In this document: in pieces, positions 1-64,000 of the stretch
Layout: every line of letters starts with the position of its first letter
Position numbering within the stretch: the first letter of the stretch is position 1
Made by a program: the position numbers and the translations under genes
The notes under the pieces: model-generated
What the model saw: only the letters and a program-made list of their open reading frames with translations
What the model was told of the DNA's origin: nothing
The model's database searches: none
NCBI GenBank assembly: GCA_963667175.2
Contig: CAXXXF010000012.1
Location: 128,001-192,000 of the forward strand
Direction of reading: 5' to 3'
DNA length: 64,000 bases
Source: Candidatus Latescibacterota bacterium
GTDB lineage: Bacteria; Latescibacterota; UBA2968; GCA-2709665

Positions 1-3000
1 CGACCATGACCTCTTTGTCGAAGGGCTTTCCCGTCTTGCCGTCGTACAATACGGTTTTTCCGGTTTCCGGCAACCGTGCCCTGCCCAGCGCCGACTTGAT
101 GTCCTCGAGCGTAGCGCCGTCGAAGACGGGCGTGGCGACGTGAAGGTCCAGCGCCTGGGCGGCCCATCCGAGATGGGTCTCGAGAATCTGCCCCAGATTC
201 ATCCGTGACGGGACGCCCAGCGGATTGAGGATAATGTCGATCGGGGTGCCGTCGGGAAGATAAGGCATATCCTCTTCCGGTACGATGATCGAAACGACAC
301 CCTTGTTGCCATGGCGTCCCGCCATCTTGTCCCCGACCATCAGTTTGCGCTTTCGGGCGATGTACACCTTGACGAGCTGGACGATTCCCGGCGGAAGCTC
401 ATCGCCCCGTGCGATTTTTTCCAGCTCCCGTTCCAGTTCGTCATCCGCCGCACGGATCAGATTCTCGGCCAGCTCGATAATGCGGTCGACCTTCCGGTCG
501 ACTTCGGCATCGTCGACCCATGCGTCGTCCGGCCGAACGACGTCCAGGTCGAGCTTCCGGGCCAGCTTCTCATCGAATACCCTTCCGGAACGGGCCGCGA
601 CGGAGCCGTCTTCGGTATGCCGCAGCAGCTTCAGCTTTCTTCCCCGCAACTGCTCCGCCACCTGTTCGTCCCGGCTGGACTTGATCGCTTTGACTTTCTC
701 CTGGATCCGTGTCTTGACAGTGGCTGTCTTCTCTTTATCCGCCTTTCGGGTCTTTTCTCTGTCTTTACGCGAAAAAACCTTCCGGTCCATGACAACCCCG
801 TCCATTCCGGACGGCGCCTTTAAGGACGCATCTCTGACGTCTCCTGCTTTCTCTCCGAAAATCGCGCGCAGGAGGCGTTCCTCGGGAGACAGTTCGGTTT
901 CTCCCTTGGGAGTGACTTTACCCACGAGAATATCGCCGGACGTCACCTCGGCGCCGGACCGGACGATGCCCTGTTCATCCAGGTTGCGCACCGCCTGTTC
1001 GCTGACGTTCGGAATCTCCCTCGTTATCTCCTCCACCCCCCGCTTGGTGTCACGCACCTGGAGCTCGAATTCCTCTATGGATATCGAGGTGAAGATATCT
1101 TTCTTCAACAGCCGCTCGGAAACGATGATCGCGTCTTCGAAATTGTACCCGTTCCACGACATGAACGCGCATAGCACGTTTGCTCCGAGGGCAAGGTCCC
1201 CCCGGTCCGTGGCGCAGCCGTCCGCCAGGAGATCGCCTGCTCTAACCTTGTCGCCGACCCTCACGAGCGGCTTCTGGCTGATGCAGAAATCCTGGTTCGA
1301 CCGTTTGAATTTGATAAGCCTGTAGATATCTTCGTCGAACAAATCGATCATTTCGACGTTGGGGCCCTTTCGACGCTTCACGACGATCTTGTCCGCACTC
1401 ACGTAGGTGACCGTTCCGGGGCTCCTCGCCGTTACGACCGCCTTGGAATCCACGGCGACCGCGTGTTCCATTCCGGTACCGACGAACGGCGCTTCTGTCC
1501 GGAGCAGCGGTACCGCCTGTCGTTGCATATTCGAGCCCATCAGGGCGCGGTTGGCATCGTCGTGCTCGAGAAACGGAATCAGGGACGCCGCCGTACTGAC
1601 CAGCTGGCAAGGTGAGACGTCCATATAATCGATTTCCGAAGGCGCTACGAGGGGAAAGTCGCCACGCCGGCGGGCCTGCACGGCGGAATCCTGGAATCGC
1701 CCGTCAGCGTCGAGCATGGCATTGGCCTGGGCGATGGTGTGTTTGTCCTCCTCATCCGCGGACAGATACTTGATCTCCGAAGTCACCCTTCCGTCTTTCA
1801 CAACCCGGTACGGCGTTTCAAGAAATCCGAGGGCATTTATCTTCGCGTAGGTGGAGATGTTGGCGATAAGGCCGATATTGGGACCTTCCGGCGTTTCGAT
1901 GGGGCAAATCCGCCCGTAGTGGGTATGGTGAACGTCACGCACCTCGAAGCCGGCCCTGTCGCGCGTCAGGCCGCCGGGACCCAGCGCCGACAGCCGCCGC
2001 TTGTGCGACAGTTCGTCCAGCGGGTTGGTCTGCTGAAGGAACTGGGAGAGCTGGCTGCTGCCGAAGAACGCCTGAACCACGGTCGACACGGTCCTCGCGT
2101 TGACCAGATCCTGCGGTGTAATCTGTTCCGTATCCCTGAGACTCATCCGCTCTCTGATCGTTCTGGCCATGCGCACCAGGCCGGTTGAAAAGTGGTAGGA
2201 CAGGAGTTCGCCCACGGTCCGGATGCGCCGATTGCCGAGATGGTCGATGTCGTCTGTATAGCCCTCGCCCTTGAACAGGACCAGCAGATATTGGATGACC
2301 CTGTGAAAATCCTCAATGCACAGGGTGGTGAACTCCAGTGGAATGTTGAGATTCAGCCGCTGATTCAGGCGATAGCGCCCGACTTCGCCCAGCTGATAAC
2401 GCTTGGGGCTGAAGAACTGTCGCTCAAGCAGACCGCGCGCCGTCTCCAGATTCGGCGGATCGCCCGGACGCAGCAGATTGTAGATTCGTGAGAGCGCCTC
2501 TTCTTCGTTGTCGCAAGGATCTTTCTGTAGGGTATTGGCAATCACGCCGCCATCGTTCTCGGCATTCACGTCGAGTACGGTCAGCCGGTTGATCCCGGCG
2601 CCCTCCAGCGCCCGCAAGCGTTCTTCCGTTATCGTCTGGCTGGACTCGACGATCACTTCGCCGGTTTTCTTGTCGACCACGTCCTCCATCGCGACGGCGC
2701 CGACCAGGTCTTCGTCGACCTTCGCTGTCGTGTTCTCGTGAAACAGGCCGAGAATCTCTTCGTTCCGGCTGAAACCCAGGGCGCGCAGAAACGTGGTAAA
2801 CGGCAACTTCCGCTTCCTGTCTATATGCACGTACATGATATCGTTTATGTCCAGGCTGAATTCCAGCCAGGCGCCCTTGTACGGGATAATCCGCGCGGAA
2901 TAGAGCCGCTTTCCGTTGGGGTGAATGGTTTCGTCGAAAAAGACGCCGGGAGACCTGTGCAACTGGCTTACGATCACCCGTTCTGAACCATTGACGATAA

Positions 3001-3412
3001 ACGTGCCTTCGTCGGTCATCAGCGGCAGTTCGCCGAGGAATACCGTCTGCTCAACGATATCCTTGATCCGGAACTCCTTGTTCTCCTGCTTTTCGCGGGA
3101 AATCAGCCTTAACGTGGCGCGTAGCGGAACCGCGTAGGTTGTTCCTCGCTCCAGGCATTCACCCACGTCGTACTTCGGTGTGCCAATGGAATAGTCGACA
3201 AACTCGAGTGAGAAGAGCCTGTGGACGTCGCTGATCGGAAAGATACTATGGAAAACCGCCTGGAGGCCCTGTTTTCCACGTTCTCCAGGCGGTACGTCCT
3301 TTTGCAAGAACCAGTTGTAGGAATCTATCTGGATATCCAGAAGATTCGGCATTTCGATGGCTGAAGCGATTTTTCCGTAAGACTTCCTGTCTATAAGTCC
3401 ATTTTTCGCCAA
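1..3412 (-). CDS. rpoB: DNA-directed RNA polymerase subunit beta (3' end runs off window start)
   Basis: Manual translation of the minus strand. N-terminus [28 protein letters not shown] (TTG start, GGAGG upstream); conserved [12 protein letters not shown] and LYDGKTG; located downstream of rplL. Confidence 0.98.
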
Positions 3413-3475
3413 GATGATCACGCTCCTCCGGTGAAATCGACCATTGATTGAGGGCAGGAATGCCGTGATGCGAGT

Positions 3476-3856
3476 CTATTTGATTTCAACCACGGCTCCA
3501 ACCTCCTCCAACTCGGCCTTGATCTGGTCGGCCTCCTCCTTGGAAACGCCCTCCTTCACGCTGCGAGGCGCGCCGTCGACGAGTTCCTTGGCTTCTTTCA
3601 AGCCCAGGCTGGTGACGCTGCGTACCACTTTAATCACCTGAATCTTCTTGTCGCCGATGGCGCTCAATACCACGTCGAATTCCGTCTGTTCCTCTTCCTC
3701 CGCCTCTCCGTCGGCGACGGCGACGGCGCCGGCCGCCGGCGCGGCAACCATCGCCTGGGCGCTCACGCCGAATTTATCCTCGAGCGCCTTAACCAACTCG
3801 GCCAGTTCCAGAACGGAGAGCTTTTCGATTTCATCGATAATGTCTGCGATTGCCAT
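3476..3856 (-). CDS. rplL: 50S ribosomal protein L7/L12
   Basis: EFDVVL...KIQVIKVVR...[13 protein letters not shown] motifs. Confidence 0.98.
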
Positions 3857-3915
3857 GGATATCCTCCATACGTCGTATCCTGATGATTGAAACGGTTTTA
3901 GGTGGCCCGGAATGC

Positions 3916-4452
3916 CTAGTCATCCACCCCGGCCTCACCCTTCTTCCTGGCAATTTCGTTCAGAATCAGAACGAGGTTCTGCAGCATGCCGCCCAGGCAG
4001 AATACCAGCCCGCTCAACGGACTCTGGACCGACGAGACCACCTGCCCCAACAGCACTTCCCTCGAGGGAAGTTTGGCAAGCGCCTCCAGTTGATCTTCCC
4101 GATAGACCCGTCCGTCCGCAAAGCCGCCCTTGACCCTTGGGAGGCCGTTCGACTCCTCGGCAAACTCGTGAAGCAGCCTCACCGGCGCCACCGGATCGGT
4201 TTCCGAACTGGCCAGACCGGTTGGCCCCTGCAAAACCTCTTCCAGACCCTGAATACCCGCGTTTTTTACCGCAATCAACGCCAGGCGGTTTTTGACGACC
4301 CTGTACGTGATTTCCTCGTCGCGCAGCCGTTTGCGGAGCCGCGTGACCTCTGGGACGTCGAGACCGGTAAAATCGGCCAGATAGAACCCCTGGGACCTGC
4401 GCATGAGTTGGGTCAATTCTTCGACCGCGCTGATTTTTCCAGCCGTTGGCAT
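3916..4452 (-). CDS. rplJ: 50S ribosomal protein L10
   Basis: VVKNRL and [11 protein letters not shown] motifs; lies between rplA and rplL; start taken at MPTAGK. Confidence 0.95.
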
Positions 4453-4484
4453 CCTGTTCCCTTCCGTTGCGGGCACGCTCCCCG

Positions 4485-5183
4485 TCAGCTGGCCACACTG
4501 GACCGATCGATACGGACACCCGGGCCCATCGTGGTCGCCAGGGTAACCGACCGGACATATTGCCCTTTTGTAGAAGAAGGACGCGCGCGCAGAATCGTAT
4601 CGAAAAGCGTTTGGACGTTCTCAACCAATCGGTTCTTCTCGAACGAGACCCTGCCCACGGGCGCGTGGACGTTTCCATTCCGGTCGGCCCGATACTCCAC
4701 GCGACCCGCCTTGGCCTCCGCCACCGCCCGCGCCACGTCCGGCGTGACCGTGCCGCTCTTGGGATTGGGCATCAGCCCGCGGGGCCCGAGTATTCTTCCC
4801 AGTCGTCCGACAACCCTCATCATGTCCGGCGCCGCGATGGCTACGTCGAAATCGGTCCAGCCCCCGTTGATGCGTTCGGCCAGATCGTCGGCGCCCACGA
4901 CGTCCGCCCCGGCGCCCTCGGCCGCGGCAGCCTGTTCGCCTTTGGCGAACACGACCACGCGAATCGTCTTTCCAAGCCCGTGGGGCAGCATCACCGTACC
5001 CCGGATCTGCTGGTCGGCCTGCCTCGGGTCCACGCCCAGCCGGATGGCCATTTCGACCGTCTGATCGAATTTCGGCGCCGGCATGTCTTTCAGCATCGTT
5101 ACGGCGTCTTCAATCGAATATTGCGCGCGTCGGTCGATTTGAGAAAGCGCCGTCTTGAAACGCCTCCCGTTGCGCCCAGCCAT
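4485..5183 (-). CDS. rplA: 50S ribosomal protein L1
   Basis: KFDQTVE, LPHGLGK and [15 protein letters not shown] motifs; start MAGRNG follows a GGAGG RBS. Confidence 0.98.
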
Positions 5184-5342
5184 GATGAATGACCTCCTAA
5201 ACGTTCTGTTCCGAAAACAAGCTGCCTGTGTCTGACCGTCGAGTCGCCCGGCTCGCAAGGCGCCAAAGCGCAGGCGACCTGGGCAACGCCGCGAGACGAG
5301 ATGAATCGTCGGCCGATTGGTGGGGTATTCTGGGACAGGACA

Positions 5343-5768
5343 CTAATTCTCAACCGTGATACCGGCGCTGCGCGCCGTTCCTTCGATCATGCGCACGGCG
5401 GTTTCCAGACTGCTCGCATTCAGATCTTCCATTTTCATCTCGGCGATCTCCCGAACCTGATCCCGATTCACACTGCCGACCTTGGTCCGGTTGGACTCGG
5501 GAGATCCCTTCTCGAGTCCCGCGGCCCTTTTCAGCAATACTGCGGCCGGCGGGCTTTTTGTGATAAACGAGAAACTGCGGTCGCCAAACACGGTAATGAC
5601 CGCCGGAACGATCAATCCCTGCTTGTCTTTGGTCTGTGCGTTGAACGCCTGGCAGAATTCCATGATGTTGACCCCGTGCTGTCCAAGCGCCGGACCGACA
5701 GGCGGCGTCGGGGACGCCTGGCCCGCCGGAATCTGCAGTTTGATCGTCGTCATAATCTTCTTGGCCAT
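5343..5768 (-). CDS. rplK: 50S ribosomal protein L11
   Basis: [18 protein letters not shown] motif. Confidence 0.98.
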
Positions 5769-5772
5769 CGTG

Positions 5773-6312
5773 CTACCTTTCCACGGCTTCTTCGACCTGC
5801 AGGACGTCCAGTTCCACGGGCGTGTTCCTTCCGAAGATGCTCACCATCACCTTGATCTTTCTCTTTTCGGGGTTCACGACGTCGACCATCCCGATGAATT
5901 CGCTGAAGGGGCCGTCGATCACTTTCACACGGTCTCCGACCTGATAGGGAATTTCCTGATCGTCCTGGACCTGACGCCGGTCGACGTGACCCAGCACGTG
6001 TTCCACCTCTTTTTCGTGGAGCGGCTGGGGGCGCTTCCCCGGCCCGACGAAGCTCGTGACACCTGGCACATTCGTGACGAAGTGCATGGTCTCCTTATCC
6101 ATTTCCATTTCGACTAGAATGTAACTGGGCAGGAATTTCCTGAAGGAGGTCGTCTTCCGTCCATCCTTCATCTCGACAACCTCTTCGGTAGGTACGACGA
6201 CCCGGTTGATCCTCTCCGCAACCTCAGTGCCTTCCTTGGCGCTTTCGAGGTAGGAACGCACTTTGTTTTCGTGTCCTGAATAGGTATGCACGACGTACCA
6301 GCGCATTGCCAT
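5773..6312 (-). CDS. nusG: Transcription termination/antitermination factor NusG
   Basis: [14 protein letters not shown]; KOW motif [11 protein letters not shown]; [10 protein letters not shown]. Confidence 0.98.
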
Positions 6313-6346
6313 GGTGTATCACTCTCTGTTGAAAAGCCAGAGGTCG

Positions 6347-6532
6347 TCAGCTCATTACAAATCTGCGAACCAGCGAAAGCACGAAGTCGACGGCGAAGAT
6401 GAATAGGGAAAGCGCCAGCGAAACCACCAGCACAATCGTTGTCGAAGCGATCAGCTCTTCACGGGTAGGCCAGGTCACCTTGCCCATTTCGAGCTGGACG
6501 TCTTTAATGAACTGCGCCACTTTCGCGAACAT
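6347..6532 (-). CDS. secE: Preprotein translocase subunit SecE
   Basis: EMGKVTWPTREEL followed by one TM helix; upstream of nusG. Confidence 0.95.
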   Translation of the reverse strand: MFAKVAQFIKDVQLEMGKVTWPTREELIASTTIVLVVSLALSLFIFAVDFVLSLVRRFVMS

Positions 6533-6695
6533 CGGGTACACCGCCAGGGAAACGCCCCAACACCTGAAACAGCCCGGAAGCGGGCTCGCGTATGCCGCAG
6601 TCGACAAAGGCAGATGGGGATGCGGAAAAGAAACCCGGCTCCTGCAACTTCCAGCGGAACTCAGGCGCGGGTCAGGTGTCTGTTTCGGAGGAAAA

Positions 6696-6771
6696 TGGCA
6701 GGGCAGGCAGGAATCGAACCCGCAACCACCGGTTTTGGAGACCGGTGCTCTACCAATTGAGCTACTGCCCT
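6696..6771 (-). tRNA. tRNA-Trp (CCA)
   Basis: AGGGCAGTAGCTCAATTGGTAGAGCACCGGTCTCCAAAACCGG...GGTTCGATTCC...CCA cloverleaf. Confidence 0.97.
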
Positions 6772-6801
6772 AACCCCAAAATCTGCTTTGAATCATGAAT
6801 C

Positions 6802-6954
6802 TCAGCGAGTCTCCCGGTGCAGGGTATGCTTGCGACAGAACCTGCAATATTTCTTGAATTCCACGCGGTCCGGGTGTAATCGCCGATTCTTGCTCGTCGT
6901 ATAATTCCGGCGCGCGCAGTCGGCGCAGGCCAATGTAATCAGATCTCTGGGCAT
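6802..6954 (-). CDS. rpmG: 50S ribosomal protein L33 (Zn-ribbon type, two CxxC)
   Basis: Manual translation [50 protein letters not shown]; too short to appear in the ORF track. Confidence 0.96.
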
Positions 6955-6976
6955 CGATGGGTACCGGACGTTGTTT

Positions 6977-7052
6977 TGGAGCCCACGACCGGACTCGAAC
7001 CGGTGACCTCCTCCTTACCAAGGAGGTGCTCTACCGACTGAGCTACATGGGC
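6977..7052 (-). tRNA. tRNA-Thr (GGT)
   Basis: GCCCATGTAGCTCAGTCGGTAGAGCACCTCCTTGGTAAGGAGG...GGTTCGAGTCC...CCA. Confidence 0.97.
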
Positions 7053-7106
7053 CCTGTACCCTGTCTGCACGACAGAAAAGGGCTGATAACGCAGCCCGCA
7101 GGAAAT

Positions 7107-7183
7107 TGGAGCGGGAAACGGGACTCGAACCCGCGACATTCAGCTTGGAAGGCTGACGCTCTAGCCAACTGAGCTATTCCCGC
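7107..7183 (-). tRNA. tRNA-Gly (TCC)
   Basis: GCGGGAATAGCTCAGTTGGCTAGAGCGTCAGCCTTCCAAGCTGA...GGTTCGAGTCC...CCA. Confidence 0.97.
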
Positions 7184-7254
7184 GCAGAACAGGAAACGAC
7201 TCTCTGCGGGCCGTACACGCACGAATGCCGGCCCTGAAAGTTTCCAGACTTGAG

Positions 7255-7283
7255 AAGTTATAATATACGAGTATGGATGTCAA
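7255..7283 (-). promoter_or_regulatory. Probable sigma70 promoter for the tRNA-Gly/Thr-rpmG-secE operon
   Basis: TTGACA followed by AT-rich TATATTATAACTT at 15-17 nt spacing. Confidence 0.55.
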
Positions 7284-7428
7284 GATTTTTTGTTAATACC
7301 GCTTCTTGAGAAAAACATCCACGTTCCGGAAACGGCGCGGGCGTAGCCCCGCGGGACTCGCCTGCCTGCCGGAGAGAAGATGCTCCTCAGGGATCTTTCC
7401 CGGCGACGGACCTGCCACGACAACCAAC

Positions 7429-7453
7429 AAAAACCCCTCCGTTTGAGGAGGGG
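7429..7453 (-). terminator. Intrinsic terminator after tRNA-Tyr
   Basis: CCCCTCC/GGAGGGG hairpin followed by a T-run on the minus strand. Confidence 0.6.
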
Positions 7454-7469
7454 CGCAGGGCCCGGATCA

Positions 7470-7555
7470 TGGTGGGGAGGGGCGGATTCGAACCACCGAA
7501 GGCGTCAGCCAACAGATTTACAGTCTGCCCCCGTTGACCGCTTGGGTACCTCCCC
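7470..7555 (-). tRNA. tRNA-Tyr (GTA)
   Basis: GGGGAGGTACCCAAGCGGTCAACGGGGGCAGACTGTAAATCTG, long variable arm, GGTTCGAATCC...CCA. Confidence 0.97.
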
Positions 7556-7579
7556 ACATGCTGTGCAATCGAAGCAGAG

Positions 7580-7608
7580 AAAATACAGGGCAACGCCCCT
7601 GAAGTCAA
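7580..7608 (-). promoter_or_regulatory. Probable sigma70 promoter of tRNA-Tyr
   Basis: TTGACT-17nt-TATTTT. Confidence 0.55.
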
Positions 7609-7630
7609 GCGGAAAAGTGCGAATTGCCGT

Positions 7631-7659
7631 TTGACAAAACCGGCATGAATGCGTATTTT
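7631..7659 (+). promoter_or_regulatory. Probable sigma70 promoter, divergent from tRNA-Tyr
   Basis: TTGACA-17nt-TATTTT. Confidence 0.55.
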
Positions 7660-7825
7660 GCCCCCGCCGTTCCTCCAGCGCCGGATGCCTTCCGGGGGTC
7701 TTCGACCGAACCGTCTTAACGCCGCGTTCCGGCTGGAAGGAATCGGCATCGCATGCCCGTTTGCCAAATCGCTCCCCTCACGATTCGGACCAGCGAAATC
7801 GCAAGGCAGGAAAGGAGTCGTTGTT

Positions 7826-8740
7826 GTGACCGAACCCATTCAGAACTACGCTCGAATCGGCATCGTACACTTTATGGCCTACAAATCCTGCATCGGCGGC
7901 GAAGGGCCGATTGTGGAGACACTTGAAAGGATCGCGCTCGATCCCTATTTTCAGGCGGTGGAAGTCACCCATATGAAGGACGAAAAGGTGCTGGCGGAAG
8001 CCGCCGAACTGCTCGAGGCCGCCCATATGGACGTGGCCTTCGGCGCCCAACCGATTCTTCTGGGCGGCAACCTGAACATCAACGCCGACGACGAGGACCA
8101 CAGGCTCGGTGCGGTGGATGCGGTCATCGCAGGCATCGGGCAGGCCGAAGCGCTGGGGGCCCCGGGGGTCGCTCTGCTTTCGGGCGCCGATCCCGGTCCT
8201 GGAGCCCGCGAACGGGGCGTGGACCTGCTGGTCGACTCTCTGTATCGCCTTTGCGAAGAAGCGGCCGGCAGGAACATGAACATTGTACTCGAAACGTTCG
8301 ATCGCGTGCCCTTTGGCAAGAATTGCCTCGTCGGCCCGAACGCCCTGGCAGTCGAAGTTTCTTCCAGGGTACGGCGGGAGTACCCGAACTTTGGATTGAT
8401 GCTGGACCTGAGTCATTTTCCCCTGCAGGGCGAAACCTCGGAATACGCGCTGAGAATCGCTCGCGACCACCTGGTCCACGCCCATATCGGCAACTGCGTG
8501 ATGCGAAACCCCCGTCATCCGGCATACGGAGACAATCATCCCCGCTTCGGTTGCGAAGATGGAGAGAACGACGTTCCCGAAGCCGTCGAATTCCTCAGCG
8601 AACTGCTCGACGTCGGTTTTCTGGATCCTGAGAAGCGTCCCGTTCTCAGCTTCGAAGTTTCTCCGATGGAGGGAGAATCAGCTGAAATCGTCATCGCCAA
8701 CGCCAAGAGGGTTCTCGACGCTGCGTGGGCGCAGGTCTGA
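7826..8740 (+). CDS. Sugar phosphate isomerase/epimerase (xylose isomerase-like TIM barrel)
   Basis: LETFD, LDLSH, HAHIGN and SFEV metal ligands; GTG start after AAGGAG. Confidence 0.8.
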   Translation: MTEPIQNYARIGIVHFMAYKSCIGGEGPIVETLERIALDPYFQAVEVTHMKDEKVLAEAAELLEAAHMDVAFGAQPILLGGNLNINADDEDHRLGAVDAVIAGIGQAEALGAPGVALLSGADPGPGARERGVDLLVDSLYRLCEEAAGRNMNIVLETFDRVPFGKNCLVGPNALAVEVSSRVRREYPNFGLMLDLSHFPLQGETSEYALRIARDHLVHAHIGNCVMRNPRHPAYGDNHPRFGCEDGENDVPEAVEFLSELLDVGFLDPEKRPVLSFEVSPMEGESAEIVIANAKRVLDAAWAQV

Positions 8741-8757
8741 TCCAAGGTCTGATCTAA

Positions 8758-8855
8758 CAGCCCGTTGAAAGAGTCCATCCGGTCTGCGTCCGGCCCTTGT
8801 GACCGAAATACGGCGTTGCCTGCCTGCGGCAGGCAGGCGCTCCCTCCCCGAATCC
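8758..8855 (+). mobile_element. Truncated MITE-like repeat (copy of 36861-37019) carrying a 19-nt palindrome insertion
   Basis: CAGCCCGTTGAAAGAGTCCATCCGGTCTGCGTCCGGCCC...CGCTCCCTCCCCGAATCC closely matches the reverse complement of about 36941-37019. Confidence 0.75.
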
Positions 8856-8875
8856 GACGCGGCCGGCAAACGGCG

Positions 8876-9652
8876 TTACCCGTCTGAACGCTCCCCACCC
8901 CGGACCCCGAGCAGCCATCCGAATACCCAGGCAAAAACCACCATCAGGTAGAATGAGCCAATCGAACCGATCAACATCGCCACTGGCGGCACGGCCCCCA
9001 GCAGCAGGTTCAGAAAAAGCAGCAATCCGTAAGTGAGATAAAACGCAAGACACGCCTGTGTATACCGCCCGCCGCGAATGACCCGCCGAATGTCCGACAG
9101 GATTGCGCCCGGATCGAATGAAGCCCATATCTTGCGCTCGGCTGCAAACCGGGCGAATACCACGGGCAGGAGCCCGTATAGCAGCATTGCGGCGGCGATT
9201 GCGAGCAATGTGACCGCGCTGAGCCGGGTCGGGTCTTTTCCCGGCGGTACCAGTCCCAGAACGGCCATCACGGCAAGCGCCCCCAGACCGGCCAGAAACA
9301 GGTATCCGAAAAAGATTACGCCAAGCCGCACCCCCACGCCCGCGTATTGCCTCCATGCGCCCCAATCGGGAAGCTGCCTGAATTCCATTCCGTTCAATGC
9401 GTCGACAAAGACGCGATACATATACCCCCAGGAAACGAGCGTCGGAAATACGAAGAATACCACCGCGACGGGCGCCAGCAACACGGTGACTTTCCCAAGC
9501 GCCATAAAAACGGCGAGCAGCAGGGCCAGACTCGGCAGCAGGGACAGCAACCCACCCAGCAGGATCTTCTGCCGCCAGCGCACGTCCTGTAACGGCGCCC
9601 GCAAAGCGAACATAAGGAACGGACCGAACATACATTCGAAGGGCCGCGTCAC
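8876..9652 (-). CDS. Membrane protein, DUF4013-like
   Basis: KILLGGLL, GYMYRV, LPDWGAW motifs; multiple TM segments. Confidence 0.7.
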   Translation of the reverse strand: MTRPFECMFGPFLMFALRAPLQDVRWRQKILLGGLLSLLPSLALLLAVFMALGKVTVLLAPVAVVFFVFPTLVSWGYMYRVFVDALNGMEFRQLPDWGAWRQYAGVGVRLGVIFFGYLFLAGLGALAVMAVLGLVPPGKDPTRLSAVTLLAIAAAMLLYGLLPVVFARFAAERKIWASFDPGAILSDIRRVIRGGRYTQACLAFYLTYGLLLFLNLLLGAVPPVAMLIGSIGSFYLMVVFAWVFGWLLGVRGGERSDG

Positions 9653-9675
9653 CGCGGCCTCGCTCCCCCATCTCG

Positions 9676-10869
9676 TTACATGGCCTCCAGGGCCCGTTCC
9701 ACGTCTTCGATCAGGTCTTTCGCGTCCTCGACACCGACGGAATAGCGTACCAGTTCGTCTTTGATCCCGACGGCCACCCGGTCTTCCCGCGCCATTTCAT
9801 AGTAGGAGATGGTTGACGGATGGGAGACGATGCTCTCCACGCCGCCAAGGCTCGCCCCGATGCACGGAACGTTCAGGCGATCCAGGAACGCCATGGTTCC
9901 GCCAAGATCCGCATCCAGGTCGAAACTCACCACGCCGCCGTACCCGCGCATTTGCTCCCGTGCGACCCCGTGGTGCGGGTGGCTCTCCAGTCCGGGATAG
10001 TAAACCTGACGCACCTTGACGTTTCCCTCCAGAAAGCGGGCGAGCGCCAGCGCCGTTTCATTCTGGCGCGCCATCCTCAATGGAAACGTCTTGATGCCTC
10101 TGATCAGCAGATAGGCGCAGTGGGGGTCGATCACCCCACCCAGGATACCTCGATAGTCCTTGATGGCCGATACCAGGGGCTCGGCGCCGAGTACGGCGCC
10201 TGCAATCAGGTCGTTATGCCCCCCCAGGTACTTGGTTGCGCTGTGAATGACCAGGTCGACGCCGAACTCGAGGGGACGCTGGTTGAACGGCGTGGAAAAC
10301 GTGCTGTCTATCACGACCTTCGAACGGTTTGCCTTTGCGATGGGCACCACCCTCTCCAGATCCATCACGTTCAGATGCGGGTTGGTTGGAGATTCCGCAA
10401 TTACGACCCTCGTATTTTCCTGCATGGCCGAAGCCAACCGCCCATAATCGCCCGCGGGAACAAAAGTTGTGGCAATTCCGAACTTTTTCAGCACCTGTTC
10501 GCAGAACTGAGCGGTTTTTCGATAACAGTCGTCGGCGATCACGGCGTGGTGACCCGTGGACAACATGCCAAGTAGCGTCGTTGTCACGGCGCTCATGCCG
10601 GACGAAAACAACAGCGCCGCATCGGCTCCTTCAAGCTCGGCCAGTTTTCGTTCCGCAATCTGCTGGGTCGGGTTCCCGTAGCGACCGTAATCGAGGCGGG
10701 GCGATCGTCCGGACGTGAAATCGACCACTGCCTCCGTATTCTCGAATACGTAGGTCGACGTTTGCGCGATCGGGACCGTGAGGGAATGGCCCCAATGCCC
10801 GCCCTTTTCTCCGGCGTGGACCGCACGCGTGGAACTGCAGGCGCCATCAGTCGATGGGCTTTTTTTCAT
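9676..10869 (-). CDS. metB: Cystathionine gamma-synthase-type PLP enzyme (Cys/Met metabolism family)
   Basis: YGRYGNPT, SSGMSA, ESPTNP, HSATKYLGGHND and SLGGVES motifs; preceded by a SAM riboswitch. Confidence 0.8.
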   Translation of the reverse strand: MKKSPSTDGACSSTRAVHAGEKGGHWGHSLTVPIAQTSTYVFENTEAVVDFTSGRSPRLDYGRYGNPTQQIAERKLAELEGADAALLFSSGMSAVTTTLLGMLSTGHHAVIADDCYRKTAQFCEQVLKKFGIATTFVPAGDYGRLASAMQENTRVVIAESPTNPHLNVMDLERVVPIAKANRSKVVIDSTFSTPFNQRPLEFGVDLVIHSATKYLGGHNDLIAGAVLGAEPLVSAIKDYRGILGGVIDPHCAYLLIRGIKTFPLRMARQNETALALARFLEGNVKVRQVYYPGLESHPHHGVAREQMRGYGGVVSFDLDADLGGTMAFLDRLNVPCIGASLGGVESIVSHPSTISYYEMAREDRVAVGIKDELVRYSVGVEDAKDLIEDVERALEAM

Positions 10870-10888
10870 TGCCTCCTCCGGTATCCAC

Positions 10889-10917
10889 AAAAAAAAACTG
10901 AAGCTAAAAAGCCCCAG
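10889..10917 (-). terminator. Riboswitch-controlled intrinsic terminator
   Basis: CTGGGGCT-TTTT-AGCTTCAG hairpin plus T9 directly before the RBS of metB. Confidence 0.85.
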
Positions 10918-10956
10918 AGAACGTGAATACGCAAACGTCGATCGTACTGGTCATCA

Positions 10957-11010
10957 GCTTTTTAGCGATTTCTTTATAGTGGCTGCAATATGCCTCAAAT
11001 CACCACTACG
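10957..11010 (-). ncRNA. SAM-II (SAM-alpha) riboswitch aptamer
   Basis: GTAGTGG-TGATTT-GAGGCATA-TTGCAG-CCACTAT-AAAG-AAATCG-CTAAAAAG matches the SAM-II consensus (GUGGUGAUUU...UUGCAGCCAC...AAGUCGCUAAA) and lies upstream of a Met-biosynthesis gene. Confidence 0.9.
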
Positions 11011-11051
11011 CTGAACATGCCCAAGCAATGTAAGCAATTCTCACGTCTCTG

Positions 11052-12398
11052 TCAACCACCGTTCAGATCAAGCGTGCGAAAGATCCGGTCCCGAACCCGT
11101 CCGTACTCCGCAGGCAATTCCACGGGCAGATTCGCATGGGTCGGGCGGACGTCGAACGACGCCAGTTCCGCCTGATGGTATCCGATCTTGAACTCGGCGA
11201 ACTTCAGTCCGTGGGCGGTGGATATCACCACAACCCGCTCATCTCTCCGAATGACGCCTCGTTCCACCAGCTTGAACAGCGCGGCAAAGGCTACGCCCGT
11301 ATGCGGACACGCAAACAAACCGGTTCGATCCGCCCGCGCCGCCGCATCCGACAGTTCCTGGTCCGTTGCCTGCTCCACCACGCCGCCGATGTTCTTCAGG
11401 GTCCGGATCGCTTTCTCGGTACTGACCGGATCCCCGATCTGTATGGCACTGGCCAGGGTCGTTCCGGCCTTTTGCGCCTCAAAGACGTCGAAGCCGCTAC
11501 GGTAGCTCCGGTAAAGCGGATTCGCCCGCGCGCTCTGGGCAACCGCGATTCGAGGCACGCGGTCGATCAGCCCCATCTCCCGTAACTCGCTGAACCCCTT
11601 GCCCAGTGCGCTGACGTTTCCCAGGTTGCCGCCGGGAACCACAATCCACTGCGGCACGTCCCAATCGAACTGCTGGAGCAATTCCACGCTGACGGTTTTC
11701 TGGCCCTCCACGCGAAGCGAGTTCATCGAATTGGCCAGGTAGATGTTCTCCCTGTGGCATATCTCCTGAACGAGCTTCATGCACCCGTCGAAATCCGTAT
11801 CCAGGCTCAGCACGAGCGCGTTGTTGGACATCGGCTGGACCAGCTGGGCCGTGGAGACTTTGTCCCGCGGCAGGAACACCACTGCCTGTATGCCCGCGTG
11901 CGCGCAATATGCGGCCAGAGCCGCCGACGTGTCTCCGGTCGAGGCGCACGCGGCAGCCGGGATGCGCTGGCCCTCCGCAACCATCTGCTTTACCATCGAT
12001 ACCAGCACCGTCATTCCCAGATCCTTGAACGAACCGGTGTGGCTGTTTCCGCATTGCTTGACCCACAGATCCTCCACACCGATCTCTCGTCCGAGGCGCT
12101 CCGCCCAGAACAGATTGCTTCCCCCTTCATACATCGAGACCACGTTGTCATCGTCCACCACGGGGCAGACCATCTCCTTCTTGCCCCACACTGAACTGCC
12201 GTACGGCCATTGCGTGCGCATATACCTGCTATCGAACAGCCGACGCCAAACCTCCGGGGATCTGGCGCGCAGCGCTTCCAGGTCGTGGCGCACCTCGAGC
12301 AGTCCGCCGCATTTCGGACACGCGTAGATGATCTGCGTGAGCGGATAACGACCGCCGCATCCTCTGAAACACCGAAACCAGGCGCTATAGGGCGTCAT
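11052..12398 (-). CDS. thrC: Threonine synthase
   Basis: [25 protein letters not shown] and TAHGLKF motifs. Confidence 0.92.
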
Positions 12399-12509
12399 GC
12401 AGACCCCTGGTTCAAATCAGATACAGACACGTTTCGGAAAACGGGTCGTTTCTGTTCGTGACGGCCCGAATCGAGCGCACCGTCGCCTTCTGAGCCGGCG
12501 ATGCGCACT

Positions 12510-13337
12510 TCAGATTCTCTCCACCGTCTCCCCCGGCACCCACCCGCCAATCCCGTTTGGCAGTCGTACCAGATACCAGCGGCTTTCCAGCCGTTCGACG
12601 GCCACCTTCGTACCTTCATGGATTGTGAAAACGAGCAGATAGTCGTCCCCGGGACCGCTTCGACCCTGTACTTCGTCCGCCAGGACAATCGCTTCTGAAG
12701 CCGACGCCTCGCCATAAGCCCTGTACGTCAGCAGGGATCCTGAACCGAACAACCCCGCGCCCGCCAGTACCAGCAGCCCGATCCAGAGTGAACGGCGAGA
12801 GGTCGAATAAAGCAATAGAACGGTGGCCGCCGACGTCAAAAACAGGCTGACGCTGCTCAAAACGGCCAGCACGTCGGCACTCAGCGCGCCATAGGCGGTC
12901 GACAGCAGGCGGGTTGGAAGATTGACGTCTTCTTCCGGACTCTTGTCTTCTTTGCGGGCGTTTGCAAATTGCAGGTTCGAGAGAACGTCTTCATCGCCCG
13001 GCATCAACTTCAGGGCCCGCTCATAGGCCAGGATGGCCCGGCCGATTTCACCGGCCTTGAACCAGGCATTTCCCAGGTTGAAAAAAACGTAGCCGTTCCG
13101 CGCACCCTGCGACACCACGTCTTCGTACCGACCCGCCGCCTGCCTGAATTCGCCCTGCCTATAGAGGGCGTTTGCTTCGTTATAAATGCTCGCTCCGGTC
13201 CCGGCCCCGTCGACGGCGGCGGCGAACAGCAGAAACGTGAGTACCGTCAGCGAGACCGAACCCGCCGAAGGGATGGCGGCATCCAGAGCCCGGCAATGCT
13301 TCCCCAGCCGGCCGGACGGCGCGCGCACCCACGTCAT
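12510..13337 (-). CDS. batE: BatE-like TPR and SH3b-domain membrane protein
   Basis: TPR motif NLGNAWFKAGEIGRAILAYERA, two TM helices, C-terminal IHEGTKV...GWV. Confidence 0.75.
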   Translation of the reverse strand: MTWVRAPSGRLGKHCRALDAAIPSAGSVSLTVLTFLLFAAAVDGAGTGASIYNEANALYRQGEFRQAAGRYEDVVSQGARNGYVFFNLGNAWFKAGEIGRAILAYERALKLMPGDEDVLSNLQFANARKEDKSPEEDVNLPTRLLSTAYGALSADVLAVLSSVSLFLTSAATVLLLYSTSRRSLWIGLLVLAGAGLFGSGSLLTYRAYGEASASEAIVLADEVQGRSGPGDDYLLVFTIHEGTKVAVERLESRWYLVRLPNGIGGWVPGETVERI

Positions 13338-15166
13338 ATCCTGGCTCCCAGGTCATCGATCAACGCCGCCGCCGCGGCAAAGAGTTCCTTCCGTTCACTC
13401 TCCGGTATCCGGACCGAGGCGAATCGTGCGTAGTCGCAACGCAGGAAGACGTCCCGCGTTTCGGACACAATGGAATCCGGCGCCCCCTTCTCGCGGAGCG
13501 CCTGCGCGGCGGACTCGCGGGTCATGCCCGCGACCGGCAGATTCAGCCGATCCGCCAGGAACTGGGCCAGCGCCCGGTCGATTTCGACAAAAAACGCGGC
13601 GCCGTCCTTTTCGTCGAGCCGCGCGCGGGCCCGCATCAGGCGCTTCCTCGCCTCCGAACCCGAGCGGCGCCTTCGGGCGTACGCCACGTCGCCCAGAAGC
13701 CGGTCCCTCCGGCGTTTAAACGCGGCGATCCCGAGCAAACCGAGAACGGGCACAGATTGAATCGCCCAGAACCAGGGTTTCCTGTACAGCAGCGTGCCGT
13801 GATCTTCCAGAACTTCGAGATCCGGTTTCAGGTGACGAATATCCTGTCCGAGCCTCTCGATCTCTTTCCGGCTCAAACCGGGCCCGGAAGCGGCTTGCCG
13901 CCGGGCCGGCTTCACGATGATCGAAAGCTCCTGTGTTCGCACGGTATGGTAACGGTTTTTCTCCGGGTCGAAAAAGGGCAATACGAACGGACCGATGCCG
14001 GCGTTTCCCGGCCGGTTGGGGATCGCGACGTATTCAAACGTCTTTTCACCGCCGATACGCCCGTTCCTGTTTCCCATGCTTGCTGTCGTCTTCGGGTCGT
14101 AGAATTCGAAAGCGTCCCCTGCCGGGCGAACGGGCTCGCCCACGGCGTTCAGATTACCCGTACCGCGCACCTTCACCTTCACTGCAATTGGATCTCCTGC
14201 CTCGACCGTCACCGGCGATGCCGCAACCGATATATCGAACCGACCGACGGCGCCGCGGAACCCGGCCGGTGCGCCCGCGGGCAGAGGGGTGACCTCGATC
14301 TCCACCGCTTCGGATCGTACGCGCACTTCCCGGGTGGCGCCGAAACCGAAAAAATCGTCCATCTCGAACAGGTTTCTGCGCCGCGCGCGTTCCTGAACCT
14401 GGCAGACGATTTCAAGCTCGTCCACGGCCTGTTTTCCCGAAGCGGTTGGAAACAACGCCATCGTCTTCAGCCGCATGACGTCGAACTCGCGGCCGTTGTA
14501 GACCTCCCGGTCAAAACTGGCGCGCTGCGCGTCAAACAGGGTTTCCGACCAGAAACCGGTATAGGCGGGCAGGCGGCCGTAGCTGATATTTCGGAGCGTC
14601 CGGCGAGTGTAGAGCCTGTAGTCGACGGTGACCTGCTCTCCCACGTATACCCTTCTCTTTTTCGCCGTTGTGGTTACGAACAGGTCCTCATCCAGTTCCC
14701 CCGCATCGGGACCGCGGCGGGACGGTCCGGGCGCCGGCGCGGGTCGATTGCGCGGTCTCCGGTCGCTCCTCTCGACGTCCACCCCAACCGTGGAGGACTC
14801 GTGCCGCCGGCCCTCAAGCATCACGCGCGCCGGTCCGATTGCGAAACTGCCCTCGCGCATGGCGCGCAACGTATAGACGTACGAGTTGTTTCGCGTTGCA
14901 ACGACGCGGCCGTTCGTAATATTGACCTGCTGCGTTGCATAGGTCGAACGTCCGATCACGTCGAATCCGTCAGGAACCGGCAGTTCCGGCGCGGGGACGT
15001 CTCCTTCGGCCGTCAAGGTCACCGTAAGCGTGACCTGATCGCCCACTGCCACGCGCGTCCGGTCGACAGAAACCTCGAGACGCGGTGTTTCGCCGTGCGC
15101 CGCACCCCAGGAAATCAGAAGAACGAACGCAACAACACAGAAGGGCTTTCGCGTCATTCCTACCAC
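13334..15166 (-). CDS. batD: BatD family protein
   Basis: VDRTRVAVGDQVTL, VYVGEQV and GAVGRF motifs; C-terminal TM helix and CDYARFA. Confidence 0.85.
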   Translation of the reverse strand: MVGMTRKPFCVVAFVLLISWGAAHGETPRLEVSVDRTRVAVGDQVTLTVTLTAEGDVPAPELPVPDGFDVIGRSTYATQQVNITNGRVVATRNNSYVYTLRAMREGSFAIGPARVMLEGRRHESSTVGVDVERSDRRPRNRPAPAPGPSRRGPDAGELDEDLFVTTTAKKRRVYVGEQVTVDYRLYTRRTLRNISYGRLPAYTGFWSETLFDAQRASFDREVYNGREFDVMRLKTMALFPTASGKQAVDELEIVCQVQERARRRNLFEMDDFFGFGATREVRVRSEAVEIEVTPLPAGAPAGFRGAVGRFDISVAASPVTVEAGDPIAVKVKVRGTGNLNAVGEPVRPAGDAFEFYDPKTTASMGNRNGRIGGEKTFEYVAIPNRPGNAGIGPFVLPFFDPEKNRYHTVRTQELSIIVKPARRQAASGPGLSRKEIERLGQDIRHLKPDLEVLEDHGTLLYRKPWFWAIQSVPVLGLLGIAAFKRRRDRLLGDVAYARRRRSGSEARKRLMRARARLDEKDGAAFFVEIDRALAQFLADRLNLPVAGMTRESAAQALREKGAPDSIVSETRDVFLRCDYARFASVRIPESERKELFAAAAALIDDLGARI

Positions 15167-15969
15167 TCGTTTCCCTTGTATCTTTTGCCGTATACCCGCA
15201 GCCGGCGGTACTTCTGGGATTTCATCTCCCTGTCTTTCATCGCATCCAGCAGGCGTTCAGCCTCTTCCCGGCCAAGCTCCCCGGAGCCCGGCTGCCCTTC
15301 CTGTTGACTCCCGGTCTGCCCTTCTGAGGGATCGCTCCGTCCGCCCCGGTCCTCCTGCGGATCGCCCTGTCTTTCCCCGTCCTGCCGATCGCGATTCCCA
15401 TCGGGGTCCGGATTGGGCCGTTCCGGGGGCTGTTCCCGGTTTCCTTCGTCGTTCGGGTCCTCGTTATTCTGTTCCTTCCCCTCCTCTTTCTTCTCCTGAC
15501 CGTCCTTTCGGTTCTTCTGTTGCTCCTGATTCTGATTCTTCTCCTGCTCCCGCATTTTCTCCAGAACCCATTCCAGATTCACTTTCGCGTCCAGATCGTC
15601 CGGCGTTATCGACAGCGAGCGCTTGTAGGCCTCGACCGCCTGCCGCAGGTTCTGCTGGCGAACGTGGACGTTGCCCAGATTGTAATACGCGAGAGAGAGA
15701 AGCGAGGGGTCCCGGCTCTTCAGCGCGTGCCCAAACTCCTGAAGCGCATCCTGAAAGGCGTTCTTTTTGAAGTAGGCGTCACCCGCGTTGAATCTGAGCT
15801 CCGGCGCGTCGGGTTTTTCCACCTGGGCCTTCCGGTAGTACTCAAGCGCTTCCTCGAACTTGCCTTCGTGAAACAGGCGGTTGCCCTGCCGGTTGTTGTC
15901 CGCCGCCGGATCCAGAAACGTGAAACCCAGAAGCGGTACGACGGCGAAACCAACCAGATACCGGCGCAT
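15160..15969 (-). CDS. batC: BatC-like TPR protein with Q/E-rich low-complexity tail
   Basis: TPR repeats, AKVNLE, EAERLLDAM and a C-terminal W. Confidence 0.75.
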   Translation of the reverse strand: MRRYLVGFAVVPLLGFTFLDPAADNNRQGNRLFHEGKFEEALEYYRKAQVEKPDAPELRFNAGDAYFKKNAFQDALQEFGHALKSRDPSLLSLAYYNLGNVHVRQQNLRQAVEAYKRSLSITPDDLDAKVNLEWVLEKMREQEKNQNQEQQKNRKDGQEKKEEGKEQNNEDPNDEGNREQPPERPNPDPDGNRDRQDGERQGDPQEDRGGRSDPSEGQTGSQQEGQPGSGELGREEAERLLDAMKDREMKSQKYRRLRVYGKRYKGNEW

Positions 15970-16005
15970 GGCGCAGACTCCCCGGGAGTTCCTGTGTCGC
16001 TGCAT

Positions 16006-17028
16006 TTACTGGAATCGCCCTCGCCACTGTGTTCGCACCCGTCTGCGATCCGACAGCAACGCTTCGCTGACAAAGCAGACGACCGCGACGGCCAGCGGCC
16101 ACTGGTACCGGTGTTTATATTGCGTGAATTTCCGCGAACCCAGTTCCTTCTTCTCCATCTGCGAGATCTCGTGGGTTACCCTGTCCAACCCGACGCCTCC
16201 CGCCTGTGACCGTATGTAGACCCCATCCGTCACCCCTGCCACCTGTTGCAGGCTTGCCTCGTCCAGGCGCGACTTGACGTAGTTGCCCCGGCCGTCTTTC
16301 AGATATTCCGTCCGTCCGTTCCGCTTGACCGGGATCAACTCGCCGCCCGGCGTCCCGACCCCAACCGCAAATATCCGCACCCCGGCTTCCGCCGCGGCTT
16401 CCGCCGCCTCCACCGGATCTTCGGCGTGGTCCTCTCCATCCGTAATCAGCACCAGGACCTTGTACTTGCGTTCTTCGCTTCCGAACGCCCGGGTCGCTAC
16501 GCGAACGGCCTCGGCGATGGCCGTGCCCTTCACCGGAATGATATCGGTGTCGATCGAATCCAGAAACAGCTTCGCGGCGCCATAGTCCAGGGTGAGCGGA
16601 CAGAGGGTAAAGCTGCGACCCGCGAACGCGACCAGGCCGATCCTGTCGCCTTCGAGCCGGTCGATAAAGGACTCGATCTCAATCAGCGCGCGCGTCAGCC
16701 GATTGGGCCGGATGTCTTCCGCGAGCATGCTCAGCGACGTGTCCAGGGCGACCATGACGTCAACGCCCCTGCGATGCAGGAGTTCGAGCCGCATCCCGTA
16801 CCTGGGCTGCGCCAGCGCGACGACCAGAAAGAAGAGTCCGACGACCGTCAACGCCGCCTTCACCCACTGCCGCTTCCAGCTCGTGGCCGCGGTCAGCTTG
16901 CGCATCAGTTCCGGGCTCCCGAAACGCGCGAGGGCCCGCCTTTTCTTCCGGTAGGCGACGGCGAAAAACAGGACGGCCGCCGGCACGGACAACAGGTACC
17001 AGAACGCCTGAACGTCGCCAAAACGCAC
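16006..17028 (-). CDS. batB: BatB-like VWA domain protein
   Basis: LAQP, MIDAS DTSLSM, PLTLDY and ITDGEDH motifs. Confidence 0.85.
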   Translation of the reverse strand: MRFGDVQAFWYLLSVPAAVLFFAVAYRKKRRALARFGSPELMRKLTAATSWKRQWVKAALTVVGLFFLVVALAQPRYGMRLELLHRRGVDVMVALDTSLSMLAEDIRPNRLTRALIEIESFIDRLEGDRIGLVAFAGRSFTLCPLTLDYGAAKLFLDSIDTDIIPVKGTAIAEAVRVATRAFGSEERKYKVLVLITDGEDHAEDPVEAAEAAAEAGVRIFAVGVGTPGGELIPVKRNGRTEYLKDGRGNYVKSRLDEASLQQVAGVTDGVYIRSQAGGVGLDRVTHEISQMEKKELGSRKFTQYKHRYQWPLAVAVVCFVSEALLSDRRRVRTQWRGRFQ

Positions 17029-17029
17029 C

Positions 17030-18016
17030 TCAGGGAATCCTCCGAAACCGCGTGTTGGCCAGCATCAGTTCGACGCCGAGCAGAACCAGACCCGGCCAGA
17101 GGAAATACGTGAACGTCTCCGAGTAGTCCACGTAGTCGCGTGTCTTGATTTCCGTTTTCTCCATCTCGCCGATGGCGCGATAGATCTCCTCGAGTTTCTT
17201 TTCGCTGGTCGCCCGGAAGTACCGGCCGCCGGTGATATCGGCGACTTCCCGGAGGGTCTCTTCGTCGATCTCCACCCGAACCCGCTGCCGGAGCAGGCCC
17301 TGGCCCGTCACGATCACCCCATCGCTTCCCGCACCGATGGTGTATATTCGTATGCCCACCGCCATGGCGGCACGGGCGGCCGTAACGGGGTCCACTTCTC
17401 CCCTGTTGTTTACCCCATCCGTCAACAGGATGACGACGCGGCTCTTGGCTTCCGACCGCCGCAACCGGTTTAGCGCAGTAACGATGCCAGTCCCGATTGC
17501 CGTGCCGTCCCAGGAATCCTCCGCGAGCCGCACCTCATTCAGAAAGCTCAGGAATATGCCGTAGTCGAGGGTGAGCGGACACTGCGTGTAGCTCTCGCCC
17601 GCGAAGACGACGAGTCCCAACCGGTCGTTGACCCGCCCCCGCACGAACTGGGTCACGACCTCCTTGCTGACCTGCAGCCGGGACTTTCGCTGCTGGTCCA
17701 GGTCTTTGTGCGCCATGCTGCCCGACACGTCCAGGGCGAGTACAATATCGATCCCCCGGGTCAGGATTTCTCTTCCTTCGCGTCCGGAACGCGGACGCGC
17801 CAGCGCCACAATCAGCAGGATCAGCGCCAGGCAGCGAAGCGCAATGAGACCGTGGCGAAACTTCAGCACGACTGAAGGCGGAATCTGCCCGATGACGCCC
17901 AGGTCCGGAAAACGGATGCTGCCCTGCTTCTGCCGCTGCCGGCGTACGTATCGGTAGATCAGCACCGGTACAAAGACAAGGGCGATCAGCCATTCAGGAT
18001 TCTTGAATTCAATCAT
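17030..18016 (-). CDS. batA: BatA-like VWA domain protein
   Basis: LARP, MIDAS DVSGSM, GTAIG and LLTDGVNN motifs. Confidence 0.85.
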   Translation of the reverse strand: MIEFKNPEWLIALVFVPVLIYRYVRRQRQKQGSIRFPDLGVIGQIPPSVVLKFRHGLIALRCLALILLIVALARPRSGREGREILTRGIDIVLALDVSGSMAHKDLDQQRKSRLQVSKEVVTQFVRGRVNDRLGLVVFAGESYTQCPLTLDYGIFLSFLNEVRLAEDSWDGTAIGTGIVTALNRLRRSEAKSRVVILLTDGVNNRGEVDPVTAARAAMAVGIRIYTIGAGSDGVIVTGQGLLRQRVRVEIDEETLREVADITGGRYFRATSEKKLEEIYRAIGEMEKTEIKTRDYVDYSETFTYFLWPGLVLLGVELMLANTRFRRIP

Positions 18017-18969
18017 GCCGTGGCTTCCGCGGGCGCCGCAATCACCGAATCGTCCTGATCCGTCTGGACCTGCGCGTCCATCCGCCGCATCAGATCCAGC
18101 ACCGAATCGGCGGCCTTCAACGCGACTTCATCGCGGGGCATGAGCTTTGCGAATTTGACCAGGTCCGCCTCCGACAACAGCCGCTCGAGCGCCGATACCT
18201 CCGCTTCCCCGACCGGAACACGTCTGAGGTCCCGCACCAGTTCGCGCGTAGTACACTCCATTGCATCCACCCGGACCCGATCCTCGAGGTAGCGGCGCGT
18301 CACCTCGGAAAGCAGGCTGTAATACCGCTTCAGCGCTCCTTTTTCCACGAGCCGCATCCGAAGGATCTTTGCGACTTCGTCCGGCCAGACAACCGGCGGC
18401 CCCGGCGGATCGGACCCCGGCTTCCGGCGACGGCGACTCCAAACCCACAGGAAAGCGGCCACCAGGCCAATCAGAACGGCCAGGGCGATCCAGAACCAGG
18501 CCGGTATGCTGGCGTCGACGTCGACGGGAGGCTTCACGTCCCGGATATCCGTCATTCCCGGCGGTCTGACGCTACGTACCACAACCGGTATCGGTCCGGT
18601 GGCAATCAGGCCGGAGTCGCCCTCGGCCGTCCGCACCTGAAGCACAAGCGAGGGCACTTCGACCTCACCCGGCCGGTACACGGCAAGTTCGAAGGCGAGT
18701 GTCTCCTCCACCCGTCCGTCGGGAGTCTCCCGAACCGAGGGCGGTACCCGGCGGCGCACCTCGAACGGCGCGAGGAAGTCCTCGTTTTGCATCAATGCGA
18801 CGACGTCTCCCGATTCACGCAGGATCCGCACGTTCAGAAGTACGGGATCGCCGACCGTCAGCGTGTCCCTGTTGACCGCCGAGTCGAACAGAATTTCGGC
18901 GCGGGCGTCGGGCGATGAAATCAAGAGGCCGCACGCGGCAATCCAGACCGATATCAGGACGCGGGCCAT
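18013..18969 (-). CDS. Bat-operon membrane-anchored protein (Ig-like N-terminus, single TM)
   Basis: Signal peptide, DIRDVKPP, TM helix, RRYLE and ADLVKFAK; this type of gene normally precedes batA. Confidence 0.65.
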   Translation of the reverse strand: MARVLISVWIAACGLLISSPDARAEILFDSAVNRDTLTVGDPVLLNVRILRESGDVVALMQNEDFLAPFEVRRRVPPSVRETPDGRVEETLAFELAVYRPGEVEVPSLVLQVRTAEGDSGLIATGPIPVVVRSVRPPGMTDIRDVKPPVDVDASIPAWFWIALAVLIGLVAAFLWVWSRRRRKPGSDPPGPPVVWPDEVAKILRMRLVEKGALKRYYSLLSEVTRRYLEDRVRVDAMECTTRELVRDLRRVPVGEAEVSALERLLSEADLVKFAKLMPRDEVALKAADSVLDLMRRMDAQVQTDQDDSVIAAPAEATA

Positions 18970-20384
18970 ATTCCGTTGACGACCTTCCGTACTCCCAGCC
19001 GTACGGTATCGGGTTGAACCACGTCCGGTTTCACCGGGATGAGTTCGAGCTTCAGTTTCGTCAGGATATTGGGATCGATCCTGACGATCTGGGGACGCTG
19101 ATGTCCCCGTGCGTAGAGGTTGCCATCCCTTTCACCGACACTCAGTTTCTGCGCCACCGCGTCGCCACGCCAGGCGGTGATCTCCAGTGCCGGGCGGTCA
19201 AAACCGAATGCGTCCGGCGTTGCCAGCGCTTCCGCGACGAATTCTTCGGCTTCGAGCAGTTCGATGGTGCGAAAGAGACGTCGGACGCGGTGTTCCAGGA
19301 CGATATGCAGCTTCGGCTGCAGCACCTGCCAGCCTTCGCCGCGTTGATCTCTGACACATTCCACCGCCCGGTCTCGAAACGCCAGCTTCAACCGGTCGAC
19401 TCCGGCGGTGTCGAACGCAAAGATACGCTTGAATCTCAGATCAGACGCCGTCTTTCTCAGATCTGCGACCAGGGTCGAATCGACCAGAAATACCATGGGA
19501 CGGGCGGAAAAAGTCGCGAAAAACGGAGGAAACCGGCTCGCGCCCATTCGGCGTCCGATCCTTACGGTCTTCTTCCGCTGATCGGGGCCGTCGAAAATCG
19601 ATAGCGTCAGCGTTGGATTTTCCAGGCCGTAATCACCGGCGTCCCCGGGCCCTTCAGCGATTACACGCGTGAATTCGGCAGTATACAGCCGTTGAATCAG
19701 CTTTTGGACCTCGTCACTGTCGGTGCGATCGTTTACCGGAACCGTCATGCGCCATGTTTCCGAGAGCTTCTCCACGACGACCCTGGCGTCCCCTCTGGCA
19801 ATTTCGATTTTCCGCACGGCTTTCCGTTTGAAATCCGCAACGCGCCTGTCGCGCAGTCGCAACAGCCCTTTCTCCAACCTCATCCGGAAAGGGGCGGCGA
19901 CAGCGAGAATGCCCGGATGCCCGGACCACCTGATATAGCCGTAACGACCGGTCGGACTCCGATCTCCCCAGAACAGGGAATCTACCCGGTTCGCCTGCGT
20001 TATCGCCAGTGCCAGATTCGGCCTGTCGAGGCCGAAATCCGAAAGACGCGCCTGCCCTCGCGCGATTCGGACGCTGTCCGCGACCACGCGCTCAAGGTCC
20101 ATATTCTGTAACGTACGGATCAATCCCGTGATTTCGCCGTCGTCGCCGCCGGTGGCTACCGGCTGCAGGATCCGCCATCCGTCCTCCGATTTTTCGATGA
20201 CGATCGTCGTATCGCCCCGTTGAACCGTCAGCCCGTTGACCGCGTCTGCTTCCAGGCGCAGCAGGCGCCCTGCCCTGGTTCGGGCCATATAACGCTCGTC
20301 GGCGCCCCGGATTTCGTAGAAATAGACAAAACCGACCAGCGCGGCCAGAAGCAGCACCAGACCACCTGTTGTCCTTATACTCAT
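18954..20384 (-). CDS. DUF4340 domain protein
   Basis: N-terminal TM helix; three repeats containing (F/Y)GLDxP; follows the GldG-like gene. Confidence 0.75.
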   Translation of the reverse strand: MSIRTTGGLVLLLAALVGFVYFYEIRGADERYMARTRAGRLLRLEADAVNGLTVQRGDTTIVIEKSEDGWRILQPVATGGDDGEITGLIRTLQNMDLERVVADSVRIARGQARLSDFGLDRPNLALAITQANRVDSLFWGDRSPTGRYGYIRWSGHPGILAVAAPFRMRLEKGLLRLRDRRVADFKRKAVRKIEIARGDARVVVEKLSETWRMTVPVNDRTDSDEVQKLIQRLYTAEFTRVIAEGPGDAGDYGLENPTLTLSIFDGPDQRKKTVRIGRRMGASRFPPFFATFSARPMVFLVDSTLVADLRKTASDLRFKRIFAFDTAGVDRLKLAFRDRAVECVRDQRGEGWQVLQPKLHIVLEHRVRRLFRTIELLEAEEFVAEALATPDAFGFDRPALEITAWRGDAVAQKLSVGERDGNLYARGHQRPQIVRIDPNILTKLKLELIPVKPDVVQPDTVRLGVRKVVNGIWPAS

Positions 20385-20433
20385 AGAAAATGCCTGACCG
20401 GCTTCTCCGTTCCTGGAAAATCATGGCCGGGCG

Positions 20434-21804
20434 TCAGCGCCGCCTGCGCCAGACGCCGATCCCGACGACGACGGGAATCGCCGGAAGAATCACAATGGAA
20501 AGCCATGAAAGCCACATGAGGTCTTCCGCCGTCATTACGACGCCCCTGAACGCCCACATCTTGGGTCGGATCGAGATCAGGTCCCCCTCTTCCATCAGCC
20601 AGCTCACCGCGTTCATGAACAGGTCGCCGTTGCCCACGGCGTCGAAGAACTCGTTGCCAGCAAAATCGGAGTCCCCAAAAACGACGATCCGGGTGTGGCG
20701 CAACCCGACGTCCGAGGATTCATGGCGGCGGTACTTCGGCCTGTCGAGCACGGCGACAGCGAGCGACGCCGGACCCGGCATGTCCGCTCCCGGATCGTAG
20801 ACCGGCGATGCATCGGGCAGTTTGTCTTCCCGCCAACTGTCTCGCGGATGGGTTGTTAGCAGTTCGTGGATCTGCATTCCGGTGGCGTTTTCGATGCGGG
20901 ACACGGACCGCGCAAGCCTGTAAAACGTCCTCAAATTGCGGCTGCGGTGTTTTTCCGATACCGGATGTCGTGCGTACCAGACCGATCCCGGCATGGAGGG
21001 ATCGCCCGGCCCCCAACCCAGGACGTAGTCGTCGTTGACCCGGATGCCCCATCCCGCCAGCAGGGGTTCCAGACCCGTTTCGCCTCCCGGGTCGAGCAAA
21101 AACAACGCGGATCCCCCACCGGCAAGGAAGTTTCGGATAGAATCGGTTTCGATACTCGAGAATGCGGCCGTCGGCCCGGCCACGATCAACAGATCGCAAT
21201 CCGCCGGTACGCCCGTGCCGGCATCCAGCACCAGCGTATCTCGAACCCCGTACCCGGCCTCCCGCAATGACTGCCCGACGCGAATGAAATCGCCTTCCGG
21301 GGCCTTCAGCGTCCGTTCCCCGTGTCCGGCCGAGAAATAGACGGTTTTCCCGCGTTCCCGGACGACCTTGGCCACCGCGTTGGTCAGGTGATTCTCCTCG
21401 GTTCCCGAAATCCGCTCTTCCCGCCCTTCCGACGTGACTACCGAGATTCGCGGCTTGCCCACCCTGTACCGCCGTGCTTCGCCGGGATGAACCGCGGGAT
21501 CGACCATGGCAAAGGTAAACCGTTCCGAATGATAGGCATAGGCTTCCAGCCTTTCCTTGAACTCGACCGCCTCAGGGTCGGTTTCGTGAAAAAACGCCAG
21601 CACGCGCACGTCCGTCGACAGGGAGTCCAGCAACGTGGCGGTCTGGTCGGAGAGGCTGTGCATTCCGCCTTCCGTAACGTCGATCCGGTGGTGATAGCGC
21701 GTGGCGAGGAAGTTGACTGCAGCCAGAATCGCAAGCAGGGCGAGGACGGCAACCAGGGTACTCGAACCGTATCTGACCAGGCGGGTTCCGAAAAAACCGA
21801 TCAT
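20434..21804 (-). CDS. GldG-like ABC transporter auxiliary protein
   Basis: IDVT..HSLS, YFSAGHGE, VVFGDSDF and N.DLFMNAVSWL motifs. Confidence 0.8.
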   Translation of the reverse strand: MIGFFGTRLVRYGSSTLVAVLALLAILAAVNFLATRYHHRIDVTEGGMHSLSDQTATLLDSLSTDVRVLAFFHETDPEAVEFKERLEAYAYHSERFTFAMVDPAVHPGEARRYRVGKPRISVVTSEGREERISGTEENHLTNAVAKVVRERGKTVYFSAGHGERTLKAPEGDFIRVGQSLREAGYGVRDTLVLDAGTGVPADCDLLIVAGPTAAFSSIETDSIRNFLAGGGSALFLLDPGGETGLEPLLAGWGIRVNDDYVLGWGPGDPSMPGSVWYARHPVSEKHRSRNLRTFYRLARSVSRIENATGMQIHELLTTHPRDSWREDKLPDASPVYDPGADMPGPASLAVAVLDRPKYRRHESSDVGLRHTRIVVFGDSDFAGNEFFDAVGNGDLFMNAVSWLMEEGDLISIRPKMWAFRGVVMTAEDLMWLSWLSIVILPAIPVVVGIGVWRRRR

Positions 21805-21807
21805 TGT

Positions 21808-22584
21808 CTACCGCCTCCAGCGGCGCGATTCAAGCACGGTGTGCGTCAGGAACAGGAAAAAAAACGTAAAGGTGAGGAAAAAGACCACGTCGCTGCTGTC
21901 GATCACGCCCCGCGCCATATCCCTCGTGTGATCAATCAACGAAAGGTAGAAGAGAACGGTGGCCCATTCGCGTCCAATTAGCTCGGGCGAATACCGCACC
22001 ACGAAGAGGAGAAGCAGGAGGACAAATGCGATGACGACCGCAACAATCTGTTTGTCGGTCAGCGAGGAAGCCAGTATGCCCACGCTGATGAACGAACCTC
22101 CCAGCAGCAGGATCGCGACACATGCGGACAGCACCCGGCCCCAATTCAGATCGCCGTAAAACGACACGACGAAGATCAGCGAAAGAAGCAGCAGTTCAAT
22201 GATGACGTACAGCCCGAGACAGGCGGCGAATTTGCCGAGAATGACCTGCCAGGTGGTCAGGGGCGACGTCATCAGGAGTTCGATGGTCCCGGAGCCCTTC
22301 TCCTCCGCGAACAGCCGCATCGTCAGCATTGGCGTCACCACCAGCCAGACGAGGCACTGGCTGAGGAAAAAGTTGAACACAACGTCCTCGTTCACGTTAG
22401 GCGCATCCACGCCGTGCTCCTGATGCTGAAATGAATAATTCAGGCATTTCGCGCGAAACTCGACGACTTCGTTCTGGAAGAGATATCCCATCATCAACAG
22501 GAAACCGGTCGCCACCACGTAGGCGATCGGAGAGCCGAAATAGGAACGCATCTCTTTCCAGAGAATCGCGGCGATATTTCCCAT
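21808..22584 (-). CDS. ABC-2 permease (GldF-like)
   Basis: KEMRSYFGSPIAY and TMRLFAEEKGSGTIELLMTSP motifs. Confidence 0.85.
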   Translation of the reverse strand: MGNIAAILWKEMRSYFGSPIAYVVATGFLLMMGYLFQNEVVEFRAKCLNYSFQHQEHGVDAPNVNEDVVFNFFLSQCLVWLVVTPMLTMRLFAEEKGSGTIELLMTSPLTTWQVILGKFAACLGLYVIIELLLLSLIFVVSFYGDLNWGRVLSACVAILLLGGSFISVGILASSLTDKQIVAVVIAFVLLLLLFVVRYSPELIGREWATVLFYLSLIDHTRDMARGVIDSSDVVFFLTFTFFFLFLTHTVLESRRWRR

Positions 22585-23519
22585 CAGGCGCCTGCCTCCT
22601 CGTGTCCTGTCAATTCGCGAAAGACGTCCTCCAATCCGGCCGTTATCGGTCTCAGTTCCACCAGTCCAAGGTCGCGCTCCACCAGCCTCGCTGCGATCGA
22701 CGGACGCATGTCGGTTTCGCCGGACGCCTCGATCTGTAACGCCTGGTTGTCGTCCGCCCTCCTGACGTCCACCACGCCCGCAACCTCCCGGATGGCTTCG
22801 GCGGCAGCGTCCAGGCCGCCGGACACCGCCACGTAATACCGCCGATTGCCCGACGCGCCCGCCGTCAGGTTTTCCGGCGTATCCACGGCCGCAATCCGAC
22901 CCCTGTTGATGATAATCACGCGATCGCAGGTCTTTTCGACCTCGGGCAGAATGTGTGTGCTCAGAATCACCGTGTGTTCGCGTCCCAGGCCGCGGATCAC
23001 CCTGCGAATCTCCTGGATCTGGTTGGGATCCAGCCCGATGGTGGGTTCATCCAGGATAATGACGTCCGGGTCGTGAAGGATGGCCTGGGCGATGCCGACC
23101 CGCTGACGATATCCCTTGGAAAGCTGGCCGATGATCTGCTTCGCCCGGTCCCTGATCCCGCATCGTTCCATCGCGTCGTCCACCCGGGTCCCGCGATTCC
23201 GCGACGGCACGCCCTTGATCCGCGCCACGAAATCCAGGTACGACCTTACGTACATGTCCCTGTACAGCGGCGGGTGTTCCGGCAGGTACCCGATTCGCCT
23301 CTTGACCTCCATCGGGTCGTGGAACACGTCGAAGCCGGCCACCCGGGCGGCGCCCAGCGTGGCCGGCTGAAAACACGTCAGGATGCGCATGGTGGTGGTC
23401 TTGCCCGCGCCGTTCGGGCCGAGAAATCCGACGACCTCTCCCTTTTCCACGTTGAAGGTGAGGTCCTTGACCGCAACCAGCGACCCATATTGTTTGGTCA
23501 GATGATCAACCTCGATCAC
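22584..23519 (-). CDS. ABC transporter ATP-binding protein (GldA-like)
   Basis: GPNGAGKTT, LSKGYRQR and ILDEPTIGLDP motifs. Confidence 0.9.
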   Translation of the reverse strand: MIEVDHLTKQYGSLVAVKDLTFNVEKGEVVGFLGPNGAGKTTTMRILTCFQPATLGAARVAGFDVFHDPMEVKRRIGYLPEHPPLYRDMYVRSYLDFVARIKGVPSRNRGTRVDDAMERCGIRDRAKQIIGQLSKGYRQRVGIAQAILHDPDVIILDEPTIGLDPNQIQEIRRVIRGLGREHTVILSTHILPEVEKTCDRVIIINRGRIAAVDTPENLTAGASGNRRYYVAVSGGLDAAAEAIREVAGVVDVRRADDNQALQIEASGETDMRPSIAARLVERDLGLVELRPITAGLEDVFRELTGHEEAGA

Positions 23520-23529
23520 GCCGGCCCTC

Positions 23530-24411
23530 CTATGCCGCGATCTGCTGCGCCCGCTTTCTGAAGAATCGCATCAGCGCATCCGCGTAGGACGCTTCCGTAT
23601 GGATATCCACGCGGTCGACGCCAACGGAACGGAACAGCTGATCCCGCCGCTCCTCCGCCTTGTCGTTCAACTGCCGGAAAAGAACCCGAAACTCCCGGTC
23701 GGAAGTATCCACCAGCATCTCGCGGCCGGTTTCCGCGTCTTCCATTTCGACGAGACCGACGTCGGGCAATTCACGCTCCCGCGGGTCCTGAAGCACAACC
23801 GCGATCAGGTCGTGCCGCCGGCACGATACACGAAGCGCCGCTTCGTAGCCGGAAGCCAGAAAGTCGGAAACAAGAAACACCACGCTCTTCCGCTTGTTGA
23901 TCCGGTTGAGGGTATCCAGGGCGGCGCCGACGTCCGTTCCCCGCCGGCTGGGCCGGAAGTACAACAGTTCCCGTATGACCCGCAACACGTGCTTCCTGCC
24001 CTTCTTGGGCGGTATAAACGCCTCCACGTCGTCCGTGAAGATAATCAGCCCCACCCGATCGTTGTTCTGTATCGCCGAGAATGCCAGCAGGGCGCAGATC
24101 TCGACGCCGATTTCGCCCTTCATCTGCGAGACGGTTCCGAAATCGCCGGAGGCGCTGGCATCCACCATCAACATCACCGTCAGTTCGCGTTCTTCGTCGT
24201 ACACCTTGACAAAGGGATGTCCCATCCGGGCGGTGACGTTCCAGTCTATCGCTCGGATATCGTCCCCCACCTGGTATTCACGCACTTCGGCAAACGCCAT
24301 TCCCTGGCCCTTGAAGACGGAATGGTACTCTCCCGAAAACACGGTATCGACCAGGCGCCTCGTGCGCAGTTCAATGCGCTTCACCTTCCTGAGTATCTCG
24401 GCGGGAATCAT
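23530..24411 (-). CDS. DUF58 family protein
   Basis: EVREYQVGDDIRAIDWNVTAR motif. Confidence 0.92.
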   Translation of the reverse strand: MIPAEILRKVKRIELRTRRLVDTVFSGEYHSVFKGQGMAFAEVREYQVGDDIRAIDWNVTARMGHPFVKVYDEERELTVMLMVDASASGDFGTVSQMKGEIGVEICALLAFSAIQNNDRVGLIIFTDDVEAFIPPKKGRKHVLRVIRELLYFRPSRRGTDVGAALDTLNRINKRKSVVFLVSDFLASGYEAALRVSCRRHDLIAVVLQDPRERELPDVGLVEMEDAETGREMLVDTSDREFRVLFRQLNDKAEERRDQLFRSVGVDRVDIHTEASYADALMRFFRKRAQQIAA

Positions 24412-24415
24412 CGCG

Positions 24416-25411
24416 TCAGGGCACCTCGATATGATCGAAAATCCGACGGACGATCTCCTCAGAATCGACCTCCTCGGCTTCCGCTTCGTACGTTACGATC
24501 ACCCGGTGACGAAGCACGTCCAGGCCCATGGCTTTCACGTCTTCCGGCGTCACGTATCCCCTCTGCCGCAAAAAGGCGTGGGCCTTGGCCGCGCGCGTCA
24601 GGAAGATGGAACCCCGCGGCGAACATCCGTATTCTATCAGCGCGTTGAGATCCTGAATCCCGAACGCGGCGGGGTCGCGGGTTGCCAGCATCAGGTTTAC
24701 GACGTAGTCCTTGATCTTGTCGTCGACGTACACCCGGTCGACCACCCCACGCGCGCGGATGATATCTTCGGGCCGGACCACGGGGTTCGGGGCCGGGGGT
24801 TCCCCGCCCTCCATCCGGTCGATGATCGCCCGCTCCTCCTCCCGGCGAGGATAGGTGACGCGGACCTTCATCATGAACCGGTCCACCTGCGCCTCCGGCA
24901 GCGGATAGGTTCCCTCCTGCTCAATGGGATTCTGCGTGGCCAGAACCAGAAACGGATCGTCCATCCGGAAGGTCCGGTCGCCGATGGTCACCTGCCGCTC
25001 CTGCATCGCCTCAAGCATGGCGCTCTGCACCTTGGCGGGCGCTCTGTTCACTTCGTCGGCGAGCACGAGTTGCGCGAAGACCGGACCTCTCTTCGGCGCG
25101 AATTCGCCGGTGGCCTGGTTGTAGATCATCGTACCGATCAGGTCCGCGGGCAACAGATCGGGGGTGAACTGAATCCGGCTGAACGAGGCCTGGATCGCGC
25201 TTGCAAGCGTGGTGACGGTCAAGGTCTTTGCCAGGCCGGGCACGCCTTCGAGCAACACGTGGCCGTTGCACAGCAGTCCGATCAGCAGCCGTTCCACCAT
25301 GGGCTCCTGGCCTACGATCACACGGCCCACCTCACCCGTGAGGCGCTGGACAAAGGCGCTCTCCCGTTCCACTTCATCGTTCAGTTGCTGGATTTCGGCG
25401 GCGATCATCAT
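24416..25411 (-). CDS. moxR: MoxR family AAA+ ATPase
   Basis: LEGVPGLAKT, RIQFTPDLLPAD, ADEVNRAP and ATQNPIEQEGTYPLPEAQVDRF motifs. Confidence 0.95.
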   Translation of the reverse strand: MMIAAEIQQLNDEVERESAFVQRLTGEVGRVIVGQEPMVERLLIGLLCNGHVLLEGVPGLAKTLTVTTLASAIQASFSRIQFTPDLLPADLIGTMIYNQATGEFAPKRGPVFAQLVLADEVNRAPAKVQSAMLEAMQERQVTIGDRTFRMDDPFLVLATQNPIEQEGTYPLPEAQVDRFMMKVRVTYPRREEERAIIDRMEGGEPPAPNPVVRPEDIIRARGVVDRVYVDDKIKDYVVNLMLATRDPAAFGIQDLNALIEYGCSPRGSIFLTRAAKAHAFLRQRGYVTPEDVKAMGLDVLRHRVIVTYEAEAEEVDSEEIVRRIFDHIEVP

Positions 25412-25607
25412 CCTGGAATCCCAAAATAGAACACCGGACGGTTTCCTCATGCACCGATACCGTCCGGCTGCGACGTGCTGATGGATAATCGAGAAATCAT
25501 GGCTTCAAGAACGGAACGACAGCCTGAAACGGCGATACGCGTGGGATCGGGGCGCGTCGACAGGGACCCTGTACCGACCTCTGTCGAAACACGTACCCGT
25601 TCCCGGT

Positions 25608-26093
25608 TCAGTTTACGCTTGTGGCTGAGGTCGAATCGACGGGAAACCACTCTTCGGGCGGCTTCCCCAGATTCCTGATGGAAACAGCGGCATCGTCGTA
25701 CAATTCCGACTTCGGGAACAGATCGATGACTTTCTGATAAGCCTCTCGGGCCTGTGGATATTTCCCCTGGAGATCGTAGGCGTACCCGATCATGAACTGC
25801 GCCTGGTCCGCGTATCGGCTCTCCGGGAAACGCGATACCAGCGTCTCATAGGATCCGATTGCCTCGTCGAATTTGTGTCGATTCAGCAGCACGCGAGCCA
25901 GCGCGTGCAGGACCAGGTCCGCCCTCGGATCGTCAGGATAGAAGTCCAGGAATTTCTTGAGATGCGCCTCTGCCTCCGGATAGGTCGACTCCTTGTGCGT
26001 TGCCGCCTCCCCTTTTGCAAAGAGCTCATCCGCGGATTCGCGGCCGCATCCGACGAGAAGCGCCATGCCCAGAACCCATGTCCATCGGATCAT
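25608..26093 (-). CDS. TPR lipoprotein (BamD/CpoB-like TPR)
   Basis: Lipobox LVGC; TPR repeats with FP.S turns. Confidence 0.7.
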   Translation of the reverse strand: MIRWTWVLGMALLVGCGRESADELFAKGEAATHKESTYPEAEAHLKKFLDFYPDDPRADLVLHALARVLLNRHKFDEAIGSYETLVSRFPESRYADQAQFMIGYAYDLQGKYPQAREAYQKVIDLFPKSELYDDAAVSIRNLGKPPEEWFPVDSTSATSVN

Positions 26094-26302
26094 TCTCGAC
26101 GTCCTCTCCCTATTATTATATAGAAATACACTTCAACCGAATCCCGGTTCCGGAATTTTGGATGCCCCGTTGAAATTCAGCGACCGCGTCCGCGGGAAGC
26201 GTCCCGGAAGGAACCGGCCGCGCCAATCCGGGTCAGCAGATGGCACGGGCATCTATATCTTCTTTATTTTATTGAGGATAATCCGACGCAAGGCGGAACG
26301 GA

Positions 26303-26331
26303 AATCTAACGGTTTGCCCACCTGGAGTCAA
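26303..26331 (-). promoter_or_regulatory. Probable sigma70 promoter of the TPR-moxR-bat operon
   Basis: TTGACT-17nt-TAGATT. Confidence 0.5.
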
Positions 26332-26368
26332 GCGTTTTTTGTGCGTGAACGCGGCATACAGCCCCGAC

Positions 26369-26744
26369 TCATCCGCCCGAAGGCGCCCGCTCTCCGAAGG
26401 TCACGATGTTCCCGTCCGGGTCCGGTCAACTGGAAATCCCGCATTCCGTAGAAGCGGTCCTGTATTTCACGATGGATCCTCACCCCCTGCTCGATACAGA
26501 AAGCGTAATAGGCGTCGACGCCCCGCATTTCGATCACCGCCTGCGACACCCCATGGACGACCGGATCCATTCTTGTGCCGAGATGGATGGAGAACGCGCC
26601 CATGCGAACCACGGCGTACACGACGCCGTTGCGGAATTCCCGTTCAAAACCGATCCGCCCGTAGAACGCCATGGCGCGGTCGACGTCCGACACGATCAAT
26701 ACAGGACGGGTTGCCGTAATTGCCCACTCGCCGGGCGCAGGCAT
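26369..26744 (-). pseudogene. VOC/glyoxalase family protein with a +1 frameshift near 26422
   Basis: Removing one G in ACC-GGA-CCC restores YGMRDFQLTDPDGNIVTFGE, the canonical VOC C-terminus. Confidence 0.75.
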
Positions 26745-26783
26745 GGTGTCACTCCAATATTCCGCGACGCCGTACGGTGAGCA

Positions 26784-27845
26784 TTAATCCGGAACATCCG
26801 CCACGTAAATCTGGCTCGTGCCGGTTCGATCAGAGGTATAGATCACCCGTTTTCCGTCCGGACTGAACGAAGGGTGAGGATGAGACCACTGCGGACCGTA
26901 CGTTTCCGGCGTCGTTTTGTCATCATCCGCGGGGATCGTCTCCGCCCACTGGGCGCCTCCGTTGGAGCTGCCCGGATAGCAGAGCGTTTCGCGGGCCCCG
27001 GTATCCGGATCGATCAATTGCAGTCCGATATCCGGACAGGTGGTGTCGCACACGATGAGGGATCCATCCCGGCGCGGCGAAGGATGCCAGACGTTGAATG
27101 AAGCGATGGTCCGGTCTTCGTCCGCTCCCACCCTGATCGCCCGTAGCGCGAAGGGCCAATGTACGAACATGACGGTATCGGAGTGTCCGAGAAACGTCTC
27201 GTGCGTAATCCACGTCGATTTGTCATGCACGAAAAGCGCGCGTTCACCGCTTCCGTCGATTCTTACCTCCCACATGCGCTGATTCACGTCGCTGGAATAC
27301 AGGATCAGGTCCGGGTCTGCCGGGCAGACCTGGACATGGCCGACGGCCCGTGGCGGCTCCCGAACCACCCGGTATCCGGACCCGTCGGTTTCCACGGCGA
27401 CCACAGCCGATGCTCCGTGCCGCTGCAAGGAAGTGACCAGGCGCGCGCCGTCCGACGAGAGGCTGCACCCACCCGCGCTGCCGCTTCCGAAATCGGCGAG
27501 GACCGATTCCTTCAGCGTGTCCAGGTCCACGGCGCGTACCTGTCCGCGCGCATTGTAAAACACCCTGCTACCGTCTCGCGACGGGCAGGCGGCGAATCCC
27601 CCGAATCCTTCCATATCGGTCAGCTGCGTCATTGTGCCGCCGGCCTCGTCCATCTTGAAGAGATCGGGCTTCCCGGAGCGGTACGAGGTAAAGACAATGG
27701 TGTTTCCGTCCGGGGTCCACGACGGATTCGAAAAGTACAGATTGTGATTGACGGAGGGATGATCCGTCATCTGAAGGATGGTCGCGCCGGTCCTGTCGTC
27801 ACGCAGCGCGCTCACCTCGGATTCGAACGTGCGACCCTTCCCCAT
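26784..27845 (-). CDS. Oligogalacturonate lyase-like / TolB-like beta-propeller
   Basis: HNLYFSNPSWTPDG, THETF and HPHPSFSPDGK motifs. Confidence 0.7.
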   Translation of the reverse strand: MGKGRTFESEVSALRDDRTGATILQMTDHPSVNHNLYFSNPSWTPDGNTIVFTSYRSGKPDLFKMDEAGGTMTQLTDMEGFGGFAACPSRDGSRVFYNARGQVRAVDLDTLKESVLADFGSGSAGGCSLSSDGARLVTSLQRHGASAVVAVETDGSGYRVVREPPRAVGHVQVCPADPDLILYSSDVNQRMWEVRIDGSGERALFVHDKSTWITHETFLGHSDTVMFVHWPFALRAIRVGADEDRTIASFNVWHPSPRRDGSLIVCDTTCPDIGLQLIDPDTGARETLCYPGSSNGGAQWAETIPADDDKTTPETYGPQWSHPHPSFSPDGKRVIYTSDRTGTSQIYVADVPD

Positions 27846-27885
27846 GTCCGATTTCTCCCGGTCTCGTGGATCCGGCCGAATTCCA

Positions 27886-29085
27886 TTACCTCTTCGGAAA
27901 GAATATGTCGACGCACGCTTCCACGTCGAACGGATCGCAGGCGTATTCCCGCGCGAAATTCTCCAGAAACCTCGTTTCCCGCGCCGTGGGTTCCCGGAGC
28001 GGGAGGTCCACCGGTATCCGTCCCAACCGCCCGGACTCCGCCACCGCGAGTTCGATCTCCACGTCTTTTGTCGCGCGGCGCCCGTCGTATCGCGTCGGCA
28101 CGTCTTCAAGCACCGCCCTTGCGATACTGTCCATCTCTTCCACGATCGCCAGCCCGCGCGGAGACGTCCTGTAACGGGGCCAGGGATTCTCCCAGACCAG
28201 CGGAGGGTCGGTATCGACCACCATCCGGTCCAGCACCTGCGTCCCGTCCATCTCCCGAGTTTCCGTCCTGATCGGACAGACCGTGGCGCGCCCGCCGTTC
28301 AGGCGCTGAGCTTCGGTGGTCCAATGCAGTTCGTCTTCCACAATGGTCCCTGTGGTGCCGTCCACCTGGAACAACGTCTTGCTCTTGCGTCCGAGCGCCC
28401 GGCCGTGGTACATGGACGAATACGACATGACGGCCAGCGCCCCGTTCGCGAACTCGACCAGGTCCATCGTCCAGGCTTCGGATTCATACTGCCGGATCTC
28501 GCTGATGTTCACCCTGGGAATCGGCGAATTCATCGTAAGGCCGGTAACCCGCACGGCTTCCGAATCGCGCGCCATCGCCCTTACGTTGCTCACGATGTGA
28601 TAGCCGCCGGTCTGAAACAGAGAGAATACCCTCAGGACGTCCCCGATGAATCCTGCCTCGATCGCCTTGCGCTTCATCAGATGCATCGGTTCCCGGCAGA
28701 ACTGCTCGGCCACCTCCAGCTTTACCCCGCCCCGCTCGACCGCCCGGATAAGGACGTCCGCAGTCTGCAGCGCGGGTGAGATCGGCGTCTCCACGATGAG
28801 ATTGACGCCTCGCTCGGCCAGATACGCGCCGACGGCGTGGTGGGAATCGCCCGGGGTGCTGACAGCCGCGATATCCAGATCTTCATTCGCCGCCAGGTCC
28901 TGTACCCGCGAATAGGCGGGGACCCCGTATTCGGCGCCGACCGCCTTCGCCTTTTCCGCGTCCACGTCGCAGACGGCGACCAGCTCGAACACGTCCGACA
29001 TCATGCGGATCGCGTTAAGCCGTACGGCCCGACCCCGGCTGCCGCAGCCCACCTGGGCGATTCTCAGTTTGCGGTCTTCGGGCAT
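27886..29085 (-). CDS. Gfo/Idh/MocA family oxidoreductase
   Basis: VGCGSRG, AVCD and STPGDSH motifs; VETP variant of the EKP motif. Confidence 0.85.
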   Translation of the reverse strand: MPEDRKLRIAQVGCGSRGRAVRLNAIRMMSDVFELVAVCDVDAEKAKAVGAEYGVPAYSRVQDLAANEDLDIAAVSTPGDSHHAVGAYLAERGVNLIVETPISPALQTADVLIRAVERGGVKLEVAEQFCREPMHLMKRKAIEAGFIGDVLRVFSLFQTGGYHIVSNVRAMARDSEAVRVTGLTMNSPIPRVNISEIRQYESEAWTMDLVEFANGALAVMSYSSMYHGRALGRKSKTLFQVDGTTGTIVEDELHWTTEAQRLNGGRATVCPIRTETREMDGTQVLDRMVVDTDPPLVWENPWPRYRTSPRGLAIVEEMDSIARAVLEDVPTRYDGRRATKDVEIELAVAESGRLGRIPVDLPLREPTARETRFLENFAREYACDPFDVEACVDIFFPKR

Positions 29086-29189
29086 TTTCGGCCATCAATT
29101 CTGATGAATACGGCGGTATCGCAATTCTCGTGTTTCCATTTGCGATCCGGCCGACGCTGTCGGATATCTCCGGACAGACGAAGTTCGAG

Positions 29190-31265
29190 TCAGTTCCGGA
29201 ACAGTTTCAGCCAGCGACTCGAGCGCCTTACACGTCGGTTCAGGAAGGACTCCAACCGGTCGCGTTTCAGTACGATCTGGTCCGCTACACTGGCGGTATC
29301 GTCCAGAATCCAGTCCGGAATATCGCTCTTCATCCGGCTTGACGCCATAATATCCGCAGCAATGATCACCGTGTCCCCAGCGAGCGTCCAACTGCCGGAT
29401 GGCGGCTTGCGTTCGCCGCTGTATTTGTCAGCGTGCAGCAGGTTCCCGAGAATGAGGCGCGGCCTTTCAAACGCCCGCTCCTGATACTCACTCAGGGTCA
29501 TCGGTGAACACCACGCGGGCATTTCAACGCCTGGAGGCAGGTTCTCCCGGAAGATACGGCACAGGACCTCCGATGACAGTTCAAGGGCGTCCACGTCATC
29601 ACCATCCGTACCGTCAGACCTGAGCAGTCCGTCCATTTCCGCGAGCATATGCTTCAGATACGACTGGTATAGCGCCGTACTCAGCCTTTCGCGAATTGAT
29701 GCGACCGACCGCTGGAGTCTTCGCCGGGCTGTCGGATCGTCACCCGGCAGAGACGTCCTTGTATAAATCATGAGACATCGTTTCACGATTTCCGGCAGAA
29801 AGCTTCTCGCGTCGGCATTCATGGATAGCGCGAAACACGGATACTCGGAATACGTAATGGTCTCATCCTTGATAATTTCGGGGGCGTGCCGGCTGAAGCG
29901 GTCGCGCGTGACGTCATCGAAGACCACCGGAAATCGCTTATAGGATTCCTGCAATCCGCGAAGGTTGCTTCGCGTGAAATACTGCGTTTCGACGATTCGG
30001 GGGTGAGAAAACATGGACGACATCAGCGTTTCGATCAGGCTGCTCTTTCCGCAATTGCTCTGCCCGTAGAGTACCGCGAACATCGGTTGGTCGAAGCTGA
30101 AACGACTCCGCCGCAGGGCGGCATTTCTGAGGTCGCACATAAATGGCGAAAAATAGAACCAGCACATGAACGTGAAGTAATCGCGCTGCAATCGGGCGAT
30201 ATCACCGAAAAAGCGATTCTCATAATTGCCGAAGAATTCCAACCAGGCGTCGACGTCACGTCTGACTTGAGACGGGTCAACGTCAAGGCTGAGTTCCTGG
30301 CCTGAGAGCGAGAAGACACCTCCGTTGTATGACAGGAACGTCTTCGGTCCGTCATTTTCATGGTTGGACGTGCGGATTCGCGTCATCTGCTTGACGATCG
30401 ACGACGTGAATTTGATGATTCCCTTTCTGTCGGGGCGGATGTCGGCCAGGGCCTGCCTGCGTGACGGCTTGATGTGTTCAACCTGAGACAGGACTCGAGG
30501 CACACTGTATTCGGGCTCGTTATCCTCTTCGGACGGCACGAAAATCGAGACGCCGTTGTTGCTGCGTTCAGCCTCCTTCAGTGCAGGCGTCTCCTCAATT
30601 GGCAAGAGTTCCGCCGGAACCGGCTGTTCACGCAGTGGTACCCGGCTCGAAGCGACGTCGCGAACCGCGTCGTACTGCCGGCGATAGTGGTCCCACGCAA
30701 CGTCGTCGTTGTCGAACGCGATCAATGTTTCGGCCTGCCTCCCCGAGAACGCTGTCTCCGAAAGGTTGGCCGAGCCGACGATCACCCGACGTAGTCCCTC
30801 CCGCTCCAGCAGGTAAATCTTGGCGTGCGCGATCGTGTCCTTGACGACAAAAAAGCGGGCGGATTCATCCACGGCGCGATCATAGATGAATTTCTTCCGT
30901 TCTTCGGACAGGCCCTTGATACCCACGAAACCTTTGTTCAGCTTTTCATCCACGACGGCCTGGAACCCCAGCACATCGGCGGCGTCACGAGGCAGAATGC
31001 CGCTGTGACCGAAAATACATTCGAAATCCTCGTAGTCGTAGTCCCTGAGCAACGCCAGGATCATCGGTATGCTCGGCGTATACGTGAGCGCACGCATGGA
31101 AGTGAAGCCCCCGAACAGGGCGTCTCTATCAAATCTCTCTGACTCGTTGGCGCTCGCGTACACGACGTCCAGTCCCCCACTCTGCGTGCGGGAGTAGGGA
31201 TCATTAAGCGCGAGGTTTTGTTGTGATTGCATTTCGTTAGAATTCCAGTCCAAGTGCCGTGTCAA
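29190..31265 (-). CDS. PLD-family nuclease (NgoFVII-like) fused to a P-loop NTPase
   Basis: HAKIYLL...VGSANLS (single HKD-type motif); GQSNCGKS Walker A; VVFDDV Walker B; SMN sensor-like motif. Confidence 0.75.
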   Translation of the reverse strand: MTRHLDWNSNEMQSQQNLALNDPYSRTQSGGLDVVYASANESERFDRDALFGGFTSMRALTYTPSIPMILALLRDYDYEDFECIFGHSGILPRDAADVLGFQAVVDEKLNKGFVGIKGLSEERKKFIYDRAVDESARFFVVKDTIAHAKIYLLEREGLRRVIVGSANLSETAFSGRQAETLIAFDNDDVAWDHYRRQYDAVRDVASSRVPLREQPVPAELLPIEETPALKEAERSNNGVSIFVPSEEDNEPEYSVPRVLSQVEHIKPSRRQALADIRPDRKGIIKFTSSIVKQMTRIRTSNHENDGPKTFLSYNGGVFSLSGQELSLDVDPSQVRRDVDAWLEFFGNYENRFFGDIARLQRDYFTFMCWFYFSPFMCDLRNAALRRSRFSFDQPMFAVLYGQSNCGKSSLIETLMSSMFSHPRIVETQYFTRSNLRGLQESYKRFPVVFDDVTRDRFSRHAPEIIKDETITYSEYPCFALSMNADARSFLPEIVKRCLMIYTRTSLPGDDPTARRRLQRSVASIRERLSTALYQSYLKHMLAEMDGLLRSDGTDGDDVDALELSSEVLCRIFRENLPPGVEMPAWCSPMTLSEYQERAFERPRLILGNLLHADKYSGERKPPSGSWTLAGDTVIIAADIMASSRMKSDIPDWILDDTASVADQIVLKRDRLESFLNRRVRRSSRWLKLFRN

Positions 31266-31305
31266 TGTTCATTTTGGATTGTACGGCGTGAACATAGCAC
31301 TTCCG

Positions 31306-31632
31306 CTAAATCGCAATGACCTTCGTGACACCTTCCCGTTCCGGCCAATCGATATGTATGCTTACGTCGCAATTGAGACGCTCGAGAAACCGCATCAGCC
31401 TTTCGACGCTGTAATAGGAAAACTTGCCGTTCTTCAGTCTGGAGATCTCCGGCTGCTTAACCCCCATGATCCTCGCGGCCTTCGTTTGAGTCAGCCTGCG
31501 ATGTTCCAGAATCCGGAATATTTCCGCGCCGAGTTCTGCTTTGAGCAGTTCCTCTCTGGCTTCCTCATCACCAAAGCCGAGGTCTGTAAAGACGTTGCCG
31601 CTGCCCTCTTCGACTCTTATATCCTGGCCCAT
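31306..31632 (-). CDS. XRE/HigA-like HTH antitoxin (orphan)
   Basis: GSGNVFTDLG, LTQTKAARIMGVKQPEISRL and YSVERL motifs. Confidence 0.8.
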   Translation of the reverse strand: MGQDIRVEEGSGNVFTDLGFGDEEAREELLKAELGAEIFRILEHRRLTQTKAARIMGVKQPEISRLKNGKFSYYSVERLMRFLERLNCDVSIHIDWPEREGVTKVIAI

Positions 31633-31654
31633 AGGGGTCTCCTCACAACCCTTG

Positions 31655-32029
31655 TCACGCGCCGAACGACTTTAGCAGAATGGCCGGCAACCGTTTCAAC
31701 TCCTGGTTGCGAGGGTCCACCTCGAAGCCGCCGGACTCAAGCGCCGTCACCCCAAGCAGGGGTTCGGCGCCTTCCTCGCCATAGACGATTGTGCCGCCCA
31801 CGACCTCTCCCTCGAATTCAAGGTCGGCAGTCGTTATCTCCATGCTGATCCCGGTCCCGTCTGCGAGGGTGTACTCGCGGCGGCCCTTCGGCGTGAGTCC
31901 GATGGCTTCCAACCGAGCCCTGGGCACGAGCGAGTCGAACGCGCCGGTGTCCACCAGGAATGCGCCGGTCCAGCTTCGCTGCAGATCGGCCGGATTTCGG
32001 ATCGTTACGTCTACGTAGGTCGCGCCCAT
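31655..32029 (-). CDS. Clan AA (retropepsin-like) aspartic protease
   Basis: FLVDTGA, LADG and PLLGVTALE motifs. Confidence 0.85.
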   Translation of the reverse strand: MGATYVDVTIRNPADLQRSWTGAFLVDTGAFDSLVPRARLEAIGLTPKGRREYTLADGTGISMEITTADLEFEGEVVGGTIVYGEEGAEPLLGVTALESGGFEVDPRNQELKRLPAILLKSFGA

Positions 32030-32104
32030 CGTGAATCTCCTTTCGGCAGGTCCAGCACCATGGTTCGTGTCGCCGAAAAGATCACTGCAAACTTTCGTGC
32101 CATT

Positions 32105-33205
32105 TCACCGTGCCAGCCAGGCGCTGAAGCGCTCGTTCATCTCGTCCTGGTGATCGCTCCACCACTCCCAGTTGTTGCGCAGCGCGCGCTTTAAATTCTG
32201 CGGGCTGGTTGGCATGTGGGGATTCATATCCACGCCCTTTTCGGCGTGCGTCGAGATCAGCGGCGTCGCCGAGCGACGGGTTCCGCTGTATGCAATATGC
32301 CGGGCCACGCCGGCCATGGACTGCGCGGTTGACGCGAATCTCAGGAACTTCAACGCGGCCTCGATATTGGGCGTGCCCGCGACAACGCCCAGCCCGCCGG
32401 TGTCGAGCACCTGGCCGTCCCACACGATGACGAAGGGCTGGTTCTCCAGCACCTGAGCGTTGAAGATGCGCCCGTTGTAGGCCGTGCTCATCGCCACCTC
32501 CCCGTCGGCCAGCATCTGCGGCGGCTGCGCCCCGGCCTCCCACCATACGATATGTTCCTTGATCGTGTCCAGTTTTCGGAACGCGCGGTCCACGCCGGCG
32601 GGCGTATCGAGGACGGCGTACACCGAATCGATGGACACACCGTCGGCCATCAGCGCGAACTCCAGGTTCACCAGCGGCGAACGCCGCATCCCGCGACGCC
32701 CCGGGAATTTCTCCAGGTCGAAGAAGTCGGCAATGGCGGCCGGTTTCTCGCCCTTGATGTGCTTCTCATTGTACGCGTATACGGTGGAGTAGAAAATCGT
32801 TGCCGGACCGCAGTCCGTCATCGTCTCTGGCACAAAGTCCTCCGCCGCGGGCGTTGCGTCGGCTCCCGGCGGCAGCGATGCCGCGTCTACGGGTTCCAGC
32901 AGCCCCTCGTCGCAACCGCGGACCAGGTCCGGGGTCTCCAGGTCGACCACGTCCCAGTACACGTTGCCCACGTCCACCTGCGCGCGAATCTGCGCCAGGC
33001 CGCCGTTGTAATCTTCGAGATTGATCTTGATACCCGTGTCCGCGGTAAACTGTTCGTGGTAGCCCTTGACGCAGGCGCGCGCGTAGGACCCGCCCCACGA
33101 AACCACGGTCAATGGCCGATCGCCGGCGAGCGCGCCTCCCGCGATCAGCACGGACAGTCCCGCCAACGACGCGATGCGAACGATGTTGCTCCATAGATCC
33201 TTCAT
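32105..33205 (-). CDS. Polyamine-type ABC transporter substrate-binding protein
   Basis: Signal peptide; VSWGGSY, DFFDLEKFPGRR and ALMADGV motifs. Confidence 0.85.
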   Translation of the reverse strand: MKDLWSNIVRIASLAGLSVLIAGGALAGDRPLTVVSWGGSYARACVKGYHEQFTADTGIKINLEDYNGGLAQIRAQVDVGNVYWDVVDLETPDLVRGCDEGLLEPVDAASLPPGADATPAAEDFVPETMTDCGPATIFYSTVYAYNEKHIKGEKPAAIADFFDLEKFPGRRGMRRSPLVNLEFALMADGVSIDSVYAVLDTPAGVDRAFRKLDTIKEHIVWWEAGAQPPQMLADGEVAMSTAYNGRIFNAQVLENQPFVIVWDGQVLDTGGLGVVAGTPNIEAALKFLRFASTAQSMAGVARHIAYSGTRRSATPLISTHAEKGVDMNPHMPTSPQNLKRALRNNWEWWSDHQDEMNERFSAWLAR

Positions 33206-34311
33206 GTAGATTCCTCCTCGTTTTCCGGGTCCAGTACCCGGCAGTCCGTGGGCGTCCAGCCGATCCGGACGTTGTCACCCACCAGCATGGCGCCGTGCCC
33301 CACGATATTCGGTATCTTCGCGATAAAGTCCGACCGGCCGCAGACGTTGACGCGAACTCGCAGATGGTCGCCCAGAAACGTGATGTCTTCGATAATCGCA
33401 TCCAGTTCGTTCGTGTACAGCCCCGCCTCCGGCGAGACGGCGACGCGTTCCGGGCGAATCGAAAGCGTTGTGGCGTCGCCGGGCCGGCACGGCGCAACGC
33501 GCAGCGCCCGGACGATCTGACCGCCGGTTTCCACCTCGCAGATGTCCCCGTCGACGCTCCTCACGCGGCCATGGAGACGGTTGTTTTCCCCGATAAAGCG
33601 GGCGACGAAGGAGCGTTCCGGCTCTTCGTAGAGGACCTCGGGTTCGGCCACCTGCTCGACGTCTCCGCTCCGCAGCACCGCAATCCGGTCCGACATGACC
33701 ATTGCCTCCTCCTGATCATGCGTCACGTACACCATGGTGACGCCGAGGCTTTTGTGGATGCGCCGGATTTCGTATTGCATCTCCTCCCGCAAGCGCCGGT
33801 CGAGCGCGCCCAGGGGTTCGTCCATCAATACCAGCTCGGGCTCGAAGACCAGCGCGCGAGCGATTGCCACGCGCTGCTGCTGGCCGCCGGAGAGCTGCCC
33901 GGGCCGCCGGTCCTCGAGCCCGTCGAGCCGAACCAGCCGGAGGGCGCGAGCCACGCGTTCCCGGCATTGCGCCTCGTCCAGTCCCCGCACCTCCAGCGGA
34001 AAGGCGAGGTTCCGGCCCACCGTCATGTGGGGAAAGAGCGCGTAATTCTGAAAGACCATGCCGATCCCGCGTTTGCGCGGGGGCAGTTCATGCACGGACC
34101 GACCGTCGATGCGAATGGCGCCCGAGGTCGGCGTTTCGAAACCGGCCAGCATCATCAGGCAGGTGGTCTTGCCCGATCCGGACGGCCCGAGCATGGTCAG
34201 GAATTCACCCTTTTTCACGCTGAGATCGAGATTTTCGACGACCAGGGTCCTGCCGTCGAAGCTCTTGCTGACACCCTCGAACTCGACGTACGCGTTGTCG
34301 TTTCCTTGCAT
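33202..34311 (-). CDS. Polyamine-type ABC transporter ATP-binding protein (PotA-like)
   Basis: GPSGSGKTT, VFQNYALFPH and LSGGQQQR motifs; TOBE domain. Confidence 0.9.
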   Translation of the reverse strand: MQGNDNAYVEFEGVSKSFDGRTLVVENLDLSVKKGEFLTMLGPSGSGKTTCLMMLAGFETPTSGAIRIDGRSVHELPPRKRGIGMVFQNYALFPHMTVGRNLAFPLEVRGLDEAQCRERVARALRLVRLDGLEDRRPGQLSGGQQQRVAIARALVFEPELVLMDEPLGALDRRLREEMQYEIRRIHKSLGVTMVYVTHDQEEAMVMSDRIAVLRSGDVEQVAEPEVLYEEPERSFVARFIGENNRLHGRVRSVDGDICEVETGGQIVRALRVAPCRPGDATTLSIRPERVAVSPEAGLYTNELDAIIEDITFLGDHLRVRVNVCGRSDFIAKIPNIVGHGAMLVGDNVRIGWTPTDCRVLDPENEEEST

Positions 34312-34378
34312 TGAGGCGGCCTCTACGAACGGTGTTCGGTTTACTGGTTTCGCGAACGCGGCGGTCTGCCGCGGCGGC

Positions 34379-35203
34379 CTATCTTGCAGCGGAACGCCTT
34401 CGCATCCATTCAACGGCAAACAACAGCAGGACGGCGAAGACAATCAGAAACGTCGCCACCGCAAGGATGGTGGGGCTGATCTGCTCGCGGATTCCGGCCC
34501 ACATCTGACGCGGAATCGTACGCTGCTCGATGGCGGCCATGAACAGCACCACGACCACTTCATCGAAAGACGTGGCAAACGCGAAGAGCGCCCCCGAGAT
34601 CACGCCCGGCGCGATCAACGGCAGTTGGACGCGACGAAAGACGCGCACGGGCCCCGCGCCCAGGCTGGCGGCCGCACGCGTCAGATTGGTGTCGAACGCG
34701 GAGAGCGTGGCGGTCACCGTAATCACCACGAACGGCGTTCCCAGCGCGGCGTGGGCCAGAATCAACCCGATATGGGTCTGGGCCAGACCCAGGTTCGAGT
34801 AGAAGAAGAACATCCCCGCCGCCGCGATGATCACCGGGGTCACCATGGGCGAAATGAGCAGGCCCATCGCCCAGCGGCGGCCGGGCATGGCCGGGCTGGA
34901 AAGCCCCATCGCGGCGAGCGTTCCGAGTCCGGTCGCCAGCACCGTGGACGCGATGCCGATGACCAGACTGTTGACGAGCGCGCGCGTCCATACCTCGTTC
35001 TCGACGATCTGACGGTACCATCGCAGCGAATACGCGTCCGCGTCCAGACGCAGCATGCCCTCTGTAAAGGTGAAGTAGGGCTCCGCATTGAAGCTCAGAG
35101 GTACGATCACGAGGATCGGCGCAATGAGAAACAGGAAAACGGCCGTGCAGAAGCCAACGTAAATGAAACGGCCCACCCGTTCCCGCGTTCCGGCAGTCGC
35201 CAT
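34379..35203 (-). CDS. ABC permease (PotC-like)
   Basis: EAA-like RAAASLGA; SFDEVVV. Confidence 0.88.
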   Translation of the reverse strand: MATAGTRERVGRFIYVGFCTAVFLFLIAPILVIVPLSFNAEPYFTFTEGMLRLDADAYSLRWYRQIVENEVWTRALVNSLVIGIASTVLATGLGTLAAMGLSSPAMPGRRWAMGLLISPMVTPVIIAAAGMFFFYSNLGLAQTHIGLILAHAALGTPFVVITVTATLSAFDTNLTRAAASLGAGPVRVFRRVQLPLIAPGVISGALFAFATSFDEVVVVLFMAAIEQRTIPRQMWAGIREQISPTILAVATFLIVFAVLLLFAVEWMRRRSAAR

Positions 35204-35204
35204 C

Positions 35205-36419
35205 TCAACCCAACCTCATCCGCTCGATACCCACCAGACGGTCGTAGAGCAGATACAACGCCCCCACACAGGCCAGCAGGATGCCGCCGAGCGCCGCGGC
35301 AAGCCCCCAGTTGAGCGAGGTCTGCATGTGGAACGCAATCATATTGGAGATGAGTTGCCCGCTGCTCCCGCCCACCAGTGCGGGTGTGATATAGTACCCG
35401 ATGGCAAGAATGAATACCAGGAGCGATCCCGCGCTCACGCCGGGCAGCGACTGCGGCCAGTACACACGCCAGAAAGCCTGAAAGGAACTTGCGCCGAGGG
35501 AGGCCGCAGCGCTCATCTGAATGGGCGGAATGCCGCGCATGACCGAATAGAGCGGGAGAACCATAAAGGGAAGCAGCACGTGCGTCATCGCCACCAGCGT
35601 GCCGATCATGTTGTAAATCATGGCGAGCCGGCCGTCGTCGCCGATCAGCCCCAGAGTCACGAGCAGGTCGTTGAGTACGCCCTGGGTCTGCAACAGCACG
35701 ATCCAGGACGTGGTCCGCACAAGCAGCGACGTCCAGAACGGGACCAGCACAAGAATCAGAAGCAGATTGCCAATGCGCGGGGGCGCGTGCGCGATCAGGC
35801 GGGCAATCGGGTAACCGAGCAACAGACACAGCGCCGTGATGGTGAGGCTCACCCAGAGGGTCCGCCACAGCAAGGGAAGATAGATGCGTCGTTCTTCGGG
35901 TTGCCGCCCGACTGCGCCGTTCGGCAGGCGTTGAAGGTCGAGGGCGTTCAGATAGTGACGCGCGGTGTATCGCTCCCCGGCGCTCCGGATCGCGTGCCAG
36001 GTCCGCGCGTCCGCCCAGGCGGCGTCGATGCCGGTCATGGCGTCGCGCCACGGACCGCTGTCGACCTGACGGAGCCGCCGGGCGCTCTTCGTCAACACGC
36101 TTCGGAGCCCGCTCCGGACCCGGTTGACGCGGCTGGCAATCTGTCCGAGGGTCCGATCTTCGCGCGCCTGAACCAGTTCTCGCGCGGCCGACTCGTAGAC
36201 CGCCTCCGCGGGAGTGCTGCTGCCGTCCCAGTCGTTCAACAGCCCCAGCGTTCGCGGCAGGGCGTCGGAGACCACGGGATCGTACACGCTCCGCACCAGC
36301 ATCGTCGCAAGCGGCGCGACGAAGGTGAAACCGACAAAAGCCATCAGCGGCAGCGCCAGCCCCGCGGCGCGCAACCGGGGGCGGAGATTCGGGTTCTTAA
36401 TGTGCCGGTTTGACGCCAT
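35205..36419 (-). CDS. ABC permease (PotB-like)
   Basis: PFWTSLLVRT, LPFMVLPLY and GYYITPALVGG motifs. Confidence 0.88.
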   Translation of the reverse strand: MASNRHIKNPNLRPRLRAAGLALPLMAFVGFTFVAPLATMLVRSVYDPVVSDALPRTLGLLNDWDGSSTPAEAVYESAARELVQAREDRTLGQIASRVNRVRSGLRSVLTKSARRLRQVDSGPWRDAMTGIDAAWADARTWHAIRSAGERYTARHYLNALDLQRLPNGAVGRQPEERRIYLPLLWRTLWVSLTITALCLLLGYPIARLIAHAPPRIGNLLLILVLVPFWTSLLVRTTSWIVLLQTQGVLNDLLVTLGLIGDDGRLAMIYNMIGTLVAMTHVLLPFMVLPLYSVMRGIPPIQMSAAASLGASSFQAFWRVYWPQSLPGVSAGSLLVFILAIGYYITPALVGGSSGQLISNMIAFHMQTSLNWGLAAALGGILLACVGALYLLYDRLVGIERMRLG

Positions 36420-36679
36420 GCGGAAGATGTGATTCTCTTATTGGACGATTTAATTGAGAAAACGAACATCAGAAACTACGAAACACGCGAAAAAGCGCGA
36501 AAAATACCTGACTGAACCTAGTTAAGTCATAAAACGGAACTTACGTGGATAGACAGGACGAAAACCAAAAAGCACGAGAAAACGGGAAACCCAAAGAGCG
36601 CGACAAAGGCATTTGCCACAAAAGGCACAAAGGGAAATCTGTTTCTGTCCCGGACAGCGGTGAATCGACACCAAGCCGA

Positions 36680-36856
36680 CTACCCCTCTTGCAGGTGTGC
36701 CCATGCGGCATCCTCTTCCGGACGATTCCAGTCGTCAGCGAGTGAGGGTTCACTCAACAACGCCGTTTCAGAAGGTTCGATCCTTCCAGTGGCGTCTGCT
36801 TCGTTCCGGCCGGAGGCGCGGTCGAATTCGCAATCGGATATCTGCTTCTCCGGCAT
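36680..36856 (-). CDS. Small antitoxin-like protein (DUF2281-like tail typical of MazF/PemK partners); N-terminus possibly altered by the adjacent MITE
   Basis: Manual translation ends ETALLSEPSLADDWNRPEEDAAWAHLQEG; overlaps a MazF-like start MGTPARGVV at 36704 that degenerates after about 12 codons. Confidence 0.6.
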   Translation of the reverse strand: MPEKQISDCEFDRASGRNEADATGRIEPSETALLSEPSLADDWNRPEEDAAWAHLQEG

Positions 36857-36860
36857 CTAT

Positions 36861-37019
36861 CGTCCGTTGAAAAAGTCGCTCTGCAGGCGAGCCCGAGGCA
36901 TTGTGGCCGAAGACAAGGCGCGCGACCGACGCGAATCTCTGGATTCGGGGAGGGAGCGCAACGCCGTGTTTCGGCCACATGGGCCGGACGCAGACCGGAT
37001 GGACTTTATCAACGGGCTG
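36861..37019 (-). mobile_element. MITE-like non-autonomous element with imperfect TIRs (CCGTTGA..TCAACGG)
   Basis: Ends CAGCCCGTTGATAAAG and CTTTTTCAACGGACG; starts right after a TAG; second partial copy at 8758. Confidence 0.7.
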
Positions 37020-37586
37020 CTAAGGTCCGAATGTGGGGCAGCCCACAAGTGTTGGCGCGCAGCCTTCGGGAACGGGAACCTGAAACGCATTGAGGGTCTG
37101 CGCCACCAGGCTGTAATAGCCGACGATTCCCGTCAGCTCCACAACACCGGTCTTGCCGAGCGCTTCCTGCGCCGCGCTGAATACGCCATCCGGAACAACG
37201 TGCTTCCCCAACAATTCGCTGACGAAGTCAAAAACGGCGCGTTCGTCGTCTCGGCCGAAACCGGGCGCCCGTCCGTGCCGGACCGCGTCGATGAGTTCCT
37301 GACTCAATCCGCTTTCGACGGCGAAGGGTTCGTGCAGGGACCACTCCACCTGGCAGTCCCAGAATCGCGCGGTCACCAGGATGGCCAGTTCGCTCAGCCT
37401 GGGCGCCAGGCTCGTGCGGTACCGCACGAATTCACCCAGGCTCTGGGCGCGGTCGGCCAACTCCGGGCTGTGCAGCCAGACGCCGAACGGCCCGGAAATG
37501 CTGCCCCGGGACTCGAGGATCGCGTCGTAGATGCGCGCCTGCTCCGGATTCAGTTCGGCGCGCTCCAACTGGCCTGGTCTGGTCAT
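37020..37586 (-). CDS. Carboxymuconolactone decarboxylase/AhpD-like protein
   Basis: GPFGVWLHSPEL, ELAILVTAR, EWSLH and VGYY motifs. Confidence 0.85.
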   Translation of the reverse strand: MTRPGQLERAELNPEQARIYDAILESRGSISGPFGVWLHSPELADRAQSLGEFVRYRTSLAPRLSELAILVTARFWDCQVEWSLHEPFAVESGLSQELIDAVRHGRAPGFGRDDERAVFDFVSELLGKHVVPDGVFSAAQEALGKTGVVELTGIVGYYSLVAQTLNAFQVPVPEGCAPTLVGCPTFGP

Positions 37587-37670
37587 TCGCGAAGGCTCCG
37601 CATCGTTGAACTCAGGTCGATGTCAAAAGGATGTTGGGGGAAATCTCTTTAAAGGAGCGCAAATTCGTGT

Positions 37671-37799
37671 TCACCGGCTTGCCAATTCGACGGTCGACGT
37701 CGCCGGTGGCAGAGGCTTCCCGTCCTTATGATATATCGCGATCGCCTCCTCGACAATCTGGCATAGGTGATCGAAGACGGCACGCGCGAGTTCAGCGAC
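37671..37799 (-). pseudogene. Internally deleted hicA-hicB remnant
   Basis: Reads VAELARA (HicA start of 40304-40501) fused in frame to RAVFDHLCQIVEEAI...STVELASR (HicB end of 40083-40307); no in-frame start codon. Confidence 0.75.
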
Positions 37800-37840
37800 G
37801 ACATTGGAGTTGATTATACCATTAAAGGAGCAAGTGAGTC

Positions 37841-37922
37841 GTAGCACAAACTGTTAGTTTGTGCACCGTAAGAAATCCCATCCACGTTTGTCCTCAGCAC
37901 GCAAGCTGACAGTTTGCGCTAC
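37841..37922. repeat. REPIN 1 (inverted pair of GTAG-REPs)
   Basis: GTAG-CACAAACT-GTT-AGTTTGTG on +, and GTAG-CGCAAACT-GTC-AGCTTGCG on -. Confidence 0.85.
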
Positions 37923-38023
37923 CTTCGAAGGCCCGGAAATGCCGCCCTTATCCACAAATCCGGCCCGCACGAGCTCTGAGACCATAAAGAAGCCAATTAC
38001 ACCGTCAAAAAAGCAAGTGGGTC

Positions 38024-38105
38024 GTAGCACAAACTGTTAGTTTGTGCACCGTAAGAAATCCCATCCACGTCTGTCCTCAGCACGCAAACTGACAGTTTGC
38101 GCTAC
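38024..38105. repeat. REPIN 2 (near-identical to REPIN 1; overlaps the RAYT stop)
   Basis: 82-nt near-exact direct repeat of 37841-37922. Confidence 0.85.
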
Positions 38106-38844
38106 GGTCCGATGCCCGGCGATAACTCCAACGCCACTCTTCCCAATTTTCCACGAGACCCGCTTTCACCGGGTTGTTAAGAATGTACGTTATAATCCGC
38201 TCCCATTCACTTGCATCCCGAATACATCGATCGTAACTTTCGTGCTGCCAGAATGACCCTTGCCGCCTTAATAGCCGATTTGCTTTCCATGCTGTATAGC
38301 CTTTCAGCGATTGCATAATCGAGGAAAGCGAGTTATAGCACGAATCGCCCGCTTCAGCCGAATTGTCCCGCAAGCTGTCGGAATGCGTTACGGACGGTTG
38401 GGTCACAAGTGGCGCAAACACAATATGAACGTGATTGGCCATGATACAGTAGGCATCCAACCGGTACACCTTCCCATCTCGGTAGCGCAGACTCTCATCC
38501 ACCTCTTTAGCGATTCGCTCATCTTTGAGCCACAAGGGTCCACTTTGCGCACTATCCAGCGTTGTCTCGAATTTCCGGAACCACTGTCGCTGCCATTCCG
38601 ACTCGCGATCTTCCGCATCACGTTCTTTGTCGAGTGTAACGCGTCCTGCTGAGGCAACGCGGCTCCGCAACGAGGCAAGACGCTCTTTTTCTTTTTCGAG
38701 TTGGTGTTTCTCCTGCGCCCATTCTTGCAAGACGATCCGCGGCAGGGAACCTGCAAGATGGAACGTGACAAAGAAAGTTGCGCCGGGCGGCTGTATATGC
38801 GGCAGGTTGCGACGATAGTACGGCTTGTAGTCAAATTGGCTCAT
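38077..38844 (-). mobile_element. REP-associated tyrosine transposase (RAYT; IS200/Y1 HUH family)
   Basis: RRNLPH, FFVTF, YCIMANHVH (HUH), FWQHESYDR and YILNNPVKAGL motifs; adjacent REPINs. Confidence 0.88.
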
Positions 38845-38871
38845 GTGCTATTTCGTTCTCGGTAGATCGTG

Positions 38872-39090
38872 TCAAGTGTCGCCTGCCCGCAATATGCCTT
38901 GCAGCCGACCCTTTTCTTTTTCTTCGAATGCCTCCGAGATCAAGAAATCCAATTTGCCGGCCCTTGAATCCGCTTCAATCCGCCGATCCCATTTTCTCCA
39001 GTCCAATTCGCTAAACGATTGTCTTAATTCAACATAATCAGATTCCGGAAGCGCCATAATCGCGTCCTTTATTTCAGCTATTTTTGTCAT
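38872..39090 (-). CDS. Small antitoxin-like protein (normally upstream of a RelE/ParE-like toxin); orphan here
   Basis: EIKDAIMALP...WDRRIEADSRAGKLDFL pattern recalled from TA-associated small proteins. Confidence 0.55.
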   Translation of the reverse strand: MTKIAEIKDAIMALPESDYVELRQSFSELDWRKWDRRIEADSRAGKLDFLISEAFEEKEKGRLQGILRAGDT

Positions 39091-39285
39091 TTTACATACC
39101 CCTCGTCAAATCCGTTTCCAGACAAAGACTGCGATTCTTGAACACCGATTTTCCGATCAGGTGGAAAAGATCGACCCCAGCCATCCAGTGATATACGGGA
39201 TGGTTTCAGAAGCAACTACGCGGGACTTTGAAATCTCGACGAATGAAATCGATTGAACCGAATTGATCGTACTCCTTTGCACGTC

Positions 39286-39314
39286 CAATTCGGGAGACGC
39301 CGTCTCCCGAATTG
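39286..39314. repeat. Perfect 14-bp-arm palindrome (REP-like)
   Basis: CAATTCGGGAGACG-C-CGTCTCCCGAATTG. Confidence 0.7.
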
Positions 39315-39528
39315 CAGCTTACACTATGGAGAAGAGCCGATACCGCCGCCACTCCGTCTCGTCCACTCGCACCGACCCATCTCTCCGTAGCCTACCGGCA
39401 AGCTTTACAAGAACTGTGTTCCCAATTTGTGACCGCTTCTTGGAGATCAAGGTATACGTAGCCCACCCATTCCGACAGTCTCGCCTCATTAACCCGCAGG
39501 ATGGACGTTTTCTGCACGGTGTTTGGTT

Positions 39529-39813
39529 CTATTGTCTACCTCGGTCAGGATTCATCCATTGGGGAAGCGGAGTCCCCGTCGCCTCTGCATACAAAGTCTC
39601 AGGTGCGATGTCGATTTCGCTTCCCCACGTAAGTACCCCAAGCTCCTCGTTCACGTTAAAGCTCCGAAAGTACTCGAGGTCCCTGAATCGCTCGAACACG
39701 CCACGCCTTTCCAGTTGTTTCGCGAAGTCAACGGTCCCGCGCCGGCCGTCATCGAACTCCAGTTCTATTCGATAGCCACCCTGGTAGGTTGCAGAAATCA
39801 CGTCGTGCAGCAT
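39529..39813 (-). CDS. DUF2442 family putative antitoxin, copy 1
   Basis: YRIELEFDDG, GVFERFRD and LTWGSEIDIAPETLY motifs. Confidence 0.85.
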   Translation of the reverse strand: MLHDVISATYQGGYRIELEFDDGRRGTVDFAKQLERRGVFERFRDLEYFRSFNVNEELGVLTWGSEIDIAPETLYAEATGTPLPQWMNPDRGRQ

Positions 39814-39826
39814 CCGCGGTTCCCTT

Positions 39827-39979
39827 CTATTGCAGAGGTGGTATTCTTCCTGGGGGCATGTCGTCGCACGTCGAATCCCAGTTTTCCATCAACTCCGGCT
39901 GATGTTGGGACGCCCACTCGACGACCAGACCCAGAATCCGCGGAGCCAGTCTCCCTTCCAATACCCGCAGTGAGGACAT
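39827..39979 (-). pseudogene. 5'-truncated DUF4160 putative toxin
   Basis: Manual translation LRVLEGRLAPRILGLVVEWASQHQPELMENW...RIPPLQ; the N-terminal half with the H-x-PPH motif is absent. Confidence 0.75.
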
Positions 39980-40082
39980 CTCGGGCAAATTGAATCCTCT
40001 CGCTCATTTGTATAGTGTAAAACCACCGCAACGAAAGACCCCATCACCAGGTCGCGGCGACTACTGAGCACGTCTTTACGGC

Positions 40083-40307
40083 TCATCGGCTTGCTAATTC
40101 GACGGTCGACGTCGCCGGGGGCAACGGCTTCCCGTCCTCCTGATATAATTCAATTGCGTCCTCTACAATCTGGCAGAGTTGATCGAAGACGGCCCGTTCA
40201 TCGTCTCCGTGGCAGCCGCCGTAAATCAGACCGGGCGCGCTCCCGACATAACATCCATCCTCCTCCGACCATTCGACAATCTTTGCGTACCTCGCGCTGG
40301 CTTTCAT
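40083..40307 (-). CDS. HicB family antitoxin
   Basis: VEWSEEDGCYVGSAPGL..GCHG and GKPLP motifs. Confidence 0.8.
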   Translation of the reverse strand: MKASARYAKIVEWSEEDGCYVGSAPGLIYGGCHGDDERAVFDQLCQIVEDAIELYQEDGKPLPPATSTVELASR

Positions 40308-40501
40308 TTTTCTGACTCCTCGATTGCCAATCGTACGGCACGAACTTGGTAATGCCTAGCGTCGTCACCCGAATTACCCGAGATCGTTAGCGGTTGACTC
40401 AGGTTCGGGTGTACAAAGTTCCTATGGTTACCCTTGCCGCCCCTATCCACAAATCCAGCCCGCGCGAGTTCTGCGACTAATTCCCTCACCTTTGGCGGCA
40501 C
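40304..40501 (-). CDS. HicA family toxin
   Basis: LARAGF..GKGNHRNFVHP; ATGA overlap with hicB. Confidence 0.8.
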   Translation of the reverse strand: MPPKVRELVAELARAGFVDRGGKGNHRNFVHPNLSQPLTISGNSGDDARHYQVRAVRLAIEESEK

Positions 40502-40607
40502 CAGGATCCCTTCCGACTCATATCCATATATCGATGGATGTCCATGTCTTCATGCGGATTCGGATCCATAAACAGAATGATGAGCGTTTTCCGGACGGAG
40601 CGTGGTG

Positions 40608-40892
40608 CTATTGTTCAACTCGGTCAGGATTCATCCACTGGGGAAGCGGGGTCCCCGTCGCCTCTGCATACAGAGTCTCCGGTGCGACGTCGATTTCGTT
40701 TCCCCACGTAAGAACCCCAAGCTCCTCGTAAACGGTGAAATTCCTGAAGAACTCAAGGTCCCTGAATCGCTCGAAAACACCCTGTCGGTCCAGATATTTC
40801 GCGAAGTCAACGTTCCCGCGCCGGCCGTCATCGAACTCCAGTTCAATCCGATAGCCGCCCTGATAAGTTGCCGAAACCACGTCGTGCAGCAT
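40608..40892 (-). CDS. DUF2442 family putative antitoxin, copy 2
   Basis: Close paralog of 39529-39813. Confidence 0.85.
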   Translation of the reverse strand: MLHDVVSATYQGGYRIELEFDDGRRGNVDFAKYLDRQGVFERFRDLEFFRNFTVYEELGVLTWGNEIDVAPETLYAEATGTPLPQWMNPDRVEQ

Positions 40893-40905
40893 CCGCGGCC
40901 CCCTT

Positions 40906-41133
40906 CTATTGCAGAGGTGGTATTCTTCCTGGGGGCATGTCGTTGCGCGTTGCGAAACTCAGGGCCGCCAGAACGCCTTGCCTGGTCAAACGGGGATGCG
41001 CTTCGAGTATCTGATCGATTGTCTCGCCTTCTGAAAGTTTCTCCAGGATCAACTCAACGGTAATGCGGGTTCCCGCGACGACGGGCTTTCCCATCATGAC
41101 GACAGGATCGGATTGAATGAGTTTGGCGTCCAT
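40906..41133 (-). CDS. DUF433 antitoxin-like protein fused to a DUF4160 C-terminal tail
   Basis: DPVVMMGKPVVAGTRITVELIL...AALSFA, then NDMPPGRIPPLQ, matching the tail at 39827. Confidence 0.8.
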   Translation of the reverse strand: MDAKLIQSDPVVMMGKPVVAGTRITVELILEKLSEGETIDQILEAHPRLTRQGVLAALSFATRNDMPPGRIPPLQ

Positions 41134-41362
41134 ATCTCAACTCCCCATTTGGAGCGAACCTGCAATTTCGTGATGCGGACAGGGGAAACGTGTGAGACTT
41201 CGTTATACCGGCCTCGTCCTCGCGAGACATTGCATCTGCTCGATCGCTTGCGAATCCGACATTGAAGATCAGGCCGCCCGGCGCGATCATAGGACGGTTT
41301 CACTTCACAGGTGTCACGCATTGTTGTCGTAAGCGTCAGGTGGATTGGTGAGACATCTGAAC

Positions 41363-41578
41363 TTATGATGCTATCTCAACGTACATCGAATCCGAGGTTG
41401 GTTCGGGAATCGGATAGCGTTCCTGTTTCATTCCATCGAGGCGGAATTCGATCGCCTCCTTCATGTTCGTTTCCACTTCCCGCCGCGTGGCGCCGGCGGA
41501 CACACATCCTGGTAGATCGGGAGAATATGCCGAAAACCCGGTTTCCGTCACTTCGATGACGATCAAGTACCGATTCAT
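41363..41578 (-). CDS. HicB family antitoxin (orphan)
   Basis: FSAYSPDLPGCVSAGAT...EAIE...PIPEP; no hicA adjacent. Confidence 0.85.
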   Translation of the reverse strand: MNRYLIVIEVTETGFSAYSPDLPGCVSAGATRREVETNMKEAIEFRLDGMKQERYPIPEPTSDSMYVEIAS

Positions 41579-41681
41579 GCCGTTCCCGTTGTCTATTATC
41601 GTTGCGAGCGCCACACTCGGACCGCATTGCACGAACCGAAACTTGCTCCGTTTCTATTGACCGCACGCGGGAACTCATCCC

Positions 41682-42755
41682 TCACACCCCATGTGCTTCG
41701 ATGAAGTCCTCGTTGACGGTCAGTCCGAGGCCGGGTTCGTCTCCCATGTGGATCAGTCCATCGATGATGCGGAAGGGCGGATCGTAGAGTTGCGACCAGA
41801 TCTGGTACGGCTCGGTGGGCGGGCAGGCGGAGACCATCAGCCCGTTGGGCACGGCGGCGATCAGGTGGCAGTTGATTTCCGGAAACGAGGCCCCATGAGG
41901 CGCCACGTAGACGTGGTGCGCCTCGGCCAGCGCCGCCATCCGCATCAGACCCGTGAAGCCCCCGCCGCCGATAATGTCAGATTGAACCACCTGCATGCCG
42001 CCGTCGACGATCAGATGACGAGTGCCATACAGCGTGCCTTCGCTCTCGCCGCCGGCGACCAGCGCGCTCGTCGCCTCGCGAACCATCCGCATGTGCGCCG
42101 CTTCGTCGTCACCCCGGACGGGTTCCTCGATCCAATACAGGTTGTACGGCTCGAACCGTCGCGCCATGTCCGCGGCCGTTTTTCCCTCCCACATCCGGTG
42201 GACGTCGATCATCAGCCTCGGTCCGTCGCCCAGGGCCTCGCGCGACAGCCGGACCTTATCGAACGCGAGTTCGCGATCGTCATCCGACAGATGGAACTTC
42301 ACGGCCCTGAATCCGAGGTCCGCGTGTTTCCTGACGAGGGCCGCGACCTCCTCGGCGTTCTGATGCTCATAGCCGATCCCGTCCGCGTACGCGGTGACCC
42401 GGTTCCGATACCCGCCCAGCAGCCGCCAGACCGGTTCGCCGCACGCCTTCCCGTACAGATCCCAAATTGCCACGTCCAGCGCGCCGATCGTCCCCATCGC
42501 GGCCCGGCCGGGCCCGCGAAAGCGCCACGCGTGATCGTACATCCGCTGCCATAGCAGCGCCGGGCGGCGCGGGTCTTCGCCCACGAGCAGCGGCGCGAAT
42601 TCACGTTCGATCAGTTCTGCGCTTCCCCCTCTACCGATGCCGGCGAGCCCGTTGTCCGCATGGACAAAGTGAAGGGGCCAGGACCGCTTGACTCCCCGAT
42701 CGGACGGCCCCCAGAAACAGGACAGCGAAACCGTCTCAATTCGTTCGATACGCAT
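41682..42755 (-). CDS. Mandelate racemase/muconate lactonizing enzyme family protein
   Basis: DVAIWDLYGK, VKFH, MIDVH, WIEEP, GGE and PGLG motifs. Confidence 0.88.
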   Translation of the reverse strand: MRIERIETVSLSCFWGPSDRGVKRSWPLHFVHADNGLAGIGRGGSAELIEREFAPLLVGEDPRRPALLWQRMYDHAWRFRGPGRAAMGTIGALDVAIWDLYGKACGEPVWRLLGGYRNRVTAYADGIGYEHQNAEEVAALVRKHADLGFRAVKFHLSDDDRELAFDKVRLSREALGDGPRLMIDVHRMWEGKTAADMARRFEPYNLYWIEEPVRGDDEAAHMRMVREATSALVAGGESEGTLYGTRHLIVDGGMQVVQSDIIGGGGFTGLMRMAALAEAHHVYVAPHGASFPEINCHLIAAVPNGLMVSACPPTEPYQIWSQLYDPPFRIIDGLIHMGDEPGLGLTVNEDFIEAHGV

Positions 42756-42772
42756 GGCGCGACCTCCTGTGT

Positions 42773-43198
42773 TCAGGATGCGATGCGTTTACAAAGAACC
42801 ACCTGGGTCCCGGTCTCGAAAAACTGGTGTGCGACGTCGTCCACCATCGCGCGCATCATCAGCAGGCCGCGGCCGGACGAATTCAACAGGTTCTCCTCTG
42901 CAAGCGGATCCGGAACCGCGGCCGGGTCGAATCCCGGACCCTGATCCCGGACCGCGATGCGTAACATCCCGTCTGCTACTGCAAATTCCACGGTGAACGA
43001 TCGCTCCCGCACGCCGCCGTTGCCGTGGAAGATGGCATTGTTGACGGCTTCCGTCAGCGCGATGGCCACCTCGTCGCAGGCATCCTCGCTCATCGCCAGA
43101 TCGGCCGTGACCTGCGCAGCAGCGTCAACCACCTTATGAAGCGATTCTACGCAACTCGGCAACTCCAGTCGTCTGACGTTACGAGACTCGATACCCAT
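42773..43198 (-). CDS. Anti-sigma factor/Ser kinase (RsbW-like HATPase)
   Basis: EAVNNAIFHGN, DQGPGFD and GRGL motifs. Confidence 0.85.
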   Translation of the reverse strand: MGIESRNVRRLELPSCVESLHKVVDAAAQVTADLAMSEDACDEVAIALTEAVNNAIFHGNGGVRERSFTVEFAVADGMLRIAVRDQGPGFDPAAVPDPLAEENLLNSSGRGLLMMRAMVDDVAHQFFETGTQVVLCKRIAS

Positions 43199-43265
43199 GT
43201 ACGCATTCCCTCGTACCGTTCACCGGCGCGACGAACGTCTCCGCCGGCCGAGTGGGGGATTCTCC

Positions 43266-43298
43266 TTGACAATCCGTGTTCTTGACGTTATCAAGAAC
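43266..43298 (+). promoter_or_regulatory. TTGACA promoter element overlapped by the inverted repeat GTTCTTGA-N5-TCAAGAAC (putative operator)
   Basis: Perfect 8-bp arms in the divergent rsbW-like/ridA intergenic region. Confidence 0.4.
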
Positions 43299-43378
43299 GA
43301 CCACGAAGGTGAAAGTGTCTACCGTCTTCTCGCCACGTACACAGTACGTCCCGAACAATCGAATGGAGATATCGCATC

Positions 43379-43762
43379 ATGCAGAAAGAGGTGATTCGCA
43401 CCGACAAGGCAGCCCTTCCCGTGGGTCCCTATTCGCAGGCCATCAAAACAGGCGAGTTGATCTTTGTGGCGGGCGAAAAGGGAATCGACCCCGCCACCGG
43501 CGAAATCGTCAGCGGCGGCATTGCCGCGGAAACCCGGCAGACGCTCGACAACGTCAAGGCGATCCTGGACGCGGCGGGCGCGACGATGGGCCACGTGGTC
43601 CGCACGGTTGTGTATATGACGGACATCTCGGAATTCGCCGAAATGAACGCCGTCTACGCGGGATACTTCCCGAGCGACCCTCCCGGTCGGAGTTGCGTCC
43701 AGGTGGTCGCGCTCCCTGCCGGGGCGCACGTCGAAATCGAAGTCACCGCGGTCCTGGCCTGA
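43379..43762 (+). CDS. RidA/YjgF family reactive-imine deaminase
   Basis: GPYSQA, FAEMNAVY, PGRSCV and VEIE motifs. Confidence 0.9.
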   Translation: MQKEVIRTDKAALPVGPYSQAIKTGELIFVAGEKGIDPATGEIVSGGIAAETRQTLDNVKAILDAAGATMGHVVRTVVYMTDISEFAEMNAVYAGYFPSDPPGRSCVQVVALPAGAHVEIEVTAVLA

Positions 43763-43778
43763 TCTGCCCGCGGCAGCG

Positions 43779-44576
43779 CTACATCCCGGACAGGATCCCC
43801 TCGACGTAACCTCGTGCAAACGCCACGTCCCTGTCCACCTCGTCCGGCTCTTTGCCTCCCACGCATTCCACGTAGAGCGGACCGTCAAACCCGCCGGCGA
43901 CCAGACCGGACAACACCGAATGAAAATCCACCAGCCCGTCGCCGGGCGTGACCATCACGTCGGGCACGCCGTCGACCACCGTACAGTCTTTGATGATCCC
44001 CGTCGTCACCACCGGCGCCACTTCCGAGACGTCCGTCTCGGGCCGCAGATCACCCTTTGTGTAGTAGATGATGTTTCCCGGATCGTAGCAGATGCCGAAC
44101 GCCGCGTGGTTCACGTTCCGGTTGGCCGCAAGGAGGTGGGACACCGTGAGACTGATCCCCCCGTGGGGCTTCATGGTTACGTTCACGCCGACCTCATCCG
44201 CGTGGGGCGCGGCCTGCCGCATCAACTCGAAATAGTCGTCGAAGTGGGCTTCATTGCTTGTGCCGCAGTCCAACAGCCAGTTCGCGCCCAGCGCGGCCGC
44301 ATTGTCGATCAGTCGCTTGTAGTCGTCCACCGCGGCATCCAGGCCGTCGCCCAGCCGCGTGCCGCCGATGAGCATCGACGGAACCACGCCGGCGTCTTCC
44401 GCCGCTTTGCGCACGTCCGCGACCTCTGCGGGCGAGCTGTCCGGTCCGACCGGCGCCTGCCCGTCATTGGCAAATACAGCCACGTCCGAATAGCCGGCCT
44501 CGGCAATCCGGCTGTACGCTTCGCTGTAACTCAGTTGGCCGTAAGGCCGCGTCGTACATCCAACCGTCAATTCCAT
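43779..44576 (-). CDS. Sugar phosphate isomerase/epimerase family TIM barrel
   Basis: KPHGG, YDPGN, IKD, PGDG.VDF and VEC motifs. Confidence 0.75.
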   Translation of the reverse strand: MELTVGCTTRPYGQLSYSEAYSRIAEAGYSDVAVFANDGQAPVGPDSSPAEVADVRKAAEDAGVVPSMLIGGTRLGDGLDAAVDDYKRLIDNAAALGANWLLDCGTSNEAHFDDYFELMRQAAPHADEVGVNVTMKPHGGISLTVSHLLAANRNVNHAAFGICYDPGNIIYYTKGDLRPETDVSEVAPVVTTGIIKDCTVVDGVPDVMVTPGDGLVDFHSVLSGLVAGGFDGPLYVECVGGKEPDEVDRDVAFARGYVEGILSGM

Positions 44577-44617
44577 CCTTGTCGCTCCTTTGCTGGTTCG
44601 TCCGGACAAACGCCGGA

Positions 44618-45409
44618 TCACTCTTCCATTTCACGCCCGCAGTGCGGACAGATGCCGCCTTCTTTCTTGCGCCGGTCGATCTCTTCCGCGAACCCCGATC
44701 CCAGGATGCCGGCCGGGAGGGCAAACATCCCGATGCCCAGAAGCGCGATCACGGCGCCGAGTACCTTTCCCACGCCGGTCACCGGGTACGTGTCTCCGTA
44801 TCCCACCGTCGTCAGCGTCACGATACCCCACCACATGGCCGACGGAATGCTGGAAAAAGCGTTGGGTTGAGCGCCGTTTTCCGCGAAGTACATCAGCGTC
44901 GACGCGATGACCAGCATGATCAGCAGGACGAACAGGGTGACCAGCAATTCGCCGCTGTGCTTCCGCAACACGTTGGCGAGGGTCTGCAGAGAGGCGGAAT
45001 ACCGTCCGAGCTTGAACAACCGCAACAGCCGCATGGCTCGCAATACGCGGAGGTCGACGGTGGTTACCAGAGGCAGGTAGAACGGCAGGATCGCGATCAG
45101 GTCCACCAGTGCCAGCGGCGTAAAGAAATAACGCAATCGACCCCGAACGGGCCTGGCAAATCGTTCATCGGCGGTACATGACCACATTCGCATCAGGTAT
45201 TCGATGCTGAACACACCCACTGAAAAGGCGTCGAACGCTTCGAACAGCCACCTGTACGACACCAGGACGGCCTGCACCGTTTCGAGGATGACAGCCACAA
45301 CGTTCAGGATGATCAACCCCATGATGAACAGGTCGATCATTCGACTCGCACGGTCGCCTGACTGCGCCTTGTCCAGGATTTGGTTGGTCCGTTCTTTGAA
45401 CCGATGCAC
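44618..45409 (-). CDS. Voltage-gated-type potassium channel
   Basis: S4-like LRVLRAMRLLRLFK; TTVGYGD selectivity filter; C-terminal CPHC. Confidence 0.9.
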   Translation of the reverse strand: MHRFKERTNQILDKAQSGDRASRMIDLFIMGLIILNVVAVILETVQAVLVSYRWLFEAFDAFSVGVFSIEYLMRMWSCTADERFARPVRGRLRYFFTPLALVDLIAILPFYLPLVTTVDLRVLRAMRLLRLFKLGRYSASLQTLANVLRKHSGELLVTLFVLLIMLVIASTLMYFAENGAQPNAFSSIPSAMWWGIVTLTTVGYGDTYPVTGVGKVLGAVIALLGIGMFALPAGILGSGFAEEIDRRKKEGGICPHCGREMEE

Positions 45410-45611
45410 GAGGGCGTCCTTTCACTTTCGCACGATTGACGTCGGCACGCCGCGTCCGCCGCCGGCCAGCCCCGGGGCGTCGGCGCAGGCAATCTCAAAG
45501 ATAGGATTCTAGGGTTCGAATGGAAACGTCTTTTTCCAATGAGTGCATCGCCCGCGCGGAATCGCCGCCTCAATCGTCATTCGGCAAACCCGTATCAACA
45601 ATTGGAGACCG

Positions 45612-47582
45612 ATGAATCGGAACGCGGAAGCAGGAAACAGATTCCATGGCTTCGCGCGCATTCTCGCGGCACTGGTCCTGGCGACGGTATTCACGGCCGT
45701 GCTGCCGAAAAACCGGGACCGCGTCATTCATCAGCAGATCGTGACCGAATTGCCGGGACTTGCGAAAGCGGCGGGCGGCGGCCCGTGGCGTCTTGCGGAG
45801 ACCGACGATCCGCGCTGCCGCTCGGGTTACGAGGAAGTGAACCGGCGGAGAACAACCCCCGAGACCGATTCTCTCCCGATCACGTTGACGTGCCGGGAAG
45901 AACCCGATGGTCTGATCCTGACCGCCGCGACTGCCGGAATGCATCGGCAGATCCGCCTGAAACCCGTCGACGGCTGGAGTCTGTTTCCACCGATCGCGGC
46001 CATTTTTGTCGCGGTGATCAGCGGTCGCGTGCTCCTGGGGCTCGCGCTTGCCGTACTCTCCGGCGGCATGCTCAGCGCGGGCGACGCGCCCCTGTACGAA
46101 CTCCCGTTCGCCGCCCTGGAAAGGGCGGCCGTAGATTACGTCTGGACCCCGCTGAGTTCGTCCTTCCAACTGTTCATTCTCGGCTTTACGGCGGCGCTGA
46201 TCGGCATGGTGCGCGTTACCACGCTCGCCGGGGGAAACGCCGGCATCGCCGCGCTGCTGGCCGCCCGCGCCGAAAGCGCCAGGTCCACGCGGTTTGCCGC
46301 GTTTCTCATGGGCCTGGCGATATTCTTCGATGACTACGCCAACACGATCGTGGTCGGCACGACGCTGCGGCCCATGACGGACCGGTTCCGGATCTCCCGC
46401 GAAAAGCTCGCGTACATCGTCGATTCCACCGCGGCGCCTGTCGCCGGCGTGGCGGTCATCAGCACCTGGATTGGCTTCGAAGTGGGTCTGTTCGGGGACC
46501 TCATGCGGGATCTCGGAACCGGTGTTTCCGGATATCAGCTCTTCCTCCACGCGCTTCCCGCCCGCTTCTACTGCCTCTTTACCCTTTTGTTTGTCGCCAC
46601 GTCGGCGTGGTTCCAGCGGGACTACGGGACCATGTACCGGGCTGAGTACCGCGCGCAAACCACCGGCCGCGTGCTTCGGCCGGGCGCCACGCCCCTGACG
46701 GGACTCCGCGGCACAGAGGTAAAGGCGGCAGCAGGCGTTCGACCCGCCTGGTGGGCCGCGGCCGTTCCCGTTCTGATCGTTGTGTTTGCCGTCGTCTTCG
46801 GCATGGCCGCCGATACGTGGACTCATGCCAGCGTACGGCCGGTCCGAATTAACGATTCGCTCGCCAGCTGGTCCTTCTGGACTGCGTGTTTTTCCAATGC
46901 GGACAACCCGCGGGTGCTGTTCGTGTCCGCCGTACTCGGTTCCGTTGCGGCGTTGCTCATCGCGGTTACGCGGCGTCACAGCACCGACGGATCCGCCCCG
47001 ATTTCACCCTTTTCGGCAGTGAAGACGTGGGCGATGGGAGTAACGGGAATCCACTATGCGATTGCCATCCTCATCATGGCCTGGGCCATTCAGGCCATCT
47101 GCAAGGACGTCGGCACGTCCGTGTACCTCACGGCGGCGCTCTCGCCCCTGGTTCTCCCCGGCCTGCTTCCCGTGCTCATCTTCCTCCTGGCCGCCTCGGT
47201 CGCGTTCGCCATGGGGACGTCGTGGGCGACGATGGCGATCCTCATTCCCACCGCGGTTCCCCTCGCGCACGGCCTGGGCGGCCTCCCGCTCACCATTCTC
47301 GCGGCGGCCGCTGTACTGGACGGCGCCATCTTCGGGGATCACTGCTCACCCATCAGCGACACGACGGTCATGTCGAGCATCGCAACGTCGTGCGACCACC
47401 TGGACCACGTCAAAACGCAACTTCCCTACGCCCTCACCACGATGGCCGTCGCCGCGCTCGCGGGGTACGTCGGCGCCGCCTTTTTCTATCCGGGATGGAT
47501 CGGGCTTGTCATCGGCTTTACCGCGATCCCTGCGATCCTTCTCCTGTTCGGCAGGAATCCGGACAAGCCTGCCGACGGTTAG
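45612..47582 (+). CDS. Na+/H+ antiporter NhaC family transporter
   Basis: IFFDDYAN, SREKLAYIVDSTAAP, GTSW and GDHCSPISDTT motifs. Confidence 0.88.
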   Translation: MNRNAEAGNRFHGFARILAALVLATVFTAVLPKNRDRVIHQQIVTELPGLAKAAGGGPWRLAETDDPRCRSGYEEVNRRRTTPETDSLPITLTCREEPDGLILTAATAGMHRQIRLKPVDGWSLFPPIAAIFVAVISGRVLLGLALAVLSGGMLSAGDAPLYELPFAALERAAVDYVWTPLSSSFQLFILGFTAALIGMVRVTTLAGGNAGIAALLAARAESARSTRFAAFLMGLAIFFDDYANTIVVGTTLRPMTDRFRISREKLAYIVDSTAAPVAGVAVISTWIGFEVGLFGDLMRDLGTGVSGYQLFLHALPARFYCLFTLLFVATSAWFQRDYGTMYRAEYRAQTTGRVLRPGATPLTGLRGTEVKAAAGVRPAWWAAAVPVLIVVFAVVFGMAADTWTHASVRPVRINDSLASWSFWTACFSNADNPRVLFVSAVLGSVAALLIAVTRRHSTDGSAPISPFSAVKTWAMGVTGIHYAIAILIMAWAIQAICKDVGTSVYLTAALSPLVLPGLLPVLIFLLAASVAFAMGTSWATMAILIPTAVPLAHGLGGLPLTILAAAAVLDGAIFGDHCSPISDTTVMSSIATSCDHLDHVKTQLPYALTTMAVAALAGYVGAAFFYPGWIGLVIGFTAIPAILLLFGRNPDKPADG

Positions 47583-47590
47583 CCGTACCG

Positions 47591-49351
47591 CTAAGGTTCC
47601 TCAACGCGATGGTATACATTCGGCGCCGGGTTTTCCATGGTGAGGCTGCGCCCGGAAGGCCAGGTCACAACAACCTTTTCCAGGTCAGGCCGTACCCCCA
47701 GCCCGAAATGCAGCCTTCTCTGATTCTGCGACGAGAAGCCGCTGCCGCCCGACACCTCCTGCATCTGTTCCTGTCCATCCCAGAACAGCCTCACCTGCGC
47801 CCCGATCGCGCTGCGATTGCTCGTTACGCCCGCCAGATCGAATCCGATCCATTGGCGGGCGGGATCCACTGTGTTTCTGTATACGAGAAGCGGGCCGCGC
47901 TGGTTGGCCACCACAACGTCAAGCACCCCGCGGTTCCAGAGATCAACGAGCGCTACCGCACGCCCGTCAAAACGGTCGTGCACCCCCGCCTCGCGAGCCA
48001 CGTCTACGAAACGTCCCATCCCGTCGTTCACCCACACACGCGATTGCTGAAAGCCGGCGAGGCTGCGTCCCTTCATCGCGGGCCAGTGCTTCGCATCTGA
48101 AATGATCGCCCTGTGTCCGCCCGCCACCTGTGAGAAGTCGTACCAATAGCTCTCCGACTCCGAGGCCGACACGTAGCCGTTGGTCAAGAACAGATCCAGG
48201 CGCCCGTCGTTGTTGAGATCTCCGAACTGCGCGCCGAAACTCCAGTCGCCCAGCTCCACGCCCATCACCTGCGCCAGGTTTTCGAACGCCAGCTCACCGT
48301 CCTTCCGGGCGACCCAGAGGTTGTTGCCCTGCAGCAGAATTCCGGCCTCCGAGATATTGGTCTCGTAGATCGCCAGGCGACCCTGGTTCAGCACGTCGCC
48401 GAATGTCGCGTTCATTCCGCTCTTCGGCTGGTATCCGACGCCCGCCTGCCGCCCGATCTCCTCAAACCCCGTTCCGTCCTGGTTACGGTAGAGCTCCGAG
48501 ACGCCGTAGTCGTTGGCCAGGAACAGATCCGGATAACCGGACCGGTTCAAATCAGCCGCAGCCACGGCAAGGGTCCAGCGACGACTGCGAATGCCCAGCC
48601 GTTCGGCAACGTCCTCGAAACGTCCGTCGCCCCGATTGCGCAACAGGTACTTCCGACCGCCGTTTTCGGCATATTCGAAACTGTCCGGCATCATGCGGGT
48701 GGATTCGAGGCGCCACAGGTCCAGCCCATCCGGCCAGTATCCGGCGACAAACAGATCCAGACGCCCGTCGCAATCGTAATCCAGCCAGACGGCGCTTCCC
48801 GCGTTGATCCAGGCGGGCAGCCCGGCGTCCTCGCTCACTCGCCTAAACCTCTGTCCGGACTCGTTCCGATACAGCTCCGGCCGACCCCATTTGTACACGA
48901 AAAGGTCTTCGAAGCCGTCGTTGTCATAGTCCCCCCAGACCGAGCCCACCGAAATTCCAGTGCCGGCCCGATTCAGGTCCGCCACGCCGACCCTGTCGGC
49001 CACGTCTTCGAATTTCCCTGTACCGAGATTGCGGTAGAGCCGGTTCGCCGCGCCTTCCGCGCTGTTGGTCACGTACAGATCCTGCCAGCCGTCCCTGTCG
49101 AAGTCCGCGACCGACACCGCGGCGCCCATTGCGGCGACGTGTGGCATGATATGGGTCAGCTTCGCGTCGAACGTGGGCCCGCGGTGCACGAAGTCGATGC
49201 CGCTTTTGCCGGTGACGTCCTCGAGCGCGAATCCATAGTGGACCACTTTCCTCTTTTTCGGCGGCCACAGACCGGATTTCTGGAGGACGGGTACCGCCAG
49301 CAGCATCACAAAGATCGCGATCGGGACGCCGTGTACCGCTCGACGTGACAT
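47591..49351 (-). CDS. CRTAC1/UnbV-like FG-GAP repeat protein with ASPIC/UnbV domain
   Basis: DxDxDG repeats; NRSAIGA, LHFGLG and V.WPSG motifs. Confidence 0.85.
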   Translation of the reverse strand: MSRRAVHGVPIAIFVMLLAVPVLQKSGLWPPKKRKVVHYGFALEDVTGKSGIDFVHRGPTFDAKLTHIMPHVAAMGAAVSVADFDRDGWQDLYVTNSAEGAANRLYRNLGTGKFEDVADRVGVADLNRAGTGISVGSVWGDYDNDGFEDLFVYKWGRPELYRNESGQRFRRVSEDAGLPAWINAGSAVWLDYDCDGRLDLFVAGYWPDGLDLWRLESTRMMPDSFEYAENGGRKYLLRNRGDGRFEDVAERLGIRSRRWTLAVAAADLNRSGYPDLFLANDYGVSELYRNQDGTGFEEIGRQAGVGYQPKSGMNATFGDVLNQGRLAIYETNISEAGILLQGNNLWVARKDGELAFENLAQVMGVELGDWSFGAQFGDLNNDGRLDLFLTNGYVSASESESYWYDFSQVAGGHRAIISDAKHWPAMKGRSLAGFQQSRVWVNDGMGRFVDVAREAGVHDRFDGRAVALVDLWNRGVLDVVVANQRGPLLVYRNTVDPARQWIGFDLAGVTSNRSAIGAQVRLFWDGQEQMQEVSGGSGFSSQNQRRLHFGLGVRPDLEKVVVTWPSGRSLTMENPAPNVYHRVEEP

Positions 49352-49365
49352 GGGACACTCACTGT

Positions 49366-52300
49366 CTATCTGCCGGCGTGCATCCGGGAAATCTCCGGCG
49401 CGACGTACCGGGTGTGGAATTCCTGCCAATCTGCGGGATTGCGGCGGTAGACCGGGTCGTCTTCCAGCCGACCCGGCGGGGTTTCGTACGTAGACCAGGC
49501 ATGAGAAGGCAGCGGCAGAACGGTTTTCGAATACGCCGTATTGTAGTCACCGTCTTTTACCCAGCCATCGCCCATCAGCACGAAATCCCTCACCCATCCG
49601 GACGGCGGCGGACCCGGATCCGGGAAACGAAAAACAAGCTCGTCTCCGGCGTTCATGATCACGTATCGATCGTCTACGTCGGCCAGCAGTGGACGCACGT
49701 CACCGAAACGGGTGTGATATCCCTTCAGGTCCCACCACAGGGGCGCGGGGTTTACGGGAGACGAATACAAAGGAACGTCGGGCGATCGCCGATCCGGTTG
49801 CGAGACCTCCGAAAACCCGCGGCCTCTCAACACCGCGGTCTGAGACGTCACCCGGCGGGTCCGCAACTGCGCGTCGTTTGCGGTTTCCGCCCACGCCAGC
49901 CGGTCCCAGTAGATCTCCAGATTTGTCCGGAGACGCAACCGGGGAGACGTCACACCCGACAGATCGATCGCGATCGTCTTGAACTTACCGGCGGGGAACC
50001 CCAGATCCGGTACCGCGGTTTCCCAGGTTCCATCGTCCCGCTGCGCATCCAGACGGAGCCCCCGGGGTCTCGCGTGCGCGCCATGACCCATCGCGACGTT
50101 GATCGAACTGTCGGTGGGATAGATCCATCCGTATCCGATCAACCATCCGCCCCCGTTCTCGGCCGCCCGCGGCAGATCCACCTCAACCCAGTGGTCCGCG
50201 GCCACGCCCTGGTATCGCCCGACGTCGAACGTATCGAGATACCGGCCATCTCTCGCCGTTACCAGATCCGTCACGTCACGCCCCGTTTCGTCCCGCGCCG
50301 CACGGACCGCGACGGGCGTTTCCGTTGGAATGACCCTGAGTTCCGGCTGTCGCGTTGCAAAACGCTCATCCACAAATACGGCGACGTCCGCGGGGTGGTC
50401 GACGACCATCAGTTCCACCCAGTCCACGAACTGGGTCTCCCACAGTTCGGACGTGATGCGTACGTCGTAGGTTCCGTCCCGGGACGCGAGTTCATCGCCC
50501 CGGATCAGGATCCAATCCTCCGTTTGAGACACGCCGGCCGTCACCTGAGCGTTGATTCGCATCCCCAGCGGGGATCGCCACAGGAAATCTTTAACGAAGG
50601 CCCATTCTTCGCCATTGAACGCGAACACCCAGGGACAGGATCCCTTCAGGCGCTGCTGAGCCAGAATCGTCTGATCGGCCGCGACGTCGAACTCGGCCTG
50701 TACCGTTCCGTTCGGCCACTGCACGCGCACCACGTTCGCCAGGTCGTACTCGCCCAGACCGAAATGTACCGCCGGCGTCCTGATCGCCCGGCGCTGTGCC
50801 AGGAGCCCGGACCGCACCAGCACCTCCCCGCCCAGCGCGAATGAATTGATCCTCCCGTCCCCCTGGATCGCCCGCACCCGCGGCCGGACGACCTGCCAGT
50901 GGTAGTCGCGTTTTCCCCGGTTCACGAGAATCTGTGGTCGTCCGGCGTCAGAGAGTCCCAGCAGATCCAGGCGACCGTCCCGGGTCATGTCGGATATCCC
51001 GAAGATTCGCAACCCGTCCGGCAGGGCGTTGTAACGCCAGGACCCTTCGGCATCGCCCAGCCAGTACCCGCCTCGGACCCGGCCGCCGACAACGAGATCG
51101 AGCTGCCCGTTATTGTCGATATCGGCCAGAAACAGGCGCGCCGGGTCTTCGTATCCCTTCGTGTTGACCAGTTCGCTGAATTCCCATCGCCCGTTCTTGC
51201 GCGAAATCGCAGTGATCCGTCCATCCGGGTAGAGGGCAACCAGGTCCAGACTTCCATCGCCGTCCACGTCTCCGGACGCGATCGCGCGGACCTCGTCACC
51301 ACTCTCGTACGAATGCTCGAACGACCCGCTTCGCTCGTTGACGTATACAAGCAGCCGGCCCCGGTTGTCCACCAGCGCCGCATCCGGTACGCCATCGCCA
51401 TCGAGATCCGTCCATTCGAACGCCCGCGCGCCAGCCGCGCCCGCAAAGGGTTGCGCGACGTCGAACGTACCGTCCCCGTTGTTTCGCAATACCCGGCAGG
51501 CATGCCGCCCCCCGAGGACCAGGTCCAGGTCCCCGTCCATCTCGACGTCCGCGGCCCAGACCCCACCATACGCCCGATCGGTCACACTCCGGTCCAGGCC
51601 GGTCTGATCCGTAACATCGACTGGCGACCCGTCCCCGTCCCGGCGGAACAGGCGAATGCCGCCTTCCCCTGCCGTCACCAGATCCAGCCTGAAATCGTTG
51701 TTCCAGTCGACCGAAAGCAAACCGTTGGCGCCCAACGGCATGGAGGCAGGAGATGGGACGGTTCGGCCGGACGAATCCTGCCAGCGGATGGTTTCCTCGG
51801 TTGCAGACAGCACCACCGGAGGATCCTCCGGGGCGAGGCCGAGCGCCCTGAGACCGGTTGCTTCGCCGAGTGTTTGCGGAACAAATGCAAGCGCCGTATC
51901 CGCCGGCGCGGGATCGGCCGGCGGACTCTGCATCTTCAGGAACCGCCGCAGTGGCTCGCCGACTGCCTGTGACGGAATACGCAACCGACTCAGGTCGCTT
52001 CGGAAGGACGGCGTCCGCAACAGCGCATTGTGGAGGAACGCCGCGTGCCGCGCGGCGAGCCGGAAGTCCGTTTCCGCATTTGCGAGCGCCCTCGCCTGAT
52101 CCTTCGCCGTTTCCGGCCACGCGCCGGCGCGCCCGGTGATCCGCGCAATCGAAACCCTCAGGCCTTCCGCGTCCCGCGCCTTCGCCGCCAGCCTGATCCG
52201 TTCCAGCAGGAGCGCGAGATTCCGCGGCGCGTTGCCGAGCATCCCTTCCACCACGGCGAGCGCCTCTCGCGTGTCTCCCTTCCGTTCCAGCTCACGCGCC

Positions 52301-52722
52301 AGCGCGTAGCCCGCTTTGAGGTGGGCCGGACCGGCAAGGGCCGCTGCCCGCCGGAGGTGAAAAACCGCCTCGTCCGTCCGTCCGCGACGGCTCTCGAATG
52401 CCCCCATCAGGAGCGCGAGACGCCCGTTTTCCGGCGCCAGTCCCTGCGCGCGCTCGATCGATCTGAGCGCCTGTTCCTCCCTGCCCATCGAGAACTGCAG
52501 CAGCGCCAGGTTCGCCCAACCCGCGGGCTCGCCCGGCGCGTTCTCGGTCATCCGCGTAAGCGCGACGGCCGCCCGGTCCCGGGCGCCCACGTCGAGGGCG
52601 GCAAGGCCGGTGTAGAAGTCGGCGACGGCGCTCCGGTAGGCCTCGCTACCGGGTTCCGGAACGGGCGTTTCACAGCCCGCGGTCAAACCGATCAGCGCAA
52701 GCGCGATGGACAGATATCTCAT
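49366..52722 (-). CDS. TPR, FG-GAP and ASPIC/UnbV lipoprotein
   Basis: Lipobox LTAGC, TPRs, DxDxDG repeats, HFGLG, KGSCP and GWVKDGD motifs. Confidence 0.82.
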   Translation of the reverse strand: MRYLSIALALIGLTAGCETPVPEPGSEAYRSAVADFYTGLAALDVGARDRAAVALTRMTENAPGEPAGWANLALLQFSMGREEQALRSIERAQGLAPENGRLALLMGAFESRRGRTDEAVFHLRRAAALAGPAHLKAGYALARELERKGDTREALAVVEGMLGNAPRNLALLLERIRLAAKARDAEGLRVSIARITGRAGAWPETAKDQARALANAETDFRLAARHAAFLHNALLRTPSFRSDLSRLRIPSQAVGEPLRRFLKMQSPPADPAPADTALAFVPQTLGEATGLRALGLAPEDPPVVLSATEETIRWQDSSGRTVPSPASMPLGANGLLSVDWNNDFRLDLVTAGEGGIRLFRRDGDGSPVDVTDQTGLDRSVTDRAYGGVWAADVEMDGDLDLVLGGRHACRVLRNNGDGTFDVAQPFAGAAGARAFEWTDLDGDGVPDAALVDNRGRLLVYVNERSGSFEHSYESGDEVRAIASGDVDGDGSLDLVALYPDGRITAISRKNGRWEFSELVNTKGYEDPARLFLADIDNNGQLDLVVGGRVRGGYWLGDAEGSWRYNALPDGLRIFGISDMTRDGRLDLLGLSDAGRPQILVNRGKRDYHWQVVRPRVRAIQGDGRINSFALGGEVLVRSGLLAQRRAIRTPAVHFGLGEYDLANVVRVQWPNGTVQAEFDVAADQTILAQQRLKGSCPWVFAFNGEEWAFVKDFLWRSPLGMRINAQVTAGVSQTEDWILIRGDELASRDGTYDVRITSELWETQFVDWVELMVVDHPADVAVFVDERFATRQPELRVIPTETPVAVRAARDETGRDVTDLVTARDGRYLDTFDVGRYQGVAADHWVEVDLPRAAENGGGWLIGYGWIYPTDSSINVAMGHGAHARPRGLRLDAQRDDGTWETAVPDLGFPAGKFKTIAIDLSGVTSPRLRLRTNLEIYWDRLAWAETANDAQLRTRRVTSQTAVLRGRGFSEVSQPDRRSPDVPLYSSPVNPAPLWWDLKGYHTRFGDVRPLLADVDDRYVIMNAGDELVFRFPDPGPPPSGWVRDFVLMGDGWVKDGDYNTAYSKTVLPLPSHAWSTYETPPGRLEDDPVYRRNPADWQEFHTRYVAPEISRMHAGR

Positions 52723-52848
52723 GGTCCCACCCCTGGGAACGGCACGATCGTCTTCGCCTTAAATCAGAAGGGCGGAACCGTGGCAAGACGGCGCCGCTCC
52801 TGATCACGCCAAAACAGAATACACGTTGCCTGTTGCGCGCCGCCCGGG

Positions 52849-53307
52849 TTACGAACCGGCTCTTCCCTCAAGCCACCGATCCAGCGAAACCGGCATATTG
52901 CGCACGTACAACAGCGCGAGCGAACACCCGATCAGCACGAGATCCTGGGCCAGCGCCGCATCGAGTGAACCGCGTGCGCCGTCCAACCCGAAGCAGCCGC
53001 AGTCCAGATCCGCGCCCCGGTAGAGGTTTATCGCGATGGCGATGCCGAACGACGCAAGCAACGCGAGCGCGGCGAGCGCGCCGCTCCGGGACCAGAATCC
53101 CGCCAGCAGGCACACGCCGGCGGCGACTTCCATCCAGGGGACGACCACCGCGAATCCGTTGATGAACGCATGCGGGAGCACGTTGTACGCCCGCACGGTG
53201 AGGGCGAACAACGCGGGTTCCGACACCTTGGCCAGGCCTGCCCAGATCAGCACGCCGCCGAGCGCGACGCGCAGAACGACCGGGATTCCGTACCGGACCC
53301 ACCTCAT
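52849..53307 (-). CDS. MauE/DoxX family membrane protein
   Basis: AGLAKV, PWME and DCGCFG motifs. Confidence 0.85.
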   Translation of the reverse strand: MRWVRYGIPVVLRVALGGVLIWAGLAKVSEPALFALTVRAYNVLPHAFINGFAVVVPWMEVAAGVCLLAGFWSRSGALAALALLASFGIAIAINLYRGADLDCGCFGLDGARGSLDAALAQDLVLIGCSLALLYVRNMPVSLDRWLEGRAGS

Positions 53308-53804
53308 GGTTCATTCCCTTTTTTTACCGGATATCCGGCGTTTACCCAGGCGCCCCATCCATCGAAGAACGCCCGCACCCGCGTAAACCCCAGGCCCTGC
53401 TTCAGCAGATGGGCCAGCTTGACGCTGGCCTGACATCGAGCGCCGCCGCAGTACGTGATGATTTGCGCGTCCCTTGGGATACCGGCGAGCTTGTTCCTGC
53501 CGTCCGTGCTCACGTCGTGAGGCGTCAGATTCATCGCGCCCGGTATGTGTCCGCCGGCATAGGTACGCGGACCGCGGGCATCCATAAAGACGACGGACCC
53601 GGAGTCGAACGCCGCTTTCGCGTCCGCGAGACTTGCCCGGACGCCTTCGAGATAGAGGCTCCAGTTCACATGCTCGGATGCCGTTACGGTCCTGGGCGTC
53701 CGAAGCGGAATGCCCGAGTCGGACATCGCGTTGTACGCAAGACCCGCGCCCGTTCCGGCCGCCAGAATAATCATCGCCTGTAATATGACCCTTACTCGAG
53801 ACAT
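53304..53804 (-). CDS. Membrane-anchored rhodanese-like protein
   Basis: DAR, GHIPGA, TYCGGARC and GW..W motifs. Confidence 0.85.
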   Translation of the reverse strand: MSRVRVILQAMIILAAGTGAGLAYNAMSDSGIPLRTPRTVTASEHVNWSLYLEGVRASLADAKAAFDSGSVVFMDARGPRTYAGGHIPGAMNLTPHDVSTDGRNKLAGIPRDAQIITYCGGARCQASVKLAHLLKQGLGFTRVRAFFDGWGAWVNAGYPVKKGNEP

Positions 53805-53839
53805 CTGAGTGGCCTCCCCTGGATGAATGATACCGATAA

Positions 53840-53920
53840 TATATAACACACGTCGGCGGGGCTGTCAAGCATCCACGGGTCGCCTTCACCTTTGACAATT
53901 CGTGCCGCGTATGCTATTAT
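53840..53920. promoter_or_regulatory. Back-to-back divergent sigma70 promoters
   Basis: Minus strand TTGACA-17-TATATA (53840-53868); plus strand TTGACA-17-TATTAT (53892-53920). Confidence 0.6.
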
Positions 53921-54030
53921 GGATCGCCTCCGCGGCAGCCGTCGCCCCCCCGAAAAAACCGGCGAAGACGACTTCTTCCCTGTGCGTGAGTCCGTTCACG
54001 CGAATCGACGTCCCCGGGAGATCATTGATT

Positions 54031-55317
54031 ATGTCTGACGAACTGGCACTTGACGGCGGTCCGCCGTCGGTCACCGACCCGCAGGATGACGGCTGGACGA
54101 CCATAACGGCCCTGGAGAGACAATCCGTCCTGAGCGTTCTGGACGGCGGCGTGGGTGATTCCTATTCCGAGATCGACCGATTCCAGGAGGAATTCCGCGC
54201 CTTCACCGGCTCCGGATTCGCCATCGCCACCTGCAATGGCACGGCGGCCCTGCATTCGGCAATCTTCGCCTCCGGCGCACGGGCCGGCAGAGAGGTCATC
54301 GTGCCTTCAGTGACCTGGCACGCGAGCATCACGCCCATCCTGCATTGCGGCGCGACACCGGTCTTCTGTGACGCGGACCCGGACACCTTCTGCGCGGATC
54401 CCGGAGACGCCGGACGTCGAATTACGGAAAACACGTGCGCGATCATCGTAACCCACGTCTACGGCAACCCCGCCCATATGGACGCGTTCCGGAATCTCGT
54501 CGACGGAACCGGCATCACGCTGATCGAAGACGCGTCGCACGCCCACGGCGCGCTCTGGAACGGCACGCCCGTCGGCTCACTCGGCCACGTCGGCTGCTTC
54601 AGCCTGCAGGGTAGCAAGCCGGTCACGGGGATCGAAGCGGGTGTGGTCGTGACCGACGACGGAGACCTCTACGACCGGATGCTGGCCCTGGGCCACTACG
54701 GACGGTGCGAGAATGCGTTCGTCACCGACAGATTCAGAGACCTCCGCAACATGGGCCTGGGCGTCAAGTACCGGGCGAACCCTCTGGGGATTGCCCTGGC
54801 CCGCGCGCAGCTCGAACGGTTGCCCGGACTGAACGAAAAGAGGCGCGCCTGGTTCGGCCGGCTGGACAGCCATCTGAAATCTGTCCCCGGCTTTTACCCG
54901 CAGAAAACCTACACGCAGGCGGTACGCGGCGGGCTCCTGCTGTATACCGGGCTTATCGATCCGGCGGAAATCGGCGCCCCGGTTTCCGCCGTCCTGAAGG
55001 CGCTCGTGGCGGAGGGCGTGGCGACCACCCCGGCCATCACGCCGTTCGGCTACGGCGCCATGCACCTGGAACCGCTCTTCAACGATTTCCCGTTCGACGA
55101 CCTTGGCGGCCCCTGGGGCGACCTGCCTCCTGACGCAAGGATCCCGTACAGCCGCGGCGACCTGCCGATCAGCGAACGCATCCACGATTCCGGCTTCTGG
55201 CTGTCAACGCCGGTTGACCCGGATCCGGCGTGGGTTGACCAGGTTGCCGCTGCCTTTTCCAAAGTCGCCGGTCACGGCGAACGCCTGGCAAAGATCGCCG
55301 AAGACGGTGTTGGTTGA
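54031..55317 (+). CDS. DegT/DnrJ/EryC1/StrS family PLP aminotransferase
   Basis: NGTAALH, EDASHAHGA and FSLQGSK motifs. Confidence 0.88.
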   Translation: MSDELALDGGPPSVTDPQDDGWTTITALERQSVLSVLDGGVGDSYSEIDRFQEEFRAFTGSGFAIATCNGTAALHSAIFASGARAGREVIVPSVTWHASITPILHCGATPVFCDADPDTFCADPGDAGRRITENTCAIIVTHVYGNPAHMDAFRNLVDGTGITLIEDASHAHGALWNGTPVGSLGHVGCFSLQGSKPVTGIEAGVVVTDDGDLYDRMLALGHYGRCENAFVTDRFRDLRNMGLGVKYRANPLGIALARAQLERLPGLNEKRRAWFGRLDSHLKSVPGFYPQKTYTQAVRGGLLLYTGLIDPAEIGAPVSAVLKALVAEGVATTPAITPFGYGAMHLEPLFNDFPFDDLGGPWGDLPPDARIPYSRGDLPISERIHDSGFWLSTPVDPDPAWVDQVAAAFSKVAGHGERLAKIAEDGVG

Positions 55318-55380
55318 GCCGGACGCGCGCAGAAAGCAGTGGCTCCCGACGGCGGTGGAAGCGGTTCAAGGAGGCCGTGC

Positions 55381-57135
55381 ATGTCCGATCGATCATCTCA
55401 GCTGACCATGGACCCCATCACGTTCGAAGTGATGAAGAACGCACTGCTCAACGCAACCGAAGAGATGGCATACACCATTCGCCGAACCGCGTACTCCACG
55501 AATATCAAGACCCGGGCCGACTTTTCCTGTGCCTTCTTCGACGCTTCATTCAGGGTGGTCGCACAGTCTTTCTCGCAGCCGCCCCACCTCTCATCCATGA
55601 AGACCGCGATCCCGAACGCCCTCCGGGAATACGGCGCGGAGAACCTCGATCCCGGCGACGGCCTCGTCCTCAACGATCCTCACCGCGGAAGCAGCCATCT
55701 GAACGACATCGCCCTGATCGCGCCGGTCTTTGCCGGAAAGACCCGGATCGGGTACCTGGCCAACATGGCCCACCACGTCGACGTGGGGGGCAGCACGCCG
55801 AGCAGCCTGGGCGTCAACCGCGAGATCTACCAGGAAGGCATCATCATCCCCCCCACGAAAATCATGCGGCGGGGGGAGATCGACAACGACGTCCTGGGCC
55901 TCATCCTCGAAAACGTGCGCGCGCCCCACGAAACCGGAGGGGACCTGCGCGCGCAGATGGGTGCGAACCTGGTGGGCGCTATACGCATCGCCGAACTCAT
56001 GGACCGTTACGACGTCGGCCAGGTGGAGGCCTTCTTCGACGAACTGCTGGATTATACGGAGCGCTGGGCCCGGCGTGAGATCGCCGCATTGCCGGCCGGT
56101 GTATACAAGGCTGAGGGATATCGCGACAACAACGGATTCGACGACGAGCCGGTCAAAATCGCCGTTGCCGTCCAACTCCGCGATGGAAGCGCCAGACTGG
56201 ACGTCACCGGGTCCGCGCCGCAGCAGACGGGCCCGCTGAACGCCACGCGCTCAAACACACTGGCCGCCATCGCGGTGGTCATCAAGAGCCTGATCGATCC
56301 GCGCATCCTGGTCAACGACGGGCTCTACCGATGCATGGACGTGATCGGACCGGACAATACCGTGCTCACGGCAACCTGGCCCGCCGCCGTGGTCGGCGCG
56401 TGGGAACTGGCGCAACTCACGGCGGAGCTGACCCTCACCTCCCTGCGCGACGCGTTGCCGGACCGGATTCCCGCCTGCGGCAAAGCCATTATCTGCAACC
56501 TGGGTTTCGCGGGAAACGATCCGCGTAAAGAAGCGTATTACTGTTACATGGAGACCGTTGGCGGCGGCAACGGCGCCCGCCCCGCCAAGGACGGTCCGGA
56601 TGCCATCCAGACCACCATCCACAATACGGAAAACGCGCCGGTCGAGGAGGTGGAAATCAACTATCCCATCCGCTTCGCCCGGTACGGCCTGATACCCGAC
56701 AGCGGGGGCGCGGGTCGTTTCCGCGGCGGCCTCGGCATCAGGAGGGATTTTGAGTTTCCGGACTGCGATACCATCTTCACGGTCCTCTCAGACGGCACGC
56801 GTTTTCCACCATGGGGACTCAGGGGCGGCGGGGACGGGCGCACCGCACGGTTCATTCTGGATCCGGACGGCAACGCGGAGCGACTTCCCTCCAAAGTCAG
56901 CATCACGGTGCCGAAGGGCGGCCGCGTCAGCGTGCAGACCCCTGGCGGGGGAGGTTTCGGACACCCCCTCGAACGGGAACCGGACGCCGTAGTGAGAGAC
57001 GTGAGAGACGGGAAGGTATCACATCGGACCGCGAGTGAAACCTACGGAGTCATCTATGACGCGGCGACATGGTCCGTGGCCCACGAGGCGACGCTGGCGC
57101 AGCGCGAACGCCTCGAACGGAGTTCGACTCGATGA
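55381..57135 (+). CDS. Hydantoinase B/oxoprolinase family protein
   Basis: DFSCA, NDPHRGSSHLND, HHVDVGG, GRFRGG and TPGGGGFG motifs. Confidence 0.92.
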   Translation: MSDRSSQLTMDPITFEVMKNALLNATEEMAYTIRRTAYSTNIKTRADFSCAFFDASFRVVAQSFSQPPHLSSMKTAIPNALREYGAENLDPGDGLVLNDPHRGSSHLNDIALIAPVFAGKTRIGYLANMAHHVDVGGSTPSSLGVNREIYQEGIIIPPTKIMRRGEIDNDVLGLILENVRAPHETGGDLRAQMGANLVGAIRIAELMDRYDVGQVEAFFDELLDYTERWARREIAALPAGVYKAEGYRDNNGFDDEPVKIAVAVQLRDGSARLDVTGSAPQQTGPLNATRSNTLAAIAVVIKSLIDPRILVNDGLYRCMDVIGPDNTVLTATWPAAVVGAWELAQLTAELTLTSLRDALPDRIPACGKAIICNLGFAGNDPRKEAYYCYMETVGGGNGARPAKDGPDAIQTTIHNTENAPVEEVEINYPIRFARYGLIPDSGGAGRFRGGLGIRRDFEFPDCDTIFTVLSDGTRFPPWGLRGGGDGRTARFILDPDGNAERLPSKVSITVPKGGRVSVQTPGGGGFGHPLEREPDAVVRDVRDGKVSHRTASETYGVIYDAATWSVAHEATLAQRERLERSSTR

Positions 57136-59225
57136 GTGATTCATACCGCATCGGCATCGACATCGGCGGCACGTTTACGGATGCCGTGGTGATGGACGAG
57201 AACACGGGCGACTTTCGCCCCGTCAAGGTATCCTCCACTCCTGACGATCCGTCACGGGCGTTCATGGAAGCGTATACCCGCGGCCTCGACAACCAGGGGC
57301 TCACGGCCCGGCAGGTGGGCTTCGTGGTACACGGCACGACCGTGGCGACCAACACGATCATCCAGCAAAAAGGCGCCCGGATCGGCCTCATCGCCTCCGA
57401 AGGTTTCAGTGATCTGTTCGAGATCGCGTGGCAGATTCGGCCCAACCTCTACGACCTCGATTACGACAAGCCTCCTCCGCTCGTTCCGCGCCACCTGTGC
57501 ATTGGCGTACCCGAACGTATCGATGCCCATGGGGAGGTGCTCGTCCCCCTGGACGAGGCCGCCGTGTACCGTGCCGCTCGCAAACTGGCCGAGGACGGGG
57601 TGGAAGCGATACTCGTCTGCTTCCTGCACGCGTACCGGGACCCGGCGCACGAACGGCGGGCCGCCGGGATCATCCGGGAAGCATGTCCCGGTCTGCCCGT
57701 CTGCGTCTCCTCCGACGTCTGTCCCGAATACCGCGAATATACCCGCGCCAGCACAACGGCCGTCAACGCCGCGCTGCTTCCGGCGGTGGGCGCCTACGTG
57801 GAACGCCTGGAGGACCGGCTCGGAGCGGTAAACCCAGGTTCCGGCCTGTTCCTGATGACTTCCGGCGGCGGCATCATCGCCTCCGGGACCGCCAGGCAGC
57901 AGCCTGTACAGCTCATCGAATCCGGTCCGGCAGCGGGCGTCATCGCGGCTTCGTACGTGGGCCGGCTGGCCGGGTACGAAAATCTGATTGCGCTGGACAT
58001 AGGGGGCACAACCGCGAAGGCGGCGCTTATAGAGAACGGACGGCCGCGCCTGGCCGCCGAATTCGAGGTCGGCGATGCGGCGGTTGCAACCACCACCCGG
58101 GACAAGGGTCAGGGTTATCCCGTAAAAACGCCCGTGATCGATCTGGTTGAAATCGGGTCCGGCGGCGGGAGCATCGGCCACGTTGATCCGGGCGGGGCGC
58201 TTGCCGTGGGCCCGCAATCCGCGGGCGCGGCGCCTGGACCCGCCTGTTACGGAAAGGGGGGGTCGGAACCCACGCTGACGGACGCAAACCTCGTTCTCGA
58301 CCGCCTCGATCCCGGTTACTTTCTGGGTGGTGAACTCCGCCTCGACAGATCGCTCGCGGAACTGGCAATCGACCGGCGCATCGCAGGGCCCCTGAATATG
58401 GCCGTCGAAGAGGCTGCGGCCGGTCTGATTGAAATCGCCAATGCCAATATGACGGGCATCCTCCAACTCGTGTCGGTCCAGAAAGGCGTGGACCCTCGCG
58501 CGTTCGTCCTGGTGGCCTTCGGCGGCGCCGGCCCCCTCCATGCCGCCGCGCTTGCCAAGGCGCTGCACATCCGCACCGTCCTCGTACCGCCCAGCCCGGG
58601 CGTGACCACGGCGCTCGGACTGCTCGTTACGGACCTGCGCCACGACTACGTTCGCACCTATATCTCGAAGACGGACGATTTGGACCTGCCGGCCCTTACG
58701 GCCATCTACCGCGAGTTTGAAGACCATGCGACCGGCCTGCTTCTGAGCGAGGGGGTCTCCCGCGACAACGTCCGCTTCGTCCGCGAGGCCGATATGCGGT
58801 ATCTGGGCCAGTCCTACGAACTTCGGGTACCCGTTGCCCGATTGTCGGAAAGCCTTCCCGGGAAGATGAACGACGCCTTCTTCGCAGCCCACCGGCGCCA
58901 GTACGGTTTCGCGACCCGGGACGAGCCCACCGAAATCGTCAACGCGCGTCTCTCAGCCGTGGGCGCCGTGCCCCGCCCCAGCCGGCGGCAGGTTCCCAAG
59001 GGCGGACCATCCTCGCGCACGGCCCTGAAGGCGAAACGCGACGTCCGCATGCCGGGTTCCACCGAACCGGCGCCCACGTCGATCTACGACCGGTACCGCC
59101 TTCAGGCGAACAACCGCTTTACGGGTCCCGCCATCGTGGAGGAAATCGACTCCACAACGCTTGTTCCGCCCGATTGTACCGTAACAGTGGACGACTACGG
59201 AAATCTCCTGATCGACGTCGATTGA
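57132..59225 (+). CDS. Hydantoinase A/oxoprolinase family protein
   Basis: DIGGTFTD, HGTTVATN, SGPAAG and GPQSAGAAPGPACY motifs. Confidence 0.92.
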   Translation: MSDSYRIGIDIGGTFTDAVVMDENTGDFRPVKVSSTPDDPSRAFMEAYTRGLDNQGLTARQVGFVVHGTTVATNTIIQQKGARIGLIASEGFSDLFEIAWQIRPNLYDLDYDKPPPLVPRHLCIGVPERIDAHGEVLVPLDEAAVYRAARKLAEDGVEAILVCFLHAYRDPAHERRAAGIIREACPGLPVCVSSDVCPEYREYTRASTTAVNAALLPAVGAYVERLEDRLGAVNPGSGLFLMTSGGGIIASGTARQQPVQLIESGPAAGVIAASYVGRLAGYENLIALDIGGTTAKAALIENGRPRLAAEFEVGDAAVATTTRDKGQGYPVKTPVIDLVEIGSGGGSIGHVDPGGALAVGPQSAGAAPGPACYGKGGSEPTLTDANLVLDRLDPGYFLGGELRLDRSLAELAIDRRIAGPLNMAVEEAAAGLIEIANANMTGILQLVSVQKGVDPRAFVLVAFGGAGPLHAAALAKALHIRTVLVPPSPGVTTALGLLVTDLRHDYVRTYISKTDDLDLPALTAIYREFEDHATGLLLSEGVSRDNVRFVREADMRYLGQSYELRVPVARLSESLPGKMNDAFFAAHRRQYGFATRDEPTEIVNARLSAVGAVPRPSRRQVPKGGPSSRTALKAKRDVRMPGSTEPAPTSIYDRYRLQANNRFTGPAIVEEIDSTTLVPPDCTVTVDDYGNLLIDVD

Positions 59226-59235
59226 GAGAAACGTC

Positions 59236-60864
59236 ATGGATCTCCATCTGGCGGCGGCTGGCGTTACCTGGCAACTCGTGGCCTTCTGCGGCCTTTCTCT
59301 TTCTGTCGGATGGGGCATTCGCGGTAACTTCGGCCACGAATACGGAGCGGCCATACCCGGTGCGCTGGCGGCCATTGCGGCCGTTCTGGTATCCGGCCGT
59401 TCCGACTGGCTTGCGAACGTTCACTACTTCGCCATGTTCGGCGCGCTCGGCTGGTCTTTCGGTGGAAGCATGTCATATATGGGCGTGGTTGGATACACGC
59501 ACTCGGGCCACCCGCCTTCCGTCCTGTACGGATTCGCCAACCTCTTCGTCATCGGCTTCCTGTGGGCGTTTTTGGGCGGGGCGGGAACCGCGCTTCCCGT
59601 GTTCTTCACCGGAGACCGGCTTGCCCTCTTCTTTGCCCCTCTGGCCGCGATCTTTACGGGGTGGGCGCTGCAGTCGGTCGTGGTCGACCTGCTTTTTTCG
59701 GGTGGCGGCCAATCAGGCAGGGCCGCTCTTTCCTGGTACGATACCGACTGGCTTGCGAACCTGGTGGCGATGGCCGCCGGCATCATCGTGTCTCTCTTCC
59801 GCGGCGGCTTCGATATTGCCACGTCGCTTGTGATCCACATGACCATCGGGTGGTTCGTGTCCTTCCTGGTGCTTGTCGTCGTCCTCAAGCTCCGGATGAC
59901 CCCGCCCAGGGGCGACAACTGGGCCGGGTGTGTCGGCCTTGCCGCCGGTCTGCTGATCTACTGCTGGCAGTACGACCTCTACGGTCCGGCTTTTGCAGGA
60001 CTGATCACGGGATTCATCGGCGGCATCGGCTTCGGGCTGGGCCAGTTCCTGAAGCTGCTGAACATTCGCACCGGTTTACAGACCAACTGGCACAGTGTCA
60101 TGGAGCAGACCCAGGGGCTTTTGTTCGGCATTGCCATCGCCGTCTGCATGGGGCTGTTATCGACCGTCGCGCCTGCCGGCTCGAATGCCGGCCCGCCGCC
60201 CGGGTGGACCGGGATGTTCGCGACCGGATTCGTCCTGGTGGGACTCACCTATCTCAATCACAGAAAGGCGCCGTTGAACTGGGTGGATAAAGTGGCGTCG
60301 CTGTCGAAGAGGCCCTACGGCCTGCCGGTTGCGGGCTGGTTCGTGCGGTCGAAGGGGTGGATCGGCTGGCTTGAACTGGTATACATTGCCATCGGTATCG
60401 CCCTGTTCTGGCTGATGCACGCGCACCGCTCTCAGCCGCTTTCATTCATTCCCGATACCTGGACGGGTACGGGCCAGCTCCTCTATCTGGTCTTCCTGTG
60501 GTGGGTCGTCAACTTCAACTTCGCACTGAAGATCGTCGAATTCACACCGCGGCGTCTGGTCACCGAGGGCGTGATTACATTCAACGCCGTCATCTGCACC
60601 ATTCTCGCGGCGCTTGTCGTCCAGACCGACGCGTTTCATCAACCCCTTTTTCTGTCCGCGGGCAGCTTCGCCGCGTGGATCGGATACACAACAAGCGTCG
60701 GTCTGGCGGCAACAGTCGCCTTTACGTTGTCAGAATGGGGACTTACCCACGCCCTGTTCGGCAGACGCCATATCCCATTCGCCTTCCGACACATCCGCTT
60801 TGGACCCGACGCCACGACCCGGGAGGAAGTGACTGCAGCCGGAGAACCGTGGAAACGAACATAG
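59236..60864 (+). CDS. Multi-pass membrane protein of unknown function
   Basis: Many TM segments; conserved-looking GWGIRGNFGHEYGA, GGSMSY and NWHSVMEQ motifs. Confidence 0.7.
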   Translation: MDLHLAAAGVTWQLVAFCGLSLSVGWGIRGNFGHEYGAAIPGALAAIAAVLVSGRSDWLANVHYFAMFGALGWSFGGSMSYMGVVGYTHSGHPPSVLYGFANLFVIGFLWAFLGGAGTALPVFFTGDRLALFFAPLAAIFTGWALQSVVVDLLFSGGGQSGRAALSWYDTDWLANLVAMAAGIIVSLFRGGFDIATSLVIHMTIGWFVSFLVLVVVLKLRMTPPRGDNWAGCVGLAAGLLIYCWQYDLYGPAFAGLITGFIGGIGFGLGQFLKLLNIRTGLQTNWHSVMEQTQGLLFGIAIAVCMGLLSTVAPAGSNAGPPPGWTGMFATGFVLVGLTYLNHRKAPLNWVDKVASLSKRPYGLPVAGWFVRSKGWIGWLELVYIAIGIALFWLMHAHRSQPLSFIPDTWTGTGQLLYLVFLWWVVNFNFALKIVEFTPRRLVTEGVITFNAVICTILAALVVQTDAFHQPLFLSAGSFAAWIGYTTSVGLAATVAFTLSEWGLTHALFGRRHIPFAFRHIRFGPDATTREEVTAAGEPWKRT

Positions 60865-60990
60865 CAGCTCGAATTCGATCCAGGACGGCCAGTACCTTAC
60901 TAAGTCGTTCCATGCCGGGCATCCGAACCACGGGCACCGGTCCTTCCCGGACACCTGACGTTCCCCGAAAACATCTCTGCACAAGGAACC

Positions 60991-63348
60991 GTGACCGTGA
61001 AAATTGCCGTCACAGAGGGCGTGTATTCGAACGACAGTTACGAACCCAATCTGTGCACCCTGCCGGACGGCAACATCTGCTGGGCGGCCTGGGCGGCTTA
61101 CGCGGCCGAGGGGTCGAGGGTTTTCGCTCGACAGTTCGCCGGAGAGACCGCGGGTCCGATTGAGCCGATATCCACGAACGACGCCATGCAGACCCGTCCC
61201 ATCTGTATACCCGACGGGAATGAAGTGGTATTCGTCTGGCTGGAAAAGACAGGCCGTCAATACGCGTTCAGAACCCGCAGGCGGGATGGAAATTCGTTCA
61301 GTCCCTGCCGGACCTGCCTGACTCTGCCTGCGTCGGCGAAAGTCTGGGAGCCTCAGGCCCTCCTCGACGAAACCGGCGCCCTGTGGATCTGCTGGGCGCA
61401 ATCCGTCAGGGAAGGCGGCAGCATCGAGATATCGAGAACACTCGCTGACGGCACAACCGCGACCTGGTCGATTCGAAACGGAGGACGCTACAATTACCGG
61501 CCCAGAATGGTCGAATGGGGGCCGGAAGGCATCTATATCGTCTGGGACAGCTACGTGGAACGCACCTACGACATATTCGGCTGCGCTGTCGATCCCTCTG
61601 GCCCGCGGAAAGTGGTCCGGATCAGCACCGACGAGGAGTGGGAGAACCGGTCGACGCTCTGCAGGGACACGGGAGGTTCACTCTGGACGGTGTGGGTGCG
61701 CGGCGTGGACGTCATGTACAGGGACAGCACCCTCCAGCAGAAGTACTCCCTGCGTGGCGCCCGCCTGGACGGCCTGTCCTGGGAGCCGGTTTCCGGTGCC
61801 GAAGGAGGGACGGAGATCGCCCCGCTGCACTACGGGCTGCTGACCGAGTTTCCGAAACCGCCCAACCTGGGGCACATGGGCAGGCGGCTTTTCCCCATCG
61901 TCAAAGGGGCGGAATCCGGCGGCGTGTGGCTCTTCTACGAGGTCAAGGCCGACAGCGAACAGGGCACGCTCACTTCCACGGGCCGCCTCTTCGGCCAACC
62001 CTGCGTCGACGGCGTCTGGTCGGATCCTCGCACTGTCGCCGAAGGAAACGTCTTCTATGAGCTTCCCCACAACGGCACGGTCGGTACCGGGGTTCACCTG
62101 ATGTCACAGGACATGATTACGGATGAGCGGTACCTGGAAACGGCGCGCCTCAGCCCCGATCTCCCTACCGTGCCCCGTGAATACCGTCGTATCGACCTGA
62201 CCGAATGGAAAGAAGTCCGGCTTCCGTTCGAAGAGCGGCGGCGCACGGACCGGCCCGGCAACGAACTGCCCGGCGCGGAACGCGGCAAGTACCGCCTCTT
62301 CTGGGTGGACCTGCACTGCCACTCGGCGGCATCCATCGAAGTGGAGGGCGAGCCGGATGAGCTGGGTCACTACGCCCGTGACAAGGCGCAGATAGACGGA
62401 CTGACCGTTTCCGACAACGACAGCTTCTGGAATCTACCCACGCGCCGGAACGTGCGGCACCTGAAGGACTATGAGTGGGACTACGTGAAGGGCAACGCCA
62501 TGGTCCTGAATGATCCGGGGCAATTCGCCATGTTTCCCGGCTACGAAATGACCATCACCGACCGGGTGGACTCCGGCCGGGATCACCGGTCCGTGATGTC
62601 GGACGACGACGACATGGAGATGGACCTGCTGCACTTCAAGTACAAAGACGCTCACACGAAGGGCGAGCGGCATACCCACAAGGACACCCGGGAGTGCCTC
62701 GCCTGGTTCAAGGAAAAGGGCTACCTGCCTCTCCCCCATCCCCACAACGGGAAATGGAATCTCTACGACACGGACGTCGAATGGGGCGTCGACGTATGCG
62801 CCGGCTGGATGATCAACATCGACCTGTACGACATCTATTTCAAATATCTGAACGCGGGTCACAGATTTGCCTTCACCGGCAGCGGCGACAGCCACCACCG
62901 CAATCCGGGCCTGAGCGGCGCGCTCACCGGCATCTGGGCCGATCGGCTGGATCGCGACGCTCTACTTGAAGCGATCAGGGCCAGGCGTTGTTACGCGACG
63001 GCCGGCCAGCAGATCCTGATCGAATTCACGATCAACGATCGGATGATGGGCAGTTCGCTGCTCGTCAGGGACGACCCGGTGCTGAAGTGGCGCGTCGTGG
63101 GCGAAGCCGGCCGGGAATACATCCTGCGCATCCACCGGGACGGGCGTCTGATGCACGACGACAGGTTCATCGGCCGGACCCGGGGAGAGCGAACGGAATT
63201 CCGGTTGCGCCGGTACCGCCCGGGAAGGCACTACTACCACCTCGAAGTCCTGTCGCCCGAACCCATCCCCCAATACCCCAACAACGTCGCGCACGCCAGG
63301 GGCGCGAAGGGATGGAGCACACCCATCTGGGTGGAGACGTCGGATTGA
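60991..63348 (+). CDS. PHP-fold metallohydrolase (DUF3604/CehA-like) with N-terminal beta-propeller-like region
   Basis: DLHCHS, GYE, PHPH, GSGDSH, RRCYAT and WSTPIWV motifs. Confidence 0.7.
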   Translation: MTVKIAVTEGVYSNDSYEPNLCTLPDGNICWAAWAAYAAEGSRVFARQFAGETAGPIEPISTNDAMQTRPICIPDGNEVVFVWLEKTGRQYAFRTRRRDGNSFSPCRTCLTLPASAKVWEPQALLDETGALWICWAQSVREGGSIEISRTLADGTTATWSIRNGGRYNYRPRMVEWGPEGIYIVWDSYVERTYDIFGCAVDPSGPRKVVRISTDEEWENRSTLCRDTGGSLWTVWVRGVDVMYRDSTLQQKYSLRGARLDGLSWEPVSGAEGGTEIAPLHYGLLTEFPKPPNLGHMGRRLFPIVKGAESGGVWLFYEVKADSEQGTLTSTGRLFGQPCVDGVWSDPRTVAEGNVFYELPHNGTVGTGVHLMSQDMITDERYLETARLSPDLPTVPREYRRIDLTEWKEVRLPFEERRRTDRPGNELPGAERGKYRLFWVDLHCHSAASIEVEGEPDELGHYARDKAQIDGLTVSDNDSFWNLPTRRNVRHLKDYEWDYVKGNAMVLNDPGQFAMFPGYEMTITDRVDSGRDHRSVMSDDDDMEMDLLHFKYKDAHTKGERHTHKDTRECLAWFKEKGYLPLPHPHNGKWNLYDTDVEWGVDVCAGWMINIDLYDIYFKYLNAGHRFAFTGSGDSHHRNPGLSGALTGIWADRLDRDALLEAIRARRCYATAGQQILIEFTINDRMMGSSLLVRDDPVLKWRVVGEAGREYILRIHRDGRLMHDDRFIGRTRGERTEFRLRRYRPGRHYYHLEVLSPEPIPQYPNNVAHARGAKGWSTPIWVETSD

Positions 63349-63385
63349 CCGCCCACTTGGCTCCCTCGGGGAGCCTGTACACGAC

Positions 63386-63415
63386 AAAAAAGGGCGGCCG
63401 CGACCGGTTGCCCTT
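63386..63415. terminator. Intrinsic terminator between convergent genes
   Basis: AAGGGCGGCCG-CGAC-CGGTTGCCCTT hairpin with an A-run. Confidence 0.6.
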
Positions 63416-63440
63416 CTGGACTTCGCATCTGTCCGGATCC

Positions 63441-64000
63441 CTAACGCGTCCAGTTCAAATACAGGTTGACCGCGGTAAAGTTCACGATCGCCCAGATCGT
63501 CAGCAGCAATCCGAGTTCCGTCCAGACGGACATCCGTTCCGCGTCCGCGGCGCGCATCGCCAGGTGCACCACGCCGTAGGCCATCGGAATCAGCAGCAGG
63601 TTGTTGGCATTGGCCCCGATCAGCACCAGGGCCAGCGGCGTATCGGGAGTTGCAATGGTCACACAGAGCCACAGAAACGGAAACGCGATCTGCAATGCCC
63701 TCAGCAGCCGAAGCCGGCCGTCCTCGTGATCGAGACTGGCGACGCCCGTCTGCCTCAGAAAATCCACGCTGATGCGCCCCGAACTGGCGGTAAAGACGAG
63801 CAACGTGGAAAACAGCGTGCAGAACGCGCCGAACATGAACACGTTCTTGGTCCACGGTCCGATGCTGCGGGTAAAGATCAGCGATACCTGCTCGACGACC
63901 TCCATGCCCTGGGGAACCACGTTCAGTTTCTTGAGGATCGAGGCCCCGAGCAGATAGTAGGCGCACGTAATCACCAATGCGATACCCGTACAGACCAGCG
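63441..64000 (-). CDS. Nramp-like/APC membrane transporter (C-terminal part; 5' end outside window)
   Basis: YYLLGASIL and GAFCTLFST motifs; TM-rich. Confidence 0.6.
   Translation of the reverse strand, partial: LVCTGIALVITCAYYLLGASILKKLNVVPQGMEVVEQVSLIFTRSIGPWTKNVFMFGAFCTLFSTLLVFTASSGRISVDFLRQTGVASLDHEDGRLRLLRALQIAFPFLWLCVTIATPDTPLALVLIGANANNLLLIPMAYGVVHLAMRAADAERMSVWTELGLLLTIWAIVNFTAVNLYLNWTR

Follow-up and report, generated by a model that had tools for sequence, protein, structure and literature searches.

The DNA analysed here (the window) is a 64,000-nucleotide stretch from an uncultured Candidatus Latescibacterota bacterium (genome G000). Between an enolase-superfamily (MR_MLE) gene upstream (41682..42755, minus strand; Pfam MR_MLE_C, E 2.4e-51) and a carboxymuconolactone decarboxylase (CMD) family gene downstream (37020..37586, minus strand; PF02627, E 1.6e-6) it carries an array of small genes and gene remnants, all on the minus strand. 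The toxin-antitoxin (TA) modules noted belong to six families of type II, namely HicAB (in two subtypes), DUF433/DUF5615, DUF4160/DUF2442 (DhiTA), orf72/ParE_like, a MazF partner and a HigA-like antitoxin; the original prediction had spoken of about five unrelated families. Its nine ORF calls were all reproduced with Pfam and NCBIfam profiles and with sister genomes.

The gene nearest to the enolase-superfamily gene encodes HicB1, a HicB-type antitoxin of 71 aa (41363..41578, minus strand; PF15919, E 1.4e-9, a match that covers only profile positions 1-60 of 123). As predicted, it is an orphan, no HicA gene adjoining it in the window. The only hicA1 that survives in any array of the genus, in G013, is a pseudogene with a stop codon and a frameshift. 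At homologous loci outside the genus the directly upstream HicA was intact in 16/28, damaged in 7/28 and absent in 5/28 cases, one of these five loci lying at a contig edge.

The next antitoxin-type gene, DUF433 (40906..41133, minus strand; PF04255, E 5.6e-21, domain residues 6-61), had been predicted to be without its PIN-type partner, and the comparison agreed: the DUF5615/PIN partner and most of a DUF4160 gene have been deleted. A 12-aa DUF4160 tail had been proposed to precede the following gene; the tail is present, but the junction alignment shows that it measures about 14 codons and, as an in-frame fusion, forms the end of the DUF433 gene itself. Relatives of DUF433 with 81-87% identity, matching residues 1-63 only, were found in another genus, belonging to another family of the class, where they are accompanied by intact DUF5615, by intact DUF4160 or by neither; such sharing of modules at this level of protein identity indicates that the array modules move horizontally. 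DUF433 genes of congeners at other loci are 73-79% identical. The following gene encodes DUF2442a, an orphan DhiA-type antitoxin (40608..40892, minus strand; PF10387, E 3e-15; the NCBIfam antitoxin DhiA match, E 3.3e-7, is below cut-off). HicA2 (40304..40501, minus strand; PF07927, E 2.8e-9) is the sole intact toxin gene of the window's array, and its gene overlaps by 4 nt that of its antitoxin HicB2 (40083..40307, minus strand), which has no Pfam match and is 30% identical to HicB1; this is the single intact HicAB pair of the original prediction. HicA2 is intact in G009 and G005 too, and HicB2 is an orphan in G001, G003, G004 and G006. A remnant of a DUF4160 (DhiT-type) toxin gene (39827..39988, minus strand) retains only the C-terminal half (PF13711 positions 33-64 of 65), the loss of the N-terminal half having been foreseen; alignment with its G003 and G006 counterparts, which are intact (86 aa), reveals a deletion of the 5' half. 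It precedes a second orphan DhiA-type antitoxin gene, DUF2442b (39529..39813, minus strand; PF10387, E 1.2e-14), with 86% amino acid identity to DUF2442a.

The orphan gene orf72 (38872..39090, minus strand) gave no family match in Pfam or NCBIfam, and was assigned by comparison with sister genomes and outgroups to a family without a name (66 aa) whose members are partners of ParE_like toxins. At its tail the frame of orf72 continues into what were the opening codons of the missing toxin. In G013 the orf72 homologue is followed, across a TAG-ATG junction, by an intact 84-aa PF24732 toxin, and at outgroup loci the downstream toxin is full in 12/22, damaged in 5/22 and missing in 5/22 cases. Gene order shows orf72 to be the putative antitoxin of a ParE_like toxin. 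The place of this toxin is occupied, as had been claimed, by a REP-associated tyrosine transposase-like gene (RAYT; 38077..38844, minus strand), recognized by Y1_Tnp (23.3 bits, cut-off 23) and by NCBIfam REP_Tyr_transpos (E 1.2e-19; 70.7 bits, below the cut-off of 80); HVH and YxxxNP motifs were seen by eye in the translation. REPIN 1 (38024..38105, minus strand), made of two inverted 26-nt REPs (DNA hairpin -22.3 kcal/mol, z -5.25), overlaps with its first REP the last nine RAYT codons. Between it and REPIN 2 (37841..37922, minus strand; the second copy of a 183-nt tandem unit, fold z -2.33) lies a 43-nt piece of a second hicA (37940..37982, minus strand; 88% identical to 40435-40477), the 5' end of which has been taken up by the REPINs. 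What is left of a second hicB is its final 114 nt (hicB3'; 37671..37784, minus strand; 85% identical to 40083-40196), which complete the predicted hicAB remnant; one-base indels relative to G012 mark it as a dead antitoxin.

Past the CMD gene lies a MITE-like hairpin repeat of 162 nt and high copy number (36862..37022; 162 blastn HSPs in the genome; fold z -5.5), followed by orf58 (36680..36856, minus strand) and the start of a PemK/MazF toxin gene (36669..36704, minus strand). The predicted collapse of this toxin after about 12 codons was borne out when the sequence was set against the G005 gene, which is intact and encodes 114 aa (PF02452, E 2.5e-5), but orf58, taken for the MazF-partner antitoxin, is itself broken, only its C-terminal 28 aa matching a family of antitoxin-like proteins of 72-73 aa. 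An orphan HigA-like HTH_37 gene had also been noted (31306..31632, minus strand; PF13744, E 8e-23). The other HTH_37 genes of the genome (3/3) have a Gp49/HigB-type toxin gene upstream, which this one lacks. It marks a second variable site, beyond an ABC transporter operon, and its presence differs among congeners.

Both genes bordering the array are conserved in the genus, the enolase-superfamily gene in 14/14 congeners (89-95% amino acid identity) and the CMD gene in 13/13 assessable ones. Variation of module content at a fixed site, for which the original prediction had proposed to look, was evident: in 11 of 14 genomes (G000 and 13 assessable congeners) the interval holds an array, with different content in each, in two it is empty (51 nt separating the genes), and in one it is filled with other DNA. 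At the same site G005 has an additional 11-kb defence island with AbiJ-like, type III R-M and AAA_15 genes, and G011 has a second copy of the last 57 codons of the enolase-superfamily gene. The large ORFs that were scanned included no integrase, and no tRNA gene lies near the array. The locus is an integrase-free hotspot of variation in a core region of the chromosome, and its occupant is a small islet of TA and defence genes.

Counting full-length matches without a stop as intact, the 11 arrays contain 32 intact antitoxin genes versus 6 intact toxin genes, numbers that come from related species and are thus not independent. The toxins were lost by at least 10 different lesions (deletions, a nonsense codon, a frameshift, replacement by RAYT/REPIN), and the deletions often fused neighbouring ORFs in frame. 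The claim that antitoxins were kept and toxins cut away was correct as a trend, but breakage or truncation affects 6 of the 38 antitoxin instances, and hicB3' and orf58 in the window, orf72 in G007 and HicB2 in G008 are wrecked. Outside the genus the same toxin erosion was seen at hicA, ParE_like and DUF433-doublet loci, both toxins of the doublet being gone at 4 of the 11 closest loci. An intact cognate toxin elsewhere in the genome had been named as an objection to the prediction; a search of the genome found no close cognate. Taken together, the gene comparisons show that resident toxin genes were destroyed one by one, and that antitoxin genes stay open, under purifying selection, long after toxin loss.

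Neutral evolution of the antitoxins, another objection raised beforehand, was not what the substitution rates indicated. The dN/dS values were 0.13 for HicB1 (10 species, G005 being outside this set), 0.12 for HicB2, 0.10 for orf72 and 0.13 for DUF2442, with 0.08-0.12 for the flanking genes. These pairwise values average over the whole divergence time and, except for G000 versus G012, may include time spent paired with a toxin; because broken copies (G008 HicB2, G007 orf72 and the truncated orf72 of G001 and G003) were left out beforehand, they are biased towards constraint. G000 and G012 have their toxin losses in common, so the losses precede the split, and between these two dN/dS was 0.19 for HicB1 (P=0.003) and 0.21 for orf72 (P=0.002), while non-coding neighbours were 69-83% identical, with indels. 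DUF2442a versus DUF2442b gave 0.17 and the orphan HicB2 genes 0.11-0.28. The junctions upstream of HicB1 vary by lineage, which allows several recent losses of its partner. A rough neutral simulation put the chance that a lineage keeps such a frame open at 0.03-0.06 for the distance between G000 and G012 and at about 0.001-0.002 for that across the genus. As judged from these values, selection on the orphan antitoxins is purifying and their evolution is not neutral; some relaxation is suggested by the orphan-only comparisons (0.11-0.28), which lie slightly above paired ones (0.10-0.12).

Could the mosaic be an assembly chimera of related metagenome strains? The genome is metagenome-assembled, with 4.75% estimated contamination, and public runs contain, side by side, related strains whose arrays take other forms; no read set contains the stretch in full. 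The G000 array equals that of its closest relative, G012, plus a 2.26-kb block that takes in everything from DUF433 through the spacer beyond DUF2442b (39094..41355), which blastn did not find in G012; metagenome contigs joining 39094 to 41367 and 39054 to 41354 represent the block-free form. The junction check gave a divided answer: the right-hand junction at 39094 is without independent support, but the left one at 41355 is bridged by an independent contig of another run (spanning 41207-41586), and HicB2-HicA-DUF2442a and the DUF433 region occur in other metagenome contigs at 94-96% identity. Since chromosomes assembled as one contig, such as those of G001, G007, G008, G009 and G013, show the same stripping of toxins, a chimera is hardly credible. 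Very improbable, too, is the idea that RAYT and REPINs built the array by picking up TA modules and excising their toxins, as the original prediction had proposed in describing a locus built around a RAYT. RAYT does sit precisely at the expected position of the ParE_like toxin, REPINs did consume the 5' end of a hicA, and the REPs form a genuine family, with 13 copies genome-wide, of which 4 lie in this locus. Nevertheless, RAYT and REPINs are present in only 2/11 arrays (G000 and G012), the nine RAYT-free ones are equally toxin-stripped, and the majority of lesions amount to simple deletions or point mutations, without a REP at the break. Besides the ParE_like toxin and part of a hicA, the arrival of RAYT cost the array a DUF2442 antitoxin and half of a hicB, the RAYT relatives in G002 and G006 (66-67% identity) lie at another, TA-free locus beside REP arrays of their own, and the available text of PMC5581495 draws no link between RAYTs and TA capture. 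These comparisons show RAYT as a late, indiscriminate intruder, not the organiser of the array.

Plain TA erosion, with the antitoxins on their way out and low dN/dS reflecting carry-over from the paired state or weak cross-protection, deserves more attention, although we consider it rather unlikely. The toxin must go first in any case, because antitoxin-first loss is lethal, and the published Photorhabdus pattern (PMC13617665, in its available part), the four wrecked antitoxins, the loss of everything at the site in 2/14 genomes and the slightly higher dN/dS of orphans are all compatible with it. Cross-protection of this kind would be directed against the many other paired TA systems of the genome. 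What speaks against plain erosion is the dN/dS of about 0.2 (P 0.002-0.003) of HicB1 and orf72 after losses that preceded the G000-G012 split, the intactness of HicB1 in 11/11 arrays versus the one damaged hicA1, and the low probability of such retention in the neutral simulation. Purifying selection alone is silent on which function is maintained, and the orphans might serve a non-toxin job (regulation, a new partner) or be paired with unrecognised toxins nearby; regulatory roles of orphan antitoxins are listed in the available portions of two reviews (PMC7192599, PMC8198452). This appears improbable, as HicB1 and HicB2 (71-74 aa) are without a DNA-binding domain, four unrelated antitoxin families would have to be co-opted separately, and among 17 gap and opposite-strand ORFs no match came near the Pfam cut-off (one negligible match, E 0.097, 13.2 bits, cut-off 23).

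The best explanation overall, which we regard as probable, is a hotspot with horizontally moving TA islets, toxin erosion and retention of orphans for neutralisation in trans. Multi-module type II TA islets lie between one and the same pair of conserved genes, and new content presumably enters when the flanking genes, or modules that two islets have in common, recombine. The resident toxins are eroded by deletion, nonsense mutation and frameshift, and in one lineage by RAYT and two REPINs. The orphans may be kept to neutralise related toxins, which would reach the cell with further copies of these circulating islets or with other mobile DNA; they would then be an anti-addiction (immunity) "bank". 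A point against this is that searches of viral contigs for relatives of HicB1 and DUF2442 yielded one HicB1 relative (46% identity) and no DUF2442 relative, so that a cognate toxin has not been seen to arrive on mobile DNA.

Toxin-first erosion at TA spots has been described before (Belot 2026). For pseudogenisation in Photorhabdus, the available part of PMC13617665 gives 185 copies with the toxin alone affected, 186 with both genes and 8 with the antitoxin alone. The array studied here is a clear case of this known pattern, in which toxins are destroyed and antitoxins kept.

The source genome (5.5 Mb, 18 contigs) carries the array in a core chromosomal region with rpoB, L7/L12, the Bat operon and ABC transporters, and the array has a GC content of 0.49-0.56, lower than the 0.60-0.66 or so of its flanks. 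An enolase-superfamily (MR_MLE) gene (41682-42755) is the upstream anchor and a CMD-family gene (37020-37586) the downstream anchor; both are on the minus strand, as are the array genes between them. From the upstream side these are HicB1 (41363-41578; PF15919, E 1.4e-9), the Pfam-identified DUF433 (40906-41133), DUF2442a (40608-40892) and HicA2 (40304-40501), then HicB2 (40083-40307), which HicA2 overlaps and which is 30% identical to HicB1, followed by the C-terminal half of a DUF4160 gene (39827-39988) and DUF2442b (39529-39813), both recognized by Pfam. After a spacer of 438 nt come orf72 (38872-39090), a RAYT-like gene (38077-38844), two REPINs (38024-38105 and 37841-37922) with a 43-nt piece of hicA between them, and what is left of a second hicB, its final 114 nt (37671-37784). 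On the other side of the CMD gene lie a high-copy hairpin repeat of 162 nt (36862-37022), orf58 (36680-36856, minus strand) and, past orf58, the first 12 or so codons of a PemK/MazF gene.

No tRNA or tmRNA gene was found on window 28000-46000, no Rfam match (E up to 0.1) on window 36000-42000, and no defence gene inside the window's own array. A consensus scan was uninformative, as the 4 promoter-like and 5 terminator-like sites that it gave compare with expected numbers of 2.4 and 6.0, respectively. Seventeen ORFs in gaps or on the opposite strand were compared with Pfam for hidden toxins and none came near the cut-off, the sole listed hit (E 0.097) scoring 13.2 bits where the cut-off is 23. 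No sequencing run contained as much as half of the words sampled from the stretch, and no RNA data set containing it was listed. Metagenome contigs of four runs (at least 90% likeness) span the stretch in part, with window 39165-39506 uncovered. The 162-nt element, a single long hairpin when folded (z -5.5), has its 162 blastn HSPs spread across every one of the 18 contigs, and its depth in four public metagenome runs is extreme. It has the look of a MITE-like repeat and is not related to the RAYT's 26-nt REP. Across the ABC transporter operon, window 29190-32029 is a second variable site. A 691-aa PLD-nuclease/P-loop protein and a clan-AA aspartic protease are encoded there together with an HTH_37 gene (31306), which is an orphan too; each of the three is present in some congeners only.

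The original prediction described the locus as a row of antitoxins stripped of their toxins, and comparison of each module with intact relatives confirmed this observation. HicB1 has no HicA next to it in any of 11 arrays of the genus; one congener, G013, still has a hicA there, as a pseudogene that carries both a stop and a frameshift. Among 28 homologous loci outside the genus (41-76% identity), the HicA gene directly upstream of HicB1 is intact in 16 (one with a scrambled middle), damaged in 7 and absent from 5 (one at a contig edge). HicB2 does have its adjoining HicA. Both DUF2442 genes of the window are intact, and the DUF4160 genes before them are remnants only. Alignment of the longer remnant to the intact 86-aa DUF4160 of congeners G003 and G006 shows that its 5' half is deleted; the same gene carries an in-frame TGA in G008. 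Intact DUF4160-DUF2442 pairs are present in G003, G006 and L130, a locus of a more distant relative.

There is no DUF5615 gene in the window array, so DUF433 is not followed by its partner. The last 14 or so codons of the DUF433 ORF align to the 3' end of DUF4160, and therefore a single deletion took both the DUF433 partner and nearly all of the first DUF4160. Intact DUF433/DUF5615 pairs occur in the same genome (C6:643.8 kb) and at L128 and L129. The 11 closest DUF433 loci (79-87% identity), 10 of which belong to another family of the class, display every stage of toxin loss: DUF433-DUF5615 is intact at L128 and L129, the latter with DUF2442 behind it; DUF5615 is at half length at L135; DUF433 is followed by DUF4160-DUF2442 at L130; and DUF433 leads directly to DUF2442 at L125, L127, L131 and L132. 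The DUF433/DUF2442 doublet has eroded in parallel in two families. At L125-L135 (genus g25 and others) the DUF433-DUF5615/DUF4160-DUF2442 doublet, 81-87% identical to the window DUF433, adjoins a type I restriction hsdR gene.

Neither Pfam nor NCBIfam has a match for orf72. In G013, however, it is joined by a TAG-ATG junction to an intact 84-aa ParE_like toxin (PF24732, E 1.1e-5), and at 22 outgroup loci in the phylum the downstream toxin is full-length in 12, damaged in 5 and missing from 5. This pairing and the toxin neighbours in the outgroups identify orf72 as an antitoxin of an unnamed family. The database search found 67 relatives, mostly 66 aa long, of this antitoxin family for ParE_like toxins. 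The two genes, with abutting stop and start, form a pair in G013 and at 12/22 outgroup loci; in the window a few codons of the toxin remain.

The module with orf58 had been described as an antitoxin whose MazF toxin collapses after about 12 codons. The truncation of the toxin was borne out, but the antitoxin itself is broken, as it matches a widespread family of 72-73 aa proteins over the C-terminal 28 residues only; the module is a wreck on both sides. In G005 an orf58-type tail precedes an intact PemK/MazF gene. There, a 783-aa DEAD/Helicase_C/MrfA-Zn helicase ORF (L088:5795-8454) ends in a 33-residue orf58-type antitoxin tail and overlaps the intact toxin gene; it may be a fusion of a helicase to an antitoxin tail that controls MazF, or an accidental junction.

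An orthologue of the enolase-superfamily gene was found in all 14 congeners (89-95% identity), and the site behind it was readable in all but G002, whose contig ends 643 nt behind the gene. Between the anchors G010 and G014 are empty (51 nt). G011 has unrelated ORFs, a ParE-like remnant and, behind the intact enolase-superfamily gene, a second, 65% identical copy of that gene's last 57 codons (L018:2506-2676), a stranded tail suggesting that island content was exchanged by recombination within the flanking gene. The remaining ten congeners, with the source genome G000, make up the 11 array carriers. HicB1 is followed by orf72, the RAYT and a REPIN with a hicB remnant in G012; by orf72, DUF2442 and HicA-HicB2 in G009 and G005; by truncated orf72 and HicB2 in G001, and by the same genes plus DUF4160-DUF2442 in G003; by HicB2 and DUF4160-DUF2442 in G006; by frameshifted HicB2, DUF4160 with a nonsense codon and DUF2442 in G008; by orf72 with an in-frame TAG and DUF2442 in G007; and by HicB2 in G004. 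The G013 site holds the hicA pseudogene, HicB1 and orf72-ParE_like. The expectation that module content varies at a fixed site was correct in that content differs among genomes, but the RAYT, around which the site was thought to be organized, is there only in G000 and G012.

The G000 array equals that of G012 plus a 2.26-kb block (window 41355-39094). The form lacking the block is present in metagenome contigs of other runs, and the left junction of the block is bridged by one contig. In G005 an 11-kb defence island (L087:2038-L088:3692) sits between the enolase-superfamily gene and HicB1, with AbiJ_NTD4/DUF7014, type III Mod and Res, DUF2441 and an AAA_15/AAA_21 ATPase. The repeats at the site are gene duplicates and REPINs only. 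No integrase or recombinase family was detected in 36 large ORFs or in the array, gap and flank ORFs scanned, which together include all but 5, probably opposite-strand shadows, of the 51 listed large ORFs. An integron or another recombinase-built cassette array was rejected, as there is no integrase among the ORFs scanned, no repeat other than gene duplicates and REPINs and no tRNA nearby.

Toxin and antitoxin genes were scored as intact when a full-length match lacked a stop. Over the 11 arrays, which do not count as independent events because the species are related, 32/38 antitoxins and 6 toxins are intact: HicB1 in 11/11 and HicA1 in none, orf72 in 5/8 and ParE_like in 1, DUF2442 in 8/8 and DUF4160 in 2, HicB2 in 7/10 and HicA2 in 3, DUF433 in 1/1 and DUF5615 in none. 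There was no case of an intact toxin beside a broken antitoxin in these arrays. The toxin lesions themselves differ from one another. They comprise replacement by the RAYT (common to G000 and G012), two different deletions, of which one begins near ParE codon 10 and reaches the DUF4160 tail (G009) and the other extends from codon 58 of orf72 as far as the start of hicB2 (G001 and G003), loss of the start codon (G007), fusion of DUF433 to a DUF4160 tail and removal of the DUF4160 5' half (both G000), a nonsense codon (G008), direct apposition of HicB1 and HicB2 (G004, G006 and G008), a REPIN together with an internal hicA-hicB fusion (G000 and G012) and truncation of MazF (G000 and G009). The hicA1 gene is a pseudogene in G013 and elsewhere was deleted with differing upstream junctions.

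The RAYT scores 23.3 bits against Y1_Tnp (cut-off 23) and 70.7 bits against NF047646 (cut-off 80), with only the C-terminal part aligned in the latter case, and the protein has an insertion of about 110 aa relative to the NCBIfam model. A REP overlaps its last codons, followed by the two REPINs in a 183-nt tandem unit, on the 3' side of the gene only; the first REPIN folds as a DNA hairpin (z -5.25). At up to 5 mismatches the 26-nt REP has 13 copies genome-wide, 4 of them at the array. Compared with a G009-type array, the RAYT stands in place of ParE_like from about codon 5-8 on, of a DUF2442 antitoxin and of the 5' end of hicA; another deletion has joined the start of hicA to the 3' end of hicB. 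Relatives with 66-67% identity reside in G002 and G006 beside their own REP arrays, at loci without a match to any array protein. Taking into account that the RAYT is at the site in two genomes only, that it removed DUF2442 as well and that its relatives sit away from TA genes, it is a late arrival and an indiscriminate destroyer of genes, not the organizer of the array, and the proposal that it built the array has to be abandoned. A second Y1-transposase-like gene (G000:C3:192553-193083; L074, L084) is a distant relative (33% identity).

Selection on the orphans was estimated as dN/dS (Nei-Gojobori, codon alignments) from full-length stop-free copies; the genes are short, broken copies were excluded and G005 was not in the sets. 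Values were 0.13 for HicB1 (10 species, 45 pairs, mean dS 0.59), 0.12 for HicB2 (6 species), 0.10 for orf72 (4 species) and 0.13 for DUF2442 (7 copies); the flanking genes gave 0.078 (enolase-superfamily gene, 13 species), 0.08-0.10 (ABC transporter genes, 11-12 species) and 0.12 (CMD gene, 13 species). G000 and G012 have in common both the RAYT junction and the one that lies upstream of HicB1, so these toxin losses precede the split of the two species, whereas in other comparisons part of the divergence may predate toxin loss. Between G000 and G012 dN/dS was 0.19 for HicB1 (7.5 non-synonymous and 10.5 synonymous differences; P 0.003 against neutrality) and 0.21 for orf72 (P 0.002). Orphan-only pairs of HicB2 gave 0.11-0.28, as against 0.10 for the paired G000-G009 genes, and orphan pairs of DUF2442 gave 0.16-0.23, as against 0.12 for the paired G003-G006 genes.

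Non-coding neighbours of G000 and G012 are 69-83% identical, with indels; in the hicB remnant the two genomes differ by one-base indels. In a rough neutral simulation, with the indel rate taken from the G000/G012 non-coding stretches, the chance that a frame stays open in a single lineage was 3-6% at half the G000-G012 distance and about 0.04-0.2% at half the typical genus distance. The dN/dS values, the decay of non-coding DNA and the simulation together show that the surviving orphans are under purifying selection, perhaps somewhat relaxed. Taken as a whole the hicB remnant is 91% identical between G000 and G012, as against 69-83% nearby, and its end (window 37671-37740, about 70 nt) is conserved well above the surrounding non-coding DNA; it may serve the CMD gene downstream as a signal.

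TA genes abound in this genome, with 12 HicA matches (9 over the cut-off), 9 HicB_lk, 5 intact DUF4160 outside the window and 5 DUF5615 matches. Searching the genome by tblastn with sister-species toxins gave no close relative beyond the window's own remnant: the best identities outside the window were 41% (HicA1), 49% (DUF4160) and 36% (DUF5615), and ParE_like and MazF had no match at all. Intact cognate toxins elsewhere in the genome were not found above 49% identity. The best HicA1 and DUF4160 matches each have their own partner, and the other HicA genes inspected mostly have a HicB-like neighbour, as read from ORF lists with Pfam support for some. A pattern-limited scan of viral contigs yielded one HicB1 relative (46%) and no DUF2442a relative. 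The DUF433 doublet is common to another family at 81-87% identity.

We consider it probable that the site is a TA and defence hotspot in toxin-first erosion, at which orphan antitoxins are kept to neutralize toxins in trans. What the original prediction said of a variable, toxin-stripped and selection-retained set of antitoxins agrees with this, while the role that it gave to the RAYT does not. The main rival is plain erosion, in which toxins go first and the antitoxins left behind have no trans-neutralizing function. Toxin loss ahead of antitoxin loss and the possible relaxation of constraint are consistent with it, and dN/dS values of 0.10-0.28 argue against neutral drift of the orphans; we regard it as rather unlikely. 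It is a tentative and doubtful further step that the hotspot is an antitoxin bank maintained by selection, conferring immunity to addiction or killing by incoming copies of circulating islets. Multi-TA islets would then circulate among co-resident Latescibacterota, and a lineage that had disarmed the toxins and still expressed the antitoxins would be immune to the same islets on their return. If so, the independent toxin-free DUF433 and DUF2442 doublet in two families, and purifying selection on four unrelated orphan families, would both be consequences of this benefit.

What chromosomal TA systems and orphan antitoxins do for the cell has long been unsettled, and nature provides at this locus an unusually clean set for testing it. 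Side by side stand four unrelated orphan families, each with measurable purifying selection and with an intact cognate toxin in a sister species or a neighbouring genus, so that cross-neutralization is directly testable in E. coli. Orphan immunity-gene arrays, such as rhs/CDI orphan modules and acquired interbacterial defence clusters, likewise keep protective genes without toxins at a variable locus; they protect against toxins from other cells, and some are built by recombinases. The present genes, in contrast, are type II antitoxins left by decay in place, with toxin remnants still adjoining. No paper treating orphan antitoxins, purifying selection and toxin-antitoxin systems jointly was found in a literature search that did not extend to subscription journals.

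In the anti-addiction model the chromosomal CcdA of Erwinia chrysanthemi neutralizes the F-plasmid CcdB, and orphan antitoxins are said to fit the model, yet in the words of the same source such use 'remains to be demonstrated' (PMC7354431; see also PMC8198452). By analogy, a chromosomal antitoxin without a harmful partner could neutralize an incoming homologous toxin here; the scans of viral contigs gave no mobile element with a cognate toxin. Klebsiella pneumoniae is described as having abundant orphan antitoxins, many in the context of former pairs, proposed to be remnants, anti-addiction modules or regulators (PMC7192599). Those are scattered genome-wide, whereas here up to six stand head to tail at one site and were followed across a genus with selection measured (PMC7192599). 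In DhiTA of Dickeya dadantii, a validated system, the gene for the DUF4160 toxin precedes that for the DUF2442 antitoxin (PMC8198452). This domain pair, likewise ordered, is intact in G003, G006 and L130; unlike in DhiTA, both window DUF4160 genes are destroyed, and the window DUF2442 proteins are distant DhiA relatives, since they match the NCBIfam DhiA model with 30.9 bits against a cut-off of 200 (PMC8198452). As described by Bertels and Rainey, RAYT/REPIN systems have a single-copy Y1-transposase-like gene, hairpin-forming REP doublets and dispersed REPs (PMC5581495). Here too there are hairpin-forming REP doublets and dispersed REPs, beside a single-copy gene that resembles a Y1 transposase with scores close to the model cut-offs, but the REP population is very small (13), REPINs are on the 3' side only and the locus differs between congeners.

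The closest precedent is the TA spots of Photorhabdus (Belot, Payelleville, Jurenas, Rocha, Van Melderen, Mol Biol Evol 2026, PMC13617665), described as small, high-turnover sites that are refilled repeatedly. TA genes are lost there by complete deletion or toxin pseudogenization, leaving compact islets with TA genes only, and the counts reported are 185 copies with the toxin alone lost, 186 with both genes and 8 with the antitoxin alone (PMC13617665). Toxin-first erosion at TA spots is an already known pattern, and TA clustering, site reuse and toxin-first loss also characterize the present site (PMC13617665). The Photorhabdus study infers relaxed selection and reports that clusters of TAs with defence systems are rare (PMC13617665). 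For the present orphans dN/dS is 0.1-0.28, and in one congener the site also holds R-M, AbiJ-like and AAA_15 genes. The site also belongs to a different, uncultured phylum, and no transposase or integrase is linked to it except the late RAYT. The pattern is extended from Photorhabdus to an uncultured phylum, and the locus contributes a dense head-to-tail orphan array from four families, with constraint on the orphans measured, an antitoxin family for ParE_like toxins that has no name yet, and the parallel erosion of the DUF433/DUF2442 doublet in two families.
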